Assembly (NCBI GenBank): GCA_937942395.1 | Contig: CALDEU010000060.1 | Span: 34,699-98,698 of the forward strand | Source of the DNA: an uncultured Collinsella sp. | Lineage (GTDB): Bacteria > Actinomycetota > Coriobacteriia > Coriobacteriales > Coriobacteriaceae | Direction: 5' to 3' | Length of the DNA stretch: 64,000 nt | Shown here: piece by piece, positions 1-64,000 of the stretch | Position numbering within the stretch: position 1 is the first letter of the stretch | How the letters are laid out: every line of letters begins with the position of its first letter | Translations under genes and position numbers: made by a program | Notes under the pieces: generated by a model | What the model was told of the DNA's origin: nothing | Seen by the model: the letters and a program-made list of their open reading frames with translations, nothing else | The model's database searches: none

Positions 1-1
1 T

Positions 2-691
2 GACTATCGCGACTATATCGAGAGCTGGGTCCACGAGGCCAAGCTGCCTCTGGCGGCAGCCCATCTGATTTTGGAAAACCTGGACGGCAGCGAAGATGAC
101 CTGTCGCGCGTAGATGACCTCGGTCGCGAGCTTGCCCGCGTGGAGCGCTATATCGACCAGGCGCTCTACTATGCGCGCTCGGAGGTTGTGGAGCGCGATT
201 ACCTGATTCGTCGCTGGGACCTTAAGACCTTGGTGACGGGTGCGATTAAAGCCAACGCCCGCGAGCTCATTGCGGCGCATGTGGCCCCGGTGTGCGAGAA
301 CCTCGACTTTGAGGTCTTTACCGACGAGAAGTGGCTCGAGTTTATTCTGGGCCAGCTCATTCAGAACAGCATTAAATATGCGCGTGAGGACGGTGCGAAG
401 ATCGTGTTTTCGGGCGCGTTGTTGGACGAAGGTCTGGCAAGCGAGCGCATCGAGCTCACCGTTGCGGACAACGGCTGCGGCGTGAGCGCGGCCGACCTGC
501 CGCGCGTGTTCGAGAAGGGCTTTACCGGCGACAACGGCCGCACCACCAAGCGCGCAACGGGCATCGGCCTCTACCTGGTGGCGCGCCTGTGCTCCAAGAT
601 GGGCATCGACGTCACCGCAGCATCCGAGCCCGGCGAAGGCTTCGTCGTAACATTCGCCTTCTCGACCAACAAGTTCCAATATTTCGAGTAG
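2..691 (+). CDS. Sensor histidine kinase, C-terminal HATPase_c part. It is 5'-partial: the reading frame is open back to the window start.
   Basis: Translation carries an N-box/G-box-like motif (ADNGCGV...GIGLYLV) typical of the HK ATPase domain. No stop codon in frame from position 2. Confidence 0.8.
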   Translation, partial: DYRDYIESWVHEAKLPLAAAHLILENLDGSEDDLSRVDDLGRELARVERYIDQALYYARSEVVERDYLIRRWDLKTLVTGAIKANARELIAAHVAPVCENLDFEVFTDEKWLEFILGQLIQNSIKYAREDGAKIVFSGALLDEGLASERIELTVADNGCGVSAADLPRVFEKGFTGDNGRTTKRATGIGLYLVARLCSKMGIDVTAASEPGEGFVVTFAFSTNKFQYFE

Positions 692-717
692 TCGGGCCGT
701 CTTGCGGTGCGGACGGC

Positions 718-780
718 AATGTTCCCGAACGTGAACATAGCTAAGGCAATTGGCGCTATGTTCCCGAACGTGAATATAGC
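718..780. repeat. Two direct copies of a 22-24 bp motif AATGTTCCCGAACGTGAA(C/T)ATAGC, about 40 bp apart, each with GTTC/GAAC half-sites.
   Basis: Seen directly: 718-741 and 757-780. They lie in the convergent intergenic region between the HK and uspA. Confidence 0.6.
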
Positions 781-811
781 CGCAAGGATTTAAATGAATC
801 GCCCCATAAAA

Positions 812-848
812 AACGTGCCGCCCCAAACGGGGCGGCACGCCATCTTTT
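812..848. terminator. Bidirectional Rho-independent terminator: hairpin CGTGCCGCCCC-AAAC-GGGGCGGCACG flanked by an A-tract and a T-tract.
   Basis: Perfect 11-bp stem with flanking runs. Sits between convergent genes. Confidence 0.6.
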
Positions 849-983
849 ATCAGCCAACTCGCTGAAGTACGGTGACGAAGGCGCAAGGCCGGGAGGGGTT
901 ATCTAAGCCGACATCCCGCAGCCGCGAAGCGGCGAGGACGTCGGCGTGATAACCCCGCAGGCCTTGCGCCGGCGGGAAGGAAC

Positions 984-1421
984 CTACTTCACGACCAAAA
1001 TGTCGCAGTCCGTGTTGCGCAGCAGGAACGTCGAAATCGAACCCAGCAGCGCATACTTGATCGAGGACAGGCCGCGGGCGCCGCAGAGCACCAGGTCGGG
1101 CTTAACCACGTCGAGCATCTCGTCCTTGAGCGTCTCGCGAATGCGGCCGGCGCGAATCATGACCTCGACCTCGGGAATATCGGGATTGGCCTTGGCCTCT
1201 TCGAGCTGCTTGGCGATGGAGTTCTTAAATGCCTCCTCTAGGCCGTTGACCAGGTCGACCGGATAGGAACCGGCGCTCTCGAGCGCCGTGGAATCGATAA
1301 CGTGGCCGATGATTAGCTTGGCGCCGTTGTTCGCGGCGACCTTGATGGCGCGTGCGAGCACAAAATCCTGCTGCTCAGTACCGTCGAGTGAAACAAATAC
1401 CTTGGTGTAGCCCTCGTTCAT
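984..1421 (-). CDS. uspA: Universal stress protein (UspA family).
   Basis: 145 aa with typical Usp fold features (VDGS...GHV...G-SxG C-terminal ATP-binding motif). AAGGAGG RBS upstream of the start. Confidence 0.85.
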   Translation of the reverse strand: MNEGYTKVFVSLDGTEQQDFVLARAIKVAANNGAKLIIGHVIDSTALESAGSYPVDLVNGLEEAFKNSIAKQLEEAKANPDIPEVEVMIRAGRIRETLKDEMLDVVKPDLVLCGARGLSSIKYALLGSISTFLLRNTDCDILVVK

Positions 1422-1669
1422 GGTTTCCTCCTTGGTCTATCGCACGGGCGCGGGGCTCGTGCATCGGGCGGGCGCGGGCGCGTTGGCCGCCGGACACTTT
1501 ATCTTGTTGCAGTTATACCCAAGGATTTGGGTTTGACCGCTCGCAATTCTGTGAACGGGCGAGTTTTTTGGTAAGGGTAGGCGCAGGCGCGCCGCCAACG
1601 GTTGATAATGGGACATCGCCCGCACCGTCCGCAGAACAATATCGGCGGGTGTCTAACGAGGGGGTCCCT

Positions 1670-2650
1670 TTGGATATTATCGAGCTTCTAAAATCTGCCT
1701 TCATGGGCCTGGTCGAGGGCATCACCGAATGGCTGCCTGTTTCGTCGACCGGTCACATGATCTTGGTGGACGAGTTCGTCAAGATGAACGTGAGCGAGAC
1801 GTTCTGGAATATGTTCCTGGTCGTGATTCAGCTCGGCGCCATTCTGGCCGTCTGTGTGCTGTTCTTCCATGAGCTCAATCCGTTCTCGCCCAGCAAGGGC
1901 AAGGAGGGCCGTCGCGACACCTGGGTGCTGTGGGGCAAGATTGTGCTCGGCTGCATTCCTGCGGCGGCGATCGGTCTGCCGCTCAACGACTGGATGGAGG
2001 AGCATTTCTACAATGCTCCCGTCGTGGCGCTGGCGCTCATTGTGTACGGCGTGCTGTTTATCGTGATCGAGAACTGGCGCGCGAGCAAGCGCGAGGAAAT
2101 GGCCGTTGCCGGTTCGTTTGGTTCGCGTGCTGTGGTGTCGGGTGGACGTCCCGCCGGTGCGCACTTTGCGGCGCCTGCCGCGGCTACCGCTGAGGATGAG
2201 GGCGATGACGAGGATCTGGACTTTGGTTCCATCACCACGCTCGAGGACTTGAGTTGGAAGACCGCACTGGGCATCGGATGCTTCCAGGTGCTCTCGCTGA
2301 TTCCGGGCACGTCGCGCTCCGGTTCCACCATCATCGGCGGCCTGCTTTTGGGCTGCACGCGTTCGGTGGCGTCCAAGTTTACGTTCTTCCTGGCCATCCC
2401 TGTCATGTTTGGCGCGAGTGCGCTCAAGCTGGTCAAGTATTTCATCAAGGGCGGTACGTTCGGTGCCAACGAGGTCGCCATCCTGGGCGTGGGCTGCGTT
2501 GTGGCCTTTGTAGTTTCGCTCATCGCTATCAAGTGGCTCATGGGCTTCGTCCGCCGTCACGACTTCAAGTGCTTCGGCGTCTACCGCATCATTCTGGGCA
2601 TCGTGGTGCTTGCGTACTTCTTCGTCTTGGAGCCCATGCTCGGCCTGTAA
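1670..2650 (+). CDS. uppP: Undecaprenyl-diphosphatase UppP (BacA). Start is uncertain (TTG 1670 or ATG 1703). The upstream ORF extension from 1352 is judged non-coding.
   Basis: Hallmark GITEWLPVSSTGH motif and C-terminal SRSG/TIIGG motif. Contains an unusual ~60-aa acidic/Ala-rich insertion mid-protein. Confidence 0.85.
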   Translation: MDIIELLKSAFMGLVEGITEWLPVSSTGHMILVDEFVKMNVSETFWNMFLVVIQLGAILAVCVLFFHELNPFSPSKGKEGRRDTWVLWGKIVLGCIPAAAIGLPLNDWMEEHFYNAPVVALALIVYGVLFIVIENWRASKREEMAVAGSFGSRAVVSGGRPAGAHFAAPAAATAEDEGDDEDLDFGSITTLEDLSWKTALGIGCFQVLSLIPGTSRSGSTIIGGLLLGCTRSVASKFTFFLAIPVMFGASALKLVKYFIKGGTFGANEVAILGVGCVVAFVVSLIAIKWLMGFVRRHDFKCFGVYRIILGIVVLAYFFVLEPMLGL

Positions 2651-2904
2651 CTTGGTTGACGCTGCGCGGCGGCCAGAGCGACAACTTGTCATTCAAAGAG
2701 GGCGGCATGACCAAAAGGTCTATGCCGCCTTTTTGGTGCAATGGGGACAGGTTACTTTGCGCCAAATCCGCTGGGGCGGGCCTGACGGCGGCGCACGGAG
2801 TCGTGGTGTGATTTGCGTCGGTGTCCGCGCGGCTCGGTATACTGGTACGGCTCAAACTATGGCGCTGCCCGCAGGCGCGCCGTCCGTCAGATGAGGAGTC
2901 GCCC

Positions 2905-5805
2905 ATGACCCAGCCCTTGCCCTGGGAAAAGAATGCCGCGGTACCCGTGCCGCCCGTGCCGGAACCCGTGCCGCTCGATGCATACGCTGCCCCCGCCGCG
3001 CCGGAGCCCGAGCTCGTCCCGCTCGACATCTACGACGCTCCCGCACCGGCACCCAAGCCCGCCAAGCCGCTTGTCGACATCGACAGTCTTAATCCCGCCC
3101 AGCGCGAGGCGGTCCTGACCACCGAGGGTCCGCTGCTGGTCCTTGCCGGTGCTGGCTCGGGTAAGACCCGCGTCCTGACCTTCCGCATCGCCCACATGCT
3201 CGGCGACCTGGGTGTTAAGCCCTGGCAGATCCTTGCCATCACGTTTACCAACAAGGCCGCGGCCGAGATGCGCGAGCGTCTGGCGGCACTCATCCCCAGC
3301 GGTACCCGCGGCATGTGGGTGTGCACCTTCCACGCCATGTGCGTGCGCATGCTGCGCGAGGACGCCGACCTGCTGGGCTACACCGGTCAGTTCACCATCT
3401 ACGATGACGATGACTCAAAGCGCATGGTGCGTGACATTATGCAGGCGCTCGGTATCGAGCAAAAGCAGTTCCCCATCAACATGATCCGCAGCAAGATCAG
3501 CTCGGCAAAAAACGCCATGATCGGGCCCGAGGACATGCTCAAATCCGCCGACAGCCCTAATGACAAAAAGGCTGCGCAGGTCTACCTGGAGCTGGAGCGC
3601 CGCCTGCGCGCCGCCAACGCGATGGACTTCGACGATCTGCTCGTGCGCACGCTCGAGCTGCTGCGCACCCGCCCCGAGGTGCTCGACAAGTACCAGGAGC
3701 GCTTCCGCTACATTAGCGTCGACGAGTATCAGGACACCAACCACGTCCAGTACGAGATCGCCAACCTGCTGGCCGCCAAGTACCAAAACCTCATGGTCGT
3801 AGGCGACGATGACCAGTCCATTTACAGCTGGCGCGGCGCCGACATCACCAACATCCTGGACTTTGAGAAGGACTTTAAAAACTGCAAGACCGTTAAGCTG
3901 GAGCAGAACTACCGCTCCACGGGCCATATCCTGAGCGCCGCCAACGCCGTGGTGCGTCACAACTCGCAGCGCAAGGACAAGCGCCTGTTTACGGCCGAGG
4001 GCGACGGCGAGAAGATCCAGGCCTTCCAGGCAAGCGATGAGCGCGACGAGGGCCGCTGGATTGCCGGCGAGATCGAAAAACTGCATGCCAAAGGCACGAG
4101 CTACGACGATATCGCCGTGTTCTACCGCACCAACGCGCAGTCGCGTATCCTCGAAGATATGTTCCTGCGCGCGGGCGTGCCCTACAAGATCGTGGGTGGC
4201 ACGCGATTCTTCGACCGTGCCGAGATCCGCGACGTCATGGCCTACCTCAAGATGATTGTGAACCCGGCCGACGAGATGAGCGTCAAGCGCGTCATCAACA
4301 CACCGCGCCGCGGCATCGGCTCCACCTCGATCCAAAAGATCGAGCGGCTGGCGCGCGACAACCGTTGCTCGTTCTTCCAGGCCTGCGAGATCGCAACAGC
4401 CGAGACGGGCATGTTTAGCGCCAAGGTGCGCAATGGCCTGTCGAGCTTTGTGTCGCTGGTGCGCGAGGGTCGCCGCATGGACGGCGAGCTCAAGGACGTT
4501 GTCGAGATGATCGTCGATAAGACGGGCCTGCTGCAGGCTTTCCGCGCCGAGGGCACCATGGAGTCCGAGAGCCGCGCCGAGAACATCCAGGAATTCCTGG
4601 GTGTCGCTGCCGAATTTGAGGAGACGCACGAGGATATCGAAGGTACGCTCGAGAGCTTGGAAGAGCTGCGCGCTGCCGGTGTTGCCGATGTGCCTGTCAG
4701 CGCCGAGCCCGAGTCCGTCGTGGTGAGCGCGCCCGCGCCCGAACCGGGGCCATCTGCCCCGGCATCCTCGTTTGAGGCGCTCGTCGGCGCGCGCGATGCC
4801 GCGGGCTCCAATCCGCTCGATAGCTTGGCCGCTCCGGCGCTGTCTCCGCAGGATGCCCTGGCCGCCGCCATCGCGGGCAACGCGTATGCCGCGCCGACGG
4901 AGATGCCGGCGGGTGCCGTGCATGCCGACGAGATCGAGCGCACCTACGGTCCGCTCACCTGTAAGGCGCTGCCGGCGCTCATGGAGTGGCTGGCCCTGCG
5001 CTCCGACTTGGATTCCCTGGCCGGCGAGACGCATGCCATTACCATGATGACCATCCACTCCGCCAAGGGCCTGGAGTTCCCGGCGGTGTTCGTGGCCGGC
5101 ATGGAGGAGGGTATCTTCCCGCACGTGCACGACTTTGGCGGTAGTGACGATCCGGGCAAGCTCGAGGAGGAGCGTCGCTTGGCCTACGTCGCCATCACGC
5201 GTGCTCGCAAGCGCCTGTTCCTGACCTATGCGGCCACGCGTCGCACCTACGGCTCGACCTCTGCCAACCCGCGCTCGCGCTTCCTCAACGAGATTCCGTT
5301 TGAGGATATCGAGTTTAGCGGCATCGGTTCTGCCGGTTTTGAGGGCACGGGCTGGGAGAAGCGCGGCGACCGTCACGGCACCTTTGGCTCGGGCATGGGC
5401 TCGGATATGTACGGCGGCAAGGTGTTTGGCTCGCATACGCGCTCGACCGGCGGTTCCGGTTCGCGCGGCGGATCGAGCTTTGACGATTTCTTTGGTGGCA
5501 GCAGCTACGGGACCGAACGCCATCGTGGGGTCTCGCCCGACGCCGGCCGTGTTGCCTCGACCTTTGGCTCGGGCGCGCCGCGAGCCAAAAAGCCGTCGTC
5601 CAAGGTGTCCCCGACGGTGGAACGCAAGGTCGATCGCGCCAGCGCATCGCAGGACTTTGCCGCGGGCGATACCGTGAGCCATAAGACCTTTGGCACGGGT
5701 ACCGTGATCTCGGTCGCCGGAGACATGATCGAGGTTCAATTCGAGAAGACCGGCCAGACCAAAAAGTTGATGAAGGGCTTTGCACCGATCGTTAAACTGT
5801 CGTAA
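2905..5805 (+). CDS. pcrA: ATP-dependent DNA helicase PcrA/UvrD (superfamily 1) with a long low-complexity linker and a C-terminal Tudor-like domain.
   Basis: Walker A (AGAGSGKT), helicase motifs II-VI, and a C-terminal DFAAGDTVSHKTFGTGTV...IEVQF motif typical of PcrA. Confidence 0.9.
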   Translation: MTQPLPWEKNAAVPVPPVPEPVPLDAYAAPAAPEPELVPLDIYDAPAPAPKPAKPLVDIDSLNPAQREAVLTTEGPLLVLAGAGSGKTRVLTFRIAHMLGDLGVKPWQILAITFTNKAAAEMRERLAALIPSGTRGMWVCTFHAMCVRMLREDADLLGYTGQFTIYDDDDSKRMVRDIMQALGIEQKQFPINMIRSKISSAKNAMIGPEDMLKSADSPNDKKAAQVYLELERRLRAANAMDFDDLLVRTLELLRTRPEVLDKYQERFRYISVDEYQDTNHVQYEIANLLAAKYQNLMVVGDDDQSIYSWRGADITNILDFEKDFKNCKTVKLEQNYRSTGHILSAANAVVRHNSQRKDKRLFTAEGDGEKIQAFQASDERDEGRWIAGEIEKLHAKGTSYDDIAVFYRTNAQSRILEDMFLRAGVPYKIVGGTRFFDRAEIRDVMAYLKMIVNPADEMSVKRVINTPRRGIGSTSIQKIERLARDNRCSFFQACEIATAETGMFSAKVRNGLSSFVSLVREGRRMDGELKDVVEMIVDKTGLLQAFRAEGTMESESRAENIQEFLGVAAEFEETHEDIEGTLESLEELRAAGVADVPVSAEPESVVVSAPAPEPGPSAPASSFEALVGARDAAGSNPLDSLAAPALSPQDALAAAIAGNAYAAPTEMPAGAVHADEIERTYGPLTCKALPALMEWLALRSDLDSLAGETHAITMMTIHSAKGLEFPAVFVAGMEEGIFPHVHDFGGSDDPGKLEEERRLAYVAITRARKRLFLTYAATRRTYGSTSANPRSRFLNEIPFEDIEFSGIGSAGFEGTGWEKRGDRHGTFGSGMGSDMYGGKVFGSHTRSTGGSGSRGGSSFDDFFGGSSYGTERHRGVSPDAGRVASTFGSGAPRAKKPSSKVSPTVERKVDRASASQDFAAGDTVSHKTFGTGTVISVAGDMIEVQFEKTGQTKKLMKGFAPIVKLS

Positions 5806-5811
5806 TCCCGG

Positions 5812-5942
5812 CGGACCTGGGCGGGCGTATGGGGCAACATCGCCTGCTCGGGCAGTCCTGCGCAAGACGGAGGCCACATTAAGTGGCCTCCTTTGCGTGC
5901 GGAACTCGCGATCGATGTTGCCCCATACGCCCGCCCAGGTCC
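5812..5942. repeat. 30-bp perfect inverted repeat (5812-5841 / 5913-5942) enclosing an inner terminator-like hairpin (5868-5890, followed by a T-tract).
   Basis: Seen directly. The outer arms are exact reverse complements. Confidence 0.6.
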
Positions 5943-6086
5943 TTAGTTAAGGTTGCTTGCGAACATCGCTTTGCTCGTTCGCTTTTTGATCTGGAGAGCC
6001 GGGTGGGCTGATAGATAGATATGAGTAGGGGCTCTCCCGTACATGGACGGGAGAGCCCCTTGTTTCGTTTGGGTTGTTGGTGCGAC

Positions 6087-7025
6087 CTAGAGGTGCGAGA
6101 CGATCAGTTCCATCTTGCCCTCGAGCTCGATCTGGTCCACGGTGCTCGGGGCCAGCAGGTGGCTTCCCTTGTGGACGGGGTCGCCGCAGACGGTGCCTTC
6201 GCCGTCGATGACCGACAGGCACATGAAGGGCCAGCGCTGGTCGAGGGTCTTGCTGCCGTCGACACGCACGCGATCAACGGTGTAGCAGGGGTTGGACTCG
6301 AGCTCGGTCACGCCGTCCACCTCGGGCGCGGTCACGGTACCGTCGACCGGGGCCTGGACGTCAAAGTCGATGCAGTCGAGGCTCTGCTCAATGTGCAGGG
6401 GACGCAGCTTGCCATCGGTGCCGGGACGGTCGTAGTCGTACAGACGATACGTCACATCGCTCGACTGCTGCGTCTCCAAAATGAGCGTGCCGGTCTTGAT
6501 GGCGTGCACGGTACCGGAATCAATCTGGAAAAAGTCGCCCTTGTGGATCGGTAGCACGTTGAGCATGTCGTCCCAACGGCCCTCCTCGATCATCTGTGCG
6601 GCCTCGGCGCGATCATGCGCGCGCTGGCCGACGATGATCGTGGCACCGGGTTCGCAGTCCAGCACGTACCAGCACTCGGTTTTGCCCAGGCTGCCGTTCT
6701 CGTGCTTGGCGGCGTACTCGTCGTTGGGATGAATCTGGATCGAAAGGTCGTCCTTGGCGTCCAGAATCTTAATGAGCAGCGGGAACTCCTTGCCCTCGCA
6801 GTTGCCAAAGAGCTCGCGGTGCTCGGCCCACAGCCACGACAGCGTGTGGCCTGCATACGGGCCCTCCGCAATCTGGCAGTCGCCGTTGGGGTGGGCCGAG
6901 ATGGCCCAGCACTCACCGATGGGACCTTCGGGAATGTCGTAACCAAATACGGTTTCGAGCTGGCGGCCACCCCAGATCTTCTCGTGGAAGATCGGCGTCA
7001 GTTTAATCAAATCGGACATATTCAT
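6087..7025 (-). CDS. manA: Mannose-6-phosphate isomerase, class I (Bacillus type).
   Basis: N-terminus (IFHEKIWGG) and cupin metal-site motifs typical of type I PMI. Confidence 0.85.
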   Translation of the reverse strand: MNMSDLIKLTPIFHEKIWGGRQLETVFGYDIPEGPIGECWAISAHPNGDCQIAEGPYAGHTLSWLWAEHRELFGNCEGKEFPLLIKILDAKDDLSIQIHPNDEYAAKHENGSLGKTECWYVLDCEPGATIIVGQRAHDRAEAAQMIEEGRWDDMLNVLPIHKGDFFQIDSGTVHAIKTGTLILETQQSSDVTYRLYDYDRPGTDGKLRPLHIEQSLDCIDFDVQAPVDGTVTAPEVDGVTELESNPCYTVDRVRVDGSKTLDQRWPFMCLSVIDGEGTVCGDPVHKGSHLLAPSTVDQIELEGKMELIVSHL

Positions 7026-7093
7026 ACCCCCATTATGTTGCGCGGGCGTTGCACAAAACAGCTCAAAACGAGCGCCCGCGTGACTACAAAAAC

Positions 7094-7813
7094 CTATGCC
7101 AACGTTACGTTGTGCAACTCAAAGCGGTCGCCAACGTTGCGCGAGACCGAATACTCAAAGGCGGCGCCGCTGTCCAAAAAGCCAATCTGGTTGAGCTCGA
7201 GCAGGGGAGAGCCAGGTTTGGTGTCCAGGCGCTCAGCCTCTTCCTCGGTTGCTGCCACGGCGCGAATGGTACGGTGGAAGCTCGAAATCTTCAGCCCGCA
7301 TTGCTCTCGGATGAAGCGGTAGAGCGATCCGTACAGGTCCTTCTTTTTCAGCCCCGGAATCAGCTCGAGGGGCATGTATGTGTACTCGATAACGATGGGC
7401 TTCTCATCGGCCTGACGCACGCGCACGACGTGATAGGCAAAGTCATCCTCGGCAATTCTCAGCTGGGCTGCGATGTCCGCTGGTGGATTAACGATCGAGA
7501 AATCGTAGACCACCGAGGTCACCTTCTCCCCGCGGTGCTCATATGAAAAGCCCTGGGCACGGTCGTTTTTGCCCTGGAAAAACGCCTGACCGGGAAGTCC
7601 CGCCGTGTCCTTAACATAGGTACCCGATCCGCGTCGGCTGGTAATAAGACCTTCCTCGGTGATTTGTTCAATAGCTCGTTTGACGGTGATTTTGGAAACG
7701 TTATAGAGCTTGCAGAACTCAACGACGGTAGGAAGCTTGTCGCCCGGTTTAAGAGCGCCATCCTCGATAGTGCGACGAATATCTGCAGCTATCGCCTCGT
7801 ATTTGGGAATCAT
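7094..7813 (-). CDS. GntR/HutC-family transcriptional regulator: winged HTH plus UTRA effector domain.
   Basis: N-terminal HTH (LPTVVEFCKLYNVSKITVKRAI) and C-terminal UTRA-like domain. Sits between manA and glcK. Confidence 0.85.
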   Translation of the reverse strand: MIPKYEAIAADIRRTIEDGALKPGDKLPTVVEFCKLYNVSKITVKRAIEQITEEGLITSRRGSGTYVKDTAGLPGQAFFQGKNDRAQGFSYEHRGEKVTSVVYDFSIVNPPADIAAQLRIAEDDFAYHVVRVRQADEKPIVIEYTYMPLELIPGLKKKDLYGSLYRFIREQCGLKISSFHRTIRAVAATEEEAERLDTKPGSPLLELNQIGFLDSGAAFEYSVSRNVGDRFELHNVTLA

Positions 7814-8095
7814 GGAACCTCCTTTCCAACTTGATTGAGTATAAAAGAAAGTATAGTCAACACCTAAGTATCCCTATTGAGTTATTGAAAAGTTCGAGAA
7901 AGATATAATTAAAAGTCGCTTTGCATATAAATTAGAGCGCTCTAAATAGATAAACATCTGAGTAATGTCGTGTTAAGCGGTCATTCGCGTTTTCCCAGAT
8001 AAAACCTGCCAAAACAAACCTGTCCCTTTTTGGTAGGTTTTTGCCTTGGGAGCGGTACCATACAGGCAATGTTTAAACGAGAAAGGTGGGCTCCC

Positions 8096-9049
8096 ATGGA
8101 ACCTAAGCAGTATTACATCGGCATTGACGTCGGCGGCACTTCGGTCAAGGAGGGCCTGTTCGACGAAGACGGTAACCTGCTTGCCAAGGCCAGCGTGCCT
8201 ACGCCTCCTATCGTTGACGCTGCGGGCTTTGCCGCGGTGACCGAGGCTATCGACCAGGTGGTCGCCAAGGCGCAGATTCCGCGCGCCTTTGTGGCAGGCA
8301 TTGGCCTGGCCGTTCCGTGCCCCATTCCGGCGTCGGGCGATGCCAAGGTCAAGGCCAACATTGCCATTAACCTGCCCAAGCTGAGGATCGCCATTCAGGA
8401 GCACTGCCCCGACGCGGTCGTTAAGTACGAGAACGATGCCAACGCCGCTGCCATGGGCGAGGCCTGGCTCGGTTCTGCCAAGGGCGTACAGAACGTGGTG
8501 ATGGTCACCATTGGCACCGGCGTGGGCGGCGGCGTTATCGTTAACGGCGACGTGGTGTCGGGCGTTGTGGGTGCTGGCGGCGAGATTGGCCACATGTGCC
8601 TGAACCCGGCTGAGGAGCGCACCTGCGGCTGTGGCGGCCATGGCCACCTGGAGCAGTATTCCAGTGCCACCGGCGTGGTGAGCAACTACCTTGCCGAGTG
8701 CAAGAAAGCGGGCGTCGAGCCCATCGAGCTCACCGGCCCCTCCGATTCCAAGGACGTGTTCCAGGCCTGCCGCGAGGGCGACAAGCTCGCGCTGGCCGCG
8801 GCCGACACCATGGCCGACTATCTCGGCCGTGCCCTGGCGCTTATTGCCAACGTGGTCGACCCCGAGATGTTCCTGATCGGTGGCGGCGCGTCCGCTTCGG
8901 CCGATGTCTACCTCGACAAGGTCCGCGAGCACTTTAAGCAATACGCGCTTTCCGCCTCGCGCGAGACGCCCATTAAGGTCGCTTCGCTCGGAAACGACGC
9001 CGGCATCATCGGTGCCGCCTACGTAGCCCTGCGCGCCGCCGGTAAATAG
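8096..9049 (+). CDS. glcK: ROK-family glucokinase.
   Basis: IGIDVGGT N-terminal motif and the ROK zinc motif (GHMCL...CGCGGHGHLE). RBS upstream of ATG 8096. Confidence 0.8.
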   Translation: MEPKQYYIGIDVGGTSVKEGLFDEDGNLLAKASVPTPPIVDAAGFAAVTEAIDQVVAKAQIPRAFVAGIGLAVPCPIPASGDAKVKANIAINLPKLRIAIQEHCPDAVVKYENDANAAAMGEAWLGSAKGVQNVVMVTIGTGVGGGVIVNGDVVSGVVGAGGEIGHMCLNPAEERTCGCGGHGHLEQYSSATGVVSNYLAECKKAGVEPIELTGPSDSKDVFQACREGDKLALAAADTMADYLGRALALIANVVDPEMFLIGGGASASADVYLDKVREHFKQYALSASRETPIKVASLGNDAGIIGAAYVALRAAGK

Positions 9050-9215
9050 TCGGTGCAAGGGGGTCAGGTTACTTTGCACCAACATGGTGCAAAAGGGACA
9101 GCCTTGGCCCCCTTGTCTGCCCCAAAATATGCCGCGGCCCTTCCGTCTGCGAGGGCTCGGCATCGGCGTGCTACCATAGCTACGTCCAAGTACACATATC
9201 AAGTGGAGGATATCC

Positions 9216-10139
9216 ATGGCAAACGTTCTTGTCTTTGGTCACCAGAACCCCGATAACGACGCCATCATGAGCGCCGTCGTCCTGTCCCAGCTGCTCAACC
9301 AGGTTGAGTATGCCGGCAACACCTACGAGGCCTGCGCCCTTGGCCAGCTTCCGGCCGAGTCCGCCAAGCTGCTCGCCGACGCCGGCATCGCCGAGCCTCG
9401 CGTGATCGAGTCCGTCGAGGCCGGTCAGCTCGTCGTCCTCACCGACCACAACGAGTCCGCCCAGTCCGTCGCCGGCCTTAAGGACGCCACGGTCTTTGGC
9501 GTTGTCGATCATCACCGCATCGGCGACTTCGAGACCGCCGGCCCGCTGCACTACATCTGCCTGCCCTGGGGCTCCAGCTGCACCATCGTCACCAAGCTCG
9601 CCGGCGTGCTCGGCGTTGAGCTTTCCGACGTTCAGGCCAAGCTGCTGCTCTCGGCCATGATGACCGACACGCTCATGCTCAAGAGCCCCACCACCACCGA
9701 TGTCGACCGCGCCGTCGCCGCCAAGCTCGGCGAGCAGGTGGGCGTCGACCCGGTCAAGTTTGGCATGGAAGTCTTCCTCACCCGCCCGTCCGGCTCCTTC
9801 ACCGCAGCCGAGATGGTCGGCAACGACATCAAGATGTTCGAGCCCGCCGGCAAGAAGCTGCTCATCGGCCAGTACGAGACTGTCGACAAGACCCGCGCAC
9901 TCGGCATGATCGACGAGATTCGCGAGGCCATGCGCGCCTACGCCGCTGAGAAAGGTGCCGACGGCATCGTCCTGTGCATCACTGACATCATGGAGGAGGG
10001 CTCGCAGGTCCTGCTCGAGGGCGAGACCGAGGCCGCTCAGAAGGGCCTGGGCATTGCCGACGAGCACGACGGCGTCTGGATGCCGGGCGTCCTCTCCCGT
10101 AAGAAGCAGGTCGCTGCCCCCATCATGGCCGCCTGCTAG
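9216..10139 (+). CDS. ppaC: Manganese-dependent inorganic pyrophosphatase (family II, DHH/DHHA2).
   Basis: FGHQNPDxD and DHHR motifs. Near-collinear similarity to family II PPases, including C-terminal GVxSRKKQVxP. Confidence 0.9.
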   Translation: MANVLVFGHQNPDNDAIMSAVVLSQLLNQVEYAGNTYEACALGQLPAESAKLLADAGIAEPRVIESVEAGQLVVLTDHNESAQSVAGLKDATVFGVVDHHRIGDFETAGPLHYICLPWGSSCTIVTKLAGVLGVELSDVQAKLLLSAMMTDTLMLKSPTTTDVDRAVAAKLGEQVGVDPVKFGMEVFLTRPSGSFTAAEMVGNDIKMFEPAGKKLLIGQYETVDKTRALGMIDEIREAMRAYAAEKGADGIVLCITDIMEEGSQVLLEGETEAAQKGLGIADEHDGVWMPGVLSRKKQVAAPIMAAC

Positions 10140-10160
10140 GTTTAGTTGACCAAGCGCCAC

Positions 10161-10198
10161 GACCGGACCGCGGACGCCCCGCGCTCCGGTCGTTTTTT
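10161..10198 (+). terminator. Rho-independent terminator after ppaC.
   Basis: GC-rich hairpin GACCGGACCGCGG...CGCTCCGGTCG followed by TTTTTTG. Confidence 0.6.
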
Positions 10199-10241
10199 GT
10201 GCACGGCGCCGCGTCGTCTCTTGGACAGGTATGCCCGTGCC

Positions 10242-10262
10242 GTTGAACAAATAATGTTCAAC
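10242..10262. promoter_or_regulatory. Perfect palindrome GTTGAACA-AATAA-TGTTCAAC upstream of nhaA. Candidate operator.
   Basis: Seen directly. Lies ~150 bp upstream of the nhaA start. Confidence 0.35.
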
Positions 10263-10406
10263 CTGTGGTTCCGCTTTTCGGCCACGCCTGCGTGCTTGTC
10301 GTGCAGGGTAGGCTAGATGCAAGCGTAATACGTTAGAGCGCGGCGCCGCCACTTGGGCGGGCCGTGCTTTTTTAAGACGGGAGCTTTCCCGTGAAAGGAG
10401 CCGCCC

Positions 10407-11765
10407 ATGGCAGCAACTGAGCAGCTGTTCAACGTTCGTGAGCGCAAGCGCTTTGAACGTCACGACATCTGGGAGCGCATCGCCGAGAACGGCACGATTT
10501 CCGCCGCCGTCATGGTCTTCGCCGCCATCGCCGCCGTCATTTGCGCCAATACCGATGCCTACGAGGCCATCCATCACTTTTTGGAGACCCCGCTGTATGT
10601 GGGTCTGGGCAACCTTACGGCCGGTCTCACCGTCGAGCTTTTCGTCAACGACTTCCTCATGGCGATTTTCTTTTTGCTGGTGGGCATTGAGCTCAAGTAT
10701 GAGATGACGGTCGGCGAGCTCAAAAACCCGCGCCAGGCTATGCTTCCCATGCTGGCGGCCGTGGGCGGCGTCGTCGTTCCCGCCTGCATCTATCTGATCT
10801 TTAACCATGCCGGCGCGCACAACGGCTGGGCCATTCCCATGGCAACCGATATTGCCTTTGCGCTGGGCGTGCTGTCGCTTTTGGGTAATCGCGTGCCCAA
10901 CGGCGTGCGCGTGTTCTTCTCGACGCTCGCCATCGCCGACGACCTCATTTCCATCGCCGCCATCGCCATCTTCTACGGTCAGAGCCCCAATCCGTTTTGG
11001 TTGGGCGCCGCCGCGCTTGTGACCTGCGCGCTCGTGTGGCTCAACAAGACGCAGCATTACCGCCTTGCCCCGTATTCGGTACTGGGTCTGCTGCTGTGGT
11101 TCTGCATGTTCAAGAGCGGCGTACATGCCACGCTTGCTGGTGTCATCTTGGCCTTTACCATCCCGGCCAAGTGCGGCGTCAAGCTCGATAGCCTCACCGA
11201 TTGGTTGGGCGAGTGCCTGCCGCTGCTCGACGACCGCTACGACGACGAGGCGCACATCTTGGGCCAGCATGACTTTACCGTCTCGACCACCAAGGTCGAG
11301 CGCGTCATGCACCGCGTGACCCCGCCGCTCATCCGCATGGAGCGTCTGATCTCCACGCCGGTCAACTTTGTGATCCTGCCGATCTTTGCGTTCGTGAACG
11401 CACAGGTTCGCCTAGTGGGCGTGGACATGAGCACACTACTCACCGACCCGGTGACGCTCGGCGTGTACTTTGGCATGCTGCTGGGCAAGCCGATCGGCAT
11501 CTTTGGTATGACGTTCGCCTTGGTCAAGCTCAAGATTTCCGAGCTGCCGCGCAATGTCAACTGGCACATGATTGCCGGTGTGGGCATTCTGGGCGGCATC
11601 GGCTTTACCATGTCGATTCTCATCAGCGGCCTTGCCTTCCCGACGGCCCAGTTTGAGGTCCTGGCCGCCAAGGCCGCCATCCTTGCCGGTTCGGTCACCG
11701 CTGCCGTGCTCGGCATGATCTACATGAGCGTGGTCTGCAAACACCCCGCGCCCAAAGACGAGTAA
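10407..11765 (+). CDS. nhaA: Na+/H+ antiporter NhaA.
   Basis: 452 aa polytopic membrane protein with characteristic NhaA motifs (IADDLISIAAIAIFY; GGIGFTMSI). Confidence 0.9.
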   Translation: MAATEQLFNVRERKRFERHDIWERIAENGTISAAVMVFAAIAAVICANTDAYEAIHHFLETPLYVGLGNLTAGLTVELFVNDFLMAIFFLLVGIELKYEMTVGELKNPRQAMLPMLAAVGGVVVPACIYLIFNHAGAHNGWAIPMATDIAFALGVLSLLGNRVPNGVRVFFSTLAIADDLISIAAIAIFYGQSPNPFWLGAAALVTCALVWLNKTQHYRLAPYSVLGLLLWFCMFKSGVHATLAGVILAFTIPAKCGVKLDSLTDWLGECLPLLDDRYDDEAHILGQHDFTVSTTKVERVMHRVTPPLIRMERLISTPVNFVILPIFAFVNAQVRLVGVDMSTLLTDPVTLGVYFGMLLGKPIGIFGMTFALVKLKISELPRNVNWHMIAGVGILGGIGFTMSILISGLAFPTAQFEVLAAKAAILAGSVTAAVLGMIYMSVVCKHPAPKDE

Positions 11766-12032
11766 GAGCGCGAAAACCGGCTCCAGAACCGATTCGGGCG
11801 CGTTCAAAATGCGGATTCGGGCGGTGCTTGCCGCCTGCCAGACACGCCGGTGGTCAAAAAACGCCGTTTGTGAGTACTGTCACAAACGGCGTTTCATTTT
11901 AGGTATGGAAAATAATGAACAAAGTTATAAGAACTGTACGTTAATGAGTGATCATCGACTTCCAATTTGGCGCTAGCTGACGGTGATTAGGGAGTTTCAA
12001 GTCGAGTTTTGCCGATTTCGACCAAGAATCGC

Positions 12033-12067
12033 TGCTACTAAAAAGGCAACAGTACTCATATTTGCCC
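12033..12067. repeat. Solo copy of the 35-bp terminal inverted repeat of the MITE-like element at 27811-28003.
   Basis: CTGCTACTAAAAAGGCAACAGTACTCATATTTGCC versus CTGCTACTAAATTGGTGACAGTACTCATATTTGCC at 27969-28003. Confidence 0.55.
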
Positions 12068-12138
12068 TTTTTTGGCCACAAGCCCTAAAACAAGCCTCGC
12101 CAGGGTCGGGAAGCGGGCCAAATCGTCGGCCTCGAGGC

Positions 12139-12393
12139 TTATTCCACCGTTCCGTAGACGGCGCCCCAGCCGTGGGCGGCCAAGGCGGAGTTGAGCTGGT
12201 CGCAAAGCGATTGGCGGTCGTAGTAGCCGGGCGGCAAAAGGTTCACGATTTCCATGAGATCGGGCGCCAGGTCCAAGATCTCGGCCTGTACGATGAGATC
12301 CAGGCGGTCGATGGCGTGGCGGTCGTAAAACAGTCCGTCGACCAGGCGCTGCAGGTCGCCGAATTCCTCGGCCTGGAACGATCCGTACTCCAT
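12139..12393 (-). CDS. Hypothetical small protein (84 aa). No recognisable family.
   Basis: High GC3 codon bias. AAGGAGG RBS 5 nt upstream of ATG 12393. Product: MEYGSFQAEEFGDLQRLVDGLFYDRHAIDRL... Confidence 0.5.
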   Translation of the reverse strand: MEYGSFQAEEFGDLQRLVDGLFYDRHAIDRLDLIVQAEILDLAPDLMEIVNLLPPGYYDRQSLCDQLNSALAAHGWGAVYGTVE

Positions 12394-12542
12394 AGTGCCT
12401 CCTTGGGCGCCCCACGCCGGCATGCGCGGCGATTCGTAATTCATTGCGATGGACTTAATCTATCACGGCTTCATACCCTTGCGGCGGTGGCGGTCTATAC
12501 TTAGACGAACTGCAACGTCCCGCTTCGCGAAAGGTCGCACCC

Positions 12543-13847
12543 ATGCAGACGATCTACCAGAAGATGGAAACCACCGAACTCGATGCCGCCATCGAGGCGC
12601 TCAAAGCCGAGGTCGCCGAGGTCAAGGCCAAGGGCCTGGCGCTCGACATGGCCCGCGGCAAGCCGTCGCCCTCCCAGGTGGACATCTCTCGACCCATGCT
12701 CGATATCCTCAATGCCGATGCCGATCTGCACGACGGCAACGTCGACTGCTCCAACTACGGCTGCTTTGAGGGCATTCCCTCGGCGCGCAAGCTAGCGGGG
12801 GAGTTCCTGGGTTGCCCCGCCGAGCAGACGCTCGTACTGGGTTCGTCGAGCCTGCTGATCGAGCACGATATCGCCGGCATGTTCTGGCGCTGCGGCTCGT
12901 GCGGCAGCGAGCCCTGGGAGGCTTACGAGGCCGCGCATGACGGCAAGAAGGTCAAGTTCCTGTGCCCGGTTCCCGGCTACGACCGCCACTTTGGCATCAC
13001 CGCCGACTTGGGTATCGAGAACGTCCCCGTCGCGATGACTGACAACGGCCCCGACATGGACGAGATCGAGCGCCTGGTTGCCGCCGACGACTCCATTAAG
13101 GGCATCTGGTGCGTGCCCAAGTATTCCAACCCCACGGGCATCACCTTTAGCGAGGACACCGTGCGCCGCCTGGTCGAGATGCCCACGGCCGCGCCCGATT
13201 TCCGCATCTTCTGGGACAACGCCTACTGCGTGCACGACTTGTACGACGAGACCGACGAGCTCGCAAACATCTTTGACCTCGCTCGCGCGGCGGGCACCGA
13301 GGACCGTGTGGTGGCCTTTGCCTCGACGTCCAAGATCACCTTCCCGGGCGCCGGCATCGGCTTTATCGGTGCGAGCCCCGCGGTCATCGCCGAGTTCTCC
13401 AAGCGCCTGAAGGCCGGCCTTATCAGCGCCGACAAGCTCAACCAGCTGCGCCACGTGCGCTTCCTTCCCACCATCGAGGCGGTCAAGGAGCACATGAAAA
13501 AGCATGCCGAGTTTTTGCGCCCGCGCTTTGAGGCCGTTGAGCGCAAGCTCACCGAGGGCCTGGGCGATACGGGTTGCGCCACTTGGACGCATCCCCGCGG
13601 CGGCTACTTTGTGAGCTTTGATGGTCCCGAGGGCTCGGCCCAAAAGGTCGCCGCGCTTTGTGCCGACCTGGGCGTCAAGCTCACGCCGGCTGGTGCCACC
13701 TGGCCTTATGGCAAGGATCCGCGCGACACCAACATCCGCATCGCGCCGAGCTATCCCACGGTCGATGACCTGGAGGCCGCGCTCGACGTGCTGGTGCTGG
13801 CCGTTAAGCTTGTCGCTGCCGAGCTTGCTCGTGCCGAGCGCGCCTAA
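12543..13847 (+). CDS. PLP-dependent aminotransferase, class I/II fold.
   Basis: 434 aa. N-terminal coiled segment then the LDMARGKPS motif typical of a clostridial-type putative aminotransferase family. Confidence 0.8.
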   Translation: MQTIYQKMETTELDAAIEALKAEVAEVKAKGLALDMARGKPSPSQVDISRPMLDILNADADLHDGNVDCSNYGCFEGIPSARKLAGEFLGCPAEQTLVLGSSSLLIEHDIAGMFWRCGSCGSEPWEAYEAAHDGKKVKFLCPVPGYDRHFGITADLGIENVPVAMTDNGPDMDEIERLVAADDSIKGIWCVPKYSNPTGITFSEDTVRRLVEMPTAAPDFRIFWDNAYCVHDLYDETDELANIFDLARAAGTEDRVVAFASTSKITFPGAGIGFIGASPAVIAEFSKRLKAGLISADKLNQLRHVRFLPTIEAVKEHMKKHAEFLRPRFEAVERKLTEGLGDTGCATWTHPRGGYFVSFDGPEGSAQKVAALCADLGVKLTPAGATWPYGKDPRDTNIRIAPSYPTVDDLEAALDVLVLAVKLVAAELARAERA

Positions 13848-13913
13848 CGCCTAGGGCCCCGCAAGTCCGCGCCCAGTACTATCCGCACTTTCGATACGTA
13901 AAGGAGCGTATAC

Positions 13914-14228
13914 ATGGATTTGGGTATTTCCACCAACCCCACGCCGGAGATCTACACCATTAAGGTAACCGGCGAGATCGATATCTCTAACGCCGATAGC
14001 CTGCGCAATGCTATCGACCTGGCGCTCGAGCAGCCCACTGAGGCCGTTGAGCTCGATTTTGCCCAGGTGAGCTACATCGATTCGACGGGCATTGGCGTGC
14101 TCGTGGGCGCCGCGCACCACGCGGTCGACCACGGTAAGCGCTTTAGCTGCACTAATGTGCAGCCCCAGGTGATGCGCGTGGTTCAGCTGCTGGGCGTCGA
14201 CCAGGAGATTTCGATCACGGCGGCATAA
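13914..14228 (+). CDS. STAS-domain anti-sigma-factor antagonist (SpoIIAA-like).
   Basis: 104 aa; DFAQVSYIDSTGIGVLV motif. RBS AAAGGAG upstream. Confidence 0.8.
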   Translation: MDLGISTNPTPEIYTIKVTGEIDISNADSLRNAIDLALEQPTEAVELDFAQVSYIDSTGIGVLVGAAHHAVDHGKRFSCTNVQPQVMRVVQLLGVDQEISITAA

Positions 14229-14381
14229 TCTTTGCCCCCAAAAGGGCGTGCCGTTTGGCATATGTTTGTGATGCGCTCGGACGTTTTGGCGTCCGGGCGC
14301 TATACTTGACCGAATGAATAGACGAGTTCCGGCCGAATGGCGCGGTGCGGGCTCGACTCACATCGAGCCTTGGAGGTATGT

Positions 14382-14966
14382 GTGTTTGGTATTGGAGAGG
14401 GTGAGCTGGCAATCATCGTGGTCTTCGGCTTTTTGCTGTTTGGCCCGGATAAGCTCCCGCAGATGGGCCGCACGATCGGCCGTGCCATCCGTCAGTTCCG
14501 CGAGACGCAGGAAAAGATGACGGCCGTTGTTCAGTCCGAGATCATCGATCCGGTAAGCGAAGCCGCGTCGGCCCCGGTCAAGCCCAAGAAGGCTGCCGTC
14601 GAGGATGATTCCGATGCGGACGAGGATACCGTCGAGACGGCTGCGCCCGCAAAGAAGGAGACCTTTGCCGAGCGCCGTGCCCGCCTTGCCGCCGAGAAGG
14701 CCGCGAGCGAGGGTGCCACCGAGGACGAAGGCGCTGCTGGTGAGGCCGAGGGCGCCGAGCCCGCCAAGGCCGAGCCTGCTGCTGCCGCCGTCGAGCCCGA
14801 GCCTGCTGCAGAGCCGGAGCCCGAGCCCGAGGCGGCAGAGCCCACGACGGCCGACCTCTATGCCCGTCGTCCCCGCAAGCGCAAGGCCGTCGTCGACCAG
14901 CTTGCCCGCGAGCTCGAGGCCGAGGACGATGCCGCTGCCGATGCCCCGAAGGGAGACGATGAGTAA
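14382..14966 (+). CDS. tatA: Twin-arginine translocase TatA/TatB-family protein (GTG start) with a ~110-aa Ala/Glu/Pro-rich acidic tail.
   Basis: N-terminus MFGIGEGELAIIVVFGFLLFGPDKLPQMGRTIGRAIRQFRE matches the TatA/B amphipathic-helix signature. GGAGG RBS at 14372-14376. Confidence 0.8.
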   Translation: MFGIGEGELAIIVVFGFLLFGPDKLPQMGRTIGRAIRQFRETQEKMTAVVQSEIIDPVSEAASAPVKPKKAAVEDDSDADEDTVETAAPAKKETFAERRARLAAEKAASEGATEDEGAAGEAEGAEPAKAEPAAAAVEPEPAAEPEPEPEAAEPTTADLYARRPRKRKAVVDQLARELEAEDDAAADAPKGDDE

Positions 14967-15757
14967 TGCCTATCGGACCTGCGCGTATGCCGCTCTTCGA
15001 TCACCTGGGAGAGCTCCGTCGCCGCCTGACCATCGTGGTCGTCTCGGTGTTTGCCGCAGCCATCGTGCTGTATTTCGCCACGCCCGTGGTGCTCGACATC
15101 CTGGAAGATCCCATCCGCTCCTTTGTGCCGGATGGTAAGTTCTACATCACCACCACGCTCGGCGGCTTTGGCCTGCGCTTCTCGCTGGCCATCAAGATGG
15201 CCGTGGTCATGTGCACGCCCATGATCATCTGGCAGATTCTGGCGTTTTTCCTGCCGGCGCTTCGCCCCAACGAGCGCAAGTGGGTCGTGCCCACGGTGCT
15301 CGCCTCGACGGTGCTGTTCTTCCTGGGCGCAATCTTTTGCTACTTCATCATCATCCCTGCGGGCTTTGAGTGGCTCATCGGCGAAACCTCGGCCGTCGCC
15401 ACGGCGCTGCCCGATCTGGAGAACTACGTCAACATGGAGCTGCTCTTTATGATCGGCTTTGGTGTGGCGTTTGAGCTGCCGCTCATCATCTTTTACCTGT
15501 CCGTCTTCCATATCGTGTCCTACGCGGCCTTCCGCAGCGCCTGGCGTTACGTATACGTTGGCCTGCTTGTGGGCTCGGCTGTGATTACGCCCGACGGCTC
15601 GCCCGTTACGCTGGGCCTCATGTATGGCGCCCTGCTCTCGCTCTACGAGATTTCGCTCGCCATCGCCCGTGTGGTCATTACCGCGCGCGAGGGCAAGGAG
15701 GGCTTGTTCGTGAGTCGTCTGGACCTGTTCTCGGACGATGAGGACGACGAGGAGTAA
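14966..15757 (+). CDS. tatC: Twin-arginine translocase subunit TatC.
   Basis: Six-TM protein with TatC signature (FDHLGELRRRL...). Start overlaps the tatA stop (TAATG). Confidence 0.9.
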   Translation: MPIGPARMPLFDHLGELRRRLTIVVVSVFAAAIVLYFATPVVLDILEDPIRSFVPDGKFYITTTLGGFGLRFSLAIKMAVVMCTPMIIWQILAFFLPALRPNERKWVVPTVLASTVLFFLGAIFCYFIIIPAGFEWLIGETSAVATALPDLENYVNMELLFMIGFGVAFELPLIIFYLSVFHIVSYAAFRSAWRYVYVGLLVGSAVITPDGSPVTLGLMYGALLSLYEISLAIARVVITAREGKEGLFVSRLDLFSDDEDDEE

Positions 15758-15763
15758 ATCGGT

Positions 15764-16120
15764 ATGCACGAGGTTGGCATTGTCAACGGCATACTCGATA
15801 CAGTGATTCGTGCGGCGCGTGGGGCGGGGGCCTCGCGCGCCGTTTTGGTAACGCTGCGTATCGGGGATATGACCGAGGTCGTGCGCGGGGCGCTTGACTT
15901 TGCGTGGGAGACGTTTCGTGACGAGGACCCGCTCACGCAAGGTTGTGAGCTTGCGGTAGAGGAGGTCCATCCGCAAAGCGAGTGTCTGGACTGCGGTGAG
16001 GTTTTCGATCATGATCGCTTCCACTGCCGCTGCCCCCAGTGCGGCGGCGCCAATGTGCGCCTACTGCACGGCCGCGAGCTCGACATCGCAAGTATCGAAA
16101 TCGAGACCCCCGACGATTAG
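15764..16120 (+). CDS. hypA: Hydrogenase/urease nickel-incorporation protein HypA.
   Basis: MHE N-terminus and CxxC...CxxC zinc ribbon. 118 aa. Confidence 0.9.
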   Translation: MHEVGIVNGILDTVIRAARGAGASRAVLVTLRIGDMTEVVRGALDFAWETFRDEDPLTQGCELAVEEVHPQSECLDCGEVFDHDRFHCRCPQCGGANVRLLHGRELDIASIEIETPDD

Positions 16121-16175
16121 CCCATCAGCCATCTGGGGACGGGGTATAAAGGGGCAGAAGTAAGGAGTGCCGAAT

Positions 16176-16859
16176 ATGGCCGAGAAAACGATTGATATCG
16201 CGTCGCCGATTCTGTCGCGCAACGAGCGCCTGGCAGATCAGCTGCGTGAGCGATTTAAAGAGACAAACACCTACGTGATTAACGTGCTGTCGAGCCCCGG
16301 CTCGGGCAAGACCACCACGATCCTGGGCACCAACGAGCGCCTGCGCGACAAGGCTGGCCTGCGCTGCGCCGTCATCGAGGGCGACATCGCCTCGGACGTC
16401 GACGCCATTACCATGAAGGAAGCCGGCATGCCCGCCATCCAGATCAACACGGGCGGCCTGTGCCACCTCGAGGGCAACATGATCATGGAGGCCGTCGACG
16501 CGTTCGACCAGGCTGTGGGTCTGGAAAACATTGACGTCATCTTTATCGAAAACGTGGGCAACCTGGTCTGCCCGGTCGACTTTGACCTGGGTGAGAACCT
16601 GTCCATCATGATCCTCTCTGTGCCCGAGGGCGACGACAAGCCCATCAAGTACCCGGGCATCTTCCAACACGCCGGCGCGCAGCTGCTCAACAAGGTCGAT
16701 GTGGCCCCGGCTTTCGATTTTGACATGGATAGGTATACTAAGACACTCGATGACCTCAATCCGCAGGCGCCGCGGTTTGCCGTGAGCGCGCGCAAGGGCG
16801 AGGGCATGGATGCCTGGTGCGATTGGCTCATCGGGCAGATTGAGCAAGCAAGGGCGTAA
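16176..16859 (+). CDS. hypB: Nickel-incorporation GTPase HypB.
   Basis: GSGKTT P-loop and ENVGNLVCP motif. AAGGAG RBS 8 nt upstream of ATG 16176. Confidence 0.9.
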   Translation: MAEKTIDIASPILSRNERLADQLRERFKETNTYVINVLSSPGSGKTTTILGTNERLRDKAGLRCAVIEGDIASDVDAITMKEAGMPAIQINTGGLCHLEGNMIMEAVDAFDQAVGLENIDVIFIENVGNLVCPVDFDLGENLSIMILSVPEGDDKPIKYPGIFQHAGAQLLNKVDVAPAFDFDMDRYTKTLDDLNPQAPRFAVSARKGEGMDAWCDWLIGQIEQARA

Positions 16860-16913
16860 GTCGGCCGCCATACGGGCGGGCGTAGCCGCAGAGATACGAG
16901 ATAGGAGCCTCTT

Positions 16914-19508
16914 TTGAAGCTCATCATCGCCGAGAAAAACGACGCCGCGCGTCAGATCGCCGAGCGGCTGTCCACGGGTAAGCCTAAAAAGGACAAGGTG
17001 TACAACACCGCCATCTACCGTTTTGAGTGGAAGGGCGAGGAGTGCGTGACGATCGGTCTTGCCGGTCACATCCTTGCGCCCGATTTTTGCGACAGCGTGC
17101 TGTTCGATAAAAAGCTGGGTTGGTATTCGGTGACCGAGGACGGTGAGATGCTGCCGGCCGATATGCCCGATGGCCTGGCCCGCCCGCCGTACGACACCAA
17201 GCGCAAGCCGTTCCTTGCCGACGGCATTTCCATTAAGGGCTGGAAGCTCGAGAGCCTGCCTTATCTCACCTGGGCACCCGTCATTAAGCTACCGGCCGAG
17301 AAGGAGCTCATTCGTTCGCTCAAGAACCTGGCTAAGAAGTCCGACAGCGTCATCATCGCCACGGACTTTGACCGCGAGGGCGAGCTGATCGGTTCGGACG
17401 CCCTCAACAAGGTGCGTGAGGTGGCGCCCGACTTGCCGGTTGCCCGCGCCCAATACTCTTCGTTTACCAAGGCCGAGATCACGCACGCCTTCGATAATCT
17501 CGTCTCACTCGACCAGAACCTGGCCGACGCCGGCGAGAGCCGCCAGCACATCGACCTCATTTGGGGCGCGGTGCTCACGCGCTATCTGACGCTCGCCAAG
17601 TTCGGCGGCTTTGGTAACGTGCGCTCTGCCGGCCGCGTGCAGACGCCGACGCTCGCCCTGGTGGTCGAGCGCGAGCGCGAGCGCATGGCGTTTGTGCCCG
17701 AGGACTATTGGCAGATTCGCGGCATGGGTGCCGCGCAGGGCGCCGCCGAGGACGACCGCTTTAAGATTGCACACAAGACGGCGCGTTTTACCGACAAGGA
17801 TGCTGCCGAGACGGCGTACGGCCATGTCGACGGTGTCGCGACGGCGACCGTTGCCGCGGTGACCAAGCGCTCGCGTAAGCAGCAGCCGCCCACGCCGTTT
17901 GCGACGACCTCGCTGCAGGCTGCCGCCGCGGCCGAGGGCATCTCGCCTGCGCGTACGATGCGCATCGCCGAGTCCCTCTACATGGCCGGTCTCATCAGCT
18001 ACCCGCGTGTCGACAATACCGTGTACCCTGCGACGCTCGATCTGGGCGCCGTGGTGAGCGATCTGGCAAAGATCAACCCGGCGCTGGCGCCGGTGTGCAA
18101 AAAGGTGCTCGCCGGTCCCATGAAGCCCACGCGCGGCAAGGTCGAGACCACCGATCACCCGCCGATCTATCCCACCGGCGAGGGCGATCCGTCCACGCTC
18201 GACGGCGGCCAGCGCAAGCTCTACGACCTCATTACCCGTCGCTTCCTGGCGACGCTCATGGGTCCCGCGACCATCGAGAACACCAAGCTCGAGCTCGACG
18301 TGAACGGCGAGCCGTTCGTGGCCTCGGGCGATGTGCTCGTGACCCCGGGTTTCCGCGAGGCCTACCCGTATGGCCTTAAACGCGACGAGCAGATGCCGCC
18401 GCTGGAGCAGGGCGATACGGTCGACGTGTTCGACATTAAGCTCGAAGCCAAGCAGACCGAGCCGCCCGCGCGCTACAGCCAGGGCAAGCTCGTGCAGGAG
18501 ATGGAGAAGCGCGGCCTGGGTACCAAGTCCACGCGTGCGAGCATCATCGAGCGCCTGTATGCCGTGCGCTATCTCAAAAATGATCCCGTTGAGCCGAGCC
18601 AGCTGGGCATCGCCATCATCGACGCGCTGACGCAGTTTGCCCCGCGCATCACGAGCCCCGATATGACCAGCGAGCTCGATGGCGATATGACCCGTGTGGA
18701 GCGCGGCGAGGATACCGAAGAGCATGTCGTGACGCACTCGCGCGCGCTGCTGGCCGGCGTGCTCGACGAGCTGCTCAAGCACACGCAGGAGCTGGGCGAC
18801 GCCATCAGCGACGCCGTCACGGCCGATGCGCGCGTGGGCGCCTGCCCCAAGTGCGGCAAGGACCTGGTTATGAAGACGAGCGCCAAGACCCGCGGCAGCT
18901 TTATCGGCTGCATGGGCTGGCCCGACTGCGACGTGACCTATCCGGTGCCGAGCGGCGTCAAGGTGAGCCCGCTCGAGGGCGAGGCCGCCGTGTGCCCCGA
19001 GTGCGGTGCACCGCGCATTAAATGCCAGCCGTTCCGCCAGAAGGCCTTCGAGATTTGCGTGAACCCCACGTGCCCCACCAACTACGAGCCCGACCTTAAG
19101 GTGGGCGAGTGCAAGGTGTGCGCCGAGGCAGGACGCCATGGCGATCTGATCGCGCACAAGAGCGAGAAGAGCGGCAAGCGCTTTATCCGCTGCACCAACT
19201 ATGACGATTGCGGCGTGAGCTATCCGCTGCCGGCGCGCGGCAAGCTCGAGGCGACGGGCGAGACCTGTCCCGAGTGCGGCGCTCCCATCGTGGTGGTCAA
19301 CACAGCGCGCGGCCCGTGGCGTATCTGCGTCAACATGGACTGCCCGACCAAGGAGAAGAAGCCCGCCCGCGGCCGCAAGACCACGACCAAGGCGAGCACG
19401 ACGAAGAAGACTTCGACGGCAAAGAAGGCCACGGCTAAGAAAGCCACTGCCGCCAAGAAGTCGACCGCGAAGAAGTCGACTGCCAAGAAAGCAGCCGCTG
19501 ACAAGTAA
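16914..19508 (+). CDS. topA: Type IA DNA topoisomerase (TTG start) with four C-terminal zinc ribbons and a Lys/Ala/Thr-rich basic tail.
   Basis: TOPRIM N-terminus (KLIIAEKNDAARQIA), catalytic-domain motifs, four CxxC...CxxC modules, and a tail of (S/A)TAKK repeats. Confidence 0.85.
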   Translation: MKLIIAEKNDAARQIAERLSTGKPKKDKVYNTAIYRFEWKGEECVTIGLAGHILAPDFCDSVLFDKKLGWYSVTEDGEMLPADMPDGLARPPYDTKRKPFLADGISIKGWKLESLPYLTWAPVIKLPAEKELIRSLKNLAKKSDSVIIATDFDREGELIGSDALNKVREVAPDLPVARAQYSSFTKAEITHAFDNLVSLDQNLADAGESRQHIDLIWGAVLTRYLTLAKFGGFGNVRSAGRVQTPTLALVVERERERMAFVPEDYWQIRGMGAAQGAAEDDRFKIAHKTARFTDKDAAETAYGHVDGVATATVAAVTKRSRKQQPPTPFATTSLQAAAAAEGISPARTMRIAESLYMAGLISYPRVDNTVYPATLDLGAVVSDLAKINPALAPVCKKVLAGPMKPTRGKVETTDHPPIYPTGEGDPSTLDGGQRKLYDLITRRFLATLMGPATIENTKLELDVNGEPFVASGDVLVTPGFREAYPYGLKRDEQMPPLEQGDTVDVFDIKLEAKQTEPPARYSQGKLVQEMEKRGLGTKSTRASIIERLYAVRYLKNDPVEPSQLGIAIIDALTQFAPRITSPDMTSELDGDMTRVERGEDTEEHVVTHSRALLAGVLDELLKHTQELGDAISDAVTADARVGACPKCGKDLVMKTSAKTRGSFIGCMGWPDCDVTYPVPSGVKVSPLEGEAAVCPECGAPRIKCQPFRQKAFEICVNPTCPTNYEPDLKVGECKVCAEAGRHGDLIAHKSEKSGKRFIRCTNYDDCGVSYPLPARGKLEATGETCPECGAPIVVVNTARGPWRICVNMDCPTKEKKPARGRKTTTKASTTKKTSTAKKATAKKATAAKKSTAKKSTAKKAAADK

Positions 19509-19540
19509 CCGAGCACATAACCGAGCACATATAGACACGG

Positions 19541-19580
19541 CGGGGCCGGGCGCGCAAATGCAAATGCGCGCCCGGCCCCA
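19541..19580 (+). terminator. Rho-independent terminator after topA.
   Basis: Hairpin GGGGCCGGGCGCGC-AAATGCAAAT-GCGCGCCCGGCCCC. Confidence 0.55.
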
Positions 19581-19586
19581 CTTCTA

Positions 19587-19654
19587 AGTTGCGGTGAAAT
19601 AGGGACTGTTTTTGCTGGCAAAAGGCCTAATTGATCCCTATTTCACCGCAAGTT
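19587..19654. repeat. Family-A palindromic repeat, copy 1: AAGTTGCGGTGAAATAGGGA...TCCCTATTTCACCGCAAGTT, ~18-bp arms and ~28-nt loop.
   Basis: Seen directly. Related copies at 21975-22042 and 62069-62137. Confidence 0.65.
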
Positions 19655-19671
19655 ATGATCAGTTGTTGGGA

Positions 19672-20718
19672 TTACTTCACTTCGACGGGTGCAGCGCCGG
19701 GGTAGCGGTCCTCAAAGTCCAGACGGTATTTGTTGTCGTTGGTGCCCGCTACGTTGTCGCGCGCCAGCGGTGCCACGATCTCGTCCTTGTGGTTGGCGGG
19801 GCTGGAGTACTCAAGGCTGATCTCCCAGGCATCGCAAATGACGTCAATGCGATTCTCCAGGTCGTCGTAGAGCGCGATGATGTCTTTCCACGAGCTGTAG
19901 TTCTGCGAGTCGATGGGAACGTCCAGGTCCTCGACCTCGTCCTTGAGGTCGTCGATCTGATCCTCGAGCGCCTCGGCGGCATCGCTGGCCGACTGACGCG
20001 AGCTTCGGTCATCCTTAAGGTAATACGTGTTAAACGTGGTGGCGCAGTCGCGAACCTGCTGATCAAGATCGGAGAGCCTGCTGTAGTAGGAGCTCAGCTG
20101 GTCGTAGACGTTTTGCTCGCTGATGGTGGCGGCATCGTGGACGTCATCGTCATCATCATCGTCAAGCTTGTTGGGGTCGCCCTTGACGGACGCATCGTCG
20201 TTATCGTGGTCGATCTTGACCTTCTCGATCGTCGTGCCCTTGGTATCATCGGCGCCCTTGTCGAAAGGCTTGATCATAAAGAACACGACGAGCGCGATAA
20301 TCACGACGATTAGCGCGGCGATGATGCCGATGAGCAGGGCGTTGTTGTTTTTGGGAGCAGCGGGGGCGCCGGCCTGCGGAGCGGCGGTCGGTATGGGCTG
20401 CTGCGGCGCGGAGCCGGCTGGCGCCGCCCATTGCTGCGTCGTGCCAACTTCGGGCTGGGGAGCGGGCGCGGGCTGATGAGCGGACTGCACGGTCACGTCC
20501 GCCTGCTGGGACTGAGTCGCCGCGGGCTGCTGCGCAGACTGAACCGTGGTCGCGGCGGTGTCGAAGGCGGCATCGGACGCGGCGACATGTTCGGCTGCCT
20601 GCGCATTCTCTTGCGACTGAGAGGCCTGGCCATCATCGGTTACCGGCGTTCCGCAGCTGGTGCAAAAACGCTCGTCGTCTTTCAGAAGCTTGCCGCAATG
20701 GGTACAAAACCGGGGCAT
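19672..20718 (-). CDS. Zinc-ribbon membrane protein: N-terminal CxxC-x-CxxC ribbon, Gln/Ala/Pro-rich linker, one TM helix, acidic extracytoplasmic domain.
   Basis: MPRFCTHCG...CTSCG ribbon; hydrophobic segment LLIGIIAALIVVIIALVVFFMI. GGAAGGA RBS before ATG 20718. Confidence 0.65.
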   Translation of the reverse strand: MPRFCTHCGKLLKDDERFCTSCGTPVTDDGQASQSQENAQAAEHVAASDAAFDTAATTVQSAQQPAATQSQQADVTVQSAHQPAPAPQPEVGTTQQWAAPAGSAPQQPIPTAAPQAGAPAAPKNNNALLIGIIAALIVVIIALVVFFMIKPFDKGADDTKGTTIEKVKIDHDNDDASVKGDPNKLDDDDDDDVHDAATISEQNVYDQLSSYYSRLSDLDQQVRDCATTFNTYYLKDDRSSRQSASDAAEALEDQIDDLKDEVEDLDVPIDSQNYSSWKDIIALYDDLENRIDVICDAWEISLEYSSPANHKDEIVAPLARDNVAGTNDNKYRLDFEDRYPGAAPVEVK

Positions 20719-21036
20719 GATGGTTCCTTCCATTCGATGTGTTGGCTAGATTATAAGGTGGTTCAGGTGCGGTTGGGCCGCGCCGACCCAACTGGTTATG
20801 TGAGGATGATCATGTCGCGCAAGCCCTGTCGCATGCGTCACAATGAGTGCGGCGTGCTGGGTGTCCGGCGCGGCCGTTTATCGACGGCTCGGTAGAATGC
20901 GATGGTGGGGAGTGAGTCTGTGTACTGCGGCGAGCAAGGTCGGGGTGGCGGCGACAGCGTAGAGGCGTTCCGGTTCCCGCCGGGGGATGCGCCCCTCGCT
21001 GTGCGCGATTGCTCGCGTCGAGTGTTTTGTGCCGGA

Positions 21037-21975
21037 ATGTTGACCGGAGCGCTTGCCTCGGTGATGAGTCTTGGCGGTTGTGCCGCGCGCCGCAACGAGG
21101 CTGAGGGTTCCGCTGTCTCTGTCAAACAAACGTCAAAGCGGTCATCCGCGACAAAAGCGACGGCCGCCCCTAAGTCTTCTTGGATTGCCGCCATTCAGCA
21201 AGATATCGAGGCCCTGGTCGAGCCGTATGGCGACTCCGTCTCGGTTTACTCCGTGGCGCTTGATCCTCAAACGTTCGCGTCGCTCGATGGTGAAGTCGCT
21301 GTGGCGCCGGACGCGCGACATGTGGCGGCAAGCATCATCAAGCTTCCCATTCTCGCTTGTGCGCTCGAGACCGTGACGGCGGGCGGGCTGTCCCTCGACG
21401 AGCAGATAACGGTAACGCAGCAGGATATCGTGGGTGGCAGCGGCAACATTCAGTCGCGCGGCGCGGGTGTGTCGTACAGTATTGACGAGCTGCTGCACGC
21501 TATGATCGCCCAGAGCGATAACGTGGCAGCGAACCTTGTTATCGGCAGGCTTGGCATGGATACGGTCAACGAAACGTGCGCCGCATTGGGACTGACCCAG
21601 ACCGTGCTCGCTCGTTTGATGATGGACACCGAGGCCCAGGCACAAGGTCGCGAGAACTATACGAGCGCCCGTGATGCTGCGGCTGTGTTGCAACGGCTGG
21701 CGGCGGGGACAATCGCGACGCCCGAGCTGTGCGAGCGAGCGCGCGGATATCTGCTGGCGCAGGAAGACGCACGCGGTATTGTCGAAGGCGTTCCCGGCGG
21801 CGTTTTGGTCGCGCACAAAACGGGCAGCCTGGCGAATGCTCAGCACGATGCCGCAATCGTCTACGCCGAGCGCCCTTACGTGCTGGCAATCCTCACCCAA
21901 GACCTCGAACGCGAGCAGGCCCTAGCCCTCGAGCGCGATATTTCCTTCGCCATCAACGCCCGCGCCCACTCCTAA
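21037..21975 (+). CDS. Class A beta-lactamase-like serine hydrolase. Probable lipoprotein.
   Basis: Lipobox LGGC; S-x-x-K (SIIK), SDN and KTG motifs in the canonical order. Confidence 0.75.
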   Translation: MLTGALASVMSLGGCAARRNEAEGSAVSVKQTSKRSSATKATAAPKSSWIAAIQQDIEALVEPYGDSVSVYSVALDPQTFASLDGEVAVAPDARHVAASIIKLPILACALETVTAGGLSLDEQITVTQQDIVGGSGNIQSRGAGVSYSIDELLHAMIAQSDNVAANLVIGRLGMDTVNETCAALGLTQTVLARLMMDTEAQAQGRENYTSARDAAAVLQRLAAGTIATPELCERARGYLLAQEDARGIVEGVPGGVLVAHKTGSLANAQHDAAIVYAERPYVLAILTQDLEREQALALERDISFAINARAHS

Positions 21976-22042
21976 CTTGCGGTGAAATAGGGATTGTATT
22001 TGCTGCTAGAAGGCGTATTCAGTCCCTATTTCACCGCAACTT
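21975..22042. repeat. Family-A palindromic repeat, copy 2.
   Basis: AACTTGCGGTGAAATAGGGATTG...CAGTCCCTATTTCACCGCAACTT. Same orientation and loop-sequence similarity to copy 1. Confidence 0.65.
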
Positions 22043-22061
22043 TGGAAAGGCACCTTTAGCC

Positions 22062-22140
22062 GTTGGGGACGTTCTTAAACGACTAGTCATTAACGAACGT
22101 CCCCAACGACTAGTCATTTAAGAACGTCCCCAATGACTAG
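22062..22140. repeat. Family-B tandem repeat, locus 1: three head-to-tail ~27-bp units GACTAGTCATT-(T)AA(C/G)GAACGTCCCCAA.
   Basis: Seen directly. No spacers between units. Related loci at 48738-48923 and 62145-62172. Confidence 0.65.
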
Positions 22141-22229
22141 GTGGGATTTGGGGTGCGCCGGACGCTGGGGTATCATGGCTTGGTTGCTATAACTCGCATT
22201 TACGCGCCTTGTAGGAAGGGGCTGCGCCC

Positions 22230-22913
22230 ATGGCTTTTGAGCCCGCTCAACATAGCTTTATCACGCTCGAGGGCGTCGATGGCGCCGGCAAGTCCACGCA
22301 GGCGCGCCTGCTTGCCCGCGCGCTCGAGCTCGCTGGCTACCAGGTTGTGAGCCTGCGCGAGCCGGGCGGTACCGCCATCAGCGAAAAGATCCGTGCTCTG
22401 CTGCTCGACCCCGCCAACACGGCGATGGGTGACACCTGCGAGCTGCTGCTCTACGAGGCAGCGCGTGCCCAGCTGGTACACGAGGTCATCGCCCCCGCCC
22501 TTGCGGCCGGCAAGGTGGTCCTGTGCGACCGTTTCTACGATTCCACGACCTGCTATCAGGCGTTTGCCGATGGTCTCGACCGTCAGATGGTACGCGATGC
22601 CAACAACCTGGCTGTCGCCGGTACGCATCCGGCGCTCACGCTCGTCTACCACATCACACCCGAGCAGGCGGCGCTACGCATGGCAGCCCGTGGCGCGGCA
22701 GATCGCATGGAGGCAAAAGGCATGACCTTCCAAGAGCGCGTCTACCAGGGATTTTGCGCCATTGCCGCCGAGGAACCAAACCGCGTAAAGCTCATCGACG
22801 CGACCGCGACCGTCGAGGAAGTCTTTGAGAAGACGGTCGAGCTGGTTCGCGCGTACGGTCTCGACATTCCCCAAGATGTCGTCGCCGCCGCGCTTGCCCA
22901 GGAGGCTGAGTAA
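22230..22913 (+). CDS. tmk: Thymidylate kinase.
   Basis: P-loop LEGVDGAGKST, DRF/DRY motif and LID region. Confidence 0.9.
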   Translation: MAFEPAQHSFITLEGVDGAGKSTQARLLARALELAGYQVVSLREPGGTAISEKIRALLLDPANTAMGDTCELLLYEAARAQLVHEVIAPALAAGKVVLCDRFYDSTTCYQAFADGLDRQMVRDANNLAVAGTHPALTLVYHITPEQAALRMAARGAADRMEAKGMTFQERVYQGFCAIAAEEPNRVKLIDATATVEEVFEKTVELVRAYGLDIPQDVVAAALAQEAE

Positions 22914-22915
22914 CA

Positions 22916-24042
22916 TGGCCCCCGCGCAGACAAGCCTGCTGGCCAAGCTCGACACCCAACAGCGCGTGCGCGACTTTTTGACCAACGCCATCGCAAGCGG
23001 CCGCGCATCGCACGCCTACCTGTTCTTGGGCGCGCCCGGCGCCGGTAAGCTTGACGCCGCATGGGCGCTTGCCCAGGCATTCCTGTGCGAGCGGGACGGC
23101 TGTGGCTCGTGCGACAGCTGCGTGCGCGTCACCCGCCATACGCATCCCGACGTGCACTATTACACGCCCGAAAGTGCTACGGGCTACCTCATCGCGCAGA
23201 CCCGCGAGCTGCTCGACGACGTGCCCCTGGCGCCCATCCGCGCCAAGGCAAAGGTCTACATCATCGACCGTGCCGAGCAGCTGCGCGCCAACACCGCCAA
23301 CGCGCTGCTCAAAACGCTCGAGGAACCGCCCGAGGGCGTCATGTTCATCCTGTTGGGCACCTCGGCCGACGTGATGCTGCCCACCATTGTGAGCCGCTGC
23401 CAGTGCGTGCCGTTTCGGCTGGTGTCGCCTACTGTGGCCGCGCAGGCCGTGAGCCGCGCCACCGGTCAGGATCCCGCGCGCTGCCGCATGGCCGTCGCTG
23501 TGGCGGGAAGCCCCACGCGTGGTATCGAGTTCCTCAAGAGCGCCGAGCGCCAGGACGCCCGTCGCCAGATGGTCCGTGCCATCGACTCGCTCATCGCCGC
23601 CGACGAGGCCGATGTGCTCAGTCGCGCCAAGTCGCTCATCGTCGCCGTCAAGGCGCCGCTCGCCGAGGTCAAGTCCACGCAGGAAAAGGTGCTCGAGCAA
23701 AATGCCGACTACCTGTCGCGTGGAGCATTGAAGCAGCTTGAGGACCGCAACAAGCGCGAACTCAACGCGCGCGAGCGTTCGGGTATCATGGAAGCGCTGG
23801 CGAGCGCGCGGACGCTCATGCGCGACGTGCTGCTGACGCTTCAGGATGAGGCGGCAGACGTTGTGAACGAGGACGTGCGCGACACGATCGGGCGGCTTGC
23901 CGCCGCGACCAATGTTGCGGGTGCCACCCGGGCGCTCGAGGCGGTTACCACTGCTGAGCGCAACATCGCCAGAAACGTTACTCCCCAGCTGGCCATCGAG
24001 GTCATGCTGTTCGATATCAGGAAGGCACTGAAATGCCGTTAG
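22916..24042 (+). CDS. holB: DNA polymerase III delta' subunit.
   Basis: AYLFLGAPGAGK P-loop-like motif and CxxCxxC zinc module (CGSCDSC). Immediately follows tmk, the conserved order. Confidence 0.85.
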
Positions 24043-25733
24043 TCGTACCCGTTAAGTTTACCTACGCCTCGCGCGACCTGTGGTTCGACCCACAGGATCT
24101 GGATATCCTCGAGGCCGATTATGCCATTTGTTCTACCGAGCGCGGAACCGAGATCGGCCTGGTCACGGCCGATCCCTTCGAGGTGCCGCAAGACGAGATC
24201 GGTCAGCCACTCAAGCCCGTGCTGCGCGTGGCGAGCGACATCGACCTGCAGCTTGCCGACGACCTGGCTATCCAGGGTGACGAGGCCATGGTCGACTTCC
24301 GCCGTCTGGTCAAGGAGCTCGACCTCGAGATGAAGCCGGTCGGCGTCGAGTACCTGTTTGGCGGCGAGAAGGCCGTGTTTTACTTTGCTGCCGAGGAGCG
24401 CGTTGATTTCCGCCAGCTCGTCAAGGACCTCTCCTCGACGCTGCACATTCGCGTCGACATGCGCCAGATCGGCGTGCGTGACGAGACCCGCCTGGTGGGC
24501 GGCTATGCCCAGTGCGGCCAGGAGCTCTGCTGCACGCGCTTTGGCGGACAGTTTGAGCCGGTTTCGATCCGCATGGCAAAAGAGCAGGACCTGCCGCTCA
24601 ATTCGTCCAAAATTAGCGGCGTCTGCGGCCGCCTGATGTGCTGCCTGCGCTACGAGTTTGAGGCGTACAAGGACTTTAAGAGCCGCGCGCCCAAAAAGAA
24701 GACGCTTATCGATACGCCGCTTGGCAAGGCGCGTATCCAGGAATATGACACGCCGCGCGAGCAGCTGGTGTTGCGCCTGGAGAACGGCAAAGTCTTTAAG
24801 GTCAACCTGGCTGACATGACCTGCTCTGAGGGCTGCAAAAAGAAGGCCGCCGAGCAGGGCTGCAACTGCCGCCCCGACTGCGTGACGCGCGATGTGCTCG
24901 AGCGTATCGAGTCGCCCGAGATGCGCTTGGCGCTTATGGAGCTCGACCGCGAGAATGGCGTCGACGTGGGCGATGGCCTGTCGAGCGCCGACCGTCTGGC
25001 GGGGACGACGATGCCCAAGCGCCGCCGTCGCGATGCGGACGCCGATGCCCGTGCCGGTCAGAGCCAGGGCGAGGGTCGCGGCCGCGGTAAGGGTCGCGGC
25101 AAGGCCGAGGCACCCGAGGCTGAGGAGGCTGCCGGTGGACGTCGCCGTCGCAAGCGCTCGGGTTCGGGCGATGTAGGCGAGGCCGCTCCCGCAGGCAAGA
25201 ATTCCCCCCGCGAGCGCGAGGCTCAGCAGCCCCAGCAGCAAAACCGCGGCGGTGGCATGAATCCCACGCGCCGTCGCCGCCGCCATTTGTCGAGCGAGGA
25301 GCGCGAGGACGCCTTCCGCGCCGCAGCCGCTCGCGAAGCCGGTGCCGCCCCCAAGGGTGGTTCGGGTTCCGATACGCCTGCCGACAAGGGTGGCAAGCAG
25401 CGCAACGATGACGAGCGCGTCCCGCGTCCGCGTCGTCGCCATTCCTCGGGCACGCAGCAAAAGCCCTCGGTGCCCTCCGTGGCCGATCAGGTCTCGGATG
25501 GCGAGGTCAAGGTCACGCGCCGTCGCCCCGGAGATGGCGGAGGGGCAGCTGCCAAGGCCGTGCGCGGTGCTGCTCGCGACGAACGCGAGTCGCGCGAAGA
25601 TCGTGGTGGCGAGGGTTCGGCCGACCAGGGCCAGAAGCGCCGTCGCCGTCGCCGTTCCCGCAAGCCGCGTCAAGATGGCGGTGAGGGCTCGACCCAAAAC
25701 TCGTCCGCACCGCAACCGCCCACCGGCGAATAG
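24033..25733 (+). CDS. ricT: PSP1-domain protein RicT/YaaT with a ~270-aa Arg/Gly/Glu-rich disordered C-terminal extension.
   Basis: PSP1 C-terminal domain with conserved Cys cluster (CCTRFGG...CGRLMCCLRYE). Overlaps the holB stop, as in yaaT-holB neighbourhoods. Confidence 0.8.
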   Translation: MPLVVPVKFTYASRDLWFDPQDLDILEADYAICSTERGTEIGLVTADPFEVPQDEIGQPLKPVLRVASDIDLQLADDLAIQGDEAMVDFRRLVKELDLEMKPVGVEYLFGGEKAVFYFAAEERVDFRQLVKDLSSTLHIRVDMRQIGVRDETRLVGGYAQCGQELCCTRFGGQFEPVSIRMAKEQDLPLNSSKISGVCGRLMCCLRYEFEAYKDFKSRAPKKKTLIDTPLGKARIQEYDTPREQLVLRLENGKVFKVNLADMTCSEGCKKKAAEQGCNCRPDCVTRDVLERIESPEMRLALMELDRENGVDVGDGLSSADRLAGTTMPKRRRRDADADARAGQSQGEGRGRGKGRGKAEAPEAEEAAGGRRRRKRSGSGDVGEAAPAGKNSPREREAQQPQQQNRGGGMNPTRRRRRHLSSEEREDAFRAAAAREAGAAPKGGSGSDTPADKGGKQRNDDERVPRPRRRHSSGTQQKPSVPSVADQVSDGEVKVTRRRPGDGGGAAAKAVRGAARDERESREDRGGEGSADQGQKRRRRRRSRKPRQDGGEGSTQNSSAPQPPTGE

Positions 25734-25835
25734 CGCCCGCAAACGGATTTAACCTGCCTGACCCCAAACGCGTCGGGGTACCATAGCGCTGAATCAACGA
25801 CCCTCCCTGCGACCGAGCGTAGGGAGGGTTGTGTC

Positions 25836-26642
25836 GTGAAGAGACATTTGAATGTGTTGGGATGCCTGCAAGGTGCCGGCATCCTACCGTTTGCGGACGA
25901 ATTGCTACCGTTTGCCGAGCAGGCGGCGCACGAGGCGCTTGAGGCGTTGTCACCCACGCGATGTGCCGGCTGCGAGCGCGCCGGTGCGCTTATTTGCCAA
26001 GACTGCCTGGCCGCGCTTGCGCTCATCGACCCGCGGCATAGCTGCACTCGATGCGGCGCCCCGTTTGGAGACTTGCTGTGCACCGAGTGCTCGGTCGAGG
26101 GTACGTCCTCGGCGATGGCCGAAGCACTCGACCGGTGCCTGGCATGTGCCGTTTACACGCATCCGCTCCCGAGGATCATTAAAGCGTACAAAGACGCGGG
26201 CGAGCGACGCCTGGCGCCGTATCTGGCAGAGCTGCTATACGACACCGCCTTGTATGCCCAGGTCGCGGCACCCGAACGCTTAGGCGGTGTGTTGTCCGGC
26301 GCCGATGCAGTGGTGTTTGTGCCCGCGACGGCGGCGGCGTTTCGGCGACGCGGCTTCGATCATATGGAAGCCATCGCGCGCCCATTTTGCGAGCTGTCGG
26401 GTGTTCCGCTGCTCGACGCCCTCGTTAAGTACGGCCATGGCGACCAGCGTGAACTCGGTCGTGAAGAACGCCGTGAACGCGCCCGAGGCATGTACGAGAC
26501 CGTTGAGGACGTGCGGGGCCGCCGCCTGCTGCTTATCGACGACGTTATCACCACGGGTGCGACGATGGCTGCGGCTTCGGCGGAACTCAAGCGCGCCGGT
26601 GCTGCGGCCGTTGATGGCCTCGCTATCGCACGCGTCTGGTAG
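25836..26642 (+). CDS. comFC: ComF-family protein: double zinc ribbon plus phosphoribosyltransferase domain. GTG start.
   Basis: CxxC...CxxC ribbons and PRTase motif LLIDDVITTGATM. GGGAGG RBS upstream of GTG 25836. Confidence 0.8.
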   Translation: MKRHLNVLGCLQGAGILPFADELLPFAEQAAHEALEALSPTRCAGCERAGALICQDCLAALALIDPRHSCTRCGAPFGDLLCTECSVEGTSSAMAEALDRCLACAVYTHPLPRIIKAYKDAGERRLAPYLAELLYDTALYAQVAAPERLGGVLSGADAVVFVPATAAAFRRRGFDHMEAIARPFCELSGVPLLDALVKYGHGDQRELGREERRERARGMYETVEDVRGRRLLLIDDVITTGATMAAASAELKRAGAAAVDGLAIARVW

Positions 26643-26644
26643 GG

Positions 26645-27763
26645 GTGATTCGTGTGGCGGTAAAGATTGAGCGGTGCAACGAGCCGACAGGCGAACAGCT
26701 AGCGGCTTCCGCAATCCTAACAGGCGCCTCGGCGTTGCGCATGATTCGAGCCGAGCGTCGGCAGATGGGCTACATCGGCTGGAAGGACCTCAATCCCGAT
26801 GAAGAGCGCCGCGTGCTGTGTACGTCATCGCCTTCGACCGAGGATATCTATCTTCCCGACCTGGTGCGAATTGGAGCCAAAAGCGGCGAGGTGCAAGAAG
26901 ATCTGTGCTTGCTGGTGGGATCTGCGGCGCAGCGCCGACGCATGCCTGGCGTGGGCTGGTCCGTGTGTTCCGGGTTGCCTGTCGGCTCGATTCTAGAGGT
27001 GGAACCGGGGGTGTACAGCCTATCTCCCGAGGCCCTTTGTGTTGCCGTCGCCCGCGAGGTCGACTGTATCCAGGCGTTTGCACTGGCCCAGGAACTGTGT
27101 TCCAAGATTTCACTAAGCGATCGCGGGAAGTATCTGCCTCCCTACACCTCGCCTGTTGCGAATAGACTTGCAAAGGATAAGGACCAACCGGCAGACGTGG
27201 GCTACTTTGAAGTCGAGCCGGTGCTGACGCCCGATCGCCTGGCAGATTACCTTGCGGCATGCAAGGGGAGTGCGGCCAAACAACTGCTACGCCTGTGTCC
27301 CTACCTGTCAGAAAACCTGCGCTCACCCATGGAGTGCATCATGCTTGCCATGTTTTCGCTTCCGTTTTCCTATGGCGGATTTGCCTGCGGTCCCTTTAAG
27401 ACCGACTACAAGATCGAGTTCGATGACCGCGCGCAGGCAATCTCGGGGATGTCGCATGCAGTTTGCGATGCGTATCAGGAGGCAGCCCGGTTTGACCTGG
27501 AATACAACGGTGAGCTGGGCCATTCCTCCCGGAGGGGACGTATTCATGATGAAAAACGCAACACGGGCTTGATTACTATGGGAATCGAGGTCGCGACGGT
27601 CAACAACGAAATGCTCTGCGACATGGAAGCGATGGAAGCGCTCGCATGGCGCATTTACCAACGCATGGGTAAGCGATATCAGAATCGCGTAGAGGCGCGT
27701 CGAAAGAGGCAAGATGCTCTGCTGAATACGCTCCGAGCGTGCTTTGGGCTCAAGCCGGCGTAA
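26645..27763 (+). CDS. Hypothetical protein (372 aa) of unknown family. Start uncertain.
   Basis: Long ORF with coding-like codon usage and slightly lower GC than neighbours. No motif I can assign. Confidence 0.5.
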   Translation: MIRVAVKIERCNEPTGEQLAASAILTGASALRMIRAERRQMGYIGWKDLNPDEERRVLCTSSPSTEDIYLPDLVRIGAKSGEVQEDLCLLVGSAAQRRRMPGVGWSVCSGLPVGSILEVEPGVYSLSPEALCVAVAREVDCIQAFALAQELCSKISLSDRGKYLPPYTSPVANRLAKDKDQPADVGYFEVEPVLTPDRLADYLAACKGSAAKQLLRLCPYLSENLRSPMECIMLAMFSLPFSYGGFACGPFKTDYKIEFDDRAQAISGMSHAVCDAYQEAARFDLEYNGELGHSSRRGRIHDEKRNTGLITMGIEVATVNNEMLCDMEAMEALAWRIYQRMGKRYQNRVEARRKRQDALLNTLRACFGLKPA

Positions 27764-27810
27764 AACTATGGCTTTATAGGGGGTCTGTTTATATGCCCTG
27801 TGCAAAAAAC

Positions 27811-28003
27811 GGCAAATATGAGTATTGTTACTAGATTAGTAGCAGTAAAAACAAAGAAACTTGGGCCGAAAATTTGGATTCATTGAAGAGATAATAAACG
27901 AATGTGGAATATCTTGGCGCCAAGCAGGTTGTGCGGAACTCAAAAAGGGCTCGCGGGGCGGAAAAACGCTGCTACTAAATTGGTGACAGTACTCATATTT
28001 GCC
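27811..28003. mobile_element. MITE-like element, 193 bp, with 35-bp terminal inverted repeats GGCAAATATGAGTAYTGT...TTAGTAGCAG. No transposase.
   Basis: Left TIR 27811-27845 and right TIR 27969-28003 are reverse complements (about 5 mismatches). AT-rich core. A solo TIR is at 12033-12067. Confidence 0.55.
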
Positions 28004-28136
28004 GTAATTTGCACACGGCACCCTGAGGCGGGTGCCCCGGAGCTCCCCGTAGGGGAGCTCCGGGCTTCATGGGGGCACGAATGGTCCGCTCCGACCTGCA
28101 AAATCTGTGCTCACGGTGCGAATGACGCCCCTAACC

Positions 28137-28165
28137 TTAAACTTTAGCTTGAACTTAGCTATAAT
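28137..28165 (+). promoter_or_regulatory. Sigma70-like promoter: TTAAAC, 17-bp spacer, TATAAT. It drives a ~320-nt leader ahead of the SBP lipoprotein gene.
   Basis: Near-consensus -35/-10 with optimal spacing, seen directly. Confidence 0.45.
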
Positions 28166-28495
28166 GCGCTACGTTCCTGCCAGGCTGTGGTTGCGGACGG
28201 ACGAAATGTCCATCCTAGTCCAAGACAGACGCGGTCAAAGGGATCCACGTAAGCGACCGCGTGCGCGCGGCGCGATCATGGCGCGTCCTAGATGTAAGCC
28301 GCACCGTCCGTTCTACTTTCTTTGGGGCAATACCGCCTCGCGGGCGAGCGGGCCAGTCGTGAAGGTGGCTATGGCCTCCCGAGCAAACACCCCGGTGCGC
28401 AAGTGTGGGGTCAAATACCAGGTCAGCTGGTGGGAACACCCGTTATTCCGCGCAACGCACGGATTGTATACGACACAGAAGGCAGGGTAGTGGAC

Positions 28496-29506
28496 ATGGT
28501 GAGGGGCAGCTTGATGCACGCGGCTCGGTTAGGTGCTGGGACCGCGGCGGTCATTGCCGTATTGGGCTTGAGCGGATGCGCGTTCAATCCACTGTCCACG
28601 TTCACGACACCCACGATTGACCAGATCGAGCGCGAGACCGTTACCCCTACGGTGTCGGACGATGCCCTGGTCACTCCCGGCACCCTGACGGTTGCCCTCG
28701 ATACCTCCGATGCTCCGCAGGCCATGCAGGGCGCCGATGGTAACCTCACGGGCTACGCGGTCGACGCTGCCCGCGCCCTTGCAAGTCGCATGGGCCTCAA
28801 GGTTGCTTTCGTCGATGCGTCTTCTGCCGATTCCGCGCTTGGCGACAAAAAGGCCGACATCTTCATTGGCGACATCAATTCCACGGATGGTGACATCAGC
28901 ACGCTTGGTACTTGCCTGTACGACGCTGCGGCAGTGTTCGGAAAGACGAGCGATGGCGAGTCGCTGAGCGTTTCCACCGAAACGCTTAACACCGCTACCC
29001 TGGGCGTTCAGACCTCTTCGGCCTCGCAGGAAGCGCTCGCCAAGCAGAGCATCACGGCCAATCAAAAGACCTTCTCCAACATCAACGAGTGCTTTGAGGC
29101 GCTCGAGTCCGGCGAGATCGACTACGTGATTTGCGACTCCACGGCCGGCGGCTACCTTGCGCGCCTGATGAGCCAGATCTCTTACGTCGGCGCGCTCGAG
29201 ACGCCCTCGACGCTCGGCGTCGCGGGCCTCGCGGCCAACGATGAGCTATGCCGTGCCGTGAGCGATGCCCTCGACGGTATCACGGTCGATGGCACGCTCG
29301 AGGCGGTCCACTCCGTCTGGTACGGCACGATGCCCTATGACCTCACCACCAAGACGGTCTCGGGCGCCGACGTACAGTCGACCGACACCGGATCCAGTGA
29401 GTCCGCATCCTCCGATTCGAACAGCGAGGGTACAACCTCCGAGGATAAATCGTCCAGCCAGGAGGGCACTATCACCGACGACGACATTAACAAGCTCAAT
29501 AGCTAG
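28496..29506 (+). CDS. Orphan periplasmic-type solute-binding lipoprotein (SBP family 3-like) with a Ser/Thr/Asp-rich C-terminal tail.
   Basis: Signal peptide plus lipobox LSGC. SBP_bac_3-like core (TLTVALDTSDAPQ...ADIFIGDI). No adjacent permease or ATPase. Confidence 0.7.
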   Translation: MVRGSLMHAARLGAGTAAVIAVLGLSGCAFNPLSTFTTPTIDQIERETVTPTVSDDALVTPGTLTVALDTSDAPQAMQGADGNLTGYAVDAARALASRMGLKVAFVDASSADSALGDKKADIFIGDINSTDGDISTLGTCLYDAAAVFGKTSDGESLSVSTETLNTATLGVQTSSASQEALAKQSITANQKTFSNINECFEALESGEIDYVICDSTAGGYLARLMSQISYVGALETPSTLGVAGLAANDELCRAVSDALDGITVDGTLEAVHSVWYGTMPYDLTTKTVSGADVQSTDTGSSESASSDSNSEGTTSEDKSSSQEGTITDDDINKLNS

Positions 29507-29823
29507 TTATTGCTAGGGGTGGCGTCTCCTATGCGCTAGGAGAGACGCCTCTTCACGGTTTCAACACGCATTGCCGGGCTTTCCCAACAGGGGAGCCCGG
29601 CTTTTTCGTTTCCATAAAACCAGCAGGTCAAAGACATTTTTTAGGTGCAAAACCAAAGTCGCCGTTGCCCTCCCATAGCGCACTTTGCCACAGAAAAGTG
29701 CGAGACTTCGGTATGCGGTATCAAGCAATCGTTATTCGGGTCTTTGGGAATCCGCGTGATTAAATGCACGGCAATGGGTACATAGCCAGTACAGTAAGTC
29801 CCCGAGGCAGATTGGAGCCACGT

Positions 29824-30408
29824 ATGGATATCAAGGTTTCTGGACGCAAAACGACGGTAACCGATGCTCTGCGTGCGCATGTGGATGAGAAGATCGGCGA
29901 GGCGCTCAAGGTTTTCGATATCGAGCCCATGACGGTCGACGTTGTGCTTCGTTATGAGAAGAACCCCTCGAACCCCAACCCGGCAATCGTTGAGGTCACG
30001 GTTCGTGTCCGCGGTTCTGTGATTCGTGTTGCCGAGCACGGTGCAGATATGTACGCCGCCATCGATCTCTCCGCCGATAAGGTCACCCGCCAGCTGCGCA
30101 AGTTCAAGACCAAGGTCGTGGATAACCGCCAGGGTGGTGCCAGCGCCGCGGATGTTGCGCCGGTCGAGCGCGTCGAGGATCTGGCTGACCTGCTGCTGCC
30201 CGAGGAGGAGGACGACCTGCTCGTCCGCGAGAAGGTCATCGATGTCACCCCGATGACTGAGGAGCAGGCGCTGGTGCAGACCGATCTGCTGGGCCACGAC
30301 TTCTACGTGTTCGAGAACGCGACGACCGGTCTCATCAATGTGGTGTATCACCGTAAGAATGGTGGATATGGCATCATCAAGCCCCGCATCGAAACACTTG
30401 ACGAGTAA
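29824..30408 (+). CDS. hpf: Ribosome hibernation-promoting factor, long form.
   Basis: N-terminal sigma-54-modulation/RaiA domain (MDIKVSGRK...) and C-terminal dimerisation domain. Confidence 0.9.
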   Translation: MDIKVSGRKTTVTDALRAHVDEKIGEALKVFDIEPMTVDVVLRYEKNPSNPNPAIVEVTVRVRGSVIRVAEHGADMYAAIDLSADKVTRQLRKFKTKVVDNRQGGASAADVAPVERVEDLADLLLPEEEDDLLVREKVIDVTPMTEEQALVQTDLLGHDFYVFENATTGLINVVYHRKNGGYGIIKPRIETLDE

Positions 30409-30485
30409 AATACGTTAACTTGCATGAGTTAACGGCCGGCGGTCATCCCATGCGGATGGCCGCCTTTTTTACGTAAGGAGTCGCT

Positions 30486-31442
30486 TTGATGGACAAGGCT
30501 GCATCTACCGGCCATTCTGACCGCTGCCGCATCGTCGTCGATACCTGCTGCGACTTTAGCCCCGAGGTCGCCGCGAACCTCGATGTCGATATCTTGGGCT
30601 TCCCCTTTATCATCGATGGCGAGGAGCGCACGGACGATATCTGGTCGAGCATGAGCCCCAAGGAGTTCTACGACCGTATGCGCGCCGGCGCTCGCGTGTC
30701 TACCTCCGCCGTGTCGCTCGGTCGCTATATCGAGTTCTTTACCGAGTGCGCCAAAGAGGGCACGCCCACGGTCTACCTGTGCTTTACCTCGGCGCTGTCG
30801 TCGAGCTACAACTCCGCGTGCCAGGCGGCAGATGCCGTGCGCGCCGAGTATCCCAACTTTGAGCTCTATGTGGTCGACAACGCTCTACCCTGTGCGACCG
30901 GCGCACTTTTGGCGCTCGAGGCCGTGCGCCAGCGTTCGGCGGGGCTGACCGCCAAGCAACTGGTCGATTGGGCAAACGAGGCGAAGACCTACGTCCACGG
31001 CTACTTTACGCTCGAGAGCTTTGACGCGCTGGCTGCCGGCGGCCGCATTCCGCCCGCGGCGGCGCAGCTCACGGCAAAGCTCGATGTCAAGCCCGAGCTC
31101 TCCTACGACCTTGCCGGCTCGCTGTCGCTGATCGGCGTCAACCGCGGCCGCAAGAAGGCGCTCAAGTCCATCCTCAAGTCGTTCCGCGAGAACTATGTGC
31201 CCGACCGCACCATGCCCATCGCCATCATGACGGCCGATGCCGAAAAGGATGGTGACTGGCTCGAAGCCGCCATCCGCAAGGAGGAGGGTTGCGCCGACGT
31301 CACGATCATTCGCGGCTCCGTGGGTCCCACCATCGGCTCGCACGTGGGCCCCGGCATGGTGGGCTGCGCGTTTTGGGGTAAGAACCGCGCCGACAAGGCG
31401 TCGCTTTCCGACCGTATCGCCCGCCGCGTGCGCGGTCAGTAG
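30486..31442 (+). CDS. DegV-family fatty-acid-binding protein.
   Basis: 318 aa with DegV N-terminal motifs (IVVDTCCDF...). Confidence 0.85.
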   Translation: MMDKAASTGHSDRCRIVVDTCCDFSPEVAANLDVDILGFPFIIDGEERTDDIWSSMSPKEFYDRMRAGARVSTSAVSLGRYIEFFTECAKEGTPTVYLCFTSALSSSYNSACQAADAVRAEYPNFELYVVDNALPCATGALLALEAVRQRSAGLTAKQLVDWANEAKTYVHGYFTLESFDALAAGGRIPPAAAQLTAKLDVKPELSYDLAGSLSLIGVNRGRKKALKSILKSFRENYVPDRTMPIAIMTADAEKDGDWLEAAIRKEEGCADVTIIRGSVGPTIGSHVGPGMVGCAFWGKNRADKASLSDRIARRVRGQ

Positions 31443-31540
31443 GCAAGCGCTGCGTCCGTTATCGCCCTCGACTCACAGCCCAAACGCTGGCACCGAGTAT
31501 TCAACCTGGTAACAACACCCAACCCAAAAGGAAAGGTTTC

Positions 31541-32620
31541 ATGGCAAACAAGCTCTCCGTCGCATTCATTGGCACCGGAATCATGGGTGCCCCCATCGCC
31601 GGCCACATCCTGGATGCCGGCTATCCCGTCACGGTTAACAACCGCACCAAGTCCAAGGCTGCGGCGCTTATCGAGCGCGGCGCCGTCTGGGCAGATACGC
31701 CGGCCGATGCCGCGGCGAACGCCGATGTCGTCTTTACCATGGTGGGCTATCCCTCCGAGGTCGAGGAACTCTACCTGGCGGGCGACGGCCTGCTCGCGTG
31801 CACCAAGCCGGGTGCGGTCTTGATCGACCTCACCACGAGCTCGCCCGAGCTTGCCCGTGACATTGCCGAGGCCGCCCAGGTTTCTGGTCGCATGGCGTTT
31901 GACTGCCCCGTCACCGGCGGCGAGTCGGGCGCTATCGCCGGTACGCTCACGGCTATCGTGGGCGCTACCGAGAACGACATCGCGCCGGTCCGCGACATCC
32001 TTGCCACCTTTGCGGCCAACATCTGCTGCTTCGACGGCGCCGGCAAGGGTCAGGCTGCCAAGCTCGCCAACCAGGTGTCGCTGGGCGCCTGCATGGTCGG
32101 CATGGCAGACGCCATGGCGTTTGCCGAGCTGAGCGGCCTTGACCTGGAGAAGACCCGTCAGATGATTCTGGGCGGTACCGGCAAGTCCGGTGCCATGGAG
32201 AGCCTGGCGCCCAAGGCGCTCGACGGCGACTACAAGCCCGGCTTTATGGTCGAGCACTTCATTAAGGACCTGCGCTTGGCGCTCGCCTACGCCGATGACC
32301 GCGAGCTCGCGCTGCCCGGCGCCGACGTCGCCTTTACGCTTTACGACATGCTCGATGCCATCGGTGGCGCCAAGCTGGGCACCCAGGCCGTCACGGTCCT
32401 CTATAAGGAGGAGGCCGATGCCATCGCCACCGGTCTGGACTGGTCGCAGTATCGTCCCGAGGAGCACGGTGCTCACGAGGAAGGCTGCGGTTGCGGCGAG
32501 CATGGCGACGACCACGAGTGCGGTTGTGGACACCACCATGGCGAGGACCACGAGTGCTGCGGCGGTCACGGTCATGACGACGGCCACGAGTGCTGCTGCG
32601 GCCACCATCACGGGGAGTAG
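31541..32620 (+). CDS. NAD(P)-binding beta-hydroxyacid dehydrogenase (HIBADH / tartronate-semialdehyde reductase family) fused to a ~55-aa His/Cys-rich C-terminal tail.
   Basis: Rossmann motif AFIGTGIMG and catalytic-Lys region of the 6PGDH-NAD-binding family. Tail: HECGCGHHHGEDHECCGGHGHDDGHECCCGHHHGE. Confidence 0.8.
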   Translation: MANKLSVAFIGTGIMGAPIAGHILDAGYPVTVNNRTKSKAAALIERGAVWADTPADAAANADVVFTMVGYPSEVEELYLAGDGLLACTKPGAVLIDLTTSSPELARDIAEAAQVSGRMAFDCPVTGGESGAIAGTLTAIVGATENDIAPVRDILATFAANICCFDGAGKGQAAKLANQVSLGACMVGMADAMAFAELSGLDLEKTRQMILGGTGKSGAMESLAPKALDGDYKPGFMVEHFIKDLRLALAYADDRELALPGADVAFTLYDMLDAIGGAKLGTQAVTVLYKEEADAIATGLDWSQYRPEEHGAHEEGCGCGEHGDDHECGCGHHHGEDHECCGGHGHDDGHECCCGHHHGE

Positions 32621-32625
32621 CGCCC

Positions 32626-33054
32626 ATGAGCTGGACGTTCGTGGTGCTTGCGCTGGCGCTCTTTCTCTTCGCGATCTACATCGGCTTTTTGTGCGGCCAG
32701 TGGGCGTGCGAAAAGCGCGTCATCACCAAGCGCGACTACTGGATTGCCAACTTTGCGGGAGCTGCGGCAGTCGTCCTGCTGACCTGGGTGTTCTCGCTGT
32801 TCCCGCTGGTGCAGTTTGCGCCGATCGGCTGGCTCGGCGGCTTTATCGCCGGCCTTAAGATGAGCTTTGGCGAGTCCGTCGGTCCGTGGCGCAAGCACGA
32901 CGAGGTCTTTAACGTCAACAAGGCACACCGCGCCGCCGCCGACGCGGGCGATGCCGAGGAACGCCGCCGTGCGCGTCGTAATGGCGCTGCCGACCGACAG
33001 CTCATCTCGGTCACCGATGACAGCAAGGGTGCTGGCAAGCACGCTAAGAAATAG
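32626..33054 (+). CDS. Small membrane protein (2 TM) with a basic C-terminal region.
   Basis: Hydrophobic helices and coding-like codon usage. Overlaps the stop of the upstream gene. Confidence 0.5.
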   Translation: MSWTFVVLALALFLFAIYIGFLCGQWACEKRVITKRDYWIANFAGAAAVVLLTWVFSLFPLVQFAPIGWLGGFIAGLKMSFGESVGPWRKHDEVFNVNKAHRAAADAGDAEERRRARRNGAADRQLISVTDDSKGAGKHAKK

Positions 33055-33069
33055 TAAAAAGAGGTAACT

Positions 33070-33768
33070 ATGGCAGAAAACAAAGACGAACAGCTCACCG
33101 ACGAGGAGCTGGCACAGCTTCAGCTGGCAGAGGAGAACGAGAACGCCGTCGACCGCCTGGTTCAGGAGCTCGGCTGCCCCACGCGCCGCATCCGCCAGTT
33201 TGCCGCCCGCGTGCTGCACCTGCTCGCCGAGCGCGATCCGCAGCGCGTCGTACCCTGCGTCCCCGCGCTGATCGAGGCGCTCGACCGCCCCGAGGCTCAG
33301 ACCCGCTGGGAGGCCCTCGATGCCCTGACGGCGCTTGCCACCACCTGTCCCGAGCAGCTGGGCGATGCCTTTGAAGGCGCCGAGACCGCGCTGTTCGACG
33401 AGATTTCCTCCACGCTGCGCTATGCCGCCTTCCGCCTGCTGTGCGTGTGGGGCGCCACGAGTGTCGAGCGTTCGCGCGAGGCTTGGCCCATCCTGGACGA
33501 GGCCATTCAGTGCTACCACGGCGACCTCGAGTATCGCGACATGCTCGGTTGCCTGTACGAGTTTGGCCAGGGCGAGATCGACGCCGAGGTCGCCGAGAAG
33601 CTCGCGCTGCGCCTTAAGTTCGATGCCGAGAACGGCAAGGGCAGCTATCTCAAAGCCCGTTCGAGCGAGATTTGCGAAATGCTTGTTAAACGCTTTGATC
33701 TTGATCTCTCCAAAAAGAAGAAGCGTGCTAGCGTTAAAAAATCTGACGACGCCGAAAACGAGGAGTAA
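33070..33768 (+). CDS. HEAT/PBS-lyase-like repeat protein. Hypothetical.
   Basis: Repeated helical-hairpin units typical of HEAT repeats (RIRQFAARVLHLLAERDPQRVVPCVPALIEAL). Confidence 0.55.
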   Translation: MAENKDEQLTDEELAQLQLAEENENAVDRLVQELGCPTRRIRQFAARVLHLLAERDPQRVVPCVPALIEALDRPEAQTRWEALDALTALATTCPEQLGDAFEGAETALFDEISSTLRYAAFRLLCVWGATSVERSREAWPILDEAIQCYHGDLEYRDMLGCLYEFGQGEIDAEVAEKLALRLKFDAENGKGSYLKARSSEICEMLVKRFDLDLSKKKKRASVKKSDDAENEE

Positions 33769-33774
33769 CAGATT

Positions 33775-34860
33775 ATGGCGCACGATGTAGTCCTGATTCC
33801 CGGTGACGGTATCGGTCCCGAGATTACGCAGGCCATGCGCCGCGTGGTCGAGGCCACCGGTGTCCAGATCAATTGGAATGTCCAGGAGGCCGGTGCCGGC
33901 GTCATGGACGAGTTTGGCACGCCACTGCCCCAGCACGTGCTCGATGCGGTCGCCGAGACCAAGGTTGCCATCAAGGGTCCCATCACCACGCCGGTCGGCA
34001 CGGGTTTCCGCAGCGTTAACGTCGCCCTGCGTAAGCACTTCGACCTGTACGCCTGCGTGCGCCCCTGCCTGTCGCAGCCGGGCGACGGCTCGCGTTTCCG
34101 CGACGTCGACCTGGTCATCGTGCGCGAGAATACCGAGGACCTCTACGCCGGCATCGAGTTCGATGAGGGGGCTGCCGAGGTCGAGGAGCTCTCGCAGCTT
34201 GTCGAGCGGTCGGGTCAGAAGACCTTCGCCGCCGATTCCGCCATCTCGATCAAGCCGATCTCCATCGCCAAGAGCCGCCGTATTGTGGAGTACGCCTTTG
34301 AGTACGCCCGCCGTTGCGGCCGCAAAAAGGTGACGGCCGTACACAAGGCAAACATCATGAAAGCGACTGACGGCCTGTTCCTGCGCGTTGCGCGCGAGGT
34401 GGCCGCCAACTATCCCGATATCGAGTTCAACGACAAGATCGTCGACGCCACCTGCATGGGCCTGGTCCAAAACCCCAACGACTTCGATGTCTTGGTGCTG
34501 CCCAACCTGTACGGCGACATCGTGAGCGACCTGTGCGCCGGCCTGGTGGGTGGCTTAGGGATGGCCCCCGGCTCCAACATCGGTGCCGATTGCGCCATCT
34601 TCGAGGCAACGCACGGCTCAGCGCCCGATATCGCTGGCCAGGATATCGCCAACCCCACGGCCGAGATTCTCTCTGCTGCGATGATGCTCGATCACCTGGG
34701 CGAGAACGACGCTGCCAATCGCATTCGCGCCGCCGTATCTGCCACGCTCGACGAGGGCGAGCAGGTTACCGGTGACGTGCGCCGTGCCCAGACCGGCTCC
34801 GTCGAGGGCGCCGTGGGCACGCAGGCCTTTGCCGATGCCGTTATCGCGCACCTGGCCTAA
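33775..34860 (+). CDS. Isocitrate/isopropylmalate dehydrogenase-family NAD-dependent decarboxylating dehydrogenase.
   Basis: 361 aa. N-terminal [11 protein letters not shown] and the family's metal-binding Asp motifs. Confidence 0.85.
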
Positions 34861-34986
34861 GGTAGGCACGCTGCAAACGCCTAAATAGTACTTAAGTGTT
34901 TGCGTATAACCTAAGAATCAATACGCCCGGCGCTCTGTCGGGCGTATTCTATTGAGGACTATGTTTCCTAACAAGGAGTAACCGAT

Positions 34987-36081
34987 ATGGGTCTGATTCA
35001 AAAGAAGGACGAGAAGGACGAGATCGACGGCATCCAGATCATCGAGCGCGGCGAAGGCCCCGACGGTGACGAGGACGAGAAGATCGATCTGGTCGCCGGT
35101 ACGTCTGCCGAGCACATTGCCGCCGGCACGACGGCCGAGGAGGAGGACGCCCGACTGGAGGCTCAGATTGCCGCGGATGCCGCTGACGAGAATCTGATGC
35201 CCGAGGCCCAGGATGAGGACGACGATATCCTGGGTTCCGATGAAGACGATCGCGTATCCAAGCACAAGAAGACGATGATCGCCGCCTTTGTGGTTGCAAT
35301 CGTGATCGCTGCCGTGGTCGGCTTCTTTATCGGCAACGGTGGTTTTGGCGGCAAGGGTGTTGGCTCGGCGACCCTCACCGAGGACCAGCTCGATTCGACC
35401 GTGGCAAGCTATAGCTACAACGGCAAGAAGAGCGACATCACCGCGCGCGAGGCCATCGAGAGCCAGTACAGCCTCGACACCGTCAAGGACGACGATGGCA
35501 ACTACACCGCTCCCTCTGCCGACGTCATCCTGTCCTACGTGCGCAACAAGATCCTGCTCGATGCTGCCGAGGACGAGGGCATTACCGTCTCTTCCAAGGA
35601 GATGAAGCAGTACGCCGAGGATTCCATCGGCACTTCTGACTACAAGACCATGGCCACGCAGTATGGCGTGTCCAAGGACCAGGCCAAGCAGATCGTCCGC
35701 CAGTCCGCGACGCTGCAGAAGCTCTACAAGAAGAAGGTGGGCGATAGCTCCGCAAGCATGCCGACCGCTCCGACCGAGCCTTCTGACGGCAATGAGGACA
35801 CCGCGAGCAAGGATTACGCCGACTACATCATCAACCTTGCCGGCGACGAGTGGGATAGCGAGAAGGGCACTTGGAAGGACGCCGACAGCACCTACGCTAA
35901 GGCCTTTGCCGACGATGCCTTTACGGCCGATAGCGCCACCTATAAGCAGGCCATGACTGCCTACTACACTGCTTACCAGCAGTACTCTTCGCAGGCTTCG
36001 AGCGCCAGCTCCAAGTGGACCGAGTATGCTAACGGCCTCTACGCCAAGGCCAACATCAGCATCTACGGCCTGTTTGCGTAA
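34987..36081 (+). CDS. Hypothetical membrane-anchored protein: acidic cytoplasmic N-terminus, one TM, extracytoplasmic domain.
   Basis: Hydrophobic segment MIAAFVVAIVIAAVVGFFIG. No recognisable family. Confidence 0.55.
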   Translation: MGLIQKKDEKDEIDGIQIIERGEGPDGDEDEKIDLVAGTSAEHIAAGTTAEEEDARLEAQIAADAADENLMPEAQDEDDDILGSDEDDRVSKHKKTMIAAFVVAIVIAAVVGFFIGNGGFGGKGVGSATLTEDQLDSTVASYSYNGKKSDITAREAIESQYSLDTVKDDDGNYTAPSADVILSYVRNKILLDAAEDEGITVSSKEMKQYAEDSIGTSDYKTMATQYGVSKDQAKQIVRQSATLQKLYKKKVGDSSASMPTAPTEPSDGNEDTASKDYADYIINLAGDEWDSEKGTWKDADSTYAKAFADDAFTADSATYKQAMTAYYTAYQQYSSQASSASSKWTEYANGLYAKANISIYGLFA

Positions 36082-36195
36082 AGAGTCGCACGGCTCATCG
36101 AGCATCTAGCCGATAGACAGCAGAAAGTCCGCCAGTACGGAAGTCGTTCTGGCGGACTTTTTGCGTTGAGGGCGTGATTGGCGGCTTAATTATGG

Positions 36196-36435
36196 CTATT
36201 CATCTTTAAGTCCAAAAAGGCTATCGGCTTCATCGTCGGATATATATTCCAGTACATCGCCCGGTTGGCAGTCGAGTGCCCGACATATCGCGTCAAGAGT
36301 TGAAAAACGTATGGCAGAAACCTTGCCCGTCTTAATGCGTGACATATTGACCTGGGAGATGCCCACGCGTTCCGCAAGCTCTTTGGATGAGATCTTGCGT
36401 TCGGCGAGCATGCGGTCAAGCCGCAGAATAATCAT
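36196..36435 (-). CDS. XRE-family HTH transcriptional regulator (YozG-like).
   Basis: 79 aa; LAERVGISQVNMSRIKTGK HTH motif. Confidence 0.85.
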   Translation of the reverse strand: MIILRLDRMLAERKISSKELAERVGISQVNMSRIKTGKVSAIRFSTLDAICRALDCQPGDVLEYISDDEADSLFGLKDE

Positions 36436-36444
36436 GGATTCCCC

Positions 36445-37122
36445 CTAGAGCAACTCGTCATCTTGTTTTTGCAGGATATACCCGTAGCGGAAGATACTGG
36501 CAATCAGGCAAATAATCAGGCCTGCAAAGAGCATGGAGGGCTCGAATAATTGGCCGACGAACGCATCCGTAAAGCTGCCGCCAAATCCTGAGAGTATCAA
36601 TCCCGTGATTACGGCACCAAGAAGCCTCACGGCAACGCCGCCGATAAGGAATAAATGTCCTACTCGACGAAGCGTCTGGTTGCATTCAAGGTCAAAGGGT
36701 CTGCCTTCCTTTTCAATGTTGAAGAAAAGCCTGCGCACGCTTATCGCGATGGTAAGCGCGAGACATGTCATCAAGAGGCTTCCTATGGCAGTGTGACCAT
36801 CGTGTGCGACGAGCATAAGTGGGGCCTGCGCATCGGTACCGACAATAGCCAGGCACGGCCCTTCGCCGGCTTGAAGTTCTACGGATTGGAGGCACGACCC
36901 TTGGGAGAGGCCGGGCAATATAAGTAGAAGGTCAATCGCAATGACTGCGAGGAGTCCCAGAGCGAGCGCTGTGGTAATGCAGATTGTGGCCCATTTGCAG
37001 ATGCGAGCGAGCTTCCTCAGTTTGGCTATCGTCTGTTCGCGGCTGATGGTTTCATTCGATATAGATGCGTTTCGGTGGACCATAACCCCTCCAATCGGCG
37101 TTTTGGATGATACTTGTATCAT
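36445..37122 (-). CDS. DUF2975-like membrane protein, the usual partner of YozG-type XRE regulators.
   Basis: Polytopic membrane protein immediately upstream of, and co-oriented with, the XRE gene. Confidence 0.65.
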   Translation of the reverse strand: MIQVSSKTPIGGVMVHRNASISNETISREQTIAKLRKLARICKWATICITTALALGLLAVIAIDLLLILPGLSQGSCLQSVELQAGEGPCLAIVGTDAQAPLMLVAHDGHTAIGSLLMTCLALTIAISVRRLFFNIEKEGRPFDLECNQTLRRVGHLFLIGGVAVRLLGAVITGLILSGFGGSFTDAFVGQLFEPSMLFAGLIICLIASIFRYGYILQKQDDELL

Positions 37123-37332
37123 ATCAAAATTAACGATAAACGATAAATAATTACTAATAATGAGTAAGTAATGATTGAAAACGATTAGCGTGAGCTATTA
37201 GCTCATTTTGGATGCCGGAGTTTGGCGTTCGGGGGATGAGGACAAATGCCAAAAACTTCCCGTGATCGCGCAAGCGTTCCATCGCGCTTCCCTAATTCAT
37301 CTGGGAAAACAACTGCAAACGATTGCAAGTAA

Positions 37333-37363
37333 CCGGTGAACGGTCGAAAACTACCGTTCACCG
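37333..37363. promoter_or_regulatory. 30-bp palindrome CGGTGAACGGT-CGAAAACT-ACCGTTCACCG in the aga-PTS upstream region. Contains the recurrent AACGGTCGA motif.
   Basis: Perfect 11-bp arms, seen directly. Confidence 0.5.
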
Positions 37364-37373
37364 ATAATCTCAA

Positions 37374-37687
37374 AACTGGTTCTAACTGGTATTAAGCCAA
37401 AAAGACCAATTCACAAATCTTCACAATGACCTGCAATTTTTCTTTACGCTATTTTTAGCCGCCCTGCGTTGTATTGACACGAAAAGAGTTCCGATTTTTT
37501 GCCAAAGCGTTTCGAAACGGTTTCAAAACCGCAGGTAAAAGTGTTAACGAGCGGTAAACGGTCGATTTATCACCGTGAGCGGTGCAAAAACGTTTTACCG
37601 TATGAATCAACGAAAGCGACCTCTTCTGGGGTGATATAGTGACAACAACACGTCACGTGGTTACTACCAGTTTAGAAACCACTGGTC
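37374..37687. promoter_or_regulatory. Two dre/NagR-box-like GntR/HutC operator candidates: AACTGGTTCTAACTGGTATT (37374-37393) and ACCAGT-TTAGAAACC-ACTGGT (37666-37687).
   Basis: ACTGGT/ACCAGT inverted half-sites resemble DasR/NagR-type operators. Located upstream of the PTS IIA gene. Confidence 0.4.
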
Positions 37688-37786
37688 TTCAAAGAACGCT
37701 TTCTAAGAAGCTTTAAGGGCGAGCGCCCGCTGGCTTCCGAAAATCATCGGACTCAGATCGTACACACCTTCGGAAGGGAAATTTGA

Positions 37787-38230
37787 ATGGTTGGCTTTAT
37801 TCTTACCGGTCATGGACAGTTCGCACCCGGCCTTGCAAGCGCTATCGCTATGGTTGCCGGCGACCAGCCTGCTTTTACCGTCGTTCCTTTTGAGGGCGAC
37901 CAGGCTGCATCCTACGGTGAGGATCTCCGCGCCGCTATTACCGCCATGCGCGAGGAGTGCGATGGCGTGCTCGTCTTTACCGACCTGCTTGGTGGCACCC
38001 CGTTTAACCAGTCGATGATGATTGCCCAGGATGTCGACAACGTCGAGGTTCTGACTGGCACCAACCTTCCCATGGTTATTGAGCTTCTGTTCCTCCGCGG
38101 CAATGCTACGCTCGCCGAGCTTGGCGAGCAGGCGGTGACCGTTGGCCAGACGGGCATCACCGCCCAGACGGTCGCTTCTGTTGCTGGTGCCGAGGAAGAG
38201 GATATCTTCGGCGACGAGGACGGCATCTAA
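37787..38230 (+). CDS. agaF: PTS mannose/sorbose-family EIIA component.
   Basis: MVGFILTGHGQFA N-terminus with the phosphorylatable His region. 147 aa. Confidence 0.85.
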   Translation: MVGFILTGHGQFAPGLASAIAMVAGDQPAFTVVPFEGDQAASYGEDLRAAITAMREECDGVLVFTDLLGGTPFNQSMMIAQDVDNVEVLTGTNLPMVIELLFLRGNATLAELGEQAVTVGQTGITAQTVASVAGAEEEDIFGDEDGI

Positions 38231-38511
38231 TGGCCGATTTCGGAGCCAACGTCCTGAGCTCCTCGGTCGCCCTTTTAGGCCTGCTTGTCATCATGGGCTT
38301 GATTTACACCATCTGGTCGCAAATCAACATGAAGAAGAAGCAGAAGTACTTCAAGGAGCTGCACACCGAGCTCAAGCCGGGTCAGGAGGTTCTTTTCGCC
38401 GGCGGTATCTACGGAACCGTAAAAGGCATCGAAGGCGAAAAGGTCCAGATTAAAGTCCGATCCGGAGCCGTCGTAGATGTTTCGCGTTACGCGATTCAGG
38501 AGATCAAGTAA
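38230..38511 (+). CDS. YajC-like small membrane protein, as commonly embedded in Man-family PTS operons.
   Basis: One TM plus a KKKQKYFKELHTELKPGQEV...G.YG.V motif typical of YajC. Confidence 0.7.
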   Translation: MADFGANVLSSSVALLGLLVIMGLIYTIWSQINMKKKQKYFKELHTELKPGQEVLFAGGIYGTVKGIEGEKVQIKVRSGAVVDVSRYAIQEIK

Positions 38512-38547
38512 CTGTCGTCAGCAAATAACGAAAGGAAGCTGATCAAC

Positions 38548-39030
38548 ATGGCAGAACCCAACATTCTTCTTACCCGCATCGATAACCGACTGGTTCATGG
38601 TCAGGTTGCCACCCAGTGGAACTCCACTCTGGGCTCCAACCTCATCCTCGTCGCCAACGACGACGTGGCGACCAACACCATGCGCCAGAACCTCATGAAG
38701 ATGGCCGCTCCCGCCGGCGTCGCTACGCGTTTCTTCTCCCTGCAGAAGACCATCGACGTCATTGGCAAGGCGAGCCCGCGCCAAAAGATCTTCATCGTGG
38801 CCGAAACACCGGAAGACGTGCTTACGCTCGTCAAGGGCGGTGTGCCTATAAAGAAGGTAAACATCGGCAACATGCACATGTCGGAAGGAAAGCGCCAAGT
38901 CGCCACCTCCGTCGCAGTTAACGACGAGGATGTCGCTGCGTTTAAAGAGCTGCAGGAATTGGGGGTGGAGTTGGAGATCAGGCGCGTTCCGAGCACGCCT
39001 GTTGAGGACACGAGCAAGCTCTTCTCGTAA
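38548..39030 (+). CDS. agaV: PTS mannose-family EIIB component.
   Basis: ILLTRIDNRLVHGQV motif with the phospho-His. Confidence 0.9.
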   Translation: MAEPNILLTRIDNRLVHGQVATQWNSTLGSNLILVANDDVATNTMRQNLMKMAAPAGVATRFFSLQKTIDVIGKASPRQKIFIVAETPEDVLTLVKGGVPIKKVNIGNMHMSEGKRQVATSVAVNDEDVAAFKELQELGVELEIRRVPSTPVEDTSKLFS

Positions 39031-39120
39031 TCCTCATGATCCACGTTGTCAGGAATGAAACCCTGACATTCTGTACGTGAAATCCAAAGTGCGTACATAC
39101 ATTTTGAAAGGAGGAGCAAG

Positions 39121-39921
39121 ATGGAATACTCGATCATCCAGATCGCTCTGGTCTTCGTCGTCACGTTCGTCGCGGCAATCGACCAGTTTGACTTCCTCGA
39201 GTCTCTCTATCAGCCCATCGTCACCGGCGCCGTCATCGGTCTTATCCTTGGCGACCTCAACACCGGTCTTCTCGTGGGTGGTACCTATCAGCTCATGACG
39301 ATCGGCAACATGCCGATCGGAGGCGCTCAGCCGCCTAACGCCGTCATTGGCGGCATCATGGCAGCCATTCTCGCTATCGCCACGGGCCTCGAGCCCAACG
39401 CGGCAGTTGGCCTCGCTATTCCGTTCGCTCTGCTTGGTCAGCTCGGCGTTACCCTGGTCTTCACGCTTATGTCCCCGCTTATGTCCACGGCCGATAACAT
39501 GGCTCATAACGCGGACACCAAGGGCATCGAGCGCCTGAACTACTTCGCCATGGCCCTGCTCGGCCTGATCTTCGCTGTCGTCGTCACCCTGTTCTTCATC
39601 GCTGGCGCTACCATTGGTCAGACCATCGCTTCCGCCATCCCGACTTGGCTGCAGACCGGTCTGTCCGCTGCAGGCGGCATGATGCGCTTCGTCGGCTTCG
39701 CCGTCCTGCTCAAGGTTATGATGAACCGCGATATGTGGGGCTTCTTCCTCATGGGCTTTGGCCTCGCGCTCATCACCGTTGCCAACGATTCTCTGGCAAC
39801 CCCTGCTCTGCTCATCCTCGCTCTCATCGGTTTCGGCATCGCTTTCTGGGACTTCCAGCAGCAGACCGAGCTGAAGGGTGCAGCTGTTTCTGACGGAGGT
39901 GACTTCGAAGATGGCATCTAA
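39121..39921 (+). CDS. agaW: PTS mannose-family EIIC component.
   Basis: Polytopic; ManY/AgaW-like. Confidence 0.9.
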   Translation: MEYSIIQIALVFVVTFVAAIDQFDFLESLYQPIVTGAVIGLILGDLNTGLLVGGTYQLMTIGNMPIGGAQPPNAVIGGIMAAILAIATGLEPNAAVGLAIPFALLGQLGVTLVFTLMSPLMSTADNMAHNADTKGIERLNYFAMALLGLIFAVVVTLFFIAGATIGQTIASAIPTWLQTGLSAAGGMMRFVGFAVLLKVMMNRDMWGFFLMGFGLALITVANDSLATPALLILALIGFGIAFWDFQQQTELKGAAVSDGGDFEDGI

Positions 39922-40993
39922 TGAGTATGTGATCCCGGAGCACTACGAGGATCTCACTCCTGCTCCGCAGCTCGACCAGAAGACCCTCAACAAGATGGCT
40001 TGGCGCTCCTGCTTCCTGCAGGCATCGTTCAACTACGAGCGCATGCAGGCCGCTGGCTGGCTCTACTCCATCATCCCCGGTCTGGAGAAGATCCACACCA
40101 ACAAGAACGACCTCGCGGCTTCCATGAGCCACAACCTGGAGTTCTTCAACACCCACCCGTTCCTCGTCACCTTTGTTATGGGCATCGTGCTTTCGCTCGA
40201 GCAAAACAAGGTTGACATCCCCACGATCCGCGCCGTCCGCGTCGCCGCAATGGGCCCGCTCGGTGGTATCGGTGACGCCCTGTTCTGGCTGACGCTCGTG
40301 CCTATCACGGCCGGCATCACCTCCAACATGGCCATCAACGGCAACGCCGCTGCACCGATCATCTTCCTGGTGATCTTCAACGCCGTCCAGTTCGCTCTGC
40401 GCTTCTGGCTCATGAACTGGTCCTACAAGCTTGGCACCAGCGCCATTGACGCTCTGACCGCCAACATGCAGGCCTTCACGCGTGCCGCTTCCATCATGGG
40501 CGTCTTCGTCGTCGGTTGCCTGGTCGTCACCATGGGTGGCACCCAGATCAACCTCCAAATCCCCAACGGCACCACCCGTGGCCTTGCCCCTACTACCGTG
40601 ATTGTCTCCGAGAAGGAGGCCGAGAACTTCACCGGTATGGAGGGCATCGATACCGAGACCGCTGAGGCCGGTACCATCGCCATGACCGATGAGGACGGCA
40701 ACGCCCTCACCGCCACCGATGCCGACGGCAACGAGGTCAAGTGCGGCGTCGCCGATCTGGGCAACGGCATGGAGTCCGTGACCTACGCTACCGTCACCGA
40801 GGATCCGGTCAACTTCTCTGTTGCCGACACCCTCAACACCATCGTCCCGAAGCTCGTCCCGCTTATGCTTACGCTGCTGCTTTACTACATGTTCGCTAAG
40901 CACAGCTGGACCCCGACCAAGGGCATTCTCCTGCTCTTCGTCCTTGGCATCCTGGGCGCTGGCCCGCTTGGTCTCTGGCCGAGCATCTGGTAA
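39911..40993 (+). CDS. agaE: PTS mannose-family EIID component carrying a ~80-aa acidic insertion in an extracytoplasmic loop.
   Basis: ManZ/AgaE-like N- and C-terminal segments. The insertion is rich in T/D/E/G (IDTETAEAGTIAMTDEDGNALTATDADGNE). Confidence 0.9.
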   Translation: MASNEYVIPEHYEDLTPAPQLDQKTLNKMAWRSCFLQASFNYERMQAAGWLYSIIPGLEKIHTNKNDLAASMSHNLEFFNTHPFLVTFVMGIVLSLEQNKVDIPTIRAVRVAAMGPLGGIGDALFWLTLVPITAGITSNMAINGNAAAPIIFLVIFNAVQFALRFWLMNWSYKLGTSAIDALTANMQAFTRAASIMGVFVVGCLVVTMGGTQINLQIPNGTTRGLAPTTVIVSEKEAENFTGMEGIDTETAEAGTIAMTDEDGNALTATDADGNEVKCGVADLGNGMESVTYATVTEDPVNFSVADTLNTIVPKLVPLMLTLLLYYMFAKHSWTPTKGILLLFVLGILGAGPLGLWPSIW

Positions 40994-41177
40994 GGCTCTA
41001 GCTTGAGGGGTGTGTCCCTACGCGGCTCACACCCCGACCCCTTAAGCCATGTGTATGTTAAAAGCCGCGTGCTCGAAAGAGCGCGCGGCTTTTGTTTTCT
41101 TGATGATTTGGGTGTTGCAGGCCGATAATGCTTAGCACCCTAGGTAGTAGCCGAGTTTGAGAAAATGGGAGGATAGG

Positions 41178-41909
41178 ATGGCGATCGGAGCGCGTAAGCA
41201 ACCGCTATACGATCAGCTGGTCGATATTCTGACCGAAAAGATTGACCATGAATATCGCGCCGGTGACATGATTCCTTCCGAGCGCGAACTATCGGAGCGC
41301 TATGGTCTCTCGCGCACTACGGTACGCCTGGCTCTGCAGGAACTGGAGCGTTTAGGACTGGTGGTTCGGCAGCACGGTCGCGGTACCTTTGTGACCGACC
41401 GTTCGGCAAAGGCAACCAATCTTATGCAGTCCTACAGCTTTACCGAGCAGATGCGCGCAATGGGCCGCGACCCCGAGACCACGATTCTCGAGTTTTGCGA
41501 GATGGAGGCCGATAAGAATCTGGCCGAGCATATGGGATTGCGTATCGGTGATCGCATTTTTAAGCTCAAGCGCCTTCGTTCTGCCGATAACATGCCCATG
41601 ATGGTCGAACGCAGCTATCTACCGGTTCGTCAATTTCTGTCCCTAAAGCGACCGCTGCTGGAGTGTAAGCCGCTTTACGATGTGATTGAGCAAGACTTTC
41701 AGCAAAAGATACGCGTGGCCGAAGAGGAGTTCTATGCGAGCATAGCCCGTCCCACCGACGCCCACCTTTTGGGAATTGTCGAGGGTTCGCCGGTGCTCGA
41801 TTTGGTCAGGACTACGTATAGCGAGTCAAACGAGGTTGTGGAGTATACGCTCTCGGTTGCTCGTGCCGATCAGTTTAAATACAAGGTTTACCACCAGCGT
41901 AGCAACTAG
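41178..41909 (+). CDS. GntR/HutC-family regulator (NagR/DasR/AgaR-like).
   Basis: HTH (SERELSERYGLSRTTVRLAL) plus UTRA domain. GGGAGGA RBS. Confidence 0.85.
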   Translation: MAIGARKQPLYDQLVDILTEKIDHEYRAGDMIPSERELSERYGLSRTTVRLALQELERLGLVVRQHGRGTFVTDRSAKATNLMQSYSFTEQMRAMGRDPETTILEFCEMEADKNLAEHMGLRIGDRIFKLKRLRSADNMPMMVERSYLPVRQFLSLKRPLLECKPLYDVIEQDFQQKIRVAEEEFYASIARPTDAHLLGIVEGSPVLDLVRTTYSESNEVVEYTLSVARADQFKYKVYHQRSN

Positions 41910-42023
41910 TGTTCGCGTCTTTTCCATATGGTGATTCTTTGCATTTAACTGGTTACTACCAGATAACCAACCGAAGTGTATAATTGCACGTCAGAGGATT
42001 ACTTCTAGAGAGAGGTATTAGAA

Positions 42024-43190
42024 ATGTTCGAGAAGAGTGTCGAGGAGCTCACCGAGCTCGGCGCCCAGATCACCACGGCCGAGATTGCCCAGCAGCCCGA
42101 GCTTTGGCGTGATACGCTCAACATCTATCGCGAGAACAAGGAGGCCATCGAGGCCTTCCTGGCCGAGGCTCGCGCTATGGGCGAGGGCCGTCTGTCCGTT
42201 GTCTTCACCGGTGCCGGTACGTCCGACTACGTTGGCGATACCTGCGCTCCGTACCTGCGTCACGCCGGCAACACTGATCTTTACGACTTTAAGCCCATCG
42301 CCACGACCGACATCGTGAGCGCCCCGCGCGACTTCCTGCGCGCCGAGGATCCCACGCTCGTGGTTTCCTTTGCCCGCTCTGGCAACAGCCCCGAGAGCCT
42401 TGCCGCCGTCGCCGTTGCTAAGGAGCTCGTCCACAACGTCAAGTTCCTCAACATCACCTGCGCTCCCGAGGGCAAGCTCGCCGTCGAGTCTGCCGATGAT
42501 CCCAACGCGCTGACGCTGCTCATTCCGCGCGCCAACGACAAGGGCTTCGCCATGACTGGTTCTTATTCCTGCATGACCCTGCTCTCCACCCTTATTTTCG
42601 ACACTGCCTCTGACGAGCAGAAGGCCGAGTGGGTCGAGACCATCGCCAAGATGGGCGAGGAGGTTATCGCTCGTGAGCCTGAGATCGCCGATTACCTCGC
42701 TGGCGACTTCAACCGCGTGACCTACTTGGGTTCTGGCTCCTTCGGTGGCCTTGCCCAGGAGAGCCAGCTCAAGATCCTCGAGCTTGCTCACGGTCTGGTC
42801 GCTACTTCCTACGACACCTCCATGGGCTATCGTCACGGACCCAAGTCCTTCGTCGACGACAAGACCCTCGTGTTCGTGTTCGTCAACAATGACGCCTACA
42901 CCCGTCAGTACGATATCGACATCCTCAACGAGATCGGAGGCGACGATATCGCTCAGCACACCGTCGCTGTTCAGCAGGAAGGTTCCACCGTCTATGAGGG
43001 TGAGTCCTTCACCTTTAAGGGCTACGAGGCACTTCCCGAGGGTTACCTTGCTCTGCCGTTCGTGATGTTTGCCCAGGCTATCAGCTTGCTCAACTCCGTG
43101 CGCGTGGGCAACACGCCCGATACGCCGAGCCCCACCGGCACGGTCAACCGCGTGGTTAAGGGCGTGACGATTCACCCCTTCACCGCTTAA
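42024..43190 (+). CDS. agaS: Tandem-SIS-domain sugar-6-phosphate isomerase/deaminase (AgaS-like).
   Basis: 388 aa; two SIS domains (VFTGAGTSDYVGD ... YLGSGSFGGLAQESQLK). Confidence 0.85.
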   Translation: MFEKSVEELTELGAQITTAEIAQQPELWRDTLNIYRENKEAIEAFLAEARAMGEGRLSVVFTGAGTSDYVGDTCAPYLRHAGNTDLYDFKPIATTDIVSAPRDFLRAEDPTLVVSFARSGNSPESLAAVAVAKELVHNVKFLNITCAPEGKLAVESADDPNALTLLIPRANDKGFAMTGSYSCMTLLSTLIFDTASDEQKAEWVETIAKMGEEVIAREPEIADYLAGDFNRVTYLGSGSFGGLAQESQLKILELAHGLVATSYDTSMGYRHGPKSFVDDKTLVFVFVNNDAYTRQYDIDILNEIGGDDIAQHTVAVQQEGSTVYEGESFTFKGYEALPEGYLALPFVMFAQAISLLNSVRVGNTPDTPSPTGTVNRVVKGVTIHPFTA

Positions 43191-43307
43191 TCGCGTCCCC
43201 CTGTAAGGGCGCCCGTCCGCTCATAACGGCGGGCGGGCGCTTTTTGTTTAACGTGAGCTGGGTATAAGCATCACCACAGTCAACTGCTTTAGAAGCGAGG
43301 AGTGCAT

Positions 43308-44477
43308 ATGAGCACGTACGCAATTAAGGCTGACAAGTTCTTCTTGCCGGCAGGCCCGCAACTGGGCGGCTATATTATGGTCGAGGATGGCGTCTTTGGC
43401 GCCTGGCAGGCCGACGAGCCCTCTTGCGAGATTAAGGACTACACGGGATCGTGGATCGCACCGGGTATGGTCGATACTCACATCCATGGCTTCTACAACC
43501 ACTCAACTACCGATAACGATCCCGAGGGCATCGATATCAGCTCAACCGAGCTCGCCCGTCGCGGTACCACCAGCTGGCTGCCCACGACGTTCACCGATGG
43601 CGTCGAGCAGATCAAGGACGCCTGCGCCGCTATCGCCAAGGCGGACGAGGGCCGCGGCCCCGACTTCTGCGGTGCTCGCATTCAGGGCATCTACCTGGAG
43701 GGCCCCTTCTTTACCATGAAGCACGTGGGCGCGCAGAACCCCGCTTATCTTATCGATCCCTCCGAGGAGGTCTTCGATCAGTGGCAGGAGGCTGCGGGTG
43801 GTCGCATCGTTAAGAGCGCCATGGCGGCCGAGCGCGACGGAGCTGCCGCCTATGCTGCCGCCCTCAATGCGAAGGGCGTGGTGACCAGCATCGGTCACTC
43901 CGACGCCACCTATGATGAGTGCATCGCCGCCATCAACGCCGGTGCCAGCTGCTTTACGCATACCTATAACGGCCAGCGCGGACTGCATCACCGCGAGCCC
44001 GGTGTCGTGGGTGCTGCCATGTCCACGCCCGAGACCTACGCCGAGATCATCTGTGACGGCAAGCACGTAAACCCTGCCGCCATCAAGGCGCTGCTGCAGG
44101 CAAAGGGCTGGCAGCACACGGTGCTCATCACCGACTGCCTGGGTTGCGGTGGCATGCCCGAGGGCAGCTACACCAGTGGTGGTATGGACGTCATCATGAA
44201 GGACAACCTGTGCTGGCTCGCCGACGGCAAGAGCATTGCCGGCTCGGTGCTCACGCTTGCCCAGGGCGTCAAGAACATCGTCGACTGGGGCATCGCCAGC
44301 GCCGATATCGCCATTCGCATGGCAACCGAGGTGCCGGCACGCTCCGCGCACATCGAGGGTAAGTGCGGCAGCATCATGCCGGGTCGCGACGCCGACTTTG
44401 TCGTGTTCGACCATGATCTCACTCTCGTCGAGACGTATGTTGGCGGCCAGAGCGTCGGCAACGCCTTTACCGAGTAA
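43308..44477 (+). CDS. nagA: N-acetylglucosamine/galactosamine-6-phosphate deacetylase.
   Basis: GMVDTHIHG metal-binding motif and amidohydrolase fold. Confidence 0.9.
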   Translation: MSTYAIKADKFFLPAGPQLGGYIMVEDGVFGAWQADEPSCEIKDYTGSWIAPGMVDTHIHGFYNHSTTDNDPEGIDISSTELARRGTTSWLPTTFTDGVEQIKDACAAIAKADEGRGPDFCGARIQGIYLEGPFFTMKHVGAQNPAYLIDPSEEVFDQWQEAAGGRIVKSAMAAERDGAAAYAAALNAKGVVTSIGHSDATYDECIAAINAGASCFTHTYNGQRGLHHREPGVVGAAMSTPETYAEIICDGKHVNPAAIKALLQAKGWQHTVLITDCLGCGGMPEGSYTSGGMDVIMKDNLCWLADGKSIAGSVLTLAQGVKNIVDWGIASADIAIRMATEVPARSAHIEGKCGSIMPGRDADFVVFDHDLTLVETYVGGQSVGNAFTE

Positions 44478-44552
44478 CGATAGAAAAAGACGGCGGGCCC
44501 GAATCTGCTCGGACCCGCCGTATGGGTTAAACGCTCAAAAGCACCTTCACAG

Positions 44553-45136
44553 TTACAGTTTGTTGGCGATCTTCTTTGCCGTGCGCTTAACGCCGGCCAC
44601 CAGACCTCCTGCAGGATGCTCCTTCTCGTATGCTAGGCGCTTCTCACGCTTGACGTACTCCTCGACGATGATATCGCCATATTCGTCTTCGATCTTGTCG
44701 AAGAAGTCGACGGCGCCCTTAATTTCCTCAGCGGTCGGGTGTCCCTTTTGGACACCGCCGGCGAGTTTGAACGGCCCCCACGTATCAAAGCCGGGGCAGC
44801 CGTAGACACCCATAAAGATGGCCTGCCTCATGCGGCAGATGCCATCGATATCCTTGCCGTACCACTTGTTTTTGCCACCGTAGGTCATAAGGCCAAACAC
44901 CTTGTCCTGCGGCTGCAGCACGTTCGTGAGCACGCGTGCCATGTCCTTGTCGATCTCGGAGTAATAGATGCCCGTGGCGACACCGATCAGATGATATTCG
45001 TGCAGGTTGGGATACTCGTTTTTACCGAGCGCCTTGACGTCGAGGGTATCGATCTCGGGGTGTGCCTCGACGATGGCGTCCACGAGCTTTTTCGTATTGC
45101 CGTGGTGGCGTGAGGCATAAAGGATGATGGTTCGCA
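44553..45136 (-). CDS. Flavodoxin-family protein.
   Basis: MRTIILYASRHHGNTKKL flavodoxin-like N-terminus. The longer upstream ORF extension is judged non-coding. Confidence 0.65.
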
Positions 45137-45294
45137 TAAGAAGGCCTTTCAGCTGTAATTGCATCAATGTCTGTATGGTACCCCGTTGCATGGCTGGGAT
45201 ACCGGACGCATCGATGAACGTGCGGGTTTGTCCTTTGGTCAGGGCCGAGACGGGTTCTTGCGAGCAAAAAAGCAGTTGTTCGAAAGGATGGGCA

Positions 45295-46176
45295 ATGGAA
45301 TACGCTCTCTCCAACGATTCGATTTCTATTAAGGTGTCCACGGCTGGTGGTTCGTTTACCTCGATTGAGGCCGGAGGTCGCGAGTACTTGTGGCAGGGCG
45401 ATCCCGCAGTGTGGTCCGGTCAGGCGCCGGTCTGCTTTCCGATTTGCGGAGGCTTGCGCGACAACAGCGCCATGACGTTTGCCGGGCATCATGTAAAGCT
45501 CGCTCGCCACGGGTTTGCGCGCAAACAGGAGTGGAAGCTGCTGAGCCAAGACGAGAACGAGCTGGCGATGTGCCTGGCTTCGGAGGATAACGCCGCGCTG
45601 CTGAGCGATTATCCGTACCCGTTTAAGCTTGTCGCTCGTTATACGCTTGAGGACGCCGCCGTGCGTGTCGCCTATGAGGTTACCAACGAGGGTACCGAGG
45701 ACATGCCGTTCTTTATCGGCGGTCATCCCGGCTTTAGGTGTCCGCTCGATGAGGGCGAGGCCTATACGGACTACGAGTTGCGCTTTGAGAAAGACGAGGC
45801 TGCGGAGCTTTGCACCGCTGTCCCTTCGACTGGCTTGATTGACGTGGCAAACCGCTCCAAGAACCCCATGGTGGGAAAGACGCTGCCTCTGTCACATGAG
45901 CTCTTCGATTTTGCGGAGACCATCTTTGACGTGCTCGAGAGCCGTCAGGTCACGCTTTCCAAAAAGGGCGAGGACAAGGGCGTCCGCCTGAGCTTTGAGG
46001 GCTTCCCATATCTCATTGTGTGGAGCAAGCCCGAGGGCGATTTTGTGGCGGTTGAGCCTTGGGGCGGTCTTTCGACCTGTTCCGATGAGGACGATGTGCT
46101 TGAGCATAAGCGCGGCTGCCTTGTCGCCAAGCCCAAGGAGACCGTCGTTCGCTCGTTCACGATTGAGATTCTGTAA
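45295..46176 (+). CDS. Aldose 1-epimerase-family protein.
   Basis: Mutarotase-like beta-sandwich motifs (HPGFRCP...). Sits in the aga locus. Confidence 0.7.
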   Translation: MEYALSNDSISIKVSTAGGSFTSIEAGGREYLWQGDPAVWSGQAPVCFPICGGLRDNSAMTFAGHHVKLARHGFARKQEWKLLSQDENELAMCLASEDNAALLSDYPYPFKLVARYTLEDAAVRVAYEVTNEGTEDMPFFIGGHPGFRCPLDEGEAYTDYELRFEKDEAAELCTAVPSTGLIDVANRSKNPMVGKTLPLSHELFDFAETIFDVLESRQVTLSKKGEDKGVRLSFEGFPYLIVWSKPEGDFVAVEPWGGLSTCSDEDDVLEHKRGCLVAKPKETVVRSFTIEIL

Positions 46177-46235
46177 TTCCGTTTTGTCGACTCGTATCGC
46201 GAGGCACAAGGAGCCTGCGAGATAAGGAGCTAAAA

Positions 46236-47171
46236 ATGATCCTCACCGTTACGATGAACCCGTCTGTCGATACGCGCTATCAGCTCGATGAGCTCGTTAT
46301 CGACGACGTCAACCGTGTGACGCCCGAAAAGACCGCCGGCGGCAAGGGCCTTAACGTAGCCCGCGTCCTTGGTCAGTTGGGCGACGATGTTGTGGCAACC
46401 GGCCTGCTTGGTGGCCATATGGGCGCCTATATGGCCGAGCTCATGGACGCCAACGGTATTAACAACGACTTTGTGCCCATCAAGGGCGAGACCCGCATCT
46501 GCCTCAATATCCTTCATGCCGGCAACCAGACCGAGCTGCTCGAGAGCGGCCCGACAATTGCCCCTGAGGAGCTCGATGCCTTTACCGCCAAGTTTACCGA
46601 GCTTGCGAGCAAGGCCGACGTCGTCACCATCTCGGGTTCGCTGCCCCGCGGTGTCGAGGCAGACTACTATGCCAAGATCACGGGCATTGCCGAGAACGCC
46701 GGCGCCAAGGTGCTGCTCGATACCTCGGGTGCTTCGCTCGAGGCGGCGCTCAAGTCCGAGGTCAAGCCCGAGCTTGTCAAGCCTAACCTGACCGAGATCA
46801 ACGGCCTTCTGGGCACGAGCTTTACCACCGACGATGTGGACGAGCTCCGCGCCGCGCTCGCCTCTGATGCCCGCTTCTCCGATATCCCCTGGGTCGTCGT
46901 GTCCATGGGTGCCGCCGGCTCCGTGGGCTTCCATAACGGCCGTGCGTTCCGCGCAAAGACGCCCGATATCCCTGCCGTTAACGCCACGGGCTCTGGTGAC
47001 TCCACTATCGCAGGCTTCGCGCATGCCATCGCTGCTGGCGCAGACGACGAGACGGTGCTGCGTACCGCCAATACCTGCGGCAAGCTCAACGCCATGGATC
47101 CCATGACCGGCCATCTGGTCATGGACCGTTGGGACGAGGTCTACAACGGCGTTGTCGTGACCGAGCTGTAA
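46236..47171 (+). CDS. PfkB-family sugar-phosphate kinase (tagatose-6-phosphate kinase / 1-phosphofructokinase type).
   Basis: MILTVTMNPSVD N-terminus and GSGD ATP-site motif. Downstream of agaS and nagA. Confidence 0.8.
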   Translation: MILTVTMNPSVDTRYQLDELVIDDVNRVTPEKTAGGKGLNVARVLGQLGDDVVATGLLGGHMGAYMAELMDANGINNDFVPIKGETRICLNILHAGNQTELLESGPTIAPEELDAFTAKFTELASKADVVTISGSLPRGVEADYYAKITGIAENAGAKVLLDTSGASLEAALKSEVKPELVKPNLTEINGLLGTSFTTDDVDELRAALASDARFSDIPWVVVSMGAAGSVGFHNGRAFRAKTPDIPAVNATGSGDSTIAGFAHAIAAGADDETVLRTANTCGKLNAMDPMTGHLVMDRWDEVYNGVVVTEL

Positions 47172-47204
47172 GAGCTTGGGTGACGGCCTCGGCATCGCTT
47201 GCTA

Positions 47205-47336
47205 GCTCATGTCGACGACAAGTGCGGTAGCATTATGCCGGGGCGCGACGCCGAGTTTGTCGTGTTCAATCCCGACCTTACCCTGGTCGAGGCGTATGTG
47301 GGTGGCAACAGCGTCGGTAACGCGTTTGCCGAGTAG
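47205..47336 (+). pseudogene. Remnant of a second nagA: the C-terminal ~43 codons only.
   Basis: Translates to AHVDDKCGSIMPGRDAEFVVFNPDLTLVEAYVGGNSVGNAFAE*. About 75% nucleotide identity to 44350-44477, the nagA 3' end. No upstream ORF in frame. Confidence 0.7.
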
Positions 47337-47368
47337 CCGCCAAAGAAGCGATCCGAAAGGGGATTTAG

Positions 47369-47842
47369 ATGATTTACGGTGCATTGGGCGATATCGAGGA
47401 GTATCGCGGAATGCTCAAGGGCCTCGACGTGCTGATCGACTGGCTCGAGGAGAACGACCCGGCGCAGCTCGAGGTCGGCAGCCATCCGATTCTGGGCGAC
47501 AAGGTCTATGCGAACGTCATGGCTCCCACGACGCGTCCCGAGGCAGAGGCTCACTATGAGACGCATCAGCGCTATCATGACCTGCAGATCGACATTGAGG
47601 GTCGCGAGGCCTTTAAGGTCGCTACGGGCAGCTTGACGCTGGTCCAGGAGTTTGACGAGAAGGACGACTACGATCTGGTCGATTCCGACGCCTCGATCGC
47701 CGGCGATCTGGCCGACGACAAGTTCGCCCTGTTCGTTGCCGGCGAGCCTCACATGCCCACGCTCGAGTTCCCGGGCGATGGCGCACAGCCGGTCAAGAAG
47801 ATCTGCTTTAAGCTGCTTGCAGACGCTTACTGGGAGGAGTAG
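47369..47842 (+). CDS. YhcH/YjgK/YiaL-family (DUF386) protein.
   Basis: 157 aa with the family's conserved N-terminal region. Confidence 0.8.
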   Translation: MIYGALGDIEEYRGMLKGLDVLIDWLEENDPAQLEVGSHPILGDKVYANVMAPTTRPEAEAHYETHQRYHDLQIDIEGREAFKVATGSLTLVQEFDEKDDYDLVDSDASIAGDLADDKFALFVAGEPHMPTLEFPGDGAQPVKKICFKLLADAYWEE

Positions 47843-48038
47843 CGCACTGCTCGTGAGCTAGCGTGATTTCCCTTGGGGAACGCGTTTGAGCCCCGCTGAT
47901 CGCGGTCCCCTTGGGGATTGCGGTTGGCGGGGCTTGTTGTTGAGTAGGGGAGTTGCCGACGGCGTTGTGCTTGGATTGGCGGATGCGCGCTCGAAATCGG
48001 CAACAAAAAAGCCGCCCGAAGGCGGCTATCTTGTGCAA

Positions 48039-48114
48039 TGGAGCCAGCGACCGGGCTCGAACCGGTGACCCCCGCTTTACGAGAGCGGTGCTCTACCAAC
48101 TGAGCTACGCTGGC
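48039..48114 (-). tRNA. tRNA-Thr (anticodon CGU).
   Basis: Cloverleaf reconstructed by hand: 7-bp acceptor, GCTC/GAGC D-stem, anticodon loop CT-CGT-AA, TTCGAGC T-loop. CCA encoded. Confidence 0.85.
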
Positions 48115-48271
48115 GGCCATGTGATGACGCAACTGAGACGTCAACGGCTGTCTATGATACGGGACATCGCAAATCCGCGCAAGTGTTCTGACGGCTTTTC
48201 TCACTTTAAATGCACTAATATTGGAGACGTGATGTCTTGCTCTTACGGGTCTCAAACAGAATGGGGTGGCG

Positions 48272-48766
48272 ATGGCTCAACCCAAGATTCTTCTCACACG
48301 CATCGATGACCGGTTTATTTACGGGCAAGACGTTGAGCTGTGGAACGAAGTCGTGGGTTCCAACCTTGTTTTAATCGTCAACGATGAGATTGCGGCTGAT
48401 TCGCGCAAGTGGGCCCCTATGAGGGTGGCGACACCCGAGGGTGTCTGGACGCGGTTTTTCTCGGTGCAAAGGACTGTCGACATCATTCATACCGCAACGC
48501 CGCGCCAAAGGATTCTCATCATGGTGGCGTCGCCCACGGATGCACTCGCGCTGGTTAAGGGCGGTGTGCCGATCACCAAGATCAGCATTGGCCATATGCA
48601 GGCGGGGGAGGGCAAGCACCCCATAACGCCCGCAGTCGCCGTAGACGATACGGACATCGCTGCCTTCAAAGAGCTACAAGAACTCGGCATAGAGCTAGAA
48701 ATCCGTTACCTCCCCAGCTCCAATCCCGACCCCATCCAACTAGTCATTGGGGACGTTCTTAAATGA
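48272..48766 (+). CDS. Orphan PTS Man-family EIIB paralog with an altered C-terminus. The last 11 codons and the stop codon lie inside a family-B repeat.
   Basis: ~60% aa identity to the IIB at 38548-39030 up to ...ELEIRYLPSS, then repeat-derived sequence NPDPIQLVIGDVLK*. Confidence 0.7.
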   Translation: MAQPKILLTRIDDRFIYGQDVELWNEVVGSNLVLIVNDEIAADSRKWAPMRVATPEGVWTRFFSVQRTVDIIHTATPRQRILIMVASPTDALALVKGGVPITKISIGHMQAGEGKHPITPAVAVDDTDIAAFKELQELGIELEIRYLPSSNPDPIQLVIGDVLK

Positions 48767-48923
48767 CTAGTCAAACGGGACACCCTTGGCACTTGGGGAC
48801 GTTCCTTATGTGCCGGCCTTTTAGGAACGTCCCCAAGTGTCGGCAGATTGGGACAGTCCTTCTCGCCAAACGTTAAAGACTGTCCCCAATGACTAGTCAT
48901 TTAAGAACGTCCCCAATGACTAG
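48738..48923. repeat. Family-B repeat, locus 2: multiple direct and inverted GGGGACGTTC / GACTAGTCATT units forming nested hairpins.
   Basis: Seen directly. Includes the hairpin CTTGGGGACGTTCCTTA...TAGGAACGTCCCCAAG. Confidence 0.65.
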
Positions 48924-48929
48924 GTAGAA

Positions 48930-48962
48930 AAACGCCCGTCGGCAGTGGTGCCGGCGGGCGCT
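48930..48962 (-). terminator. Rho-independent terminator of galM.
   Basis: Hairpin CGCCCGTCGGC...GCCGGCGGGCG with a T-tract on the minus strand. Confidence 0.55.
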
Positions 48963-48988
48963 GCTGTGCGATATGTTGCGTTGTGGGC

Positions 48989-50041
48989 TTAGTGCCTCAT
49001 AAAGTGGTATTCGATCACATTGCTGTAGGGGTGACCCGGGCCCACAATGCCCTGCGGGAACAGCGGCTGGTGCGGTGTGTCGGGGTACATCTCTGCCTCG
49101 AGGGCAAAGCCAGCGCCCCAGCCATAGTTGGCATCGTCCTTGGCGTGCTCGTCGCCCAGCCAGTTGCCGGTGTAGAGCTGCACGCCCGGGGCGGTGGTGT
49201 AGTAATCCAACTCACGACCGGTCCACATCTCCTCGACGTGCAGGGCGCGGCGCAGATTACGGCCGTACTGATAGCCATCGATGCACAGGCAGTGGTCGTA
49301 GCCGCGTGCCTGCTTAATCTGGGGATCGTCGGCCTCCATGCCAGGCGCGACGGGGCGCAGCTCACGGAAGTCAAACGGCGTGCCCTCGACCGGAGCGATC
49401 TCGCCGGTGGGGATATTCTGCTCGTTGATGGGCAGGTAGTGGGCAGCGTTGGCAACAAAGAAGTGCTCGCAGTCCATGCCGGCGTTATGGCCGGCAAGGT
49501 TAAAGTACGTGTGGTTGGTCATGGACACGTAGGTGGCGCGGTCGCTCTCGCAACCATACTCGATGCGGAAGACGCCGGTGCGCGTAACGGTAAACACAGC
49601 CGTAAAGATTCGGTTGCCGGGCAGGCCCAGCTCGCCATCCTTAAGCGAGGTGGTCATGCGCACGGCGTTGTGAGTCTCGTCGAGCTCAACGTCCCATACG
49701 CGCTTGTGCAGGCCGTGCTCAAGATCGCTGTGTAGGTTGTTGGCGCCTTCGTTGGCCGGCATATGCCAGTCCGTGCCGGCGATGGTGATCGTGGCGCCCG
49801 CGGTGCGGTTTGCCACGGGGCCGATGGTCGCGCCAAAGCAGGCGGGGTTGTCAAAGTAATCCTCGAGCTTATCGAAGCCCAGCACCACATCGCGCACGTT
49901 GCCGGGAATGTCGGGCACATCGATACCCAGCACGGTGGCGCCATAGTCCATAATGCGAACGCAGATCTCGGGCCCGTTGAGGGTGTAACGATGAACGGGG
50001 GTACCGCACGGCGCGGTGCCGAAAAGCTCGGAAGTGATCAT
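48989..50041 (-). CDS. galM: Aldose 1-epimerase (galactose mutarotase).
   Basis: GalM motifs. Start assigned to MITSELFG; the upstream extension is judged non-coding. Confidence 0.85.
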   Translation of the reverse strand: MITSELFGTAPCGTPVHRYTLNGPEICVRIMDYGATVLGIDVPDIPGNVRDVVLGFDKLEDYFDNPACFGATIGPVANRTAGATITIAGTDWHMPANEGANNLHSDLEHGLHKRVWDVELDETHNAVRMTTSLKDGELGLPGNRIFTAVFTVTRTGVFRIEYGCESDRATYVSMTNHTYFNLAGHNAGMDCEHFFVANAAHYLPINEQNIPTGEIAPVEGTPFDFRELRPVAPGMEADDPQIKQARGYDHCLCIDGYQYGRNLRRALHVEEMWTGRELDYYTTAPGVQLYTGNWLGDEHAKDDANYGWGAGFALEAEMYPDTPHQPLFPQGIVGPGHPYSNVIEYHFMRH

Positions 50042-50206
50042 TTGGTTCCTAACATCGAGGTATTTCCGACAAACTGTAGCGCGAACAGGCGAGATTATCA
50101 CTACACCCCACTAAAGCAGGGGGTATTTTTCTCAAAAAAGTGATGATTGGAGCTGTGCGGGCGTTCATTTTTGACGCGCGCGAGTCTGATACAATTTGTT
50201 CGTTAT

Positions 50207-50217
50207 TGTTTGAATGA
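50207..50217. promoter_or_regulatory. TTGTTTGAATG motif. Candidate LacR (DeoR) operator. Copies also at 61556-61566 and 63450-63474.
   Basis: The same 11-mer lies upstream of lacR, lacF and lacA/B. Confidence 0.4.
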
Positions 50218-50247
50218 TATGCACGCATAGAACGGCGAGGATTCATC

Positions 50248-51012
50248 GTGATTAAGGCAGAGCGACAGGATAAGGTTCGTCAGCTGCTCGAAGAGCAGGG
50301 CACGGTCTCGGTCAAGGAGATTTCGGATGCGTTAGGTGTCTCGGATATGACGATCCGCCGCGACCTCGAAGAACTTGCGAGCCTAGGCGAGATCGAGCGC
50401 GTGCACGGCGGAGCCCGCAGTGCACAGGGCCGTCCCCACGCTATGCTGCGCCATGAGTATTCGCACAGCGAAAAGCGCACCAAGCATGCCGAGGAAAAGC
50501 TGCAGATTGCGCGCCGTGCTGTGGAGCTTATCGAGGAAGGCTCGACCATCTTTTTGGGCACGGGCACTACGGTGGAGCAGATGGCCTCGATGCTGCCGGC
50601 GTTTCGCCTGCGCATTGTGACCAATTCGCTTTCGGTGTTTAACCTGCTCGAGGCGCGCGAAGACTGCGACCTGTGCCTCGTGGGCGGTATGTACCGTCGC
50701 CGCACCGCCGCTTTTGTGGGGCCAACGGCCGAGGATACTCTGCGTGCGTTGGGTATCGATGCGGCGTTTATCGGCGCCAACGGCATTCTGGATGGCGACG
50801 TATCTACGTCCAATATGGATGAGGGTCGTATCCAGCAGCTCGCCTTTAGCAAGGCCGACTCGCGCTATCTGATCGCCGACTCCAGCAAAATCGGCAAGCG
50901 CGACTTCTACACCTTCTGCCGCCTGGACAGTTTGGACGCCGTGGTGTGCGAGCCAGGTATCGCCGCCGAGGATCGCGCCGCCATCGAGGAACACACGCAG
51001 GTCATCTGCTAG
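50248..51012 (+). CDS. lacR: DeoR-family transcriptional repressor (LacR/GlpR type).
   Basis: N-terminal HTH (VSVKEISDALGVSDMTIRRDL) plus DeoR C-terminal sugar-phosphate sensor domain. Confidence 0.85.
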   Translation: MIKAERQDKVRQLLEEQGTVSVKEISDALGVSDMTIRRDLEELASLGEIERVHGGARSAQGRPHAMLRHEYSHSEKRTKHAEEKLQIARRAVELIEEGSTIFLGTGTTVEQMASMLPAFRLRIVTNSLSVFNLLEAREDCDLCLVGGMYRRRTAAFVGPTAEDTLRALGIDAAFIGANGILDGDVSTSNMDEGRIQQLAFSKADSRYLIADSSKIGKRDFYTFCRLDSLDAVVCEPGIAAEDRAAIEEHTQVIC

Positions 51013-51110
51013 CTAACGCTGCAGACGATACTTCTGCTCTCTGCCGGGGCGGGGATTATCGCTTCAATATGACACGCAAATGTGCTCGGGCCAAGTATTC
51101 AGCTTGTGGG

Positions 51111-51416
51111 CTAGACCAGGCGGGCGTAGTCCTGTGACTGATGAAAGATGTGGGCGATATAGATTGTTTCGTGCTCAAACTTGTAAAGACACACGTAGTT
51201 GTTGACGGGAAACGATCGGTAATTACGTGCAGCCAGCTCTTGCATGTGCGAGAGGGGACGTAGGAGCGGCTGCTCGCGAAGCGGATCAAGCTGATATTCA
51301 AACTCAGCGACAAAATTGCCTGCTGTGCGCGGATTCTTGAGGATTTGGGCAAGGTATCCGACAATACTCTCGTACTCATATCGCGCGCTTTTGAGGATTA
51401 CGACGTTATAGGTCAT
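51111..51416 (-). CDS. Type II toxin-antitoxin toxin, RelE/ParE superfamily.
   Basis: 101 aa. Overlaps the upstream antitoxin gene by 11 nt. Confidence 0.7.
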   Translation of the reverse strand: MTYNVVILKSARYEYESIVGYLAQILKNPRTAGNFVAEFEYQLDPLREQPLLRPLSHMQELAARNYRSFPVNNYVCLYKFEHETIYIAHIFHQSQDYARLV

Positions 51417-51672
51417 ATTTGTCTCGTATCGAAGCCGCGAAGGATTCGTAATCGCTGTAGTCGCCTTGCGATATTTCGTCTTCTGCCATCATCATACGAG
51501 ACAGCAGTTTTGCCTTGGCGATTTCTTCTTGCATGAGGCGATACTGGTCGCTGCTGATGCAGTGCATGGTCTCGTAGCCGTTCTTGGTTACGGTGACGTC
51601 GCGCTCAGACTCAACAAGTGCGGTGAATGTGGCAGTGTCCTTCATGTCTCGGACGGGCACACAAGCGGACAT
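51406..51672 (-). CDS. Type II antitoxin (Phd/YefM-like).
   Basis: 88 aa with an AAGGAGG RBS. Immediately upstream of and overlapping the toxin. Confidence 0.6.
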   Translation of the reverse strand: MSACVPVRDMKDTATFTALVESERDVTVTKNGYETMHCISSDQYRLMQEEIAKAKLLSRMMMAEDEISQGDYSDYESFAASIRDKYDL

Positions 51673-51737
51673 GGGTACCTCCTTTGCGTCGTGGCATAAT
51701 TGTACCACGGTGTGTCCAAGCGACCGGTACCGTCGAA

Positions 51738-51963
51738 TCGTCTCAATCTGTAACAGTTGGGATCGAAAAACTCGGCTAGATGTTACAGATTGAGATTAAA
51801 GGGATTGACCTGTGGCGTTTGTCTCGATCTGTAACAGTTAGACGGTCGAAAGTGGGCTACGTGTTACAGATTGAGATCTTTCAGCCCTGGTCGCCCGTTC
51901 GTCTAAATCTATAACAGTTAGGATTGAAAATCCCTGCTAGATGTTACAAATCGAGACAAACGG
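51738..51963. repeat. Family-C palindromic repeats: three tandem ~62-bp units, each GTCTCAATCTGTAACAG-loop-CTGTTACAGATTGAGAC.
   Basis: Seen directly at 51738-51797, 51817-51879 and 51897-51963. A fourth copy is at 56625-56692. Confidence 0.65.
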
Positions 51964-51976
51964 CCTGCACGGGCCG

Positions 51977-52030
51977 AGCAAAAAAATAGGCCGCATGCGA
52001 ACCCGTGGAGGGATTCGCATGCGGCCGACA
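51977..52030 (-). terminator. Rho-independent terminator of GH1 gene #1.
   Basis: 13-bp stem GGCCGCATGCGAA...TTCGCATGCGGCC followed on the minus strand by TATTTTTTTG. Confidence 0.65.
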
Positions 52031-52048
52031 GGGGGTATGCGGCAAAAG

Positions 52049-53470
52049 TTAGGCCATAAGCAGGCCGGTCTCCGAGACGTTCTTGTACCAGTACGCGCTC
52101 GCCTTGGGATAGCGCTTCTGGGTCTCAAAGTCGATGTAGAACAGGCCATAGCGCTTGTTATAGCCGTTGGTCCAGGAGAACTGGTCCTGCAGCGACCACA
52201 CGAAGTAACCGTCGACGTTCACGCCGCCGTCGATTGCCTTGAGAATCCATGCGAGATGCTGACGCATGTAGTCGATGCGAGGGGCGTCGTCGATAAAGCC
52301 GTCCTCAAAGTCGTCCTTATAGCCCATGCCGTTCTCGGTGATGTAGATCTTCTTGTAGTTGGGGTAATCGTTCTTAATGCGGAGCAGCAGGTCGTAGAGA
52401 CCCTCGGGATAGATAATCCAGTCCCAATCGGTGGTGGGTACGCCTTCGCGCACGCATGACTCGCCCACGCCCTTGAGGAACCAGCGCGAGGAGCCCTTGT
52501 CGCCGGTGCCATTGTGGTTGATGTCGTTTTCGCCCTCGGCGGCACGCAGGAACTGGCACTTGTAGGTGTTGACGCCCAGGCAATCGTTGTAGGGGAGCGC
52601 GGCGGTCAGCGCGGCGATGTCCTCGTCGCGGACGTCGAGCTCGCCGCCGGCGATATGGGCCAGCTTGGTCGCAGCCTCCATGGTGTCGGCTGCATAGTGG
52701 CCGCGGAAGGTGGCGTCGAGTACCCAGCGGTTGTTGATGACGTCGGCCATGCGAGCTGCCTCGCAGTCGGCGGCGTTGTTGGGATCGAGGGGATACTTGG
52801 GCTCCAGGTTCTGGACAATGCCGATCTCACCCTCAAAGCCGCCCTCATGGAAGGCGACGACAGCCTTGGCGTGGGCCACCATCATGTTGTGCATGAGCTG
52901 GAAGGCCTTGTCCAGGCGGTACTTCTCGCCGTGCGGCCAGTTGCCGACGATAAAGCTGCCCTCGGCGGTCGCGGGAATCTCGTTAAAGGTAAACCAGTGC
53001 TTGACCTCGGTGAACTCGGCAAAGCAGAACTTGGCGTACTCGACAAAGGCGTCGATCGTCGTGCGCGTCAGGAAGCCCTCGCCGCCGTTCTGGTAAAAGG
53101 CCTCGGGCGTATCGAAGTGATCGAGCGTGACATAGGGGATAACGCCGGCTTTATTGCAGGTGGCGAAAAGCTCGTGATAGAAGGCGACACCTTCGGGATT
53201 GATCTCGCCAGTGCCGTTGGGGAAGATGCGGCTCCAAGCGATGGAGACGCGGATACCGTTGATGCCAAAACGCTGGCACAGGTCGATATCGACCGGATAC
53301 TTGTTGTAGAAATCGCTTGCGGGGTCGGGGGAGAAGCGACCCTGGGCAGCCAGGAAATCGTCCCAGGGCACTTTGCCCTTGCCGTGCGTGCGGGTCTCGC
53401 CTTCAACCTGGTAAGCAGCGGTGGCGCCGCCAAACACAAAGCCGTCGGGGAACTGCATGGGGTTGGTCAT
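52049..53470 (-). CDS. lacG: GH1 6-phospho-beta-galactosidase/glucosidase, copy 1.
   Basis: FVFGGATAAYQVEG N-terminus, NEP and ITENG catalytic Glu motifs. Co-operonic with a LacE-like IICB. Confidence 0.9.
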   Translation of the reverse strand: MTNPMQFPDGFVFGGATAAYQVEGETRTHGKGKVPWDDFLAAQGRFSPDPASDFYNKYPVDIDLCQRFGINGIRVSIAWSRIFPNGTGEINPEGVAFYHELFATCNKAGVIPYVTLDHFDTPEAFYQNGGEGFLTRTTIDAFVEYAKFCFAEFTEVKHWFTFNEIPATAEGSFIVGNWPHGEKYRLDKAFQLMHNMMVAHAKAVVAFHEGGFEGEIGIVQNLEPKYPLDPNNAADCEAARMADVINNRWVLDATFRGHYAADTMEAATKLAHIAGGELDVRDEDIAALTAALPYNDCLGVNTYKCQFLRAAEGENDINHNGTGDKGSSRWFLKGVGESCVREGVPTTDWDWIIYPEGLYDLLLRIKNDYPNYKKIYITENGMGYKDDFEDGFIDDAPRIDYMRQHLAWILKAIDGGVNVDGYFVWSLQDQFSWTNGYNKRYGLFYIDFETQKRYPKASAYWYKNVSETGLLMA

Positions 53471-53547
53471 GAGTCATCCTTTCAGTGGGATACGGAATAG
53501 GGGGAGGTGCCCGAACTGGGGATCCGGGCACCAACAGAGGGAGGAAG

Positions 53548-55326
53548 CTAGTCGAGGTTCTCGCGGAGCCACTTGATGGCGCCAGCGGGGTCGCGAGTAA
53601 GGTCGATATATTCCTTACCGCGGGGAGCGAGCAGCTTAATGCCCAGACGATCGGTGTCGGCCTTCATGTCGTTGTAGTAGCTACGAACCTGCGGGGCGAG
53701 CACGATGACGTCGTACTGATCCATGATGGCAGTGTGCTGACCATAGGCGCCTGCGGAGGAAGCGATGTTCTCTCCGGTCTGTGCCGCACCTTCCTTGATG
53801 GCGTTGGCGAGCATGGCAGAGGTGCCGGCGCCGGCGCACAGGACGAGGACCTTCAGACCGTCGACATCCTTCTTGGCGGATGTGTCGGCGGCGGGCTCGG
53901 GCTGATCGGCGACAGGCTTGCTGTCGGCGGCAGCGGCGGTCGGCTCGACGGAAGCGGTAGTCTGCTCGACAGCGGGCGCAGGGGCGTTGGCGGCAATGGT
54001 GGCAGCACCATCGGACTCGAGACCCAGCTCGGCGGCGCGCTCGGCCTCCTGGTCGCAGAGCAGCTTATCGTATGCCTTTAAGAACGGCAGGTAGATGATG
54101 GCGTCCAGCAAGATGATGATCGCGACAAATACCAGGGCAATAAGCTGGAAGTTCGTGGTGATGAAGATGCCGATGGGGGCGGGGGTGGCCCAAGGCACCA
54201 CGAAGGAGAAGCCGTTCATGCCCACGTTATCGATAAAGAACTTGGCAACACTCACGTTGACGCAGCCGGCGGCAACAAAGGGGATGAGCATGTAGGGGTT
54301 AAGGATCATCGGCGCGCCAAAGAGCAGCGGTTCGTTGACGGCGAAGGCAACAGGAACAATCGAGGCCTTACCGACGGCTTTGAGCTGCTTGGACTTCATA
54401 AAGAGAATCAGCAGAAGCGGCACGATGAAGGTGGCGCCGGTGCCGCCGAACTCACCCACGAGCGACATGTTAAAGGTGAGGGAGTGGGCGGGGTGGCCAC
54501 CGGCCAGCAGAACCTGCAGGTTCTCGGCCTGGTTGGCAAGACGGATGGGGTCGATGCCCGGCTGGACGATCGAGGGGCCGTGGACACCGATGAACCAGAA
54601 GAACGCGGTGGCTGCCTGGATAAGGATAAGGCCAGGATAGGTTTCTGCTGCAGTGAAGAGCGGGGAGAGCAGCTTGATGAGCAGCTCGGAGAACGGAACG
54701 CCCATGAGGTTGCGCACGACGACATCGATGATGCCGCAGATGATGACGGCGCCGCCAAAGGGGATGATGTCACGGAAGTTCTGAGCGATGGCGCCCGGGA
54801 CCTCCTTGGGCAGCTTAATGGTCAGATCGCGAGAGACGCAGAACTTATAGACCCAAACGGTAATGAACGCGGCGATATAGGCCGAGAACAGACCACGCGT
54901 ACCCATGCTGGTGCAATCGAAGACCGAAAGCTCGGAGCCGTTGAACTTGGTGGTGAACTGCGTGACTGCGAGCAGCAGCATGCTGCACTGGGCGGCCACC
55001 ATGGTGGAACCGTCGTTGAGCACCTTGCCGGCGGGCATGCGACGGTTCATGGAAGCCGTAAAGTTCTTGGCAGTGGTGCCGGCGACCATGATGCCCATGA
55101 CGCCCATGGTGAAGTTGTACAGCTTGTTGCACCAGTCGATGAGCGGCTGGGGCAGCGTGATGCCAACTACGCCAGGAAGGGTGGCAATGAGCAGAAAGAT
55201 CGAAGAGGTGAGGACGATGGGCATGCACCCAAGGAATCCGTCCTTAATAGCCTGGAGGTAGATGTTCCTCGAGATCTTCTCAAAGAACGGCTGATGCTTT
55301 TCGAGCATCTTTACGATGGCGTCCAT
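53548..55326 (-). CDS. lacE: PTS lactose/cellobiose-family EIICB (LacE-like), copy 1.
   Basis: N-terminal IIC collinear with LacE (KPFFEKISRNIYLQAIKDGF...). C-terminal IIB domain with the Cys motif (LVLCAGAGTS). Confidence 0.9.
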   Translation of the reverse strand: MDAIVKMLEKHQPFFEKISRNIYLQAIKDGFLGCMPIVLTSSIFLLIATLPGVVGITLPQPLIDWCNKLYNFTMGVMGIMVAGTTAKNFTASMNRRMPAGKVLNDGSTMVAAQCSMLLLAVTQFTTKFNGSELSVFDCTSMGTRGLFSAYIAAFITVWVYKFCVSRDLTIKLPKEVPGAIAQNFRDIIPFGGAVIICGIIDVVVRNLMGVPFSELLIKLLSPLFTAAETYPGLILIQAATAFFWFIGVHGPSIVQPGIDPIRLANQAENLQVLLAGGHPAHSLTFNMSLVGEFGGTGATFIVPLLLILFMKSKQLKAVGKASIVPVAFAVNEPLLFGAPMILNPYMLIPFVAAGCVNVSVAKFFIDNVGMNGFSFVVPWATPAPIGIFITTNFQLIALVFVAIIILLDAIIYLPFLKAYDKLLCDQEAERAAELGLESDGAATIAANAPAPAVEQTTASVEPTAAAADSKPVADQPEPAADTSAKKDVDGLKVLVLCAGAGTSAMLANAIKEGAAQTGENIASSAGAYGQHTAIMDQYDVIVLAPQVRSYYNDMKADTDRLGIKLLAPRGKEYIDLTRDPAGAIKWLRENLD

Positions 55327-55430
55327 AAAGCTCCTTTGCTACTTGATGCGCGATGCATGTGGATGGAACTGGTCGTCGATGGATGGTCAGGACTGCCCGG
55401 AAACCTTCCTGCTTAAGGAAGGCATTGCGA

Positions 55431-55471
55431 AATGACAACGTTGTCATTTCGTTAATGACAACGTAAGACAT
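55431..55471. promoter_or_regulatory. LacI-family operators: perfect palindrome AATGACAACGTTGTCATT plus the half-related AATGACAACGTAAGACAT.
   Basis: Match the LacI/GalR operator consensus (TGnnAnCGnTnnCA). Lie in the divergent region between lacE#1 and lacI#1. Confidence 0.6.
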
Positions 55472-55610
55472 TTTTGGAAGAGCAACAAGGATATACGGGT
55501 GAGCGGTCGATATTGTCCGGTAAACGGTTGATTTATCAGTCAGGCAGGTAGTGTATGCTAGAACGCAAAAAACAAGCGATAGAGAACCGAGTGGAGAAGC
55601 AGTGGCAACG

Positions 55611-56612
55611 ATGGACAAGAAAAATGTCTCAATGAATGATGTGGCAGTTGCCGCGGGCGTTTCTCTCAAGACGGTTTCGCGTGTGATCAACGAGCCCAAT
55701 AGCGTGCGAGAGTCGACACGCGATAAGGTCCATTCGGCTATGGAGGCGCTCGGGTTTCGAACCAACTTTGCCGCGCGTTCGCTCAAGTTGGGCCGTTACG
55801 GGTGCATCGGCGTGGTGATGTTCCACTTGTCGGGCGGCGCCGTGGACATGATTGACGGTATCGCCGATGCCGCCGAAGAACGCGGCTTTGCGCTCACGAT
55901 GATTAAGAAGCGGGCGGGGGAGAAGATGACCCTTGCCGAAGCGGCGCGCAGGATGTCGCGGCTACCTGTTGATGGCATGATCTTCAACCTGCGTCAGATG
56001 GTCGACGATTTCGATACGTTTGAGGCACCGAAGGACCTCAAGACGGTGATTATCACACCGATGGAACATCCTACCTGCTCCACCGTCAGTGACGACCAAG
56101 AGGGCGGCGCGCGCATGGCGTGCGAGTACTTCTTGAATCACGGGCATAAAAACGTGTACTTCGTCTCTGGTAAGAAAGAGTCGTTGTCGAGCCAGTGCCG
56201 TATGAAAGGTTGGCGTGCGGCACTCGAGGCGCGTGGCATTGAGCCGCCCGAGCCTCTGCAAGGCGATTGGAATGCGGATAGTGGCTATGCCGCGGGCCTT
56301 GTGCTTGCCGATAAGCCCGATTGCACGGCGGTCCTCGCTGCTAACGACTGCATGGCAAACGGCGTGATGATGGCTCTACGTGACAAAGGGCTCAGTGTGC
56401 CCAATGATGTGTCCGTGATCGGCTTCGACGATGAGCTCTATAAGACGATTCCCAACTCGATTCTGACGTCGGTGAAGTTTCGTCACCGCGAGCTGGGCAT
56501 CCGTGCGCTCAATGAGGTCGTCGCAGGTCTGGAAGCCCCGAGCTCCAGAAGCCGTACGCTCGTCTCGGGCGTGCTGGTCGAGCGTTCCAGCGTGAAGGAC
56601 CTGCGGGCGTAG
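55611..56612 (+). CDS. LacI-family transcriptional regulator, copy 1.
   Basis: N-terminal HTH (MNDVAVAAGVSLKTVSRVIN) and periplasmic-binding-protein-like sugar domain. Confidence 0.85.
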   Translation: MDKKNVSMNDVAVAAGVSLKTVSRVINEPNSVRESTRDKVHSAMEALGFRTNFAARSLKLGRYGCIGVVMFHLSGGAVDMIDGIADAAEERGFALTMIKKRAGEKMTLAEAARRMSRLPVDGMIFNLRQMVDDFDTFEAPKDLKTVIITPMEHPTCSTVSDDQEGGARMACEYFLNHGHKNVYFVSGKKESLSSQCRMKGWRAALEARGIEPPEPLQGDWNADSGYAAGLVLADKPDCTAVLAANDCMANGVMMALRDKGLSVPNDVSVIGFDDELYKTIPNSILTSVKFRHRELGIRALNEVVAGLEAPSSRSRTLVSGVLVERSSVKDLRA

Positions 56613-56624
56613 ACGTGCTCGGCC

Positions 56625-56692
56625 TGTCTGTCTCAATCTGTAACAGCTAGGACCGAAAAACTCGGCTAGTTGTTACAGATCGAGACAAACGT
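56625..56692. repeat. Family-C palindromic repeat, copy 4: ~24-bp arms and a palindromic loop CCGAAAAACTCGG.
   Basis: Seen directly. Downstream of both lacI#1 and GH1#2. Confidence 0.65.
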
Positions 56693-56706
56693 GCGACACG
56701 GTCCGC

Positions 56707-56756
56707 CCAAAAAAGGCCGGGGGAGGCGCGCCGTGTGACGTGCCGCTCCCGGCTGA
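56707..56756 (-). terminator. Terminator of GH1 gene #2.
   Basis: GC-rich hairpin followed on the minus strand by a T-tract. Confidence 0.5.
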
Positions 56757-56798
56757 GAAATGGGGACAGGTTATGTGGGCAGGCGACCCTGCCAGCCG

Positions 56799-58238
56799 CT
56801 AGTCCAGACGACGGGTCTGCGCCACGTGCTTATACCAGTATGCGCTTGCCTTGGGCGTGCGCTTCTGGGTTTCAAAGTCAACGTAGAAGAAGCCATAGCG
56901 CTTGTTGTAGCCATTGGTCCAGGAAAACTGATCCTGCAGGCTCCACAGGAAGTAGCCGCCCACGTTGACGCCCACCTCCATGGCCTTGAGCAACCAGCGC
57001 AGGTGCTGCTCGATGTAGTCGATGCGCGGCTGGTCGTCCACAAAACCGTTCTTGTAGGGGTCCTTGTAGCCCATGCCGTTCTCGGTGATGAAGATCTGCT
57101 TGTAGTTGGGGTAGCGCTGCTTAATGTAGACGAGCAGATCGAACAGACCCTCGGGATAGATGATCCAGTCCCAGTCGGTGGTGGGGATGCCGGGCTTGTT
57201 CACATGCTCGCCAATGCCCTTGACGCGCCAGCGACCGGTGCCCTTCTCGCCCGTACCGTTGTGGTGCAGGTCGTTCTCGCCATCGTAAGCCTTCAAAAAA
57301 CGGCACTGATAGTTGTTAACGCCCAGGTAGTCGTTGTAGAGCGCTGCCTCGCGCATAATCTCGAGGTCCTCGTCCAAGATCTCGATGGTGCCGCCCGAGA
57401 CGGCAGCCAGGCGGTTGGCGCACTCGAGGGTGTCGGGGGCATACTCGCCGCGGAACGTCGCGTCGAGCAAAAACTGGTTTTGCAGCACGTGCTCGTTGTT
57501 GGCGGCTTTGATGTCGGCGGGGTCGTTCTCGTTGAGCGGGTACTTAAACTCCAGCGACTGGATGACGCCGATTTTGCCCTTAAAGCCGCCGTTGTGGAAG
57601 GCCAGCACGGCCTTGGCGTGGGCGAGCATCATGTTGTGCTCGCACTGGAAGGCCTCGGCCAGATGCGCCTTGACGCCACCGGGGAAGGTGCCCTCGATGT
57701 AGGTGTTGGAGGCGTCGGCCCAGATCTCGTTAAAGGTGAACCAGTAGGTCACCTGGTCGGCGTACTCCTTAAAGCAGAAGGTGGCAAAGTCCACAAAGGC
57801 GTCGATGGTCTCGCGGTTGAGGAAGTCGCCCTTCTCAAAGAGGGGAAGCGGCGTGTCAAAGTGATGCAGCGTGACGAACGGCTCAACGTGGTGCTTGTGG
57901 CACTCGGCGAAGAGATCGTGGTAGAACTGGACGCCCTCGGGGTTGATTTCGCCGGTGCCGTTGGGGAAGATGCGGCTCCAGGCGATGGAGAGGCGAATGC
58001 CGTTGATGCCGAACTCCTCGCACAGCTCCAGGTCGACAGGGTACTGGTTGTAGAAGTCCGAAGCGGGATCGGGGGAGAAGCGCCCCTGGGCCTCCAGAAA
58101 GTCGTCCCAGGCAACCTTGCCCTTACCGTGAGTGCGGGTCTCGCCCTCTACCTGGTAGGCAGCGGTGGCGCCGCCAAAGACAAAGTCCTCGGGAAACTGC
58201 GCGGGCGGGTTGGTGACGCTAGCAGGATTAACGGACAT
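56799..58238 (-). CDS. lacG: GH1 6-phospho-beta-galactosidase/glucosidase, copy 2.
   Basis: Same motifs as copy 1; ~70% aa identity by eye. Confidence 0.9.
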   Translation of the reverse strand: MSVNPASVTNPPAQFPEDFVFGGATAAYQVEGETRTHGKGKVAWDDFLEAQGRFSPDPASDFYNQYPVDLELCEEFGINGIRLSIAWSRIFPNGTGEINPEGVQFYHDLFAECHKHHVEPFVTLHHFDTPLPLFEKGDFLNRETIDAFVDFATFCFKEYADQVTYWFTFNEIWADASNTYIEGTFPGGVKAHLAEAFQCEHNMMLAHAKAVLAFHNGGFKGKIGVIQSLEFKYPLNENDPADIKAANNEHVLQNQFLLDATFRGEYAPDTLECANRLAAVSGGTIEILDEDLEIMREAALYNDYLGVNNYQCRFLKAYDGENDLHHNGTGEKGTGRWRVKGIGEHVNKPGIPTTDWDWIIYPEGLFDLLVYIKQRYPNYKQIFITENGMGYKDPYKNGFVDDQPRIDYIEQHLRWLLKAMEVGVNVGGYFLWSLQDQFSWTNGYNKRYGFFYVDFETQKRTPKASAYWYKHVAQTRRLD

Positions 58239-58304
58239 GATGATCCAATCGTCTAAATCGAAGGGCCAGCCGGTCTTGGATGGTCGGCTGGCCCTGGGCG
58301 TTAC

Positions 58305-60080
58305 TTACTTCGAAAGTTGCTCACTCACGAAGGCGAGAGACTTGTCGCCGTTCTGGGAGAGCTCGATGTACTGCTTGCCACGGCAGGCGACGCACTTGTT
58401 GCCCACGCGCTCACAGTCCTTCTGCAGGTCGGCCAGGTAGCTTGCGGCCTGCGGGGCCAGGACGACCAGGTCAAAGTCGGGGAGCATGTCCACGTGGTTG
58501 CCATAGGCCTCGGCAGCGGTCTCGAGGTTAATGCCGCGCTCCTTGGCGGCCTTGGCCAGCGCGTTGGCGAGCAGGCCCGAGGTTCCGCCGCCCTGGCAGA
58601 GCACGAGCACGCGCTTGCCGTTGAGGTCGCTGGCGGTCGTTGTCTCGGCAGCGGGTGCTGCGGAAGCGGCGGGGGAGTCGGCCTTCACGGCCTCGGCAGC
58701 AGCGCCGGCGGCAACGCTCTTGGCGTCAGCCTTGCCCTGGAAGGCATCGTTGAGCTTGGCGGCCTTCTCGGCGTTCTTGGCGGCGAGCTCCTCCTGGGAG
58801 ATCTCGGCCTCCTCGGCGCACTTCTGGGCGTCATAGGCACGGAAGAACGGGTAGTACAGAACGAAGTCGACGACCAGGATAAGGGCGAGCATCACAAAAG
58901 CGAGCGGCTGGAAGCCCAGGCCCATGATGGTGCCGATGGGGCCGGGGACGGTCCAAGGCAGGGTGTACATAAAGCCGTTCATGCCCAAGAAGTCGATAAA
59001 GATCTTGAGAATCCAGATGTTGGCGATCGGGGCAAAGACAAACGGGACAAAGAAGACGGGGTTGAGCACGATGGGCGCGGCGAACAGCAGCGGCTCGTTG
59101 ACGGCAAAGCAGACGGGGACGATGGCGGCCTTACCGACGGCGCGCATCTCCTGAGACTTGGCCAGGAAGCAGAACATAAAGACCAGGACGAGCGTGGCGC
59201 CGGTGCCGCCCATGCAGACGACGAAGTACTGGGCACCCTGGGTCAGGACAGCGGAAGCGTGCTGGCCGGCCTGGAACGCAGCCAGGTTGTCGGTCATGTT
59301 GGCAACGAGGGCGGCGGCGATGGCGGGCTCGACGATCGAGGGGCCGTGGACGCCCACGAACCAGAAGAGGCTCATAGCGCCGTAGATCACAGCGAGGCCG
59401 ATGTAGCCGTCGGCAGCGGTGAACAGGGGCTGGAACACCTGGATGACGCCCTGGGCAAAGCAGAAGCCAAAAGCAGCGCGGAAGGCGATGTCAAAGACCC
59501 AAAAGACGGTGATGCAGACGGAGAAGGGGATGATGTCCTTAAAGGTCTGCGAGATGTTGGGCGGAACCTGCTCGGGCATCTTGACGGTGATGTTGCGCTT
59601 AATGAAGAACTTGTAGATGATGCCGGTCACAAACGCAGCGATAAAGGCGGTCAGCAGGCCTTTGGAACCAAGGTAGGTGGTGTTGAAGCCGCTGGCAGCG
59701 TCCGTGGCGATCGTGTCGCTCGAAAGGAGCAAGAAGCCGATGATGGCCGCGCACATGCACGAGATGAAGTTGATCTGGTTGTTCTTGGGCAGATCGCGGT
59801 TCTGAGCGTCGGCGAAGTGCTTGGCCGTGGTGGCGGCACAGGCGATGGCCAGGATGCCCATGGAGTAGTTGTAGCACTTCCATAGGGCGTTGTTGATGTC
59901 ATCGGGCCAGTAGAAACCCCAGATATTGGGAACCGAGGCTACCAGGCAGAAGATGGACGAGAAGATGATGATGGGGATGACGGAGATAAAACCGTCGCGG
60001 ATCGCCTTGAGGTACTTGTTGCGGGCGATCGCGTTGAAAAAGGGCTGCCCCTTTTCGATGATGGCGATGAGTTGCTCCAT
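58305..60080 (-). CDS. lacE: PTS lactose/cellobiose-family EIICB (LacE-like), copy 2.
   Basis: Collinear with copy 1. C-terminal IIB with LVLCQGGGTS. Confidence 0.9.
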   Translation of the reverse strand: MEQLIAIIEKGQPFFNAIARNKYLKAIRDGFISVIPIIIFSSIFCLVASVPNIWGFYWPDDINNALWKCYNYSMGILAIACAATTAKHFADAQNRDLPKNNQINFISCMCAAIIGFLLLSSDTIATDAASGFNTTYLGSKGLLTAFIAAFVTGIIYKFFIKRNITVKMPEQVPPNISQTFKDIIPFSVCITVFWVFDIAFRAAFGFCFAQGVIQVFQPLFTAADGYIGLAVIYGAMSLFWFVGVHGPSIVEPAIAAALVANMTDNLAAFQAGQHASAVLTQGAQYFVVCMGGTGATLVLVFMFCFLAKSQEMRAVGKAAIVPVCFAVNEPLLFAAPIVLNPVFFVPFVFAPIANIWILKIFIDFLGMNGFMYTLPWTVPGPIGTIMGLGFQPLAFVMLALILVVDFVLYYPFFRAYDAQKCAEEAEISQEELAAKNAEKAAKLNDAFQGKADAKSVAAGAAAEAVKADSPAASAAPAAETTTASDLNGKRVLVLCQGGGTSGLLANALAKAAKERGINLETAAEAYGNHVDMLPDFDLVVLAPQAASYLADLQKDCERVGNKCVACRGKQYIELSQNGDKSLAFVSEQLSK

Positions 60081-60142
60081 GCAAAGCTCCTAAGAGTCGG
60101 TGGGTTGGCAACGATGGTAGCTTTTGACGTTTGGTTGCCAAA

Positions 60143-60278
60143 ATGTTGACGTTGCCATTTTGCGACACAAAATAAGACGCGAACCGATGGCCCCTGTGCC
60201 TGTGGACCGTCGATTCCTTGCGCGTAAACGTTTGAGCCGCCCGGTGGCTCTGTGTTTGCACAATGGCAACGTTAACAT
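60143..60278. promoter_or_regulatory. LacI-family operators ATGGCAACGTCAACAT (60143-60158, reverse orientation) and ATGGCAACGTTAACAT (60263-60278).
   Basis: 16-bp pseudo-palindromes matching the LacI consensus. Lie between lacE#2 and lacI#2. Confidence 0.55.
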
Positions 60279-60437
60279 TTGGTCGACAAAAGCTGTTCGG
60301 GGAAGCAAAAATGTCGGTGAACGGTAGGTTTTGGGTGGTGAGCGTATGGTGGGGGAGGCGTTGGATATACTTGAAGGCGTTAAAAATGACTGCGTAGGGT
60401 GTCACCAATGGCATCGTTGACATAGAAAGATCGACCT

Positions 60438-61442
60438 ATGGCCGCTGTTAAAAAATCGGTATCCGTTAAGGATGTGGCGCGTCTCGCGGGCGTCTCGGAA
60501 CAGACGGTCTCGCGCACCGTTCACGATTCGCCCAGCGTGCGCCCCGAGACCAAGGAGCGCGTGCGTGCCGCCATGCGCGAGCTGGGGTATCGCCCCAATT
60601 TTGCCGGTCGATCGCTGCGTCGCGGTAAGTTTAAGACCGTCGGCGTCGCCATGTTCAATATTACCGGCACCGGCAACCTCGACCGTATGGAGGGCTTTGC
60701 CGCCGCCGCCGATAAGCACGGCTATGCCATCACTCTCACTAAAGTAGACGGGCATCCGTATACCCTCGAGGGCGCATCGTCGCGCATGAGCGCACTGCCG
60801 GTGGACGGCATGGTTGTGATTATGAACCGCATGCCGGCGGACTTTGGCACCTTTGAGCCGCTGCCCGGTATGCAGACGGTGCTCGTTACCATGCTGGAGC
60901 ACCCGCTCTGTTCAACGGTCGATAACGACCAGTTCGATTGCTCGCGCCAAGTGGTCGAGTACTTGCTGGGGCAGGGGCACAAGACCGTGCACTTTATCTC
61001 GTGTCCCGAGCGCTCGCTTTCGGGCATGCGGCGCGAGGAAGGCTGGCGCGAGACATTGCGTGCGCATGGCATCGAGCCACCGCAGCTCGTGCGCGGCGAC
61101 TGGACAGCGCAGAGTGGATATGCTGCCGGCCAGGTGCTTGCGGATGATCCGACCTGTACGGCCATTTATGCTTCCAACGACGCCATGGCCTACGGCTGCA
61201 TTCGCGGGCTCGAGTCGCGCGGGAAGCGCGTGCCCCAGGACGTAAGCGTGGTGGGTGTTGACGATAGTTTGGGCGATATCGTGCCCGATCGTCGCCTGAC
61301 CACGGTGCGCTTTGACAACAAGCGCGTCGGCATGTGGGCGGTCGACAAGATTGCCGGCGCCGAGGGCGCTGCACCCGGTGTGGAGCACATGCTGTTTCCG
61401 GGCGTGCTCGTCGAGGGCGATACGGTGCGCGATGTACGCTAG
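60438..61442 (+). CDS. LacI-family transcriptional regulator, copy 2.
   Basis: HTH VKDVARLAGVSEQTVSRTVH plus sugar-binding domain. Confidence 0.85.
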   Translation: MAAVKKSVSVKDVARLAGVSEQTVSRTVHDSPSVRPETKERVRAAMRELGYRPNFAGRSLRRGKFKTVGVAMFNITGTGNLDRMEGFAAAADKHGYAITLTKVDGHPYTLEGASSRMSALPVDGMVVIMNRMPADFGTFEPLPGMQTVLVTMLEHPLCSTVDNDQFDCSRQVVEYLLGQGHKTVHFISCPERSLSGMRREEGWRETLRAHGIEPPQLVRGDWTAQSGYAAGQVLADDPTCTAIYASNDAMAYGCIRGLESRGKRVPQDVSVVGVDDSLGDIVPDRRLTTVRFDNKRVGMWAVDKIAGAEGAAPGVEHMLFPGVLVEGDTVRDVR

Positions 61443-61656
61443 GGTGCGGACCTGTTTGGGTTGCCGATAATTGTGTTTGATATTGTTCGGATTGGTTTAA
61501 AAACCGTTCACGGGCGAAAAAAGACCGTTCACGGCGCGAAATAACAGTTTGCATTGTTCCTTTTTGTTTGAATGTTATTGTTTCTGTCATACACAGCGCA
61601 GCGCGTATGCCCGGACGCGATGCTCTCCATTGGTTCATATGTGAAAGGAACGCAAC

Positions 61657-61995
61657 ATGGCAACCAAAGAAGAAATCTCGATGGTTGGATTCGAGATCGT
61701 CGCATACGCGGGTGACGCCCAGACCGATCTGCTTGCAGCGCTCGATGCTGCTCGCGAGGGTGATTTTGAGAAGGCCGAGCAGCTGCACAAGGATGCCAGC
61801 GATGCACTTATCGGCGCTCACGACACGCAGACCAAGCTGCTTTCGCAGGAGGCCGGCGGCGGCGAGATGGAGATGACCTTCATCATGGCCCATGCTCAGG
61901 ATACTCTCATGACCACCATGATCCTGGAGAAGCAGACCCGCTTTACCATCGATGCCTATAAGCGCATCGCCGCACTCGAAGCTAAGCTCGCCTAA
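61657..61995 (+). CDS. lacF: PTS lactose/cellobiose-family EIIA.
   Basis: 112 aa with the helical-bundle IIA-Lac motifs (EKAEQLHKDA...LIGAHDTQTKLL). Confidence 0.85.
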   Translation: MATKEEISMVGFEIVAYAGDAQTDLLAALDAAREGDFEKAEQLHKDASDALIGAHDTQTKLLSQEAGGGEMEMTFIMAHAQDTLMTTMILEKQTRFTIDAYKRIAALEAKLA

Positions 61996-62068
61996 CGAGC
62001 CCTCACAACCAAGTCCCCTTCCAAAAGCTCTGCCGCTACCCGTGGCAGGGCTTTTTCTGTTCTCCTCC

Positions 62069-62172
62069 AAGTTGCGGGGAAATAGGGACTGAATAGGGGC
62101 TGGCGGGCGCAAAACAATCCCTATTCCACCGCAACTCATCCCGAGATAGTCATTGGGGACAGTCTTGGTGCG
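62069..62172. repeat. Degenerate family-A hairpin (62069-62137) immediately followed by a partial family-B unit (62145-62172).
   Basis: AAGTTGCGGGGAAATAGGGACTG...ATCCCTATTCCACCGCAACT, then ATAGTCATTGGGGACAGTCTTGG. Confidence 0.55.
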
Positions 62173-62253
62173 CTCCGTTCGTCCTCCCGTTCGATTTTTG
62201 CTCGGTGGGTATACTTCCTTTCGCATTAAGCCCCGGACTGAGGAGGTATCCAA

Positions 62254-63267
62254 ATGCCGGATAACGGGTCAATACAAAAAAGAGACGCGCACGAGATGGC
62301 TCATGGGCGTCCTGTCCAGATAACCGAGCACACGACGGTAACAGAGTTGCAGCCCAGCCTGTCCGATGTCGTGTGCGCAAACAAAAAGCTGCAGATTGGC
62401 TTTATCGTTGCGCTCGTGGTGCTGGCGTTGCTGTCGGGCTTTGTAGCGCGACCGCATTTCGCCGATACCAAAACTTGGGACTCTACCATCGAGGTCATCG
62501 ATCAAAAGAAAGGTAACGTATTGGCGCTCACGACCTCGTGCGTGGCGCTGTCTGCGGGCATTACCGCGCTGCCTGGTGATACGGGAACGCCGGTCGCCGA
62601 GCAGCTCGCACAGCTTTCAGGCAACCTTGGTATCGTGCTTGCCGTGCTATACCTAGAGAAATATCTGCTGACTATTTTGTGGTCGGTTGGCTTGGGCATC
62701 TTAATCCCGTTTGCGTTGGTGCTCTTTGCGGTGTCGCTCGGCATTCACGGGCGCTGGAGTACGAGCGCCGTCCTGCGCCGTGTGGCGACACGCGTGCTGG
62801 TGGTTGCCGTGATCGGCATGGCGCTCGTGCCTGCGAGCGTATGGGTGTCGCAAAAGGTCGACGAAACGTATCGAGTGAGCATCGAGGCGGCCGAGCAGAA
62901 GGCGGCCGACGCTGCGGGTGCGGCAGATAGCGGAAGCTCCAAAGCAAGCAAGAAAAAGACCGAGTCCACAGAGTCCAAGAACGTGCTTGAGCAGCTTGCT
63001 GACGGTGCCTCGAGCCTGGTCACGTCGGTAACCAGTGGTGCCAAGCAGATGACCGACGAGATCGTGCAGCAGGTGACCGATCTGATCGAAGGCGTCATCG
63101 TGATGATCGTGACCTCATGCGTGATCCCATTGCTGGTACTCGCGGCGTTTTTGTGGCTGGGGCACACCCTGCTGGGGATCGATATCTCCGGTCCAGCGAA
63201 CTATTTGACGGGTCGTTTCTTGAGTGCTCCTTCCAAGCGCGCCAAAAAGGGTGGGCAGTCCGAGTAG
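62254..63267 (+). CDS. Hypothetical polytopic membrane protein.
   Basis: Multiple hydrophobic helices. Coding-like usage. Confidence 0.55.
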   Translation: MPDNGSIQKRDAHEMAHGRPVQITEHTTVTELQPSLSDVVCANKKLQIGFIVALVVLALLSGFVARPHFADTKTWDSTIEVIDQKKGNVLALTTSCVALSAGITALPGDTGTPVAEQLAQLSGNLGIVLAVLYLEKYLLTILWSVGLGILIPFALVLFAVSLGIHGRWSTSAVLRRVATRVLVVAVIGMALVPASVWVSQKVDETYRVSIEAAEQKAADAAGAADSGSSKASKKKTESTESKNVLEQLADGASSLVTSVTSGAKQMTDEIVQQVTDLIEGVIVMIVTSCVIPLLVLAAFLWLGHTLLGIDISGPANYLTGRFLSAPSKRAKKGGQSE

Positions 63268-63574
63268 CTAAAACAGCTGTATATACCGGGGCATACTGCC
63301 GAAGGGCGGCCGAGACACGTTCTCGGCCGCCCTTTTGTTTGTTGAATACATGGTCGCTACGTCCGCGCCCGGCCCAAACGGTCGTCAATCATCCGCGAAC
63401 GGTATTTGTTCAAAAAAGAACAAAGATAAACAAAAAGTTGTTGCAGTTACTGTTTGAATGTGTTCAAATAAACATGAACAGTGAAGAACCGCATATTCAG
63501 ATGCCCGGACCTGAACGCGATTCAACACTTCCAAACAGAAACTACGCACCTGCGTATCTCTCAAGGAGGATGTC

Positions 63575-64000
63575 ATGAGGGTTGTAATCGCTTCCGATGC
63601 CGACGGTATGTCGATGAAGGAGTCCATCAAGGAGATGCTCATCGCCGACGGTCACGAGGTCGTCGACTATTCCGAGACCCCTGCCGCGGACTTTGTCGAT
63701 TCCGCGACCGCCGTTGCCAAGGACCTGTTGGAGCACAAGGATTCCCAGGGCTTCGCATTTGATAAGTACGGCGTCGGCTCCTATATGGCCGCCGTCAAGA
63801 TCAAGGGCATGGTCGTCGCCAACATTTCCGACGAGCGTTCCGCCTACATGACCCGCGAGCACAACGGCTCGCGCATGGTCACCATGGGCCCGGGCGTTGT
63901 GGGCACCGAGGTCGCCAAGAAGATCGCCCGCGAGTTCCTGCGCGCCCAGTACGCCGGCGGCCGTCACCAGATCCGTGTCGACATGCTCAACAAGATGGCC
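63575..64000 (+). CDS. lacA: RpiB/LacA/LacB-family sugar-phosphate isomerase (galactose-6-phosphate isomerase subunit-like). 3'-partial: runs off the window end.
   Basis: MRVVIASDADGMSMKE...GVGSYMAAVKIKG matches the LacA/LacB/RpiB family. GGAGGA RBS. No stop before the window end. Confidence 0.8.
   Translation, partial: MRVVIASDADGMSMKESIKEMLIADGHEVVDYSETPAADFVDSATAVAKDLLEHKDSQGFAFDKYGVGSYMAAVKIKGMVVANISDERSAYMTREHNGSRMVTMGPGVVGTEVAKKIAREFLRAQYAGGRHQIRVDMLNKMA

Follow-up and report, generated by a model that had tools for sequence, protein, structure and literature searches.

Gene content of the topA-tmk interval

The DNA analysed here is a 64,000-nucleotide stretch (the window) from an uncultured Collinsella sp. 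whose genome belongs to the C. aerofaciens group. Between hypB and topA on the left and tmk and holB on the right lie two divergently oriented genes, one for a zinc-ribbon membrane protein (ZnR) and one for a beta-lactamase-like protein (the bla-like gene, or bla), together with members of two repeat families, A and B. Positions are those of the window.

16914..19508, + strand: topA, type IA topoisomerase; conserved left flank, 94-100% identity in relatives
19542..19579, + strand: probable topA terminator structure, a GC-rich perfect hairpin with 15-bp arms; one spacer haplotype together with family-A copy 1
19587..19654: family-A copy 1, core TTGCGG..CCGCAA at 19589-19651; between topA and ZnR, whose 3' ends converge, directly after the GC-rich topA hairpin
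19672..20733, - strand: ZnR, zinc-ribbon membrane protein; Pfam Zn_Ribbon_1
20902..21975, + strand: bla-like gene, class-A beta-lactamase-related serine hydrolase, probable lipoprotein; Pfam PF13354 (Beta-lactamase2), 1.7e-65
21975..22042: family-A copy 2, core at 21977-22039; begins 1 nt past the native TAA stop codon of the bla-like gene, same orientation as copy 1
22057..22140: family-B array, built of TAGTCATTGGGGACGTTCTTAAA-containing units in both direct and inverted orientation; separates copy 2 from the promoter region of tmk
22230..22913, + strand: tmk, thymidylate kinase; conserved right flank, with holB and a PSP1-domain gene behind it
62070..62136: family-A copy 3, core at 62072-62134; lies behind a hairpin that resembles a terminator and has a T-run; a family-B motif follows at 62147-62160

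The hairpin at 19542-19579 was not called by a consensus-based terminator scan because it lacks a T-run. ZnR consists of an N-terminal zinc ribbon, a low-complexity linker, one transmembrane helix and a C-terminal domain. Translation of the bla-like gene, whose likely start at 21037 gives MLTGALASVMSLGGC with a lipobox, displays all of the SxxK (SIIK), SDN and KTG motifs; since the protein reaches 101 bits with the NCBIfam equivalog model for class A beta-lactamases, for which the cut-off is 200, it appears best called a class-A-related serine hydrolase. A preliminary description of the locus had named topA, the zinc-ribbon membrane protein, tmk and holB as we do, and only its beta-lactamase needs this looser name.

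The hairpin elements at 19587-19654 and 21975-22042 have the sequence and shared orientation given in that description, with the central 23 nt of the two copies matching at 17 of 23 positions when compared directly and at 8 of 23 when one is inverted (background mean 12.2, with 5.7% of pairs reaching 17). About 18 nt of similarity on the 5' side of both copies corresponds to the weakly conserved C-rich flank of the family-A consensus. The arm TTGCGGTGAAATAGGGA occurs six times in the window at no more than 3 mismatches, against 0.10 expected from shuffles, these being both arms of three family-A elements, and a long hairpin forms in each of the three, with z-scores relative to shuffles of -5.8, -8.7 and -3.7. 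The third copy (62070-62136) and the family-B repeats immediately after copy 2 (22057-22140) are not part of that description.

ZnR and the bla-like gene in relatives

The order hypA-hypB-topA-ZnR(-)-bla(+)-tmk-holB-PSP1 is kept on long contigs of relatives, in which the bla-like gene is 82, 75, 61 and 54% identical to that of the window:

L133/L134 (127 kb): bla 82% identical; L133 carries family-B repeats at both junctions and is without family A
L135 (368 kb): bla 75%, ZnR 69%, topA 99% and tmk 91% identical
L137/L138: bla 61% identical; no family-A element in L137
L139/L140: bla 54% identical; no family-A element in L139

Every relative examined has ZnR between topA and tmk, at 52-95% identity against 94-99% for topA, and the ZnR-bla pair occupies that position in every bla-bearing relative down to 54% bla identity. 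The bla-like gene is present in all outgroups, and absent from 60 of the 62 metagenome loci (80 fetched) that reach into the interval as judged by a ZnR match, as well as from L107, L124, L063 and L072. An empty allele of the form topA-A-tmk was found in none of more than 90 loci. On this distribution ZnR and the bla-like gene are evidently ancestral residents of the topA-tmk interval that involved no insertion there, and bla was apparently lost secondarily in most close relatives. The preliminary description had instead proposed a two-gene cassette inserted between topA and tmk, a view at odds with this shared gene order, and had attributed it to repeat-mediated insertion, which the same genes without flanking family-A repeats in L137 and L139, and with family B in their place in L133, contradict.

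ZnR evolves fast, and both genes are far more divergent than their neighbours, a pattern that could also come from recombinational import of diverged alleles. A sliding identity profile falls gradually into a trough with its centre at the ZnR linker and promoter, with no sharp step at the family-A copies; replacement of the ZnR-bla block with sharp boundaries at family A was considered and found unsupported, the profile having no step at copy 1.

We also considered that a family-A element might supply a stop codon that truncates bla, and ruled this out on the identical '..HS*' C-terminus of L133, which has no family A. In L075 copy 2 is gone through a deletion that also took the bla stop codon and extended bla by 20 codons, to all appearances a secondary deletion.

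Anatomy, census and position of family A

Family A comprises two conserved 23-nt inverted arms, TTGCGGTGAAATAGGGACTGTTT and AAACAGTCCCTATTTCACCGCAA, flanking a 17-nt site-specific spacer, with weakly conserved C-rich and G-rich outer flanks, so that a unit measures from 63 nt (core) to about 70 nt; among the matches listed, 138 of 142 full copies are exactly 63 nt long. Arms are more than 90% conserved, whilst spacers are unrelated between different sites (32 lineages among 128 copies) and have no apical palindromy beyond chance. Single arms without a partner are almost never seen.

The arm pattern matches at least 119 stretches, essentially all from Collinsella, the odd bins being attributable to contamination or chance. 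Among the matches listed, 63 lie between convergent genes, 47 between tandem genes and 5 between divergent genes, with 4 intragenic, and the median distance from stop codon to element is 38 nt. There is a strong bias to the region 8-50 nt past stop codons, typically behind a separate terminator, and most copies occur singly, following housekeeping genes at their 3' ends. The comparison sequences are mostly metagenome-assembled genomes (MAGs) and metagenome contigs, in which chimeras are possible at repeats (a poly-G/C junction in L008; an adapter inside a family-A element in L193), and with many of the loci orthologous to one another, the counts lack phylogenetic independence. With three copies in the 64-kb window and one extra copy per 53 kb in other loci, we estimate a density of about one copy per 21-53 kb and, by extrapolation from these loci, tens to about a hundred copies per genome.

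Family A behaves, on its anatomy and placement, like a dispersed REP/BIME-like repeat confined to Collinsella. The preliminary description had counted generic REPs in every intergenic region as a finding that would speak against its reading; family A is indeed a dispersed, generic family in at least 119 stretches, mostly at gene 3' ends, but it does not occupy every intergenic region. The literature that was searched contained no description of families A and B.

Two other identities were considered for family A and rejected. As an RNA motif it has no match in Rfam 15 at gathering score (a permissive threshold returned only a chance miRNA match, E=0.34), its stem mismatches show no transcriptional strand bias (48 G:T/T:G and 51 A:C/C:A), and there is little stem compensation, half-changed pairs being more numerous than compensated ones. 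As a canonical intrinsic terminator it went uncalled by the terminator scan and has no T-run after CCGCAA.

Two intergenic slots with interchangeable repeats

The repeats occupy two slots, slot 1 where the 3' ends of topA and ZnR converge and slot 2 at the bla 3' end upstream of tmk; from genome to genome either slot can carry A, B, or A together with B. In many near-identical genomes copy 1 is replaced in slot 1 by a U-tract terminator plus a family-B hairpin; slot 2 in other genomes holds B, A plus B, or a B array between identical flanks, and in many genomes family-B hairpins fill both slots. Junction 1 varies as whole-spacer haplotypes, the copy-1 haplotype beginning right after the topA stop codon, and L075, L107, L135, L160, L171 and L222 have an orthologue of copy 1 whose spacer is the same. 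The family-B array differs in length among relatives, and family B adjoins family A at copies 2 and 3 and also in L213, a mosaic association.

Across 80 metagenome loci with near-identical tmk, family A is found at both junctions, at one or at neither with the same topA-ZnR'-tmk content. Occupancy thus varies whilst gene content is identical, and the repeats are therefore independent of the genes. No clean filled and empty site pair was found for family A, only replacement-type differences.

Recombination and deletion at the repeats

At three loci we found A-gene-A alleles alongside single-A alleles, with flank alignments overlapping by 69-71 nt. The bracketed genes encode a PrimPol-helicase (AEP-TOTE), an HTH-HipA-like kinase and a Zn-ribbon protein, all of lower GC and of conflict-system type. 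In the third case, at a locus other than topA-tmk, the empty alleles L032 and L040 are different hybrids of the two family-A copies, and at least one of them must have arisen by deletion; recombination between two family-A copies deletes the intervening gene, as can be read from the two hybrid single copies. Neighbouring family-A copies share spacers far above background frequency.

The topA-tmk interval is itself highly polymorphic. Truncations or deletions end inside family A or B in L075, L085 and L141, and the boundary between bla-bearing and bla-lacking alleles falls inside copy 2. The recombination hotspot of the preliminary description survives on these grounds (a polymorphic interval, indels ending inside A or B, and recombination between family-A copies at another locus), though in a weaker, general sense only.

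Metagenome contigs of the bracketed genes are typically of A-to-A length, an observation of little weight because assembly breaks are expected at any repeat. HipA-like paralogues occur in other contexts without family A; at only 52-55% identity they are uninformative on recent mobility between family-A sites. Stretches between family-A pairs that lacked gene calls contained no rRNA or other RNA genes; they are lower-GC protein genes missed by the codon-usage gene caller. Upstream differences in L008 and L009, in which THUMP-like or GntR genes lie beside copy 1, were not taken as evidence of rearrangement and are probable assembly chimeras, given the poly-G/C junction in L008 and a context switch exactly at the element edge in L009.

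A transposase or recombinase partner of family A or B was not found in the fetched loci. A tblastn search with approximate E. coli RAYT and IS200 TnpA query sequences gave no hit in the window or in the 1.13 Mb of loci, a negative of little weight; no IS with matching (TTGCGGTGAAATAGGG-type) termini and no transposase lay next to any family-A copy in about 1.1 Mb of loci, and the paired arms of the fetched loci enclosed no autonomous IS.

Origin and maintenance of the repeats

Considered jointly, these observations make it very probable that ZnR and the bla-like gene are old residents and that the spacers flanking them were colonised by generic, dispersed REP/BIME-like palindromes. The two spacers around the pair would be slots open to short dispersed palindromic repeats, family A among them, and family-A copies are gained, lost and swapped for family B between near-identical genomes as whole spacer haplotypes, regardless of the neighbouring genes. 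Because the copies are long, near-identical repeats, neighbouring direct copies recombine and remove the DNA between them, with deletions often ending inside copies. The arms are probably kept by a sequence-specific constraint rather than by selection for an RNA helix; a binding or mobilising protein, or concerted evolution, could provide it. The likeness between the spacers of copies 1 and 2 would in turn reflect local duplication or gene conversion between neighbours.

Two further readings of family A are each improbable, to a similar degree, without being negligible. The first makes it a MITE, with the 23-nt arms as terminal inverted repeats moved near terminators by an IS transposase acting in trans and perhaps duplicating a TA target. 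The conserved inverted termini around an interior that varies, the constant small length and the presence/absence polymorphism among close relatives all agree with this, and the occurrence of T/A at positions -4/-3 and +3/+4 in 65-75% of copies is compatible with a decayed TA duplication. Yet no filled and empty pair with a target duplication was found, family A together with its flanks replacing unrelated spacer instead (L057/L069, and junctions 1 and 2); spacers are unrelated across sites whilst arms are more than 90% conserved, unlike the prediction of recent copy-and-paste; and no IS with matching ends and no transposase lay beside any copy in the loci of about 1.1 Mb.

The second, about equally doubtful, treats family A as a cis-acting element under selection, bound by a dimeric or tetrameric DNA-binding protein or else forming a 3'-UTR hairpin for transcript protection or termination, and spread by function and not by selfish mobility. 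Arms that are conserved in sequence at a fixed 17-nt spacing, whilst the spacer and the surrounding DNA are saturated with change, would suit such a role, as would the bias to positions just past stop codons and behind terminators and the very high stability of the hairpins. However, in near-identical genomes the same slot holds the unrelated family B or nothing, and since family A is so freely replaced no particular gene depends on it; the symmetry of G:U and A:C mismatches argues against a role at the RNA level, and family A has no T-run.

It is very unlikely that family-A sites are dispersed attachment sites, integron-like or Campbell-type, at which circular single-gene cassettes carrying one family-A copy integrate to give A-gene-A. 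Three independent A-gene-A versus single-A polymorphisms with lower-GC, conflict-type cargo would fit, as would hybrid single copies matching the product of reciprocal recombination within family A and the typically A-to-A length of cargo contigs; but deletion explains the hybrids equally and accounts for at least one of the two in the third case, short contigs are expected wherever assembly breaks at repeats, cargo paralogues occur in other contexts without family A, and the copies are scattered rather than arrayed, most of them standing alone behind housekeeping genes. The element lacks integron core sites (RYYYAAC/GTTRRRY) and no integrase was seen: the element ends are AAGTTGCGG and CCGCAACTT, with neither R'' RYYYAAC nor R' GTTRRRY, a 'GTTATGA' past copy 1 does not satisfy GTTRRRY, and copy 2 has no GTT there. 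A broader version has equally slim prospects, in which families A and B would be recombinase or transposase recognition sites and family A a genus-wide set of docking sites where circles with one family-A copy bring or remove single-gene conflict or defence cassettes; PrimPol-helicase, HipA-like kinase and zinc-ribbon membrane proteins would be example cargo, and such a system, if real, would amount to a dispersed counterpart of integron cassettes that works without an integrase, in a gut genus of the Actinobacteria.

Least credible of all is that ZnR and bla form a two-gene cassette inserted by a repeat-mediated mechanism between a once-adjacent topA and tmk, with the direct family-A copies as its boundaries: direct copies with related spacers do bracket the pair, single accessory genes elsewhere in the genus are tightly bracketed by family A and have single-A 'empty' alleles, and the two genes diverge more than their flanks, but both sit at the same position in relatives without family A or with B instead, no empty allele appeared among the more than 90 loci, occupancy is independent of gene content, the divergence has no step at the repeats, and copy 1 is part of a spacer haplotype whose first nucleotides directly follow the stop codon of topA.

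Comparison with known repeat systems

Like the REP/BIME elements of Enterobacteria and Pseudomonas, family A consists of dispersed, taxon-specific extragenic imperfect palindromes downstream of convergent or co-directional genes, solitary or in mosaics with other short motifs (here family A beside family B), variably present among close relatives and acting as substrates of recombination and rearrangement. It differs in size (63-70 nt with 23-nt arms, roughly twice the classical length, REPs being about 20-40 nt), in its fixed-length, site-specific spacer, in that neither a RAYT (TnpA-REP) gene nor a conserved GTAG-type tetranucleotide was identified, and in being, on the estimated copy number, much scarcer than the REPs of E. 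coli or Pseudomonas. As no partner protein was identified, 'REP-like' refers solely to anatomy, location and behaviour.

With bacterial MITEs (Correia in Neisseria, RUP and BOX in Streptococcus, ERIC) family A shares its short, non-coding nature, conserved inverted termini and variable interior, intergenic and strain-variable placement and the possibility of long hairpins in transcripts, but it has no clear target-site duplication, no cognate IS was found, its spacers are unrelated between sites, and it comes or goes with adjoining spacer in place of clean insertion. Integron attC sites share with family A an imperfectly palindromic form, conserved in the outer arms and variable at the centre, and like gene cassettes some single accessory genes bracketed by family A are polymorphic; in contrast to attC, family A has no adjacent intI or attI and forms no tandem co-oriented array, most copies lying beside housekeeping genes, and the bracketed ZnR-bla pair, unlike an integron cassette, is apparently ancestral, with ZnR in all relatives. 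Paired DNA uptake sequences (DUS of Neisseria, USS of Pasteurellaceae), which act as inverted repeats of terminator-like kind, resemble family A as genus-specific conserved motifs in inverted pairs 3' of genes with variable loops, whereas single arms are almost absent from family A, its spacing is strictly fixed and it is orders of magnitude rarer; the resemblance has no bearing on competence in Collinsella.

Implications for Collinsella genomes

The main outcome is a correction, in that an apparent mobile cassette is most probably an ancestral gene pair whose spacers have been colonised by generic repeats. At least two families of REP/BIME-like palindromes occur in Collinsella, a gut genus that is both abundant and highly diverse at strain level. 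Families A and B break metagenome assemblies, contigs with bla and HipA-like genes ending at the repeats, and give rise to chimeric joins and adapter artefacts. They also serve demonstrably as substrates of deletion, through which accessory genes, including those of defence type, are lost, and are thus relevant to the interpretation of gene presence and absence, horizontal gene transfer breakpoints and MAG quality in Collinsella.

Repeats and genes between topA and tmk

With up to three mismatches allowed, the window contains six occurrences of the arm TTGCGGTGAAATAGGGA, against 0.10 expected from shuffled sequence, and these six pair into three copies of a palindromic hairpin repeat, family A. 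The first two copies bracket the interval between topA and tmk; a preliminary description of this DNA had recorded only these two and overlooked the third.

Repeats and bracketed genes in the window
19587-19654, family A, copy 1
19672-20733, minus strand, zinc-ribbon membrane protein gene (ZnR)
20902-21975, plus strand, beta-lactamase-like gene (bla)
21975-22042, family A, copy 2
22057-22140, family B (TAGTCATTGGGGACGTTCTTAAA units), directly after copy 2
48735-48928, family B
62070-62136, family A, copy 3
62147-62160, family B, adjoining copy 3

Long hairpins are predicted for all three copies (z-scores -3.7 to -8.7). Sequence, arm count and folding agree that copies 1 and 2 are hairpin elements, and that they share an orientation and have similar loops, as had been proposed, is borne out by their central 23 nt, which match at 17/23 positions directly and 8/23 inverted (background mean 12.2). 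A further 18 nt of similarity upstream of both copies arises because the family consensus has an outer C-rich flank. Pfam identified topA, ZnR, a Beta-lactamase2-family protein, tmk, holB and a PSP1-domain gene, confirming the zinc-ribbon assignment, whilst the class-A beta-lactamase assignment of bla held only at the level of a relative: SxxK, SDN and KTG motifs and a lipobox are visible in its translation, and we label it a putative class-A-related serine hydrolase because its score against the NCBIfam class A equivalog (101 bits) lies under the cut-off of 200.

ZnR and bla in relatives

Homologues of bla at graded identity were each placed in their genomic context, and the synteny conclusions are based on long contigs (127-368 kb) and many concordant loci.

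Context of bla homologues (comparison loci; bla identity; gene order; repeats)
L133/L134; 82%; hypA-hypB-topA-ZnR(-)-bla(+)-tmk-holB-PSP1; no family A, family B at both junctions
L135; 75%; same order; family A at both junctions
L137/L138; 61%; same order plus one extra zinc-ribbon gene inserted between ZnR and bla (470 aa, 4566-5978 in L137, a more distant relative); no family A
L139/L140; 54%; same order as L133; no family A

ZnR and bla had been proposed to form a two-gene cassette inserted between topA and tmk, a proposal to be refuted if relatives had the two genes in this position and no repeats around them. Three pairs of relatives (L133/L134, L137/L138 and L139/L140) keep both genes at the same position without flanking family A copies, which refutes the insertion; on this gene order the bracketed pair reads as ancestral. 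The native '..HS*' end of bla is also found in L133, which is without family A, so this stop codon is original and copy 2 lies just 1 nt beyond it. Locus L075 has family A at junction 1 (the topA/ZnR spacer) only; a deletion that ends within the family B array has removed copy 2, most of that array and the stop codon of bla, whose ORF is 20 codons longer as a result.

Identity to the window was 99% for topA of L133, 96% and 77% for topA and tmk of L137, and 94% and 74% for those of L139. ZnR and bla evolve much more quickly than the genes beside them (in L135, topA 99%, ZnR 69%, bla 75%, tmk 91%, holB 95%). Compared with L133, L135, L137 and L139, identity across 19672-21975 is lowest in the low-complexity linker of ZnR and the shared divergent promoter, and the profile is a gradual trough with no step at the family A copies. 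This divergence may reflect either diversifying selection acting on surface proteins or the import of alleles.

Occupancy of the two junctions

Eighty metagenome loci were taken around tmk proteins 96-98% identical to that of the window. Sixty-two of them have a ZnR match and so extend into the interval; 60 of these have topA-ZnR'-tmk without bla and only two carry bla. Over its C-terminal half, the ZnR' of the 60 shares about 65% identity. We infer secondary loss of bla here because outgroups have it. At constant topA-ZnR'-tmk content, family A was found at both junctions, on the tmk side only, on the topA side only, or at neither. The slot at junction 2, the spacer upstream of tmk, lies between ..GATTATACCCAGC and ATTTGGGGACGCGCC and holds family A, a family B hairpin (GTTGGGGACGTTCCT..AGGAACGTCCCTAAC), both, or a family B array. 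At junction 1 the alternative haplotypes span the entire spacer between the stop codons of topA and ZnR and comprise either a GC-rich hairpin with family A or a U-tract terminator with one of two family B hairpins. Judged from these loci the repeats are independent of gene content, and the bracketing of ZnR-bla is thus one among several combinations of slot occupancy.

The comparison loci are mostly MAGs or metagenome contigs, and such repeats break and mis-join assemblies. A poly-G/poly-C junction at copy 1 (L008, 7300-7345), a change of context exactly at a family A edge (L009, 7340-7360) and Illumina adapter sequence (AGATCGGAAGAGC) inside a family A loop upstream of tmk (L193) are assembly artefacts left by the repeats, and junctions of this type were excluded as evidence. 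Contigs of approximately A-to-A size are the only ones on which very abundant genes (one cluster has 13,691 members) occur.

Family B is a second intergenic palindromic family (core GGGGACGTTC / TAGTCATTGGGGAC), occurring as several hairpin subtypes and as arrays of 27-nt units; it was also seen at 4837-4900 and 7284 in L133, at about 7000-7100 in L137, which has family B and not A, and upstream of tmk in L159, L166 and L176. Families A and B alternate in the same intergenic slots. A third family, CTGCTACTAAA..GGCAACAGTACTCATATTTGCC, has direct and inverted copies at 11850-12079 and 27794-28020, the latter cluster just upstream of a raiA motif RNA (28175-28435). Hairpins of a fourth (TCTCAATCTGTAACAG..; 51732-51985 and 56622-56714) lie ahead of both members of a pair of paralogous segments, each about 2.5 kb long (52067-54602 and 56814-59368; 70-80% identical, 4.75 kb apart), and a perfect 30-nt inverted repeat, GGACCTGGGCGGGCGTATGGGGCAACATCG, lies at 5813-5942 with its arms 70 nt apart.

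Recombination at family A

Between types with and without bla, right-hand similarity begins inside copy 2, whose right arm and flank are conserved; its spacer and all sequence further left are unrelated. L085 retains only the right half of copy 2, and L141 just TAAGTTGCGG of another family A copy. At three unrelated loci, alleles with a gene between two family A copies have counterparts in which one copy occupies the identical site; the alignments of the two flanks overlap by 69-71 nt, the length of one family A unit.

Single genes tightly between two family A copies (filled loci; single-copy 'empty' alleles in other Collinsella species)
AEP-TOTE PrimPol fused to SF2 helicase; L050 3135-6760, L122 70-3831; L015, L016, L024, L035, L018, L049
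HTH plus HipA-like kinase; L064 1285-2873, L094 4088-5676; L079, L054, L120
Zinc-ribbon membrane protein; L039 645-1568; L032, L040

The L039 locus is the clearest case. Its empty allele L032 has the left copy's left arm and spacer followed by the right copy's right arm, and in L040 the switch comes earlier, so that only the left arm derives from the left copy and both spacer and right arm from the right one. These represent two independent crossovers within the repeat, so recombination between family A copies demonstrably removes the DNA between them. The earlier suggestion of a recombination hotspot holds in this general sense, with indel ends in families A and B and hybrid copies elsewhere, but not as a sharp step at the present locus. 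Spacers are related far more often between neighbouring copies than between copies paired at random, which fits local duplication or gene conversion and would explain the resemblance of copies 1 and 2.

The cargo of clean A-bracketed indels has lower GC and is of accessory or conflict type, and further pairs flank GntR regulator or YqeC/XdhC genes. HipA-like paralogues in two other chromosomal contexts have no family A, though at only 52-55% identity they may stem from lineages without it. The surroundings of the copies showed no transposase or recombinase. Searching 1.13 Mb by tblastn for RAYT or IS200-like genes gave no match, which is weak evidence. We consider it very improbable that family A sites are dispersed docking sites for single-gene cassettes.

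Anatomy and distribution of family A

A scan with the arm pattern, covering one genome per species, matched at least 119 stretches; counts over loci, here and elsewhere, include orthologues and are not independent events. Among the matches listed, essentially all come from Collinsella MAGs and isolates. Two low-GC matches were rejected as chance single arms. Two bins named for other taxa, 'Sodaliphilus' (L025, CAVKNR010000148.1) and 'Treponemataceae' (L076, CAVCKO010000020.1), were rejected as non-Collinsella hosts: their A-carrying contigs are 92-95% identical to Collinsella loci, and the bins are therefore likely contaminated.

The consensus is CCCCTCATAAG / TTGCGGTGAAATAGGGACTGTTT - 17 nt - AAACAGTCCCTATTTCACCGCAA / CTTATGAGGGG, and among the matches listed the length from TTGCGG to CCGCAA is exactly 63 nt in 138 of 142 full copies. 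The 17-nt centre is site-specific (32 lineages among 128 copies) and no more self-complementary than chance (2.19 against 1.87 ± 0.20 symmetric pairs). Stem mismatches show no G:U bias on the transcribed strand (48 vs 51), and half-changed pairs outnumber compensated ones, which argues that what is conserved in the arms would be the DNA sequence with its fixed spacing rather than an RNA helix. Family A lacks a T-run and matches no family in an Rfam search. With a codon-usage gene caller, the contexts among the matches listed were 63 convergent, 47 tandem, five divergent and four intragenic, the nearest stop codon lying a median of 38 nt away; typically a stop codon is followed by a terminator hairpin and then family A. 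Copies occur once per 21 kb in the window, and the other loci contain one additional copy per 53 kb, which extrapolates to between tens and roughly a hundred per genome.

Relation to known systems

Family A resembles REP/BIME elements in location, taxon restriction, mosaic arrangement with a second motif, polymorphism and recombinogenic behaviour, but is about twice as long, has a spacer of fixed length and site-specific sequence, and had no RAYT found with it. Its anatomy is also MITE-like, but it is without target duplication or a cognate IS, and filled/empty comparisons show spacer sequence replaced and not a clean insertion. An attC identity was rejected: core sites, integrase and array are absent, and the bracketed ZnR-bla pair reads as ancestral. 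Collinsella is among the genera rich in inferred HGT insertion sites, and palindromes have been described at such sites in general (PMC7771070); our literature search found no description of these Collinsella repeats. In anatomy, location and behaviour, family A is apparently a new, previously undescribed and Collinsella-specific member of the REP/BIME-like class.

Follow-up and report, generated by a model that had tools for sequence, protein, structure and literature searches.

Does a short inverted repeat between genes of an uncultured Collinsella sp., from a genus common in the human gut, belong to a transposon that still moves, or has it become a fixed part of the chromosome? We addressed this question in a 64,000-nt stretch of that genome, referred to here as the window, and in related loci from across the genus. 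The original prediction, made from the window by itself, described an AT-rich MITE bounded by near-perfect 35-bp terminal inverted repeats (TIRs), with a third TIR standing alone elsewhere in the window and the whole family mobilised in trans.

The window carries two complete elements

An inverted-repeat search confirmed the repeat, recovering 52-nt arms at 27794-27845 and 27969-28020 that are 85% complementary and separated by 123 nt. Calling the TIRs near-perfect was generous, since 27811-27845 (plus strand) and 27969-28003 (minus strand) match at 30 of 35 positions. The window contains three copies each of the 18-mer core ACAGTACTCATATTTGCC and of the 35-mer, whereas dinucleotide shuffles predict 0.00-0.02, indicating that the repeat is real and not a product of chance. 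Counting in the conserved outer 13 nt gives better bounds for this element (element 1) of 27798-28016 (219 bp; Table 1). As predicted, element 1 is AT-rich (41% GC in a window of ~60% GC) and lacks a transposase; it is also devoid of coding signal. The gene order at this locus is comFC-like gene, orphan 372-aa gene, element 1, two hairpins, raiA RNA, solute-binding protein gene and hpf/raiA, and element 1 has orthologs at 13 other Collinsella loci.

The supposedly solo TIR, at 12032-12066, pairs with a degenerate inverted arm at 11850-11897 to form a second element of 230 bp (element 2). The degenerate arm was found in two ways: by the inverted-repeat search (31 nt, 77%, 168 nt apart) and with an nhmmer profile of 58 arms (E=7e-4 in the 64-kb window). 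This profile detected exactly four arms in the window, which therefore carries two complete elements, 27798-28016 and 11850-12079.

Table 1. Positions of the two elements, their parts and their neighbours in the window
Feature	Position	Strand	Remarks
Element 2, complete	11850-12079		230 bp, ~22 helical turns
Element 2, left arm, degenerate	11850-11897	+	Outer GTGGTCAAAAAAC (outer 13 nt) and TGAGTACTGTCAC kept; nhmmer E=7e-4
Element 2, right arm (first described as a solo TIR)	12031-12079	-	nhmmer E=2.1e-16
Orphan gene, 372 aa	26645-27763	+	Ends 35 nt before element 1
Flank module of element 1, AACTATGGCTTTATAGGGGGTCTGTTTATATGCC	27764-27797	-	Recurs beside one arm at several other loci
Element 1, complete inverted-repeat element	27798-28016		219 bp, 41% GC, ~21 helical turns
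Element 1, left arm	27798-27847	+	30-nt core CTGTGCAAAAAACGGCAAATATGAGTATTGT, then inner part TACTAGATTAGTAGCAG; nhmmer E=1.7e-13
Element 1, spacer	27848-27966		Sequence largely unconstrained except for conserved block AAGAGATAATAAACGAATGTGGAAT; A/T tracts phased at ~10.6 bp
Element 1, right arm, inverted copy	27967-28016	-	nhmmer E=3.9e-14
Two GC-rich hairpins directly outside the right arm	28017-28064	+	Between element 1 and the raiA RNA promoter
raiA-motif RNA	28175-28435	+	Rfam RF03072, 145.7 bits; ~160 nt downstream of element 1

Element 2 sits between the 3' ends of nhaA (plus strand, ending at 11765) and a conserved 84-aa gene (minus strand, ending at 12139), both of which are backed by gene calls in relatives. 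The part of its left arm that is not kept has changed to form the nhaA terminator hairpin (AACGCCGTTTGTGA-GTACTG-TCACAAACGGCGTT). The nhaA terminator of L130, a relative without the element, resembles this hybrid arm, indicating that the arm fused with the terminator or was reshaped into it. Both the window lineage and L131 (NhaA 93% identical) carry the element, which is absent where NhaA is 75-87% identical (L121-L126, L128, L130 and L120). L121-L126, L128 and L130 keep the pair of nhaA and the small gene with spacers that are free of arms, whereas in L120 the downstream neighbour is another one. Intergenic regions in these relatives have diverged too far to yield a clean empty site or a target-site duplication at the nhaA locus.

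Paired arms recur across Collinsella at the 3' ends of genes

We scanned one genome per species with the query GGCAAATATGAGTAYTGT and obtained at least 119 loci of ~8 kb; an exact-core search of this kind would have missed decayed, unphased copies of arbitrary length. Among these loci, those named by taxon all come from Collinsella or Coriobacteriaceae, except for one mislabelled MAG, and a few are titled only "uncultured bacterium". Allowing for mismatches, the arms form at least 103-105 inverted pairs, and the unpaired arms among the listed matches are all cut by the ends of loci. The family elements among these matches are all paired, intergenic and free of a transposase. Extending the TIR search beyond the window bore out a repeated, transposase-less element family, with more than 100 paired, TIR-bounded and non-coding Collinsella copies and at least 119 loci that carry it, although not its solo member.

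By their flanks the elements form at least 22 clusters, and they occupy at least 14 gene contexts, each of which is common to many species. Thirteen contexts could be scored for gene orientation: eight are convergent, five are tandem and none is divergent (P ~0.006 for the convergent excess). Four contexts lie just downstream of tRNA genes. Judging by gene names assigned from sequence, the flanking genes appear to be functionally unrelated. Single genomes hold multiple dispersed copies, with two elements in the 64-kb window and seven arms in a 900-kb C. aerofaciens record; the latter number suggests a low copy number of about ten elements per genome. A phage origin was rejected, as the four matches in viral contigs come from host DNA that flanks prophages next to tRNA-Gln and tRNA-Glu loci. 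A literature search returned no description of a Collinsella MITE or of this repeat family, and none of phased or curved bacterial MITEs.

Elements are conserved in place

The copies are old and located at orthologous positions at the 3' ends of genes, where selection maintains them. Within orthologous families, the arm core has the lowest pairwise difference (0.033), followed by the inner arm (0.058), the interior (0.081) and the 30-nt flanks (0.147), such that arm cores evolve 2.5-4.5 times more slowly than interiors and flanks. The interior of element 1 can be aligned with that of its C. aerofaciens ortholog over 119 columns without a gap, at 59% identity; NhaA proteins of the window lineage and C. 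aerofaciens are only ~80% identical.

Inverted repeats around a short segment could also be the work of a site-specific recombinase that flips the 120-170 bp between them. An inverton would be at home in a gut bacterium, and an arm sequence common to many loci recalls a master invertase regulon. However, in assembly-level comparisons orthologous interiors were in the same orientation in 279 cases and inverted in none, the elements face the 3' ends of genes rather than their starts, and the arms lack the internal dyad that recombinase core sites have. We consider an inverton scarcely credible.

Element lengths and A/T phase follow the DNA helix

Total element lengths are quantised at 209, 219-220 or 229-231 bp. 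In 29 representative loci, the distance between the arm anchors took only the values 149, 159-160 or 169-170 nt. Interiors from different loci in this set cannot be aligned, their median identity being 0.507, as compared with 0.50 for shuffled sequences. Their A/T content nevertheless oscillates with a period of 10.5-10.6 bp (z of 31-38 relative to shuffles, and of 25 for the central 110 nt), and mean periodicity power is 1.87 in the interiors versus 0.33-0.38 in flanking DNA and other low-GC windows. The oscillation is in phase among unrelated interiors and is continuous with the A-tracts of the arms. In 29 of 29 elements the fitted period was 10.55-10.7, and in all 29 the first A/T peak lay 8-9 nt from the outer end. 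With period and first peak shared in this way, the A6 tracts of left and right arm lie 18, 19 or 20 periods apart. For A/T periodicity, each of the two window elements ranks within the top 1% of the window.

A simple static wedge model predicted an end-to-end/contour ratio of 0.84 for the elements and 0.93-0.95 for controls. This modest static curvature indicates that the pattern is better described as anisotropic bendability in helical register. A Cro/C1-type HTH gene in the window (36190-36435, minus strand) has 10.6-nt A/T periodicity as strong as that of the elements, presumably due to its coding for a helical protein; hence, 10.6-nt A/T periodicity alone is not specific to curved DNA. Coding for a small protein or an amphipathic helix was rejected as the source of periodicity in the elements, which have no excess of open frames: their stop-free stretches measure 56 codons, as compared with 51 +/- 11.5 codons in shuffles.

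Arm anatomy and readings based on transcription

A 30-nt core, GTGGnCAAAAAAnGGCAAATATGAGTACTGT, is common to the two arms and, except at its n positions, hardly varies among more than 100 elements. Inward of the core, each arm has ~18 less conserved bases, and these inner halves differ systematically between the arms: one reads yACCwTTTTAGTArCAG and the other usually TGCyA...TAGTATCAT. At the raiA locus, both arms of the element are of the yACCwTTTTAGTArCAG kind. The core is not palindromic, and the possible inner pairing CTGTnAC..GTnACAG is not kept by covariation. We considered the arm as a sigma-54, DnaA-box, dif/Xer or LexA-box motif and rejected each, with defining positions variable or spacing wrong. 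We also rejected the arm as a protein C-terminus ending at the TGA within it, since the variable positions are not third codon positions.

Several families have an additional flank module on one side that reads TATAAC-TAACCCCC-TATAG outward. Together with TTGCCA in the arm, this module resembles a Collinsella promoter in sequence, our reference being a consensus -35 of TTGCGN and -10 of TAnnnT inferred from regions upstream of tRNA genes. At element 1 the promoter-like pair is on the minus strand and comprises TTGCCG at 27810-27815, within the arm, and TATAAA at 27788-27793, 16 nt apart; it would aim antisense into the upstream gene. The elements might therefore be promoter cassettes or small-RNA loci, with an outward -35 TTGCCA and a -10 in the flank, or an inward TGGnCA-18-TACTGT; they would make transcripts that are short or antisense, with phased A/T tracts serving as upstream curved-DNA activators. 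In keeping with this, TTGCCN fits the TTGCGN form of the -35 upstream of tRNA genes, several families have at one end a TATAAC, TATAAA or TATGAT box placed 16-17 nt outward, one subfamily has an internal hairpin and T-run ~45-90 nt from an arm, and some elements precede a gene by 53-56 nt (ptsH, an SPFH-family gene). By contrast, most elements face convergent gene 3' ends, where outward transcripts would be antisense only, and the flank -10 is missing at most ends. A consensus scan of 27600-28400 gave neither a promoter nor a terminator, and no Rfam family matches the element. A promoter function also leaves unexplained the obligatory inverted pairing at a quantised distance, and we regard it as improbable. 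We can rule out that element 1 is the promoter of the raiA RNA, because that RNA has its own -10, TATAAT at 28160-28165, which lies ~145 nt downstream of the element behind the two hairpins and is conserved in an alignment of 13 orthologous Collinsella loci.

Arms that are read through would fold into a stem of ~36-50 bp, which could act in RNA as a 3' stabiliser, an RNase III site or a terminator. The stem is predicted on both strands (-99 and -89 kcal/mol, z of about -10 to -12), the elements are at gene 3' ends, and the two outer variable positions tend to match between arms, with agreement of 0.97 and 0.70 versus 0.70 and 0.46 expected. The other variable positions, however, show no covariation, and a stem would require neither strict conservation of the core sequence nor inner halves that differ systematically between the arms. 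Moreover, genuine terminator hairpins usually lie between the gene and the element, and both 10.6-bp periodicity and length steps of 10 bp belong to duplex DNA rather than to RNA. Arm sequence, spacing and phase are constrained at the level of double-stranded DNA, and we find a function in RNA very improbable.

Tests for mobility

If the elements were mobilised in trans, target-site duplications and an insertion sequence (IS) with matching TIRs might be expected. Neither was found in the sequences searched. For direct repeats of k=5-9, none of 85 elements with distinct flanks had a duplication at offsets from -6 to +6. For k=3-4, single offsets gave at most 4/85 and 7/85, as compared with 0.4-1.2 expected; these cases are scattered and do not amount to a consistent duplication. 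No full-length IS with matching TIRs was present in the at least 119 loci, the 900-kb C. aerofaciens record, or plasmid and phage collections. Two unusually long TIR pairs were considered as autonomous elements and rejected; both are ordinary elements with secondary IS200-like or IS256-like insertions that have their own ends. At L043 (5830-6600), an IS200-like tnpA unit with its own hairpin ends is inside an element and is absent from the ortholog L088. At L084 (3213-4697), the insertion is IS256-like, with its own TIRs (GGTAGCGCGCAGAGATGTGGTGTAAGAG) and a duplication of ~9 bp. The element at L051 (4073-4292) differs from its orthologs by an exact 10-bp deletion that falls exactly at the IS256 target occupied in L084, and this deletion may be an excision footprint.

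We also looked for recent transposition and found no two elements with similar interiors and both flanks unrelated. Several elements share one flank only; in these, a rearrangement or assembly breakpoint falls at the arm, due either to recombination between arms or, for MAGs, to mis-assembly. The arms are thus repeats of 30-48 bp that coincide with such breakpoints in Collinsella genomes. At L014 (7377-7595), a chimera joins the flank of the tRNA-Gln locus to the raiA-locus element. The DAHP-synthase gene beside the ABC-transporter element lies inverted in two isolates (L002/L010 compared with L044/L061).

These data bear on whether the family is a genuine MITE, mobilisable now or until recently by a transposase encoded elsewhere, whose insertions are old and fixed. 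TIRs, whole helical turns and a phased spacer would then be what transposition demands of a very short element, for end synapsis or for a ~220-bp circle in copy-out-paste-in transposition. The anatomy agrees with this: a 30-nt core in both arms, a length of 209-231 bp, no ORF and multiple dispersed copies. Lengths of ~20, 21 and 22 x 10.5 bp are those that strain-free circularisation of a short DNA, or synapsis of its ends, would favour, presence or absence at the nhaA locus varies by lineage, and insertions that are tolerated typically sit at gene 3' ends. The outermost of the most conserved bases are TG...CA (positions -17/-16), and such ends are common to many DDE transposons. On the other side, in addition to the missing duplications, autonomous partner and twice-flanked interiors, copy number is low. 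Although paralogous interiors have reached saturation, nearly all orthologous sites retain both arms intact, and the cores evolve 2.5 times more slowly than interiors; neutral, dead copies would not show such a pattern, which counts against this explanation. We regard a MITE that is or recently was mobile as doubtful, although it is the main rival to the architectural reading given below. Of the predicted MITE signature, the anatomy fits, whereas mobility in trans found no support. Given the orthologous sites, slowly evolving arms, quantised lengths and phased spacers, "mobilised in trans" at best describes the origin of the family, which was probably a MITE.

Two known repeat classes invite comparison. 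Like the Correia/NEMIS MITEs of Neisseria, the Collinsella elements are short, non-coding, intergenic, dispersed and bounded by TIRs, may carry outward promoter-like boxes and would form a long hairpin if transcribed. Unlike them, they have no target-site duplication, whereas Correia elements duplicate TA; they number roughly 10 per genome rather than hundreds and have no matching IS among the sequences searched. They also differ in being orthologously fixed with conserved arms, and in a spacer of fixed length and phase but free sequence. To our knowledge, such a combination of fixed spacer length and helical phase with free sequence has not been described for MITEs. REPINs of the REP-RAYT system likewise consist of two highly conserved inverted sequences around a less conserved spacer, are extragenic, often lie between convergent genes and persist vertically for long periods. 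However, Collinsella arms lack the form of short GTAG-headed palindromes, covariation does not support a hairpin within them, and the elements are longer and far less numerous. No RAYT gene (IS200-like Y1) is flanked by Collinsella arms, the only IS200-like tnpA, that of L043, being a secondary insertion.

A putative architectural element

Spacer length and phase are fixed while spacer sequence is free, which argues for selection on DNA mechanics and not on sequence. We lean towards the view, while holding it slightly more doubtful than not, that the family is a MITE-derived architectural element in which a putative protein brings the arms together on a helically phased, bendable spacer. A sequence-specific protein would bind both arms. 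Standing whole helical turns apart on an anisotropically bendable spacer, the bound arms would close into a small loop or wrap of ~20-22 turns. Placed mostly between convergent transcription units or after tRNA genes, the resulting arm complex would then most plausibly form a topological or transcriptional barrier, or a topoisomerase entry site.

Several observations weigh against an architectural role. The intrinsic curvature from the static wedge model is only moderate. Quantised length and phasing could come from a few master copies or from the transposition mechanism, with no host function. The spacers of two elements have taken up IS insertions and one arm in the window has degenerated, indicating that single copies are dispensable; the nhaA-locus element is missing in many lineages, and the 10-bp length difference at L051 is the possible excision footprint noted above.

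In E. coli, a 130-bp gyrase motif has periodic AT/GC flanks with a phase of ~10.5 bp that is attributed to DNA wrapping, and gyrase binds intergenic BIME-2 repeats downstream of transcription units (PMC6379681). More generally, the BIME-1/RIP and BIME-2 repeats of E. coli are intergenic, lie at the 3' ends of transcription units, and bind IHF and gyrase. The Collinsella elements likewise have an intergenic 3'-end location and phased AT/GC content that is consistent with wrapping, and the gyrase motif and BIME-2 are their nearest documented analogues. The likeness does not extend to sequence, in which BIMEs and the gyrase motif are unrelated to the Collinsella elements; in addition, the phased region of the latter is ~220 bp long and ends in sequence-specific arms that gyrase would not read.

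Loops formed by AraC at araO2-araI and by the GalR/HU repressosome have sites placed whole turns apart, and tolerate changes in spacing of ~10-11 bp but not of ~5 bp. The Collinsella elements likewise have two sites a whole number of turns apart, a likeness that is limited to the way such a loop works. AraC and GalR loops enclose specific operon promoters, once per regulon member, whereas the Collinsella element is a dispersed repeat at gene ends without a known regulator.

The retention of arm sequence, 10-bp length steps and 10.6-bp A/T phase at dozens of independent loci where spacer similarity has been lost makes the family a clean natural experiment. If a host protein closes the loops, the elements would be dispersed, sequence-defined architectural or topological elements in a bacterium, and the management of supercoiling between convergent genes would become testable at defined sites. 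If instead a transposase imposes the constraints, the family would illustrate the limits that mechanics set on how very short transposons can be built.

A probably genus-restricted gene beside element 1

The orphan gene upstream of element 1 encodes a protein that has no match in Pfam, NCBIfam or PDB. Only 142 homologs were found among 5.8 billion proteins, all at least 77% identical; we take these to be from Collinsella, based on the level of identity and on the place of the gene in Collinsella loci. On that basis, the gene is as genus-restricted as the element family. An AlphaFold2 model of the protein had a pLDDT of 36 and was unusable. The C-terminal stretch FDLEYNGELGH...DEKRN...G.EV loosely resembles a DUF559/Vsr-like nuclease motif. 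We consider the protein a possible reader of the arms, as a lead rather than a result. The architectural reading could be extended to a more specific and speculative picture, about which we are more sceptical than hopeful: ~ten hard-wired DNA micro-loops per chromosome, each a domesticated MITE with a spacer of 20-22 exact turns, would have their arms clamped by a genus-specific protein, possibly the orphan encoded 35 nt from element 1, and would serve as topological insulators or topoisomerase landing pads between convergent units.

Other repeats in the window and in related loci

The Collinsella genome of the window is rich in small palindromic repeats. A second repeat family consists of a ~29-nt hairpin, TAGTCRTTGGGGACGTTCTTAAAYGACTA, that often occurs as inverted or tandem intergenic pairs; it is present in the window at 22057-22139 and 48735-48928, and also lies beside elements in L042, L044, L109 and L130. 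Two further families of intergenic inverted repeats are TAAGTTGCGGTGAAATAGGGA, at 19585-19655 and 21970-22046, and GTCTCGATCTGTAACAGnTAG, at 51773-51962 and 56626-56690. The window also contains a perfect 30-nt inverted repeat with a 70-nt spacer (5813-5942) and a 34-nt inverted repeat (60130-60291). In other Collinsella lineages, the spacer downstream of nhaA holds a tandem ~37-nt unit (CCGTCCGGCACGG...CTCTCGAATACCT; L121, 4357-4475) or an inverted repeat (AAACGAGTTATTGGTATCA / TGATACCAATAACTCGTTT; L120, 4430-4640).

At the tRNA loci, L134 contains a prophage end with reverse-transcriptase-like and lysin-like ORFs (8379-11972) beside the tRNA-Gln locus. Antisense fragments that resemble tRNA 3' ends (GGGATTCGAACCCGACAGGGTGCGGA...) follow the tRNA terminators in L003, L014, L019, L026, L040 and L047, and are probably att-site remnants.

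Follow-up and report, generated by a model that had tools for sequence, protein, structure and literature searches.

A His/Cys-rich, predicted disordered tail on a beta-hydroxyacid dehydrogenase of Collinsella and its putative role in metal binding

Results

Gene content of the locus

We analysed a 64-kb stretch of Collinsella DNA (hereafter the window) and focused on a dehydrogenase gene on its forward strand (31541–32620, stop codon included), which starts with ATG and encodes a protein of 359 aa comprising a catalytic core, a linker and a His/Cys-rich tail. A Shine-Dalgarno-like sequence (AAAAGGAAAGG; 31526–31536, forward strand), read directly from the DNA, lies 5–15 nt 5' of the ATG at 31541, and the GC3 of the ORF (0.82) is like that of the adjoining genes.

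The upstream gene encodes a DegV/FakB-type fatty-acid-binding protein (30486–31442, forward strand; Pfam DegV, 187.9 bits; TIGR00762, 192.6 bits). It is a conserved neighbour, and DegV also precedes the orthologue in the related loci L081, L082, L085, L086 and L087. We detected a strong terminator before the DegV gene (30438–30464) and none after it. On the other side, a gene for a small membrane protein of 142 aa without a Pfam match (32626–33054, forward strand) starts 5 nt past the dehydrogenase stop codon and is probably co-transcribed with the dehydrogenase. In L081 the orthologue is directly followed by a homologue of this membrane protein (145 aa; 37% identity, E = 8e-24), and in L086 by a gene of 145 aa. 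An earlier note on this DNA had described the small membrane protein, a HEAT-repeat protein and an IDH-family dehydrogenase downstream: the first was recovered as above and the last at 33775–34860 (358.6 bits), while for HEAT repeats there was only a sub-threshold match (22.8 bits, cut-off 27.7).

The conserved neighbours of the orthologues were housekeeping genes (SBP, HPF, DegV and NYN). No metal riboswitch (NiCo or other) was found around the gene, and no metal transporter or metal-responsive regulator adjoining it. The window also contains hypA (15764–16120, forward strand; TIGR00100, 87.6 bits with a cut-off of 88.1) and hypB (16167–16859, forward strand; TIGR00073, 240.6 bits), about 14.7 kb upstream of the dehydrogenase and thus close to the 15 kb given previously. 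In the encoded HypB a His-rich or N-terminal high-affinity segment is missing, and its match to the E. coli-type model covers 75–286 only. For a functional coupling of the dehydrogenase to hypA-hypB, presence in the same 64-kb window was the sole support.

Dehydrogenase core and linker

The catalytic core (aa 7–288; 31559–32404, forward strand) comprises a Rossmann NAD(P)-binding domain and an all-alpha domain, according to Pfam and Foldseek. In particular, NAD_binding_2 (PF03446) was assigned to aa 7–162 with 157 bits, including a GxGxMG-type motif (GTGIMGAPIA), and NAD_binding_11 (PF14833) to aa 168–285 with 95.9 bits, its helices being modelled with high pLDDT. The catalytic residue, Lys174 of GAGKGQAAKLANQ, corresponds in the alignment to K170 of the L-serine 3-dehydrogenase of P. 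calidifontis (3W6U; K170M in entry 3W6Z). The substrate loop D-x-P-V-[ST]-G-G is present as DCPVTGG, and both this loop and the catalytic-Lys motif were invariant across 70 orthologues. The best 50 Foldseek matches of the core in the PDB all belonged to the HIBADH family (E-values down to 1.4e-25, for 5XVH; TM-scores of 0.85 or lower). The closest solved relative was the NADP-dependent L-serine 3-dehydrogenase (E = 8.7e-59 over residues 4–284). Pfam domains, catalytic motifs and fold agree with the HIBADH-type NAD(P) enzyme proposed from the first reading, and the core is an ordinary, complete beta-hydroxyacid dehydrogenase of that family. We also scored the NCBIfam equivalogs for 2-hydroxy-3-oxopropionate reductase (TIGR01505, NF008592) and 3-hydroxyisobutyrate dehydrogenase (TIGR01692), and their cut-offs were not reached (199.9 vs 340.75; 188.9 vs 397; 174.5 vs 291.6). 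The enzyme is probably cytoplasmic and NADP(H)-dependent, and plausible substrates are L-serine, glycerate or acids of the 3-hydroxy type.

The core is followed by a conserved linker of 16 aa (KEEADAIATGLDWSQY; aa 289–304; 32405–32452, forward strand), which contains the motif GLDWS (32432–32446) and serves as a marker of the subfamily. Residues G298, L299, D300 and W301 were invariant in the 70 orthologues, and GLDWS was still found at 31–35% identity. The AlphaFold2 model gave the linker short helices with pLDDT of ~72–79; the values for the core were 65–98 per 10-residue block, with the minimum at residues 211–240.

Composition of the tail

The tail (aa 305–359; 32453–32617, forward strand) reads RPEEHGAHEEGCGCGEHGDDHECGCGHHHGEDHECCGGHGHDDGHECCCGHHHGE and is built around four H-E-C-(G/C)-C-G units. 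Of its 55 residues, 52 are H/C/G/D/E (14 H, 14 G, 10 E, 9 C and 5 D), in line with the earlier note. His and Cys make up 42% of it (binomial P = 8e-20, with the H+C frequency of 3.3% in 30 other genes of the window as reference), and there are just 2 H and 5 C in the 288-aa core. No second stretch of this kind was present in any real ORF of the 64-kb window. At the DNA level, TRF reported a 36-bp (12-codon) tandem repeat of 3.0 copies with 77% matches (32501–32607, forward strand). The tail is predicted to be disordered (pLDDT ~30 at aa 310–359), and no structural contact between tail and core was predicted in the AlphaFold2 model.

Integrity of the reading frame and selection within Collinsella

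A search for related loci with the full-length alignment returned genomes of the C. aerofaciens group alone, and these were used for the population analysis. The 359-aa frame was unbroken and of equal length in all 79 readable genomes. Across these genomes there was no Cys substitution in the tail and only four His changes, all of them singletons; pN/pS was lowest in the linker (0.03), followed by the core (0.05) and the tail (~0.11). Tail alleles of proteins of 347, 359 and 383 aa differed by blocks of 12 or 24 residues.

The tail could in principle be a product of frameshift, read-through or misassembly, or a recently decayed gene end, and metagenome sets do hold frame-shifted forms of 438–439 aa, shortened forms of 289–291 aa and chimeras with CobW_C. 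These odd forms were confined to clusters of 1–30 members, against 18,899 and 2,088 member sequences in the in-frame clusters. The 289–291-aa proteins (98% identity) were rejected as natural tail-less alleles, since in the contig of one of them (P0024) codon 290 is fused to internal sequence of the HPF gene, and the HIBADH::CobW_C proteins (P0015, P0058) were rejected as true fusions, since a contig of 1.5x coverage runs into a COG0523/FeoA locus. The 438–439-aa and 289–291-aa variants are thus rare frame errors or misjoins. Together with the constant frame length and the indels of whole 12- or 24-codon blocks, this leaves an artefact with a negligible probability; the 79 intact frames and the purifying selection exclude the frameshift or assembly error that the earlier note had named as its refutation. 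As far as the compared sequences can tell, this is a genuine, translated tail that is maintained by purifying selection.

Distribution of the tail among relatives

The taxonomic breadth of the tail was taken from homologue searches and not from the C. aerofaciens-group genome set. Among 153 relatives with the linker motif, 110 had tails with at least 75% H/C/G/D/E (median 14 His and 9 Cys), and this composition was kept while sequence and length (37–89 aa) turned over. Nearly all syntenic orthologues (SBP-HPF-DegV-dehydrogenase) in Coriobacteriaceae and Atopobiaceae had His/Cys tails. Each of the 118 Atopobiaceae-type relatives that we examined, Thermophilibacter mediterraneus and Ca. Olsenella pullicola among them, had a His/Cys-rich tail too. 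In some lineages the syntenic orthologues had Ala/Pro/Thr-rich or Asp-rich tails almost without His or Cys (e.g. the P0126 cluster with 195 members, P0127 and P0152). In those lineages the His/Cys content is therefore dispensable, and an acidic disordered extension may have a different and more basic role. One orthologue without a His/Cys tail was located 3 kb from larC/larB, so nickel can be used without the tail.

Outside the GLDWS subfamily, neither the linker nor a His/Cys-rich tail was present in any of the homologue C-termini inspected, i.e. those of proteins longer than 320 aa or with 8 or more His+Cys among their final 80 residues; the other homologues were only ~285–320 aa long. A homologue search with the tail alone (54 aa) recovered no more than two fragments, which probably reflects the absence of low-complexity words from the index, and the C-terminal alignment of distant members had no conserved stretch of 7–10 columns. 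The tail had been described as no usual feature of this enzyme family, which holds for HIBADH enzymes at large; for this orthologue in Coriobacteriaceae and Atopobiaceae it is the rule, and thus a lineage-wide trait rather than a peculiarity of this genome. Finally, we rejected GC bias as the cause of the composition: His/Cys tails occurred in genomes of 49% and 69% GC (orthologues without them at 51% and 69%), so base composition is not the explanation.

Discussion

A putative metal buffer carried by a housekeeping enzyme

We consider it most probable, at roughly 60%, that the protein is an active dehydrogenase whose disordered tail binds metal and serves as a metal buffer or reservoir in Coriobacteriales. 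Each tail would coordinate several metal ions, divalent or soft, with the thiolates of its Cys-Cys and CxC motifs and the imidazoles of its His residues; Ni(II) and Zn(II) are the likeliest metals, and Co, Cu(I), Cd or Bi are also possible. We infer this binding, the metals and the buffering role, and the tail would work in the manner of those on SlyD and on HspA and Hpn of H. pylori. A stable, vertically inherited housekeeping enzyme would thereby be the carrier of the buffer, and its capacity may be tuned through gain and loss of the 12-codon repeat units. In our literature searches we found nothing on this protein, its orthologues or their metal binding.

Three other readings share the same tail and differ in what it is for. 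The tail might belong to a dedicated nickel metallochaperone that collects Ni(II) and passes it to HypA/HypB, LarC or other Ni enzymes, replacing SlyD, HspA or a His-rich HypB segment, which this reading holds absent from this organism. The hypA-hypB pair 14.7 kb upstream, the HypB of the window without its N-terminal high-affinity or His-rich region (75–286 of the model only), a tail most like the one on SlyD, a protein that delivers Ni to HypB, and the Cys-Cys pairs known as Ni anchors in Hpn and HspA would all fit. We nevertheless regard it as unlikely: in six lineages the gene sat in a housekeeping block and had no hyp, hyd or nik gene as a neighbour, the search for a NiCo riboswitch was negative, and the Ni-using lineage with its orthologue 3 kb from larC/larB manages without a His/Cys tail. 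A wider version, to which we also give a low probability, would have Coriobacteriales rely on the tailed dehydrogenase as their main cytosolic reservoir and donor of Ni (or Ni/Zn). The protein would be a functional counterpart of SlyD or HspA that feeds HypA/HypB and other Ni enzymes, and its metal occupancy would feed back on its NADPH-linked activity.

A regulatory switch, in which metal occupancy or the Cys redox state of the tail alters oligomerisation or activity of the dehydrogenase, would account for a linker that is conserved more strongly than the rest of the extension (pN/pS 0.03, GLDW invariant) and is moderately structured in the model, and SlyD offers a precedent in the reversible inhibition of its PPIase activity by Ni (PMC7055735). 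A tail that varies freely between 37 and 89 aa, lacks His and Cys in some lineages and has no predicted contact with the core is not what a specific allosteric element should look like, and we find this reading quite improbable. We are just as sceptical of a non-metal role, in which an acidic disordered tail would, for example, aid solubility, serve as an entropic bristle or help to bind a partner or the membrane via the GLDWS linker, with the His/Cys enrichment secondary. In its favour, acidity and disorder are common to all the tails, with or without His and Cys, the linker is kept even where the His/Cys content is lost, and the tightly coupled gene for a small membrane protein is conserved downstream in several lineages. 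Against this, Cys and His are under purifying selection within Collinsella and were maintained in two families despite full sequence turnover, at low and high GC, which is difficult to account for unless the metal-ligand residues themselves are selected.

Bacteria are known to store and traffic Ni and Zn by means of disordered tails rich in His and Cys, which so far have been found chiefly on dedicated chaperones (HypB, UreE, SlyD, CooJ) or on proteins specific to Helicobacter. New here is a tail of this known type on a metabolic dehydrogenase, conserved under selection in Coriobacteriaceae and Atopobiaceae and carried by Collinsella, Olsenella, Thermophilibacter and many uncultured species of the gut. 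If metal is bound in vivo, the tail would have a major part in the metal homeostasis of Actinobacteria that are prevalent in the human gut, would bear on Ni/Zn competition in the gut, H2 metabolism and the uptake of metallodrugs such as bismuth, and would offer a natural case of metal-binding capacity tuned by repeat number. Should the dehydrogenase even be the principal reservoir, it would represent an unrecognised class of metallochaperone on a metabolic enzyme, in very abundant human gut commensals. If no metal is bound, the highly conserved GLDWS linker and the acidic tail would need another explanation. In practical terms, the dehydrogenase is expected to co-purify on IMAC resins.

Comparison with known systems

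The core is comparable to the L-serine 3-dehydrogenase of P. calidifontis (3W6U, 3WS7, 5XVH), with which it has in common the catalytic Lys, the NRT motif after a Rossmann strand and the fold, although identity in the Foldseek alignment is just 39–40%. Linker and tail had no match among PDB sequences at E <= 10, and no metallothionein (SmtA/BmtA type), CobW_C (PF07683) or other Pfam family was detected at aa 290–359 at E <= 0.01.

The very high His content recalls Hpn/Hpn-2, the His-rich HypB, UreE and CooJ, which have a role in Ni storage or detoxification (PMC3856676), and Hpn also has Cys-Cys motifs. Those proteins either stand alone as small polypeptides or belong to dedicated Ni chaperones, in contrast to the present segment, whose carrier is a metabolic dehydrogenase. 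Hpn and Hpn-2 in particular are stand-alone His-rich proteins of 7–8 kDa restricted to Helicobacter (PMC3856676), and the segment described here is the C-terminus of a 359-aa actinobacterial enzyme.

E. coli SlyD has the same layout of a folded housekeeping enzyme with an unstructured C-terminal H/C/G/D/E tail of ~50 residues, and the exact 8-mer CCGGHGHD is common to both tails, whose compositions correlate with r = 0.91. This bears out the likeness to Ni/Zn-handling proteins that had been proposed at the outset. The SlyD tail is unstructured and species-variable, binds up to 7 Ni(II) as well as other metals, and SlyD supplies Ni to HypB (PMC7055735). However, SlyD is an FKBP-type PPIase with an inserted IF chaperone domain, whereas the dehydrogenase has the HIBADH fold and no FKBP match (Pfam, E <= 0.01). 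The SlyD tail has 6 Cys against 9 here, Glu is commoner here, and the interaction with HypB is a known feature of SlyD and not of the dehydrogenase.

The closest functional model for an abundant protein as metal reservoir is HspA of H. pylori. Its tail of ~27 aa is shorter than that of the dehydrogenase. The His/Cys extension of HspA stores Ni for hydrogenase, its deletion is viable and reduces both the cellular Ni content and hydrogenase maturation, and Cys-Cys motifs are the metal anchors in Hpn and HspA (PMC3856676). The carrier in HspA is a Cpn10 (GroES) regulated by NikR, whereas no regulator is known for the dehydrogenase, and the HspA extension is confined to Helicobacter, whereas the dehydrogenase tail spans two families of Coriobacteriales.

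The dehydrogenase gene and its catalytic core

The gene at 31541–32620 (+) starts with ATG, with AAAAGGAAAGG ahead of the start, and encodes 359 residues. Its third-position GC (0.82) was similar to that of adjacent genes (window GC 60%), and the long ORFs in other frames or on the opposite strand are by-products of GC content. We detected the Pfam domains NAD_binding_2 (aa 7–162, 157 bits) and NAD_binding_11 (aa 168–285, 95.9 bits), while the nearest solved protein was the NADP-dependent L-serine 3-dehydrogenase of Pyrobaculum calidifontis (3W6U; E = 8.7e-59, residues 4–284), whose catalytic Lys170, mutated in the K170M entry 3W6Z, aligned with Lys174. The AlphaFold2 model, built with a 70-sequence alignment (mean pLDDT 80.3), was confident in the core, falling to 65–77 at residues 211–240, and Foldseek recovered HIBADH-family enzymes only. 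Based on these domains, alignment and structural matches, the core is a complete, ordinary beta-hydroxyacid dehydrogenase, probably NADP-linked, since its NRT motif is also found in 3W6U. Among NCBIfam models, those for tartronate-semialdehyde reductase and for 3-hydroxyisobutyrate dehydrogenase scored highest, all far under their equivalog cut-offs (199.9 vs 340.75, 188.9 vs 397, and 174.5 vs 291.6); public records name the protein merely "NAD(P)-dependent oxidoreductase" or "3-hydroxyisobutyrate dehydrogenase".

Composition, repeat and predicted structure of the tail

Residue 288 is followed by a linker of 16 residues (KEEADAIATGLDWSQY) and by the final 55 residues (RPEEHGAHEEGCGCGEHGDDHECGCGHHHGEDHECCGGHGHDDGHECCCGHHHGE), which comprise 14 His, 9 Cys, 14 Gly, 10 Glu and 5 Asp (52/55 H/C/G/D/E); the 288-aa core contains just 2 His and 5 Cys in total. 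The earlier note's description of this stretch was accurate. With 30 other window genes as the background for H+C frequency, the tail's H+C content had a binomial probability of 8e-20, and a six-frame scan found no similar His/Cys stretch in the other real genes of the window. The tail DNA includes a 36-bp tandem repeat (32501–32607; 3.0 copies, 77% matches). In the AlphaFold2 model the linker formed two short helices with intermediate pLDDT (about 72–79), and residues 310–359 had a very low pLDDT of about 30, which suggests a tail without fixed structure in the apo state.

Conservation within the Collinsella aerofaciens group

The window DNA belongs to the Collinsella aerofaciens group, where we found the gene in 80 species-representative genomes (98–99% identity), with a product of exactly 359 aa in all 79 that were readable from the start codon. 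Among those 79 genomes the tail showed no Cys substitutions and only four His changes, all singletons, the remaining variation being chiefly D/E and G/S/A exchanges. The tail is clearly under purifying selection, with a constraint somewhat below that of the core: a pN/pS proxy, obtained by counting different codon variants relative to the numbers of synonymous and non-synonymous sites, was 0.11 in the tail, compared with 0.05 in the core and 0.03 in the linker. In-frame forms made up protein clusters of 18,899 and 2,088 sequences, and the length alleles of 347, 359 and 383 aa (95–98% identity) differed by whole 12- or 24-residue blocks, in agreement with the 36-bp repeat.

Three kinds of odd forms were rejected. 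Versions of 438–439 aa (1–6 members each) were artefacts of +1-frame read-through. A tail-less 291-aa allele (P0024, locus L088 1501–2376, 98% identical) was a misassembly joining codon 290 to the HPF interior, on a hybrid-assembly contig with the adjoining DegV and HPF genes broken into fragments. Two HIBADH::CobW_C proteins (P0015, locus L084 305–1516, and P0058) were also set aside as artefacts (e.g. a contig at 1.5x coverage, running into a COG0523/FeoA locus): the junction falls at the His/Cys-rich region and the contig goes on with a cobW/DUF1980_C gene and feoA. These joins are probably assembly chimeras; if so, a COG0523-type gene of these bacteria has similar His/Cys-coding DNA. The artefactual origin that the earlier note had allowed for was thus ruled out by the constant reading frame and by the tracing of the odd forms to misassembly or frame errors, and we regard it as practically nil.

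Distribution across Coriobacteriales

We searched 1.84 billion cluster representatives exhaustively with HMMER. Ordinary HIBADH relatives finished at about 285–300 aa, and a distinct subfamily carried …LLYxxEExxxxxGLDWS… right after the core, then a C-terminal extension. The tails were at least 75% H/C/G/D/E in 110 of 153 motif-bearing sequences; these 110 tails were 37–89 aa long (median 58), with a median of 14 His and 9 Cys, a pooled composition of H 26%, G 21%, E 15%, C 15% and D 11%, and the repeated unit H-E-C-x-C-G-H-x-H-G-[DE]. When distant members served as the seed of a profile search, 118 more relatives came up, all with a His/Cys-rich tail, and those with names were Atopobiaceae (Thermophilibacter mediterraneus, Ca. 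Olsenella pullicola and Atopobiaceae bacterium SGI.236); one 38%-identical member was annotated as Coriobacteriales bacterium. Three distant members of the subfamily, at 35–41% identity (P0149, locus L082 6001–7077; P0153; P0167), carried a conserved C-terminal motif, (M)(G/S)(S/A)FFSxN, after a His/Cys or His6 stretch.

The housekeeping block (phosphoribosyltransferase)-SBP-HPF-DegV-dehydrogenase-(145-aa membrane protein)-NYN was conserved in five other lineages, and by this synteny the dehydrogenases within it are vertically inherited orthologues. Three syntenic lineages had no His/Cys in the extension: that of the P0126 cluster (195 members) was rich in Ala/Pro/Thr/Ser, those of P0127 and P0152 in Asp; in one His/Cys-free lineage, larC/larB lay 3 kb from the orthologue. 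The His/Cys tail is therefore the prevailing, not the universal, state of the order. Base composition is not its explanation, the block-bearing lineages ranging from 49% to 69% genomic GC. The syntenic orthologues P0269 (locus L086 8001–9167) and P0283 (locus L087 8001–9131) kept the GLDWS linker with an Ala/Pro/Thr/Ser- or Asp-rich tail and almost no His/Cys, and larC (Ni_insertion) and larB (AIRC) were located 3–5 kb downstream of P0283.

Genomic context

Strong intrinsic-terminator-like hairpins followed the SBP gene (29573–29601) and HPF (30438–30464), none was found from degV (30486) through the IDH gene, which ends at 34860, and the membrane-protein gene begins 5 nt past the dehydrogenase stop; a transcription unit degV-dehydrogenase-membrane protein-(HEAT-like)-IDH is therefore likely. 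Several Coriobacteriales lineages conserve, directly after the dehydrogenase, a predicted membrane protein of 142–145 aa with no Pfam or NCBIfam match (window 32626–33054 (+); L081 7094–7531; L086 9286–9723; 37% identity, E = 8e-24). The next gene (33070–33768 (+)), previously called a HEAT-repeat protein, is present, but its HEAT score of 22.8 bits is below the cut-off of 27.7 and NCBIfam gave no match; other lineages have an NYN-domain protein at this position. Rfam identified no metal-sensing RNA in the window, only one tRNA and a full-length raiA RNA (RF03072, 28175–28435 (+); 145.7 bits vs a gathering score of 101.3). A gene for an SBP_bac_3-type lipoprotein comes shortly after this raiA RNA, and the HPF (raiA-type) gene (29764–30408) is next. 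Since the mechanical ORF (28322–29506) overlaps the RNA, its protein probably begins at a later position than this ORF suggests.

Proposed role and alternatives

Our preferred reading, at a probability of roughly 60%, is that the enzyme is active and that its disordered His/Cys tail binds several metal ions per chain and buffers or stores metal, with a capacity set by repeat gain and loss. Extrapolating from the 48-residue SlyD tail, roughly 5–8 ions per chain might be expected. The precedents of SlyD, HspA and Hpn make Ni and Zn the leading candidates, and Cu(I), Cd or Bi would also be suitable ligands for the numerous Cys-Cys and CxC pairs to bind.

A dedicated Ni chaperone for HypAB is an unlikely alternative that starts from a tight row of tatA (209 aa, unusually long), tatC, hypA (15764–16120 (+); 87.6 bits vs a cut-off of 88.1) and hypB (16167–16859 (+)) at 14337–16859 (+). 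HypB matched only positions 75–286 of the E. coli-type model and so has no His-rich or N-terminal high-affinity (CxxCGC) segment, which leaves room for a separate Ni source. The earlier note correctly placed hypA-hypB in the same window, but we found nothing tying the dehydrogenase to a Ni source for HypB. Somewhat less probable still is a tail acting as a metal or redox switch of the enzyme, for which SlyD offers a parallel in that Ni reversibly inhibits its PPIase activity (PMC7055735). We hold equally doubtful an acidic disordered tail with a non-metal role and incidental His/Cys; the Asp-rich extensions of syntenic lineages would fit it, and the invariant tail Cys would not.

Comparison with known metal-binding tails

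No paper on this dehydrogenase was found in the literature searched. A metal tail on a dehydrogenase would not be surprising in principle, and the role proposed here is one that we infer; we consider the tail a solid, easily testable lead on metal homeostasis in Collinsella and related bacteria. The tail of SlyD is unstructured, His/Cys/Asp/Glu-rich and species-variable, and takes up as many as 7 Ni(II), its affinity being sub-micromolar (PMC7055735). Deletion of the H. pylori HspA extension leaves cells viable, but with less Ni content and hydrogenase maturation (PMC3856676), and a work in the reference list of that paper presents the Cys-Cys motif of Hpn and HspA as an essential metal anchor. 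We fetched and translated E. coli K-12 slyD: the 8-mer CCGGHGHD occurs identically in its tail (HGHVHGAHDHHHDHDHDGCCGGHGHDHGHEHGGEGCCGGKGNGGCGCH) and in the Collinsella tail, and the two correlate at 0.91 in amino-acid composition. Pfam gave no FKBP, Cpn10, CobW_C or metallothionein match in the dehydrogenase, which stands outside those known families, yet with an appendage of the same kind. His/Cys-rich metal tails are already well known; what is new is a HIBADH-family enzyme as the carrier, and how broadly the trait extends across two families of gut Actinobacteria.

Follow-up and report, generated by a model that had tools for sequence, protein, structure and literature searches.

A dispersed, REP/BIME-like family of intergenic inverted repeats in Collinsella with rigidly spaced arms

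In Escherichia coli, BIMEs are clusters of REP sequences that lie in alternating orientation and are bound by gyrase, IHF, and Pol I. Other short sites with inverted ends include attC (the "59-base element"), whose core motifs are RYYYAAC and GTTRRRY, and the Xer sites, which are laid out as 11-6-11 bp. REP sequences are recognized as stem-loops of 20-40 bp, with a stem of 5-13 bp, a loop of 2-20 nt, and a GTAG or CGTC tag at one end, and REP dimers whose spacers are equal in length but different in sequence are also known (PMC3733652). REPINs consist of two invariant, inverted ends of ~16 bp that enclose a spacer conserved in length and less conserved in sequence; they occur as singles and in tandem clusters, and compensatory changes in them are described as "common" (PMC3116915).

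Here we describe a repeat family of Collinsella for which REP, BIME, and REPIN elements are the most similar known systems in their workings, although the family falls outside their specific definitions. Like REP sequences, the Collinsella repeat is high-copy, extragenic, dispersed, and often clustered. Unlike them, its unit is 57 bp long, with arms of 17-21 bp separated by 15-23 nt, a single arm contains no usable internal palindrome, and the arms carry neither the GTAG nor the CGTC tag. An earlier note on this DNA had raised the possibility of REP-like elements, and the label is apt in its broad sense (dispersed, intergenic, palindromic, single or clustered) but not under the specific REP or REPIN definitions.

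The resemblance to REPINs extends to the invariant, inverted ends of ~16-17 bp, the spacer of fixed length, the dispersed extragenic positions, the occurrence as both singles and tandem clusters, and the persistence through a whole lineage. The Collinsella unit is nevertheless about half the size (57 bp, compared to inter-REP spacings of 71-110 bp in REPINs), lacks compensatory changes, and had no RAYT in the loci searched. Its clusters are not made of near-identical tandem copies, as the linkers have an exact length but no sequence in common, and at orthologous sites its ends are far better conserved than the flanks. BIMEs are matched in the alternation of conserved motifs, the short linkers, the location between operons, the variable copy number, and the kind of role that has been proposed, which is architectural or topological. 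However, BIME linkers comprise a few conserved motifs while those of Collinsella are locus-specific, each REP is itself a stem-loop while the Collinsella palindrome needs the pair of arms, and this family is found in the Coriobacteriia (Actinomycetota), not the Proteobacteria. What distinguishes the family from all three systems is a rigid phase of 40/40-41 bp, linkers that are length-exact and locus-specific, and the conservation of sequence without pairing. No prior description of the repeat family was found in the literature searched.

Four two-armed units in a 64-kb window

The window (the whole 64-kb stretch of DNA analyzed) contains four near-palindromes of 57 bp, in each of which a 23-nt centre separates a 17-nt arm from its inverted copy (Table 1). 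The earlier note had described a triple tandem array and a single fourth copy, and the units were indeed found at those places, with all eight arms recovered. The unit itself, which had been given as ~62 bp, is 57 bp long (17 + 23 + 17), and within the three-unit array the start-to-start spacing is 81 and 80 bp. Allowing up to 3 mismatches, the consensus arm GTCTCAATCTGTAACAG had eight matches in the 64-kb window, and all of them were the eight arms, strictly alternating in orientation and spaced 40-41 bp apart. The chance expectation for such matches is 0.06, and 0 of 100 shuffles reached eight. Tandem Repeats Finder (TRF) did not report the three-unit array, probably because the centres and linkers vary from unit to unit.

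Table 1. Positions of the repeat units, of neighbouring features in the window, and of arm matches in C. aerofaciens TSDC17.2-1.1 (TSDC)
Feature	Position	Strand	Details
Unit 1	51740..51796		arm 51740-51756 (+; GTCTCAATCTGTAACAG), centre 51757-51779, inverted arm 51780-51796 (-)
Linker 1-2	51797..51820		24 nt; length fixed family-wide, sequence locus-specific
Unit 2	51821..51877		arm 51821-51837 (+), centre 51838-51860, inverted arm 51861-51877 (-)
Linker 2-3	51878..51900		23 nt
Unit 3	51901..51957		arm 51901-51917 (+), centre 51918-51940, inverted arm 51941-51957 (-); most diverged copy
Unit 4 (single)	56630..56686		arm 56630-56646 (+), centre 56647-56669, inverted arm 56670-56686 (-)
GH1#1 intrinsic terminator	51989..52026	-	terminator scan; has T-run; context, outside the element
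Probable promoter of TA operon	about 51693-51701	-	extended -10, TGGTACAAT; by eye; conserved in TSDC
ParE-type toxin of TA module	51111-51416		
TSDC 2-unit arrays after lac modules	751406-751543; 756415-756551; 761222-761359		
TSDC arm matches (600 kb read)	402.7 kb, 406.2, 412.0, 413.2, 421.1, 422.7 kb		402.7 and 422.7 kb are solo arms
TSDC arm matches (600 kb read), continued	510.9; 751.4, 756.4, 761.2, 770.0 kb		770.0 kb is a solo arm

Units 1, 2, and 4 folded far better than shuffled sequences on both strands (z = -4.2 to -10.0), with predicted hairpin energies of -26 to -36 kcal/mol. Unit 3 folded well on the minus strand only (z = -3.9, compared to -1.2 on the plus strand). The palindromic loop CCGAAAAACTCGG that had been attributed to the units is confined to units 1 and 4; it does not hold for the family as a whole, in which the centre is barely structured and its two halves are not co-adapted.

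As had been reported, the three units lie between the toxin-antitoxin (TA) module and the terminator of GH1#1, which is the first 6-phospho-beta-galactosidase gene. More precisely, the array is flanked by that terminator and by the probable promoter of the ParE-type TA operon, and in this position its DNA is probably hardly transcribed. Unit 4 lies 17 nt past the lacI#1 stop (56612) and short of GH1#2, whose 3' end is at 56799, and this position directly after a stop codon makes its transcription probable. A terminator scan around the array called only the GH1#1 terminator and, at 51961-51976, a small hairpin; no unit corresponds to either. The units had been described as separate from two canonical terminators; this was confirmed for the GH1#1 terminator, while the second (56707-56756) was not called by the scan and was seen only by eye, as a minus-strand GC stem with T6 after it. 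The units themselves have no T-run and were not called as terminators, and the reading of the units as intrinsic terminators was therefore rejected.

Geometry, conservation, and base pairing across the family

The earlier note had proposed a search for further copies of the 17-mer, and such copies proved abundant. A degenerate pattern scan of a species-representative genome collection listed at least 119 stretches, nearly all of them from Collinsella. When a plus arm and the minus arm after it, each with up to 4 mismatches, were counted as a unit, the listed loci and the window together contained at least 381 units in at least 151 arrays, many of which are mutually orthologous, such that the unit counts are non-independent events. 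Most of the 151 listed arrays had two units (58) or three (51), and the remainder had one (21), four (17), five (three arrays), or six (one array). The arm-to-arm distance was 40 bp and the centre 23 nt in 379 of the 381 listed units. Among the listed arrays the unit period was 80 bp in 137 cases, 81 bp in 83, 79 bp in 6, and 92 bp in 2, and the periods of 80/81 bp translate into linkers of 23-24 nt. Linker sequences are common to orthologous loci of different species and unrelated between loci; even inside one array they are unrelated in sequence, yet exact in length.

Judged by flanking gene families, the arrays occupy at least 51 distinct genomic contexts, as defined with a crude GC3-based gene caller, and 13 listed arrays overlap an open reading frame from that caller. 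Their neighbours are ordinary genes (GH1, glutamate synthase, Nramp, EF-Tu, kinases, and ATPases), with no transposases among them in the listed loci. Some copies were found in predicted proviral contigs, and a phage collection had no match to the repeat. The flanking genes were convergent at 38 arrays, divergent at 37, and co-directional at 39. On these equal counts, the association with the 3' ends of lac operons that had been pointed out for the window is incidental and does not characterize the family.

Identity over all listed units is at least 97% at arm positions 2-4 and 7-16, and variation is found at positions 1 (G/A), 5 (C/A/T), and 6 (G/A). The conserved half-site reaches beyond the arm, outward by WWT and inward by N-YTAG, to give a motif of 17-21 nt, WWT-RTCTCRATCTGTAACA-N-YTAG. 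Arms begin with RTCTC, and at their inner boundary is NTAG, the first base of which is C in 44-48%, T in 29-32%, and G in 16-18%. Centres have an S5-W4/5-S5 composition, with an A/T tract exactly on the dyad and otherwise free sequence, and they share a degraded common consensus. The A-rich strand of the tract falls on either strand about equally often, even inside one array.

In the 60 orthologous array pairs compared, all of them pairs of equal unit number, divergence was 3.1% in the arms, 10.4% in the centres, 12.8% in the linkers, and 15.9% in the 60-bp flanks; detection at up to 4 mismatches biases the arm value downward, but too little to explain 3% as opposed to 13-16%. The arms are therefore maintained by selection, or by homogenization between copies, while the centres, linkers, and flanks drift.

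We also asked what the palindrome is conserved for. Most arm positions are invariant, and pairing tests accordingly cover the variable arm positions and the centres; a single-stranded DNA hairpin that is read sequence-specifically would yield the same conservation pattern as recognition of the duplex. Positions 1 and 57 vary independently of each other (GC 147, AC 76, GT 70, and AT 36, as independence predicts), and so do positions 6 and 52 (GC 102, AC 85, AT 78, and GT 69). Across the stem, G-T (575) and A-C (600) mismatches are equally common, and on the sense strand in co-directional contexts there were 98 G-U compared to 136 A-C, the opposite of a preference at the RNA level. Centres vary enough in sequence for a test of pairing to have real statistical power. 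The two halves of a centre folded at -1.30 kcal/mol with their own partner and at -1.70 kcal/mol when swapped between units, with 200 of 200 permutations folding better, and this lack of co-adaptation holds when the units are oriented by their A/T tract. Folding of the centre (-3.9 compared to -2.8 kcal/mol) is barely better than that of linkers or shuffles. Base pairing between the halves is not the property that is kept, and no test shows selection for pairing. With all three pairing tests negative, we read the palindrome as two inverted recognition sequences on duplex DNA, held at a fixed spacing.

Array turnover and the lac region

Differences in length between orthologous arrays are almost always multiples of 80/81 bp, and when the arrays are aligned the breakpoints fall within arms. 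Compared with its orthologous three-unit arrays, the single unit of one locus (L006) has the left arm of unit 1, while its centre and right arm are those of unit 3. In a second locus (L009), unit 5 has the centre of unit 3, and in a third (L109), unit 3 differs completely from its orthologues while lying between identical linkers. Replaced or diverged centres accounted for 11 of 145 orthologous units, and an inverted centre for none of them. Direct repeats of 2-6 bp at offsets of 0-3, which would mark target-site duplications, were at the level of shuffled controls. No empty orthologous site was found among the loci, which had been selected for containing a unit, and apparent empty sites turned out to be a different intergenic region or uncalled genes. 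The units are recombination substrates and landmarks for structural change, and arrays change by arm-to-arm recombination, including the loss and gain of modules between arrays. As the units are at least 57 bp long, with 17 bp of identical arm and similar centres, homologous recombination or slippage is enough to account for the observed events, and nothing observed requires a dedicated recombinase. Gene conversion between units also occurs, and it could partly account for the conservation of the arms.

The lac region provides the clearest view of module loss. The two lac operons of the window are 66-74% identical to each other in DNA sequence, which indicates that their duplication is old. 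For comparison we used C. aerofaciens TSDC17.2-1.1, whose 0.9-Mb record comes from a plasmid collection, is in reality chromosomal, and includes the orthologue of this region. This strain has three tandem lac modules (A, B, and C), each followed by a 2-unit array, and the 5-kb middle module (B) is absent from the window. On one side, window unit 4 is bordered by exactly the outer flank of the first TSDC array, and on its other side by exactly that of the second; its centre type, ctagccgagtttttNggNcctag, is that of the first unit of the first array and of both units of the second. In window unit 4, one unit has recombined cleanly with another across lac module B.

The idea that the units are recombination sites behind the lac duplication is borne out to the extent that unit 4 is a module junction; against it, the duplication is old and there is no unit after lacI#2. 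A check of the duplication boundaries had likewise been proposed. The stretch from unit 3 up to the GH1#1 terminator and the stretch made up of unit 4 and its flank are paralogues (51893-51985 compared to 56622-56714, 78% identity), and no unit-like sequence follows lacI#2. A LacI operator reading of the units (TGTAAC...GTTACA) was rejected, given half-sites 25 bp apart and the many unrelated genes next to which the family lies.

TSDC17.2-1.1 also has an 8.66-kb island inserted inside the orthologue of the window three-unit array, with a cargo of hypothetical genes, an ABC-three-component system (ABC-3C), and a type II restriction-modification pair. The left junction of the island lies in the right arm of the second unit; the right junction is a solo arm (TSDC 770018-770034) that is orthologous, along with its flank, to the outer arm of window unit 1. 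Linker 1-2 of the window recurs, reverse-complemented, in an orthologous array of another listed locus (L017). A BLAST search found 15 matching places in the 0.9-Mb C. aerofaciens record, and no arm matches were present in its first 400 kb, which hold mostly core housekeeping genes. Arrays cluster in accessory and sugar-utilization regions, where they separate functional modules.

A DNA-level reading and its alternatives

The descriptive findings on the family are solid, and on this basis our main reading is that it constitutes a dispersed intergenic REP/BIME-like family of Collinsella that most likely acts at the DNA level, with arms that serve as protein-recognition sites, in an architectural or mobilizing role, and also as a recombination substrate. 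We give this reading a probability of about 50%. Each unit is a symmetric two-part site, with two inverted motifs of 17-21 nt exactly 40 bp apart from start to start, and with units chained at 80/81 bp, the arms of an array succeed one another at 40-41 bp and alternate in orientation. Each arm would be the recognition site of a putative sequence-specific DNA-binding protein. Such a protein would probably bind as a dimer that spans a bent centre, and higher-order complexes may form along the array. The role of such a protein may be in chromosome architecture, insulating adjacent modules as proposed for BIMEs, or the arms may instead be recognized by a mobilizing enzyme. Ordinary homologous recombination or replication slippage between units would be enough for the recombination observed.

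An unlikely alternative is a non-autonomous mobile element. This could be REPIN-like, moved by a single-copy Y1/RAYT-type transposase by way of single-stranded DNA hairpins, or a tiny MITE, with a DDE transposase acting on the 17-21-bp arms; arrays would then have arisen from repeated insertion beside existing copies or from tandem duplication. The architecture fits the published description of REPINs (PMC3116915), and REP dimers provide a precedent for spacers of equal length and different sequence (PMC3733652). The many unrelated intergenic sites, the copies in predicted proviral contigs, and the degraded consensus common to the centres, as common descent predicts, also argue for mobility. 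Like the Correia elements of Neisseria, which are MITEs, the repeat is short, non-coding, and dispersed between genes, and it has terminal inverted repeats.

However, no target-site duplication was seen at the lengths and offsets tested, and no empty orthologous site was seen. The compensatory changes that are "common" in REPINs are absent, and the arms are not self-palindromic and have no GTAG/CGTC tag, the inner NTAG being G-first in only about 16-18%. Orthologous arms are 4-5 times better conserved than their flanks, unlike decaying copies, and neither simple tandem duplication nor random insertion explains linkers that are unrelated and length-exact. Nor would a MITE typically form phase-locked arrays or keep its arms selectively at orthologous sites.

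In the sequence covered, searches for a source of transposition found none. In 600 kb of TSDC, IS21, IS30, IS256, IS3, IS110, IS1249, and IS200 had no arm-like ends (up to 3 mismatches). The TSDC record has two identical IS200 copies, whose ends are hairpins unrelated to the arms, and the IS200 that lies beside the solo arm at 422.7 kb is an unrelated insertion, as the same half-unit is found without it in another locus (L083). A Collinsella IS200 TnpA query found no Y1 transposase in about 1.1 Mb of array-bearing loci. An E. coli RayT query also had no match in array loci, but as it missed the known Collinsella IS200, it was too insensitive to count.

Rather doubtful, in our view, is a chromosomal "module boundary" system, in which a lineage-specific protein on the phase-locked arrays would delimit sugar operons, TA pairs, and defence islands and either insulate these modules, topologically or transcriptionally, or catalyze their exchange. 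With exchange, this would be a new cassette system, analogous to attC/pdif and mechanistically distinct from it.

We consider it improbable that the units are site-specific recombination sites which, like attC or pdif, exchange gene modules through a putative recombinase acting on the arms, with arrays as the markers of cassette borders. The arrangement of modules is suggestive: arrays tightly flank lac modules A, B, and C, an Nramp transporter, a 364-aa DUF559-like gene, and an AAA ATPase, a defence island lies inside an array, and the presence or absence of a module leaves one clean unit. As in attC and pdif, the unit (57 bp) is an imperfect palindrome whose variable centre lies between conserved, inverted ends, copies border accessory modules, and module loss leaves a single site. 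Unlike attC, the repeat is conserved in sequence rather than structure, and its nearest motifs, CTGTAAC and GTTACAG, each miss the attC cores at two positions, which rules out attC identity. Neither the 11-6-11 Xer geometry nor an integrase near the arrays was found, and in most arrays neighbouring units are only 23-24 bp apart and enclose no cassette.

The listed loci and the TSDC regions read contain no recombinase that is consistently near arrays. In 12 listed loci the 364-aa gene has arrays close by on either side, and it has a weak DUF559 match (E 0.02); it was rejected as a candidate cognate enzyme, as the 12 represent one orthologous locus only and a paralogue has no flanking arrays. 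None of the 145 orthologous units had an inverted centre, and every observed event can be explained by homologous recombination or slippage.

A structured RNA is more improbable still. Under this reading, the units would be long hairpins in untranslated regions that stabilize mRNA, RNase III processing sites, or released small RNAs. The hairpins predicted for units 1, 2, and 4 are very stable (z down to -10), a palindromic unit would give an identical hairpin from whichever strand is transcribed, and unit 4 is probably transcribed. At the gathering threshold, however, no Rfam family matched the units, the only matches in the window being raiA and a tRNA elsewhere, and at E values up to 10 only chance microRNA-precursor hairpins appeared, far below their own thresholds. 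An identity with the "Collinsella-1" motif was not borne out, again with no match in Rfam. Also counting against the structured-RNA suggestion of the earlier note is the conservation of sequence and not pairing, with no covariation at the variable arm positions, no G-U preference (A-C is at least as common), and centre halves that are not co-adapted. Arrays lie in divergent promoter regions as often as at 3' ends, the window three-unit array sits between a terminator and the promoter that follows, and a stem gives no cause for an invariant spacer length or for fixed linker lengths.

Finally, a CRISPR-like array of conserved repeats and variable spacers of constant length, as the regular repeat spacing and the unrelated intervening segments of 23-24 nt might suggest, is effectively refuted by the alternating orientation of the 17-mers and the absence of cas genes nearby, and further by the shortness of the arrays (1-6 units) at dozens of loci per genome with unrelated neighbours, by vertical inheritance of the "spacers" with conservation between species at a neutral rate, and by loss and gain of units at internal arms, not addition at one end.

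The family is a good test case for the question of protein binding versus hairpin formation, as its sequence and rigid spacing are kept without selection for pairing, properties that are usually confounded in REP-like elements. It also has practical consequences. Many matches lie at contig ends, and the repeats therefore probably fragment metagenomic assemblies, while the 80/81-bp variation in copy number could be usable for strain typing. As a gut genus Collinsella is abundant, and its strains are extremely diverse. Should the arms be protein sites, the genus would have a DNA-binding factor for which each genome offers dozens of arrayed sites (the number is rough, and unit detection needs recognizable arms), mostly at the borders of carbohydrate-utilization and defence modules. 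The part that the arrays play in module gain and loss, seen at the lac module B junction and in the island inside an array, bears on how strains diversify in sugar use and phage resistance.

Genes and insertions bordering main-family arrays

Arrays of the main repeat family, in which 57-bp units of an arm, a centre and an inverted arm are chained together, border distinct genes and insertions at several Collinsella loci (see the table). The array found uninterrupted in the window is split in C. aerofaciens TSDC17.2-1.1 by an island of 8.66 kb, which has lacG, the 6-phospho-beta-galactosidase gene, on one side and a Phd/ParE toxin-antitoxin pair on the other. This island encodes an ABC-three-component system, a DUF2326 protein, a type II restriction endonuclease and a Dcm methylase. 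At other loci, a gene for a 358-364-aa protein has arrays at both ends: in the four loci whose coordinates we compared, these hold 2-4 units and lie within 3-21 bp of the gene. Twelve genomes were sampled for this locus, and no fewer than 11 carry an array on either side of the gene.

The record carrying the island also contains two IS200-type elements, whose sole gene encodes TnpA (152 aa). Both are inserted directly 3' of AAATC, adjoining a terminator-like hairpin, and a lone main-family arm adjoins one of the two copies. Although PLSDB labels this 899,693-bp record 'plasmid 6', it is chromosomal DNA wrongly labelled as a plasmid, since it carries recA, lexA, ftsK, rpoB/C, ribosomal protein operons and secA.

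Coordinates of repeats, RNA and array-associated features
Feature	Location	Coordinates	Description
Second palindromic family	window	22051-22142; 48735-48928	arms TTGGGGACGTTC...
Third family	window	19569-19654; 21957-22042	86-nt palindrome CTTGCGGTGAAATAGGGA...TCCCTATTTCACCGCAAG
Fourth repeat	window	11850-11886; 12027-12079; 27794-27845; 27964-28020	CTGCTACTAAA..CAGTACTCATATTTGCC; both orientations
Inverted repeat	window	5813-5842 / 5913-5942	perfect, 30 bp; arms 70 nt apart
raiA RNA motif	window	28175-28435 (+)	full-length; Rfam RF03072, 145.7 bits, E 4e-36
Tandem 21-bp unit	window	61499-61541	two copies of AAAAACCGTTCACGGCGCGAA, between lacI#2 (second lac operon) and a PTS IIA-like gene
8.66-kb island	NZ_OY725717.1 (L145), C. 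aerofaciens TSDC17.2-1.1	761358-770017
IS200-type elements	NZ_OY725717.1 (L153; L155)	422.7-423.5 kb; 533.3-534.0 kb	identical, ~740 bp
358-364-aa gene	L010 and orthologues; L153	5004-6098; 12152-13228	weak C-terminal DUF559 match

Other repeats in the window

The second palindromic family forms compound arrays in which its arms are interspersed with the motif GACTAGTCATT, an architecture unlike that of the main family; its copy at 48.7 kb adjoins a tRNA gene (48042-48114). The two copies of the third-family palindrome share 83% identity, and one of them directly abuts the second family at ~22.05 kb. Repeats of AATAGGGACTG at 62081-62102 were grouped with this third family. Immediately upstream of the raiA RNA, the two fourth-repeat copies at 27.8-28.0 kb together make up an inverted repeat of 52 nt. 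The tandem 21-bp copies are possibly an operator pair.

Arrays at contig ends

Many main-family arrays lie only a few dozen bases from contig ends (loci L014, L045, L062, L141, L142 and others). The pattern is seen in metagenome-assembled genomes as well as IMG/VR contigs and suggests that the repeats interrupt short-read assemblies.
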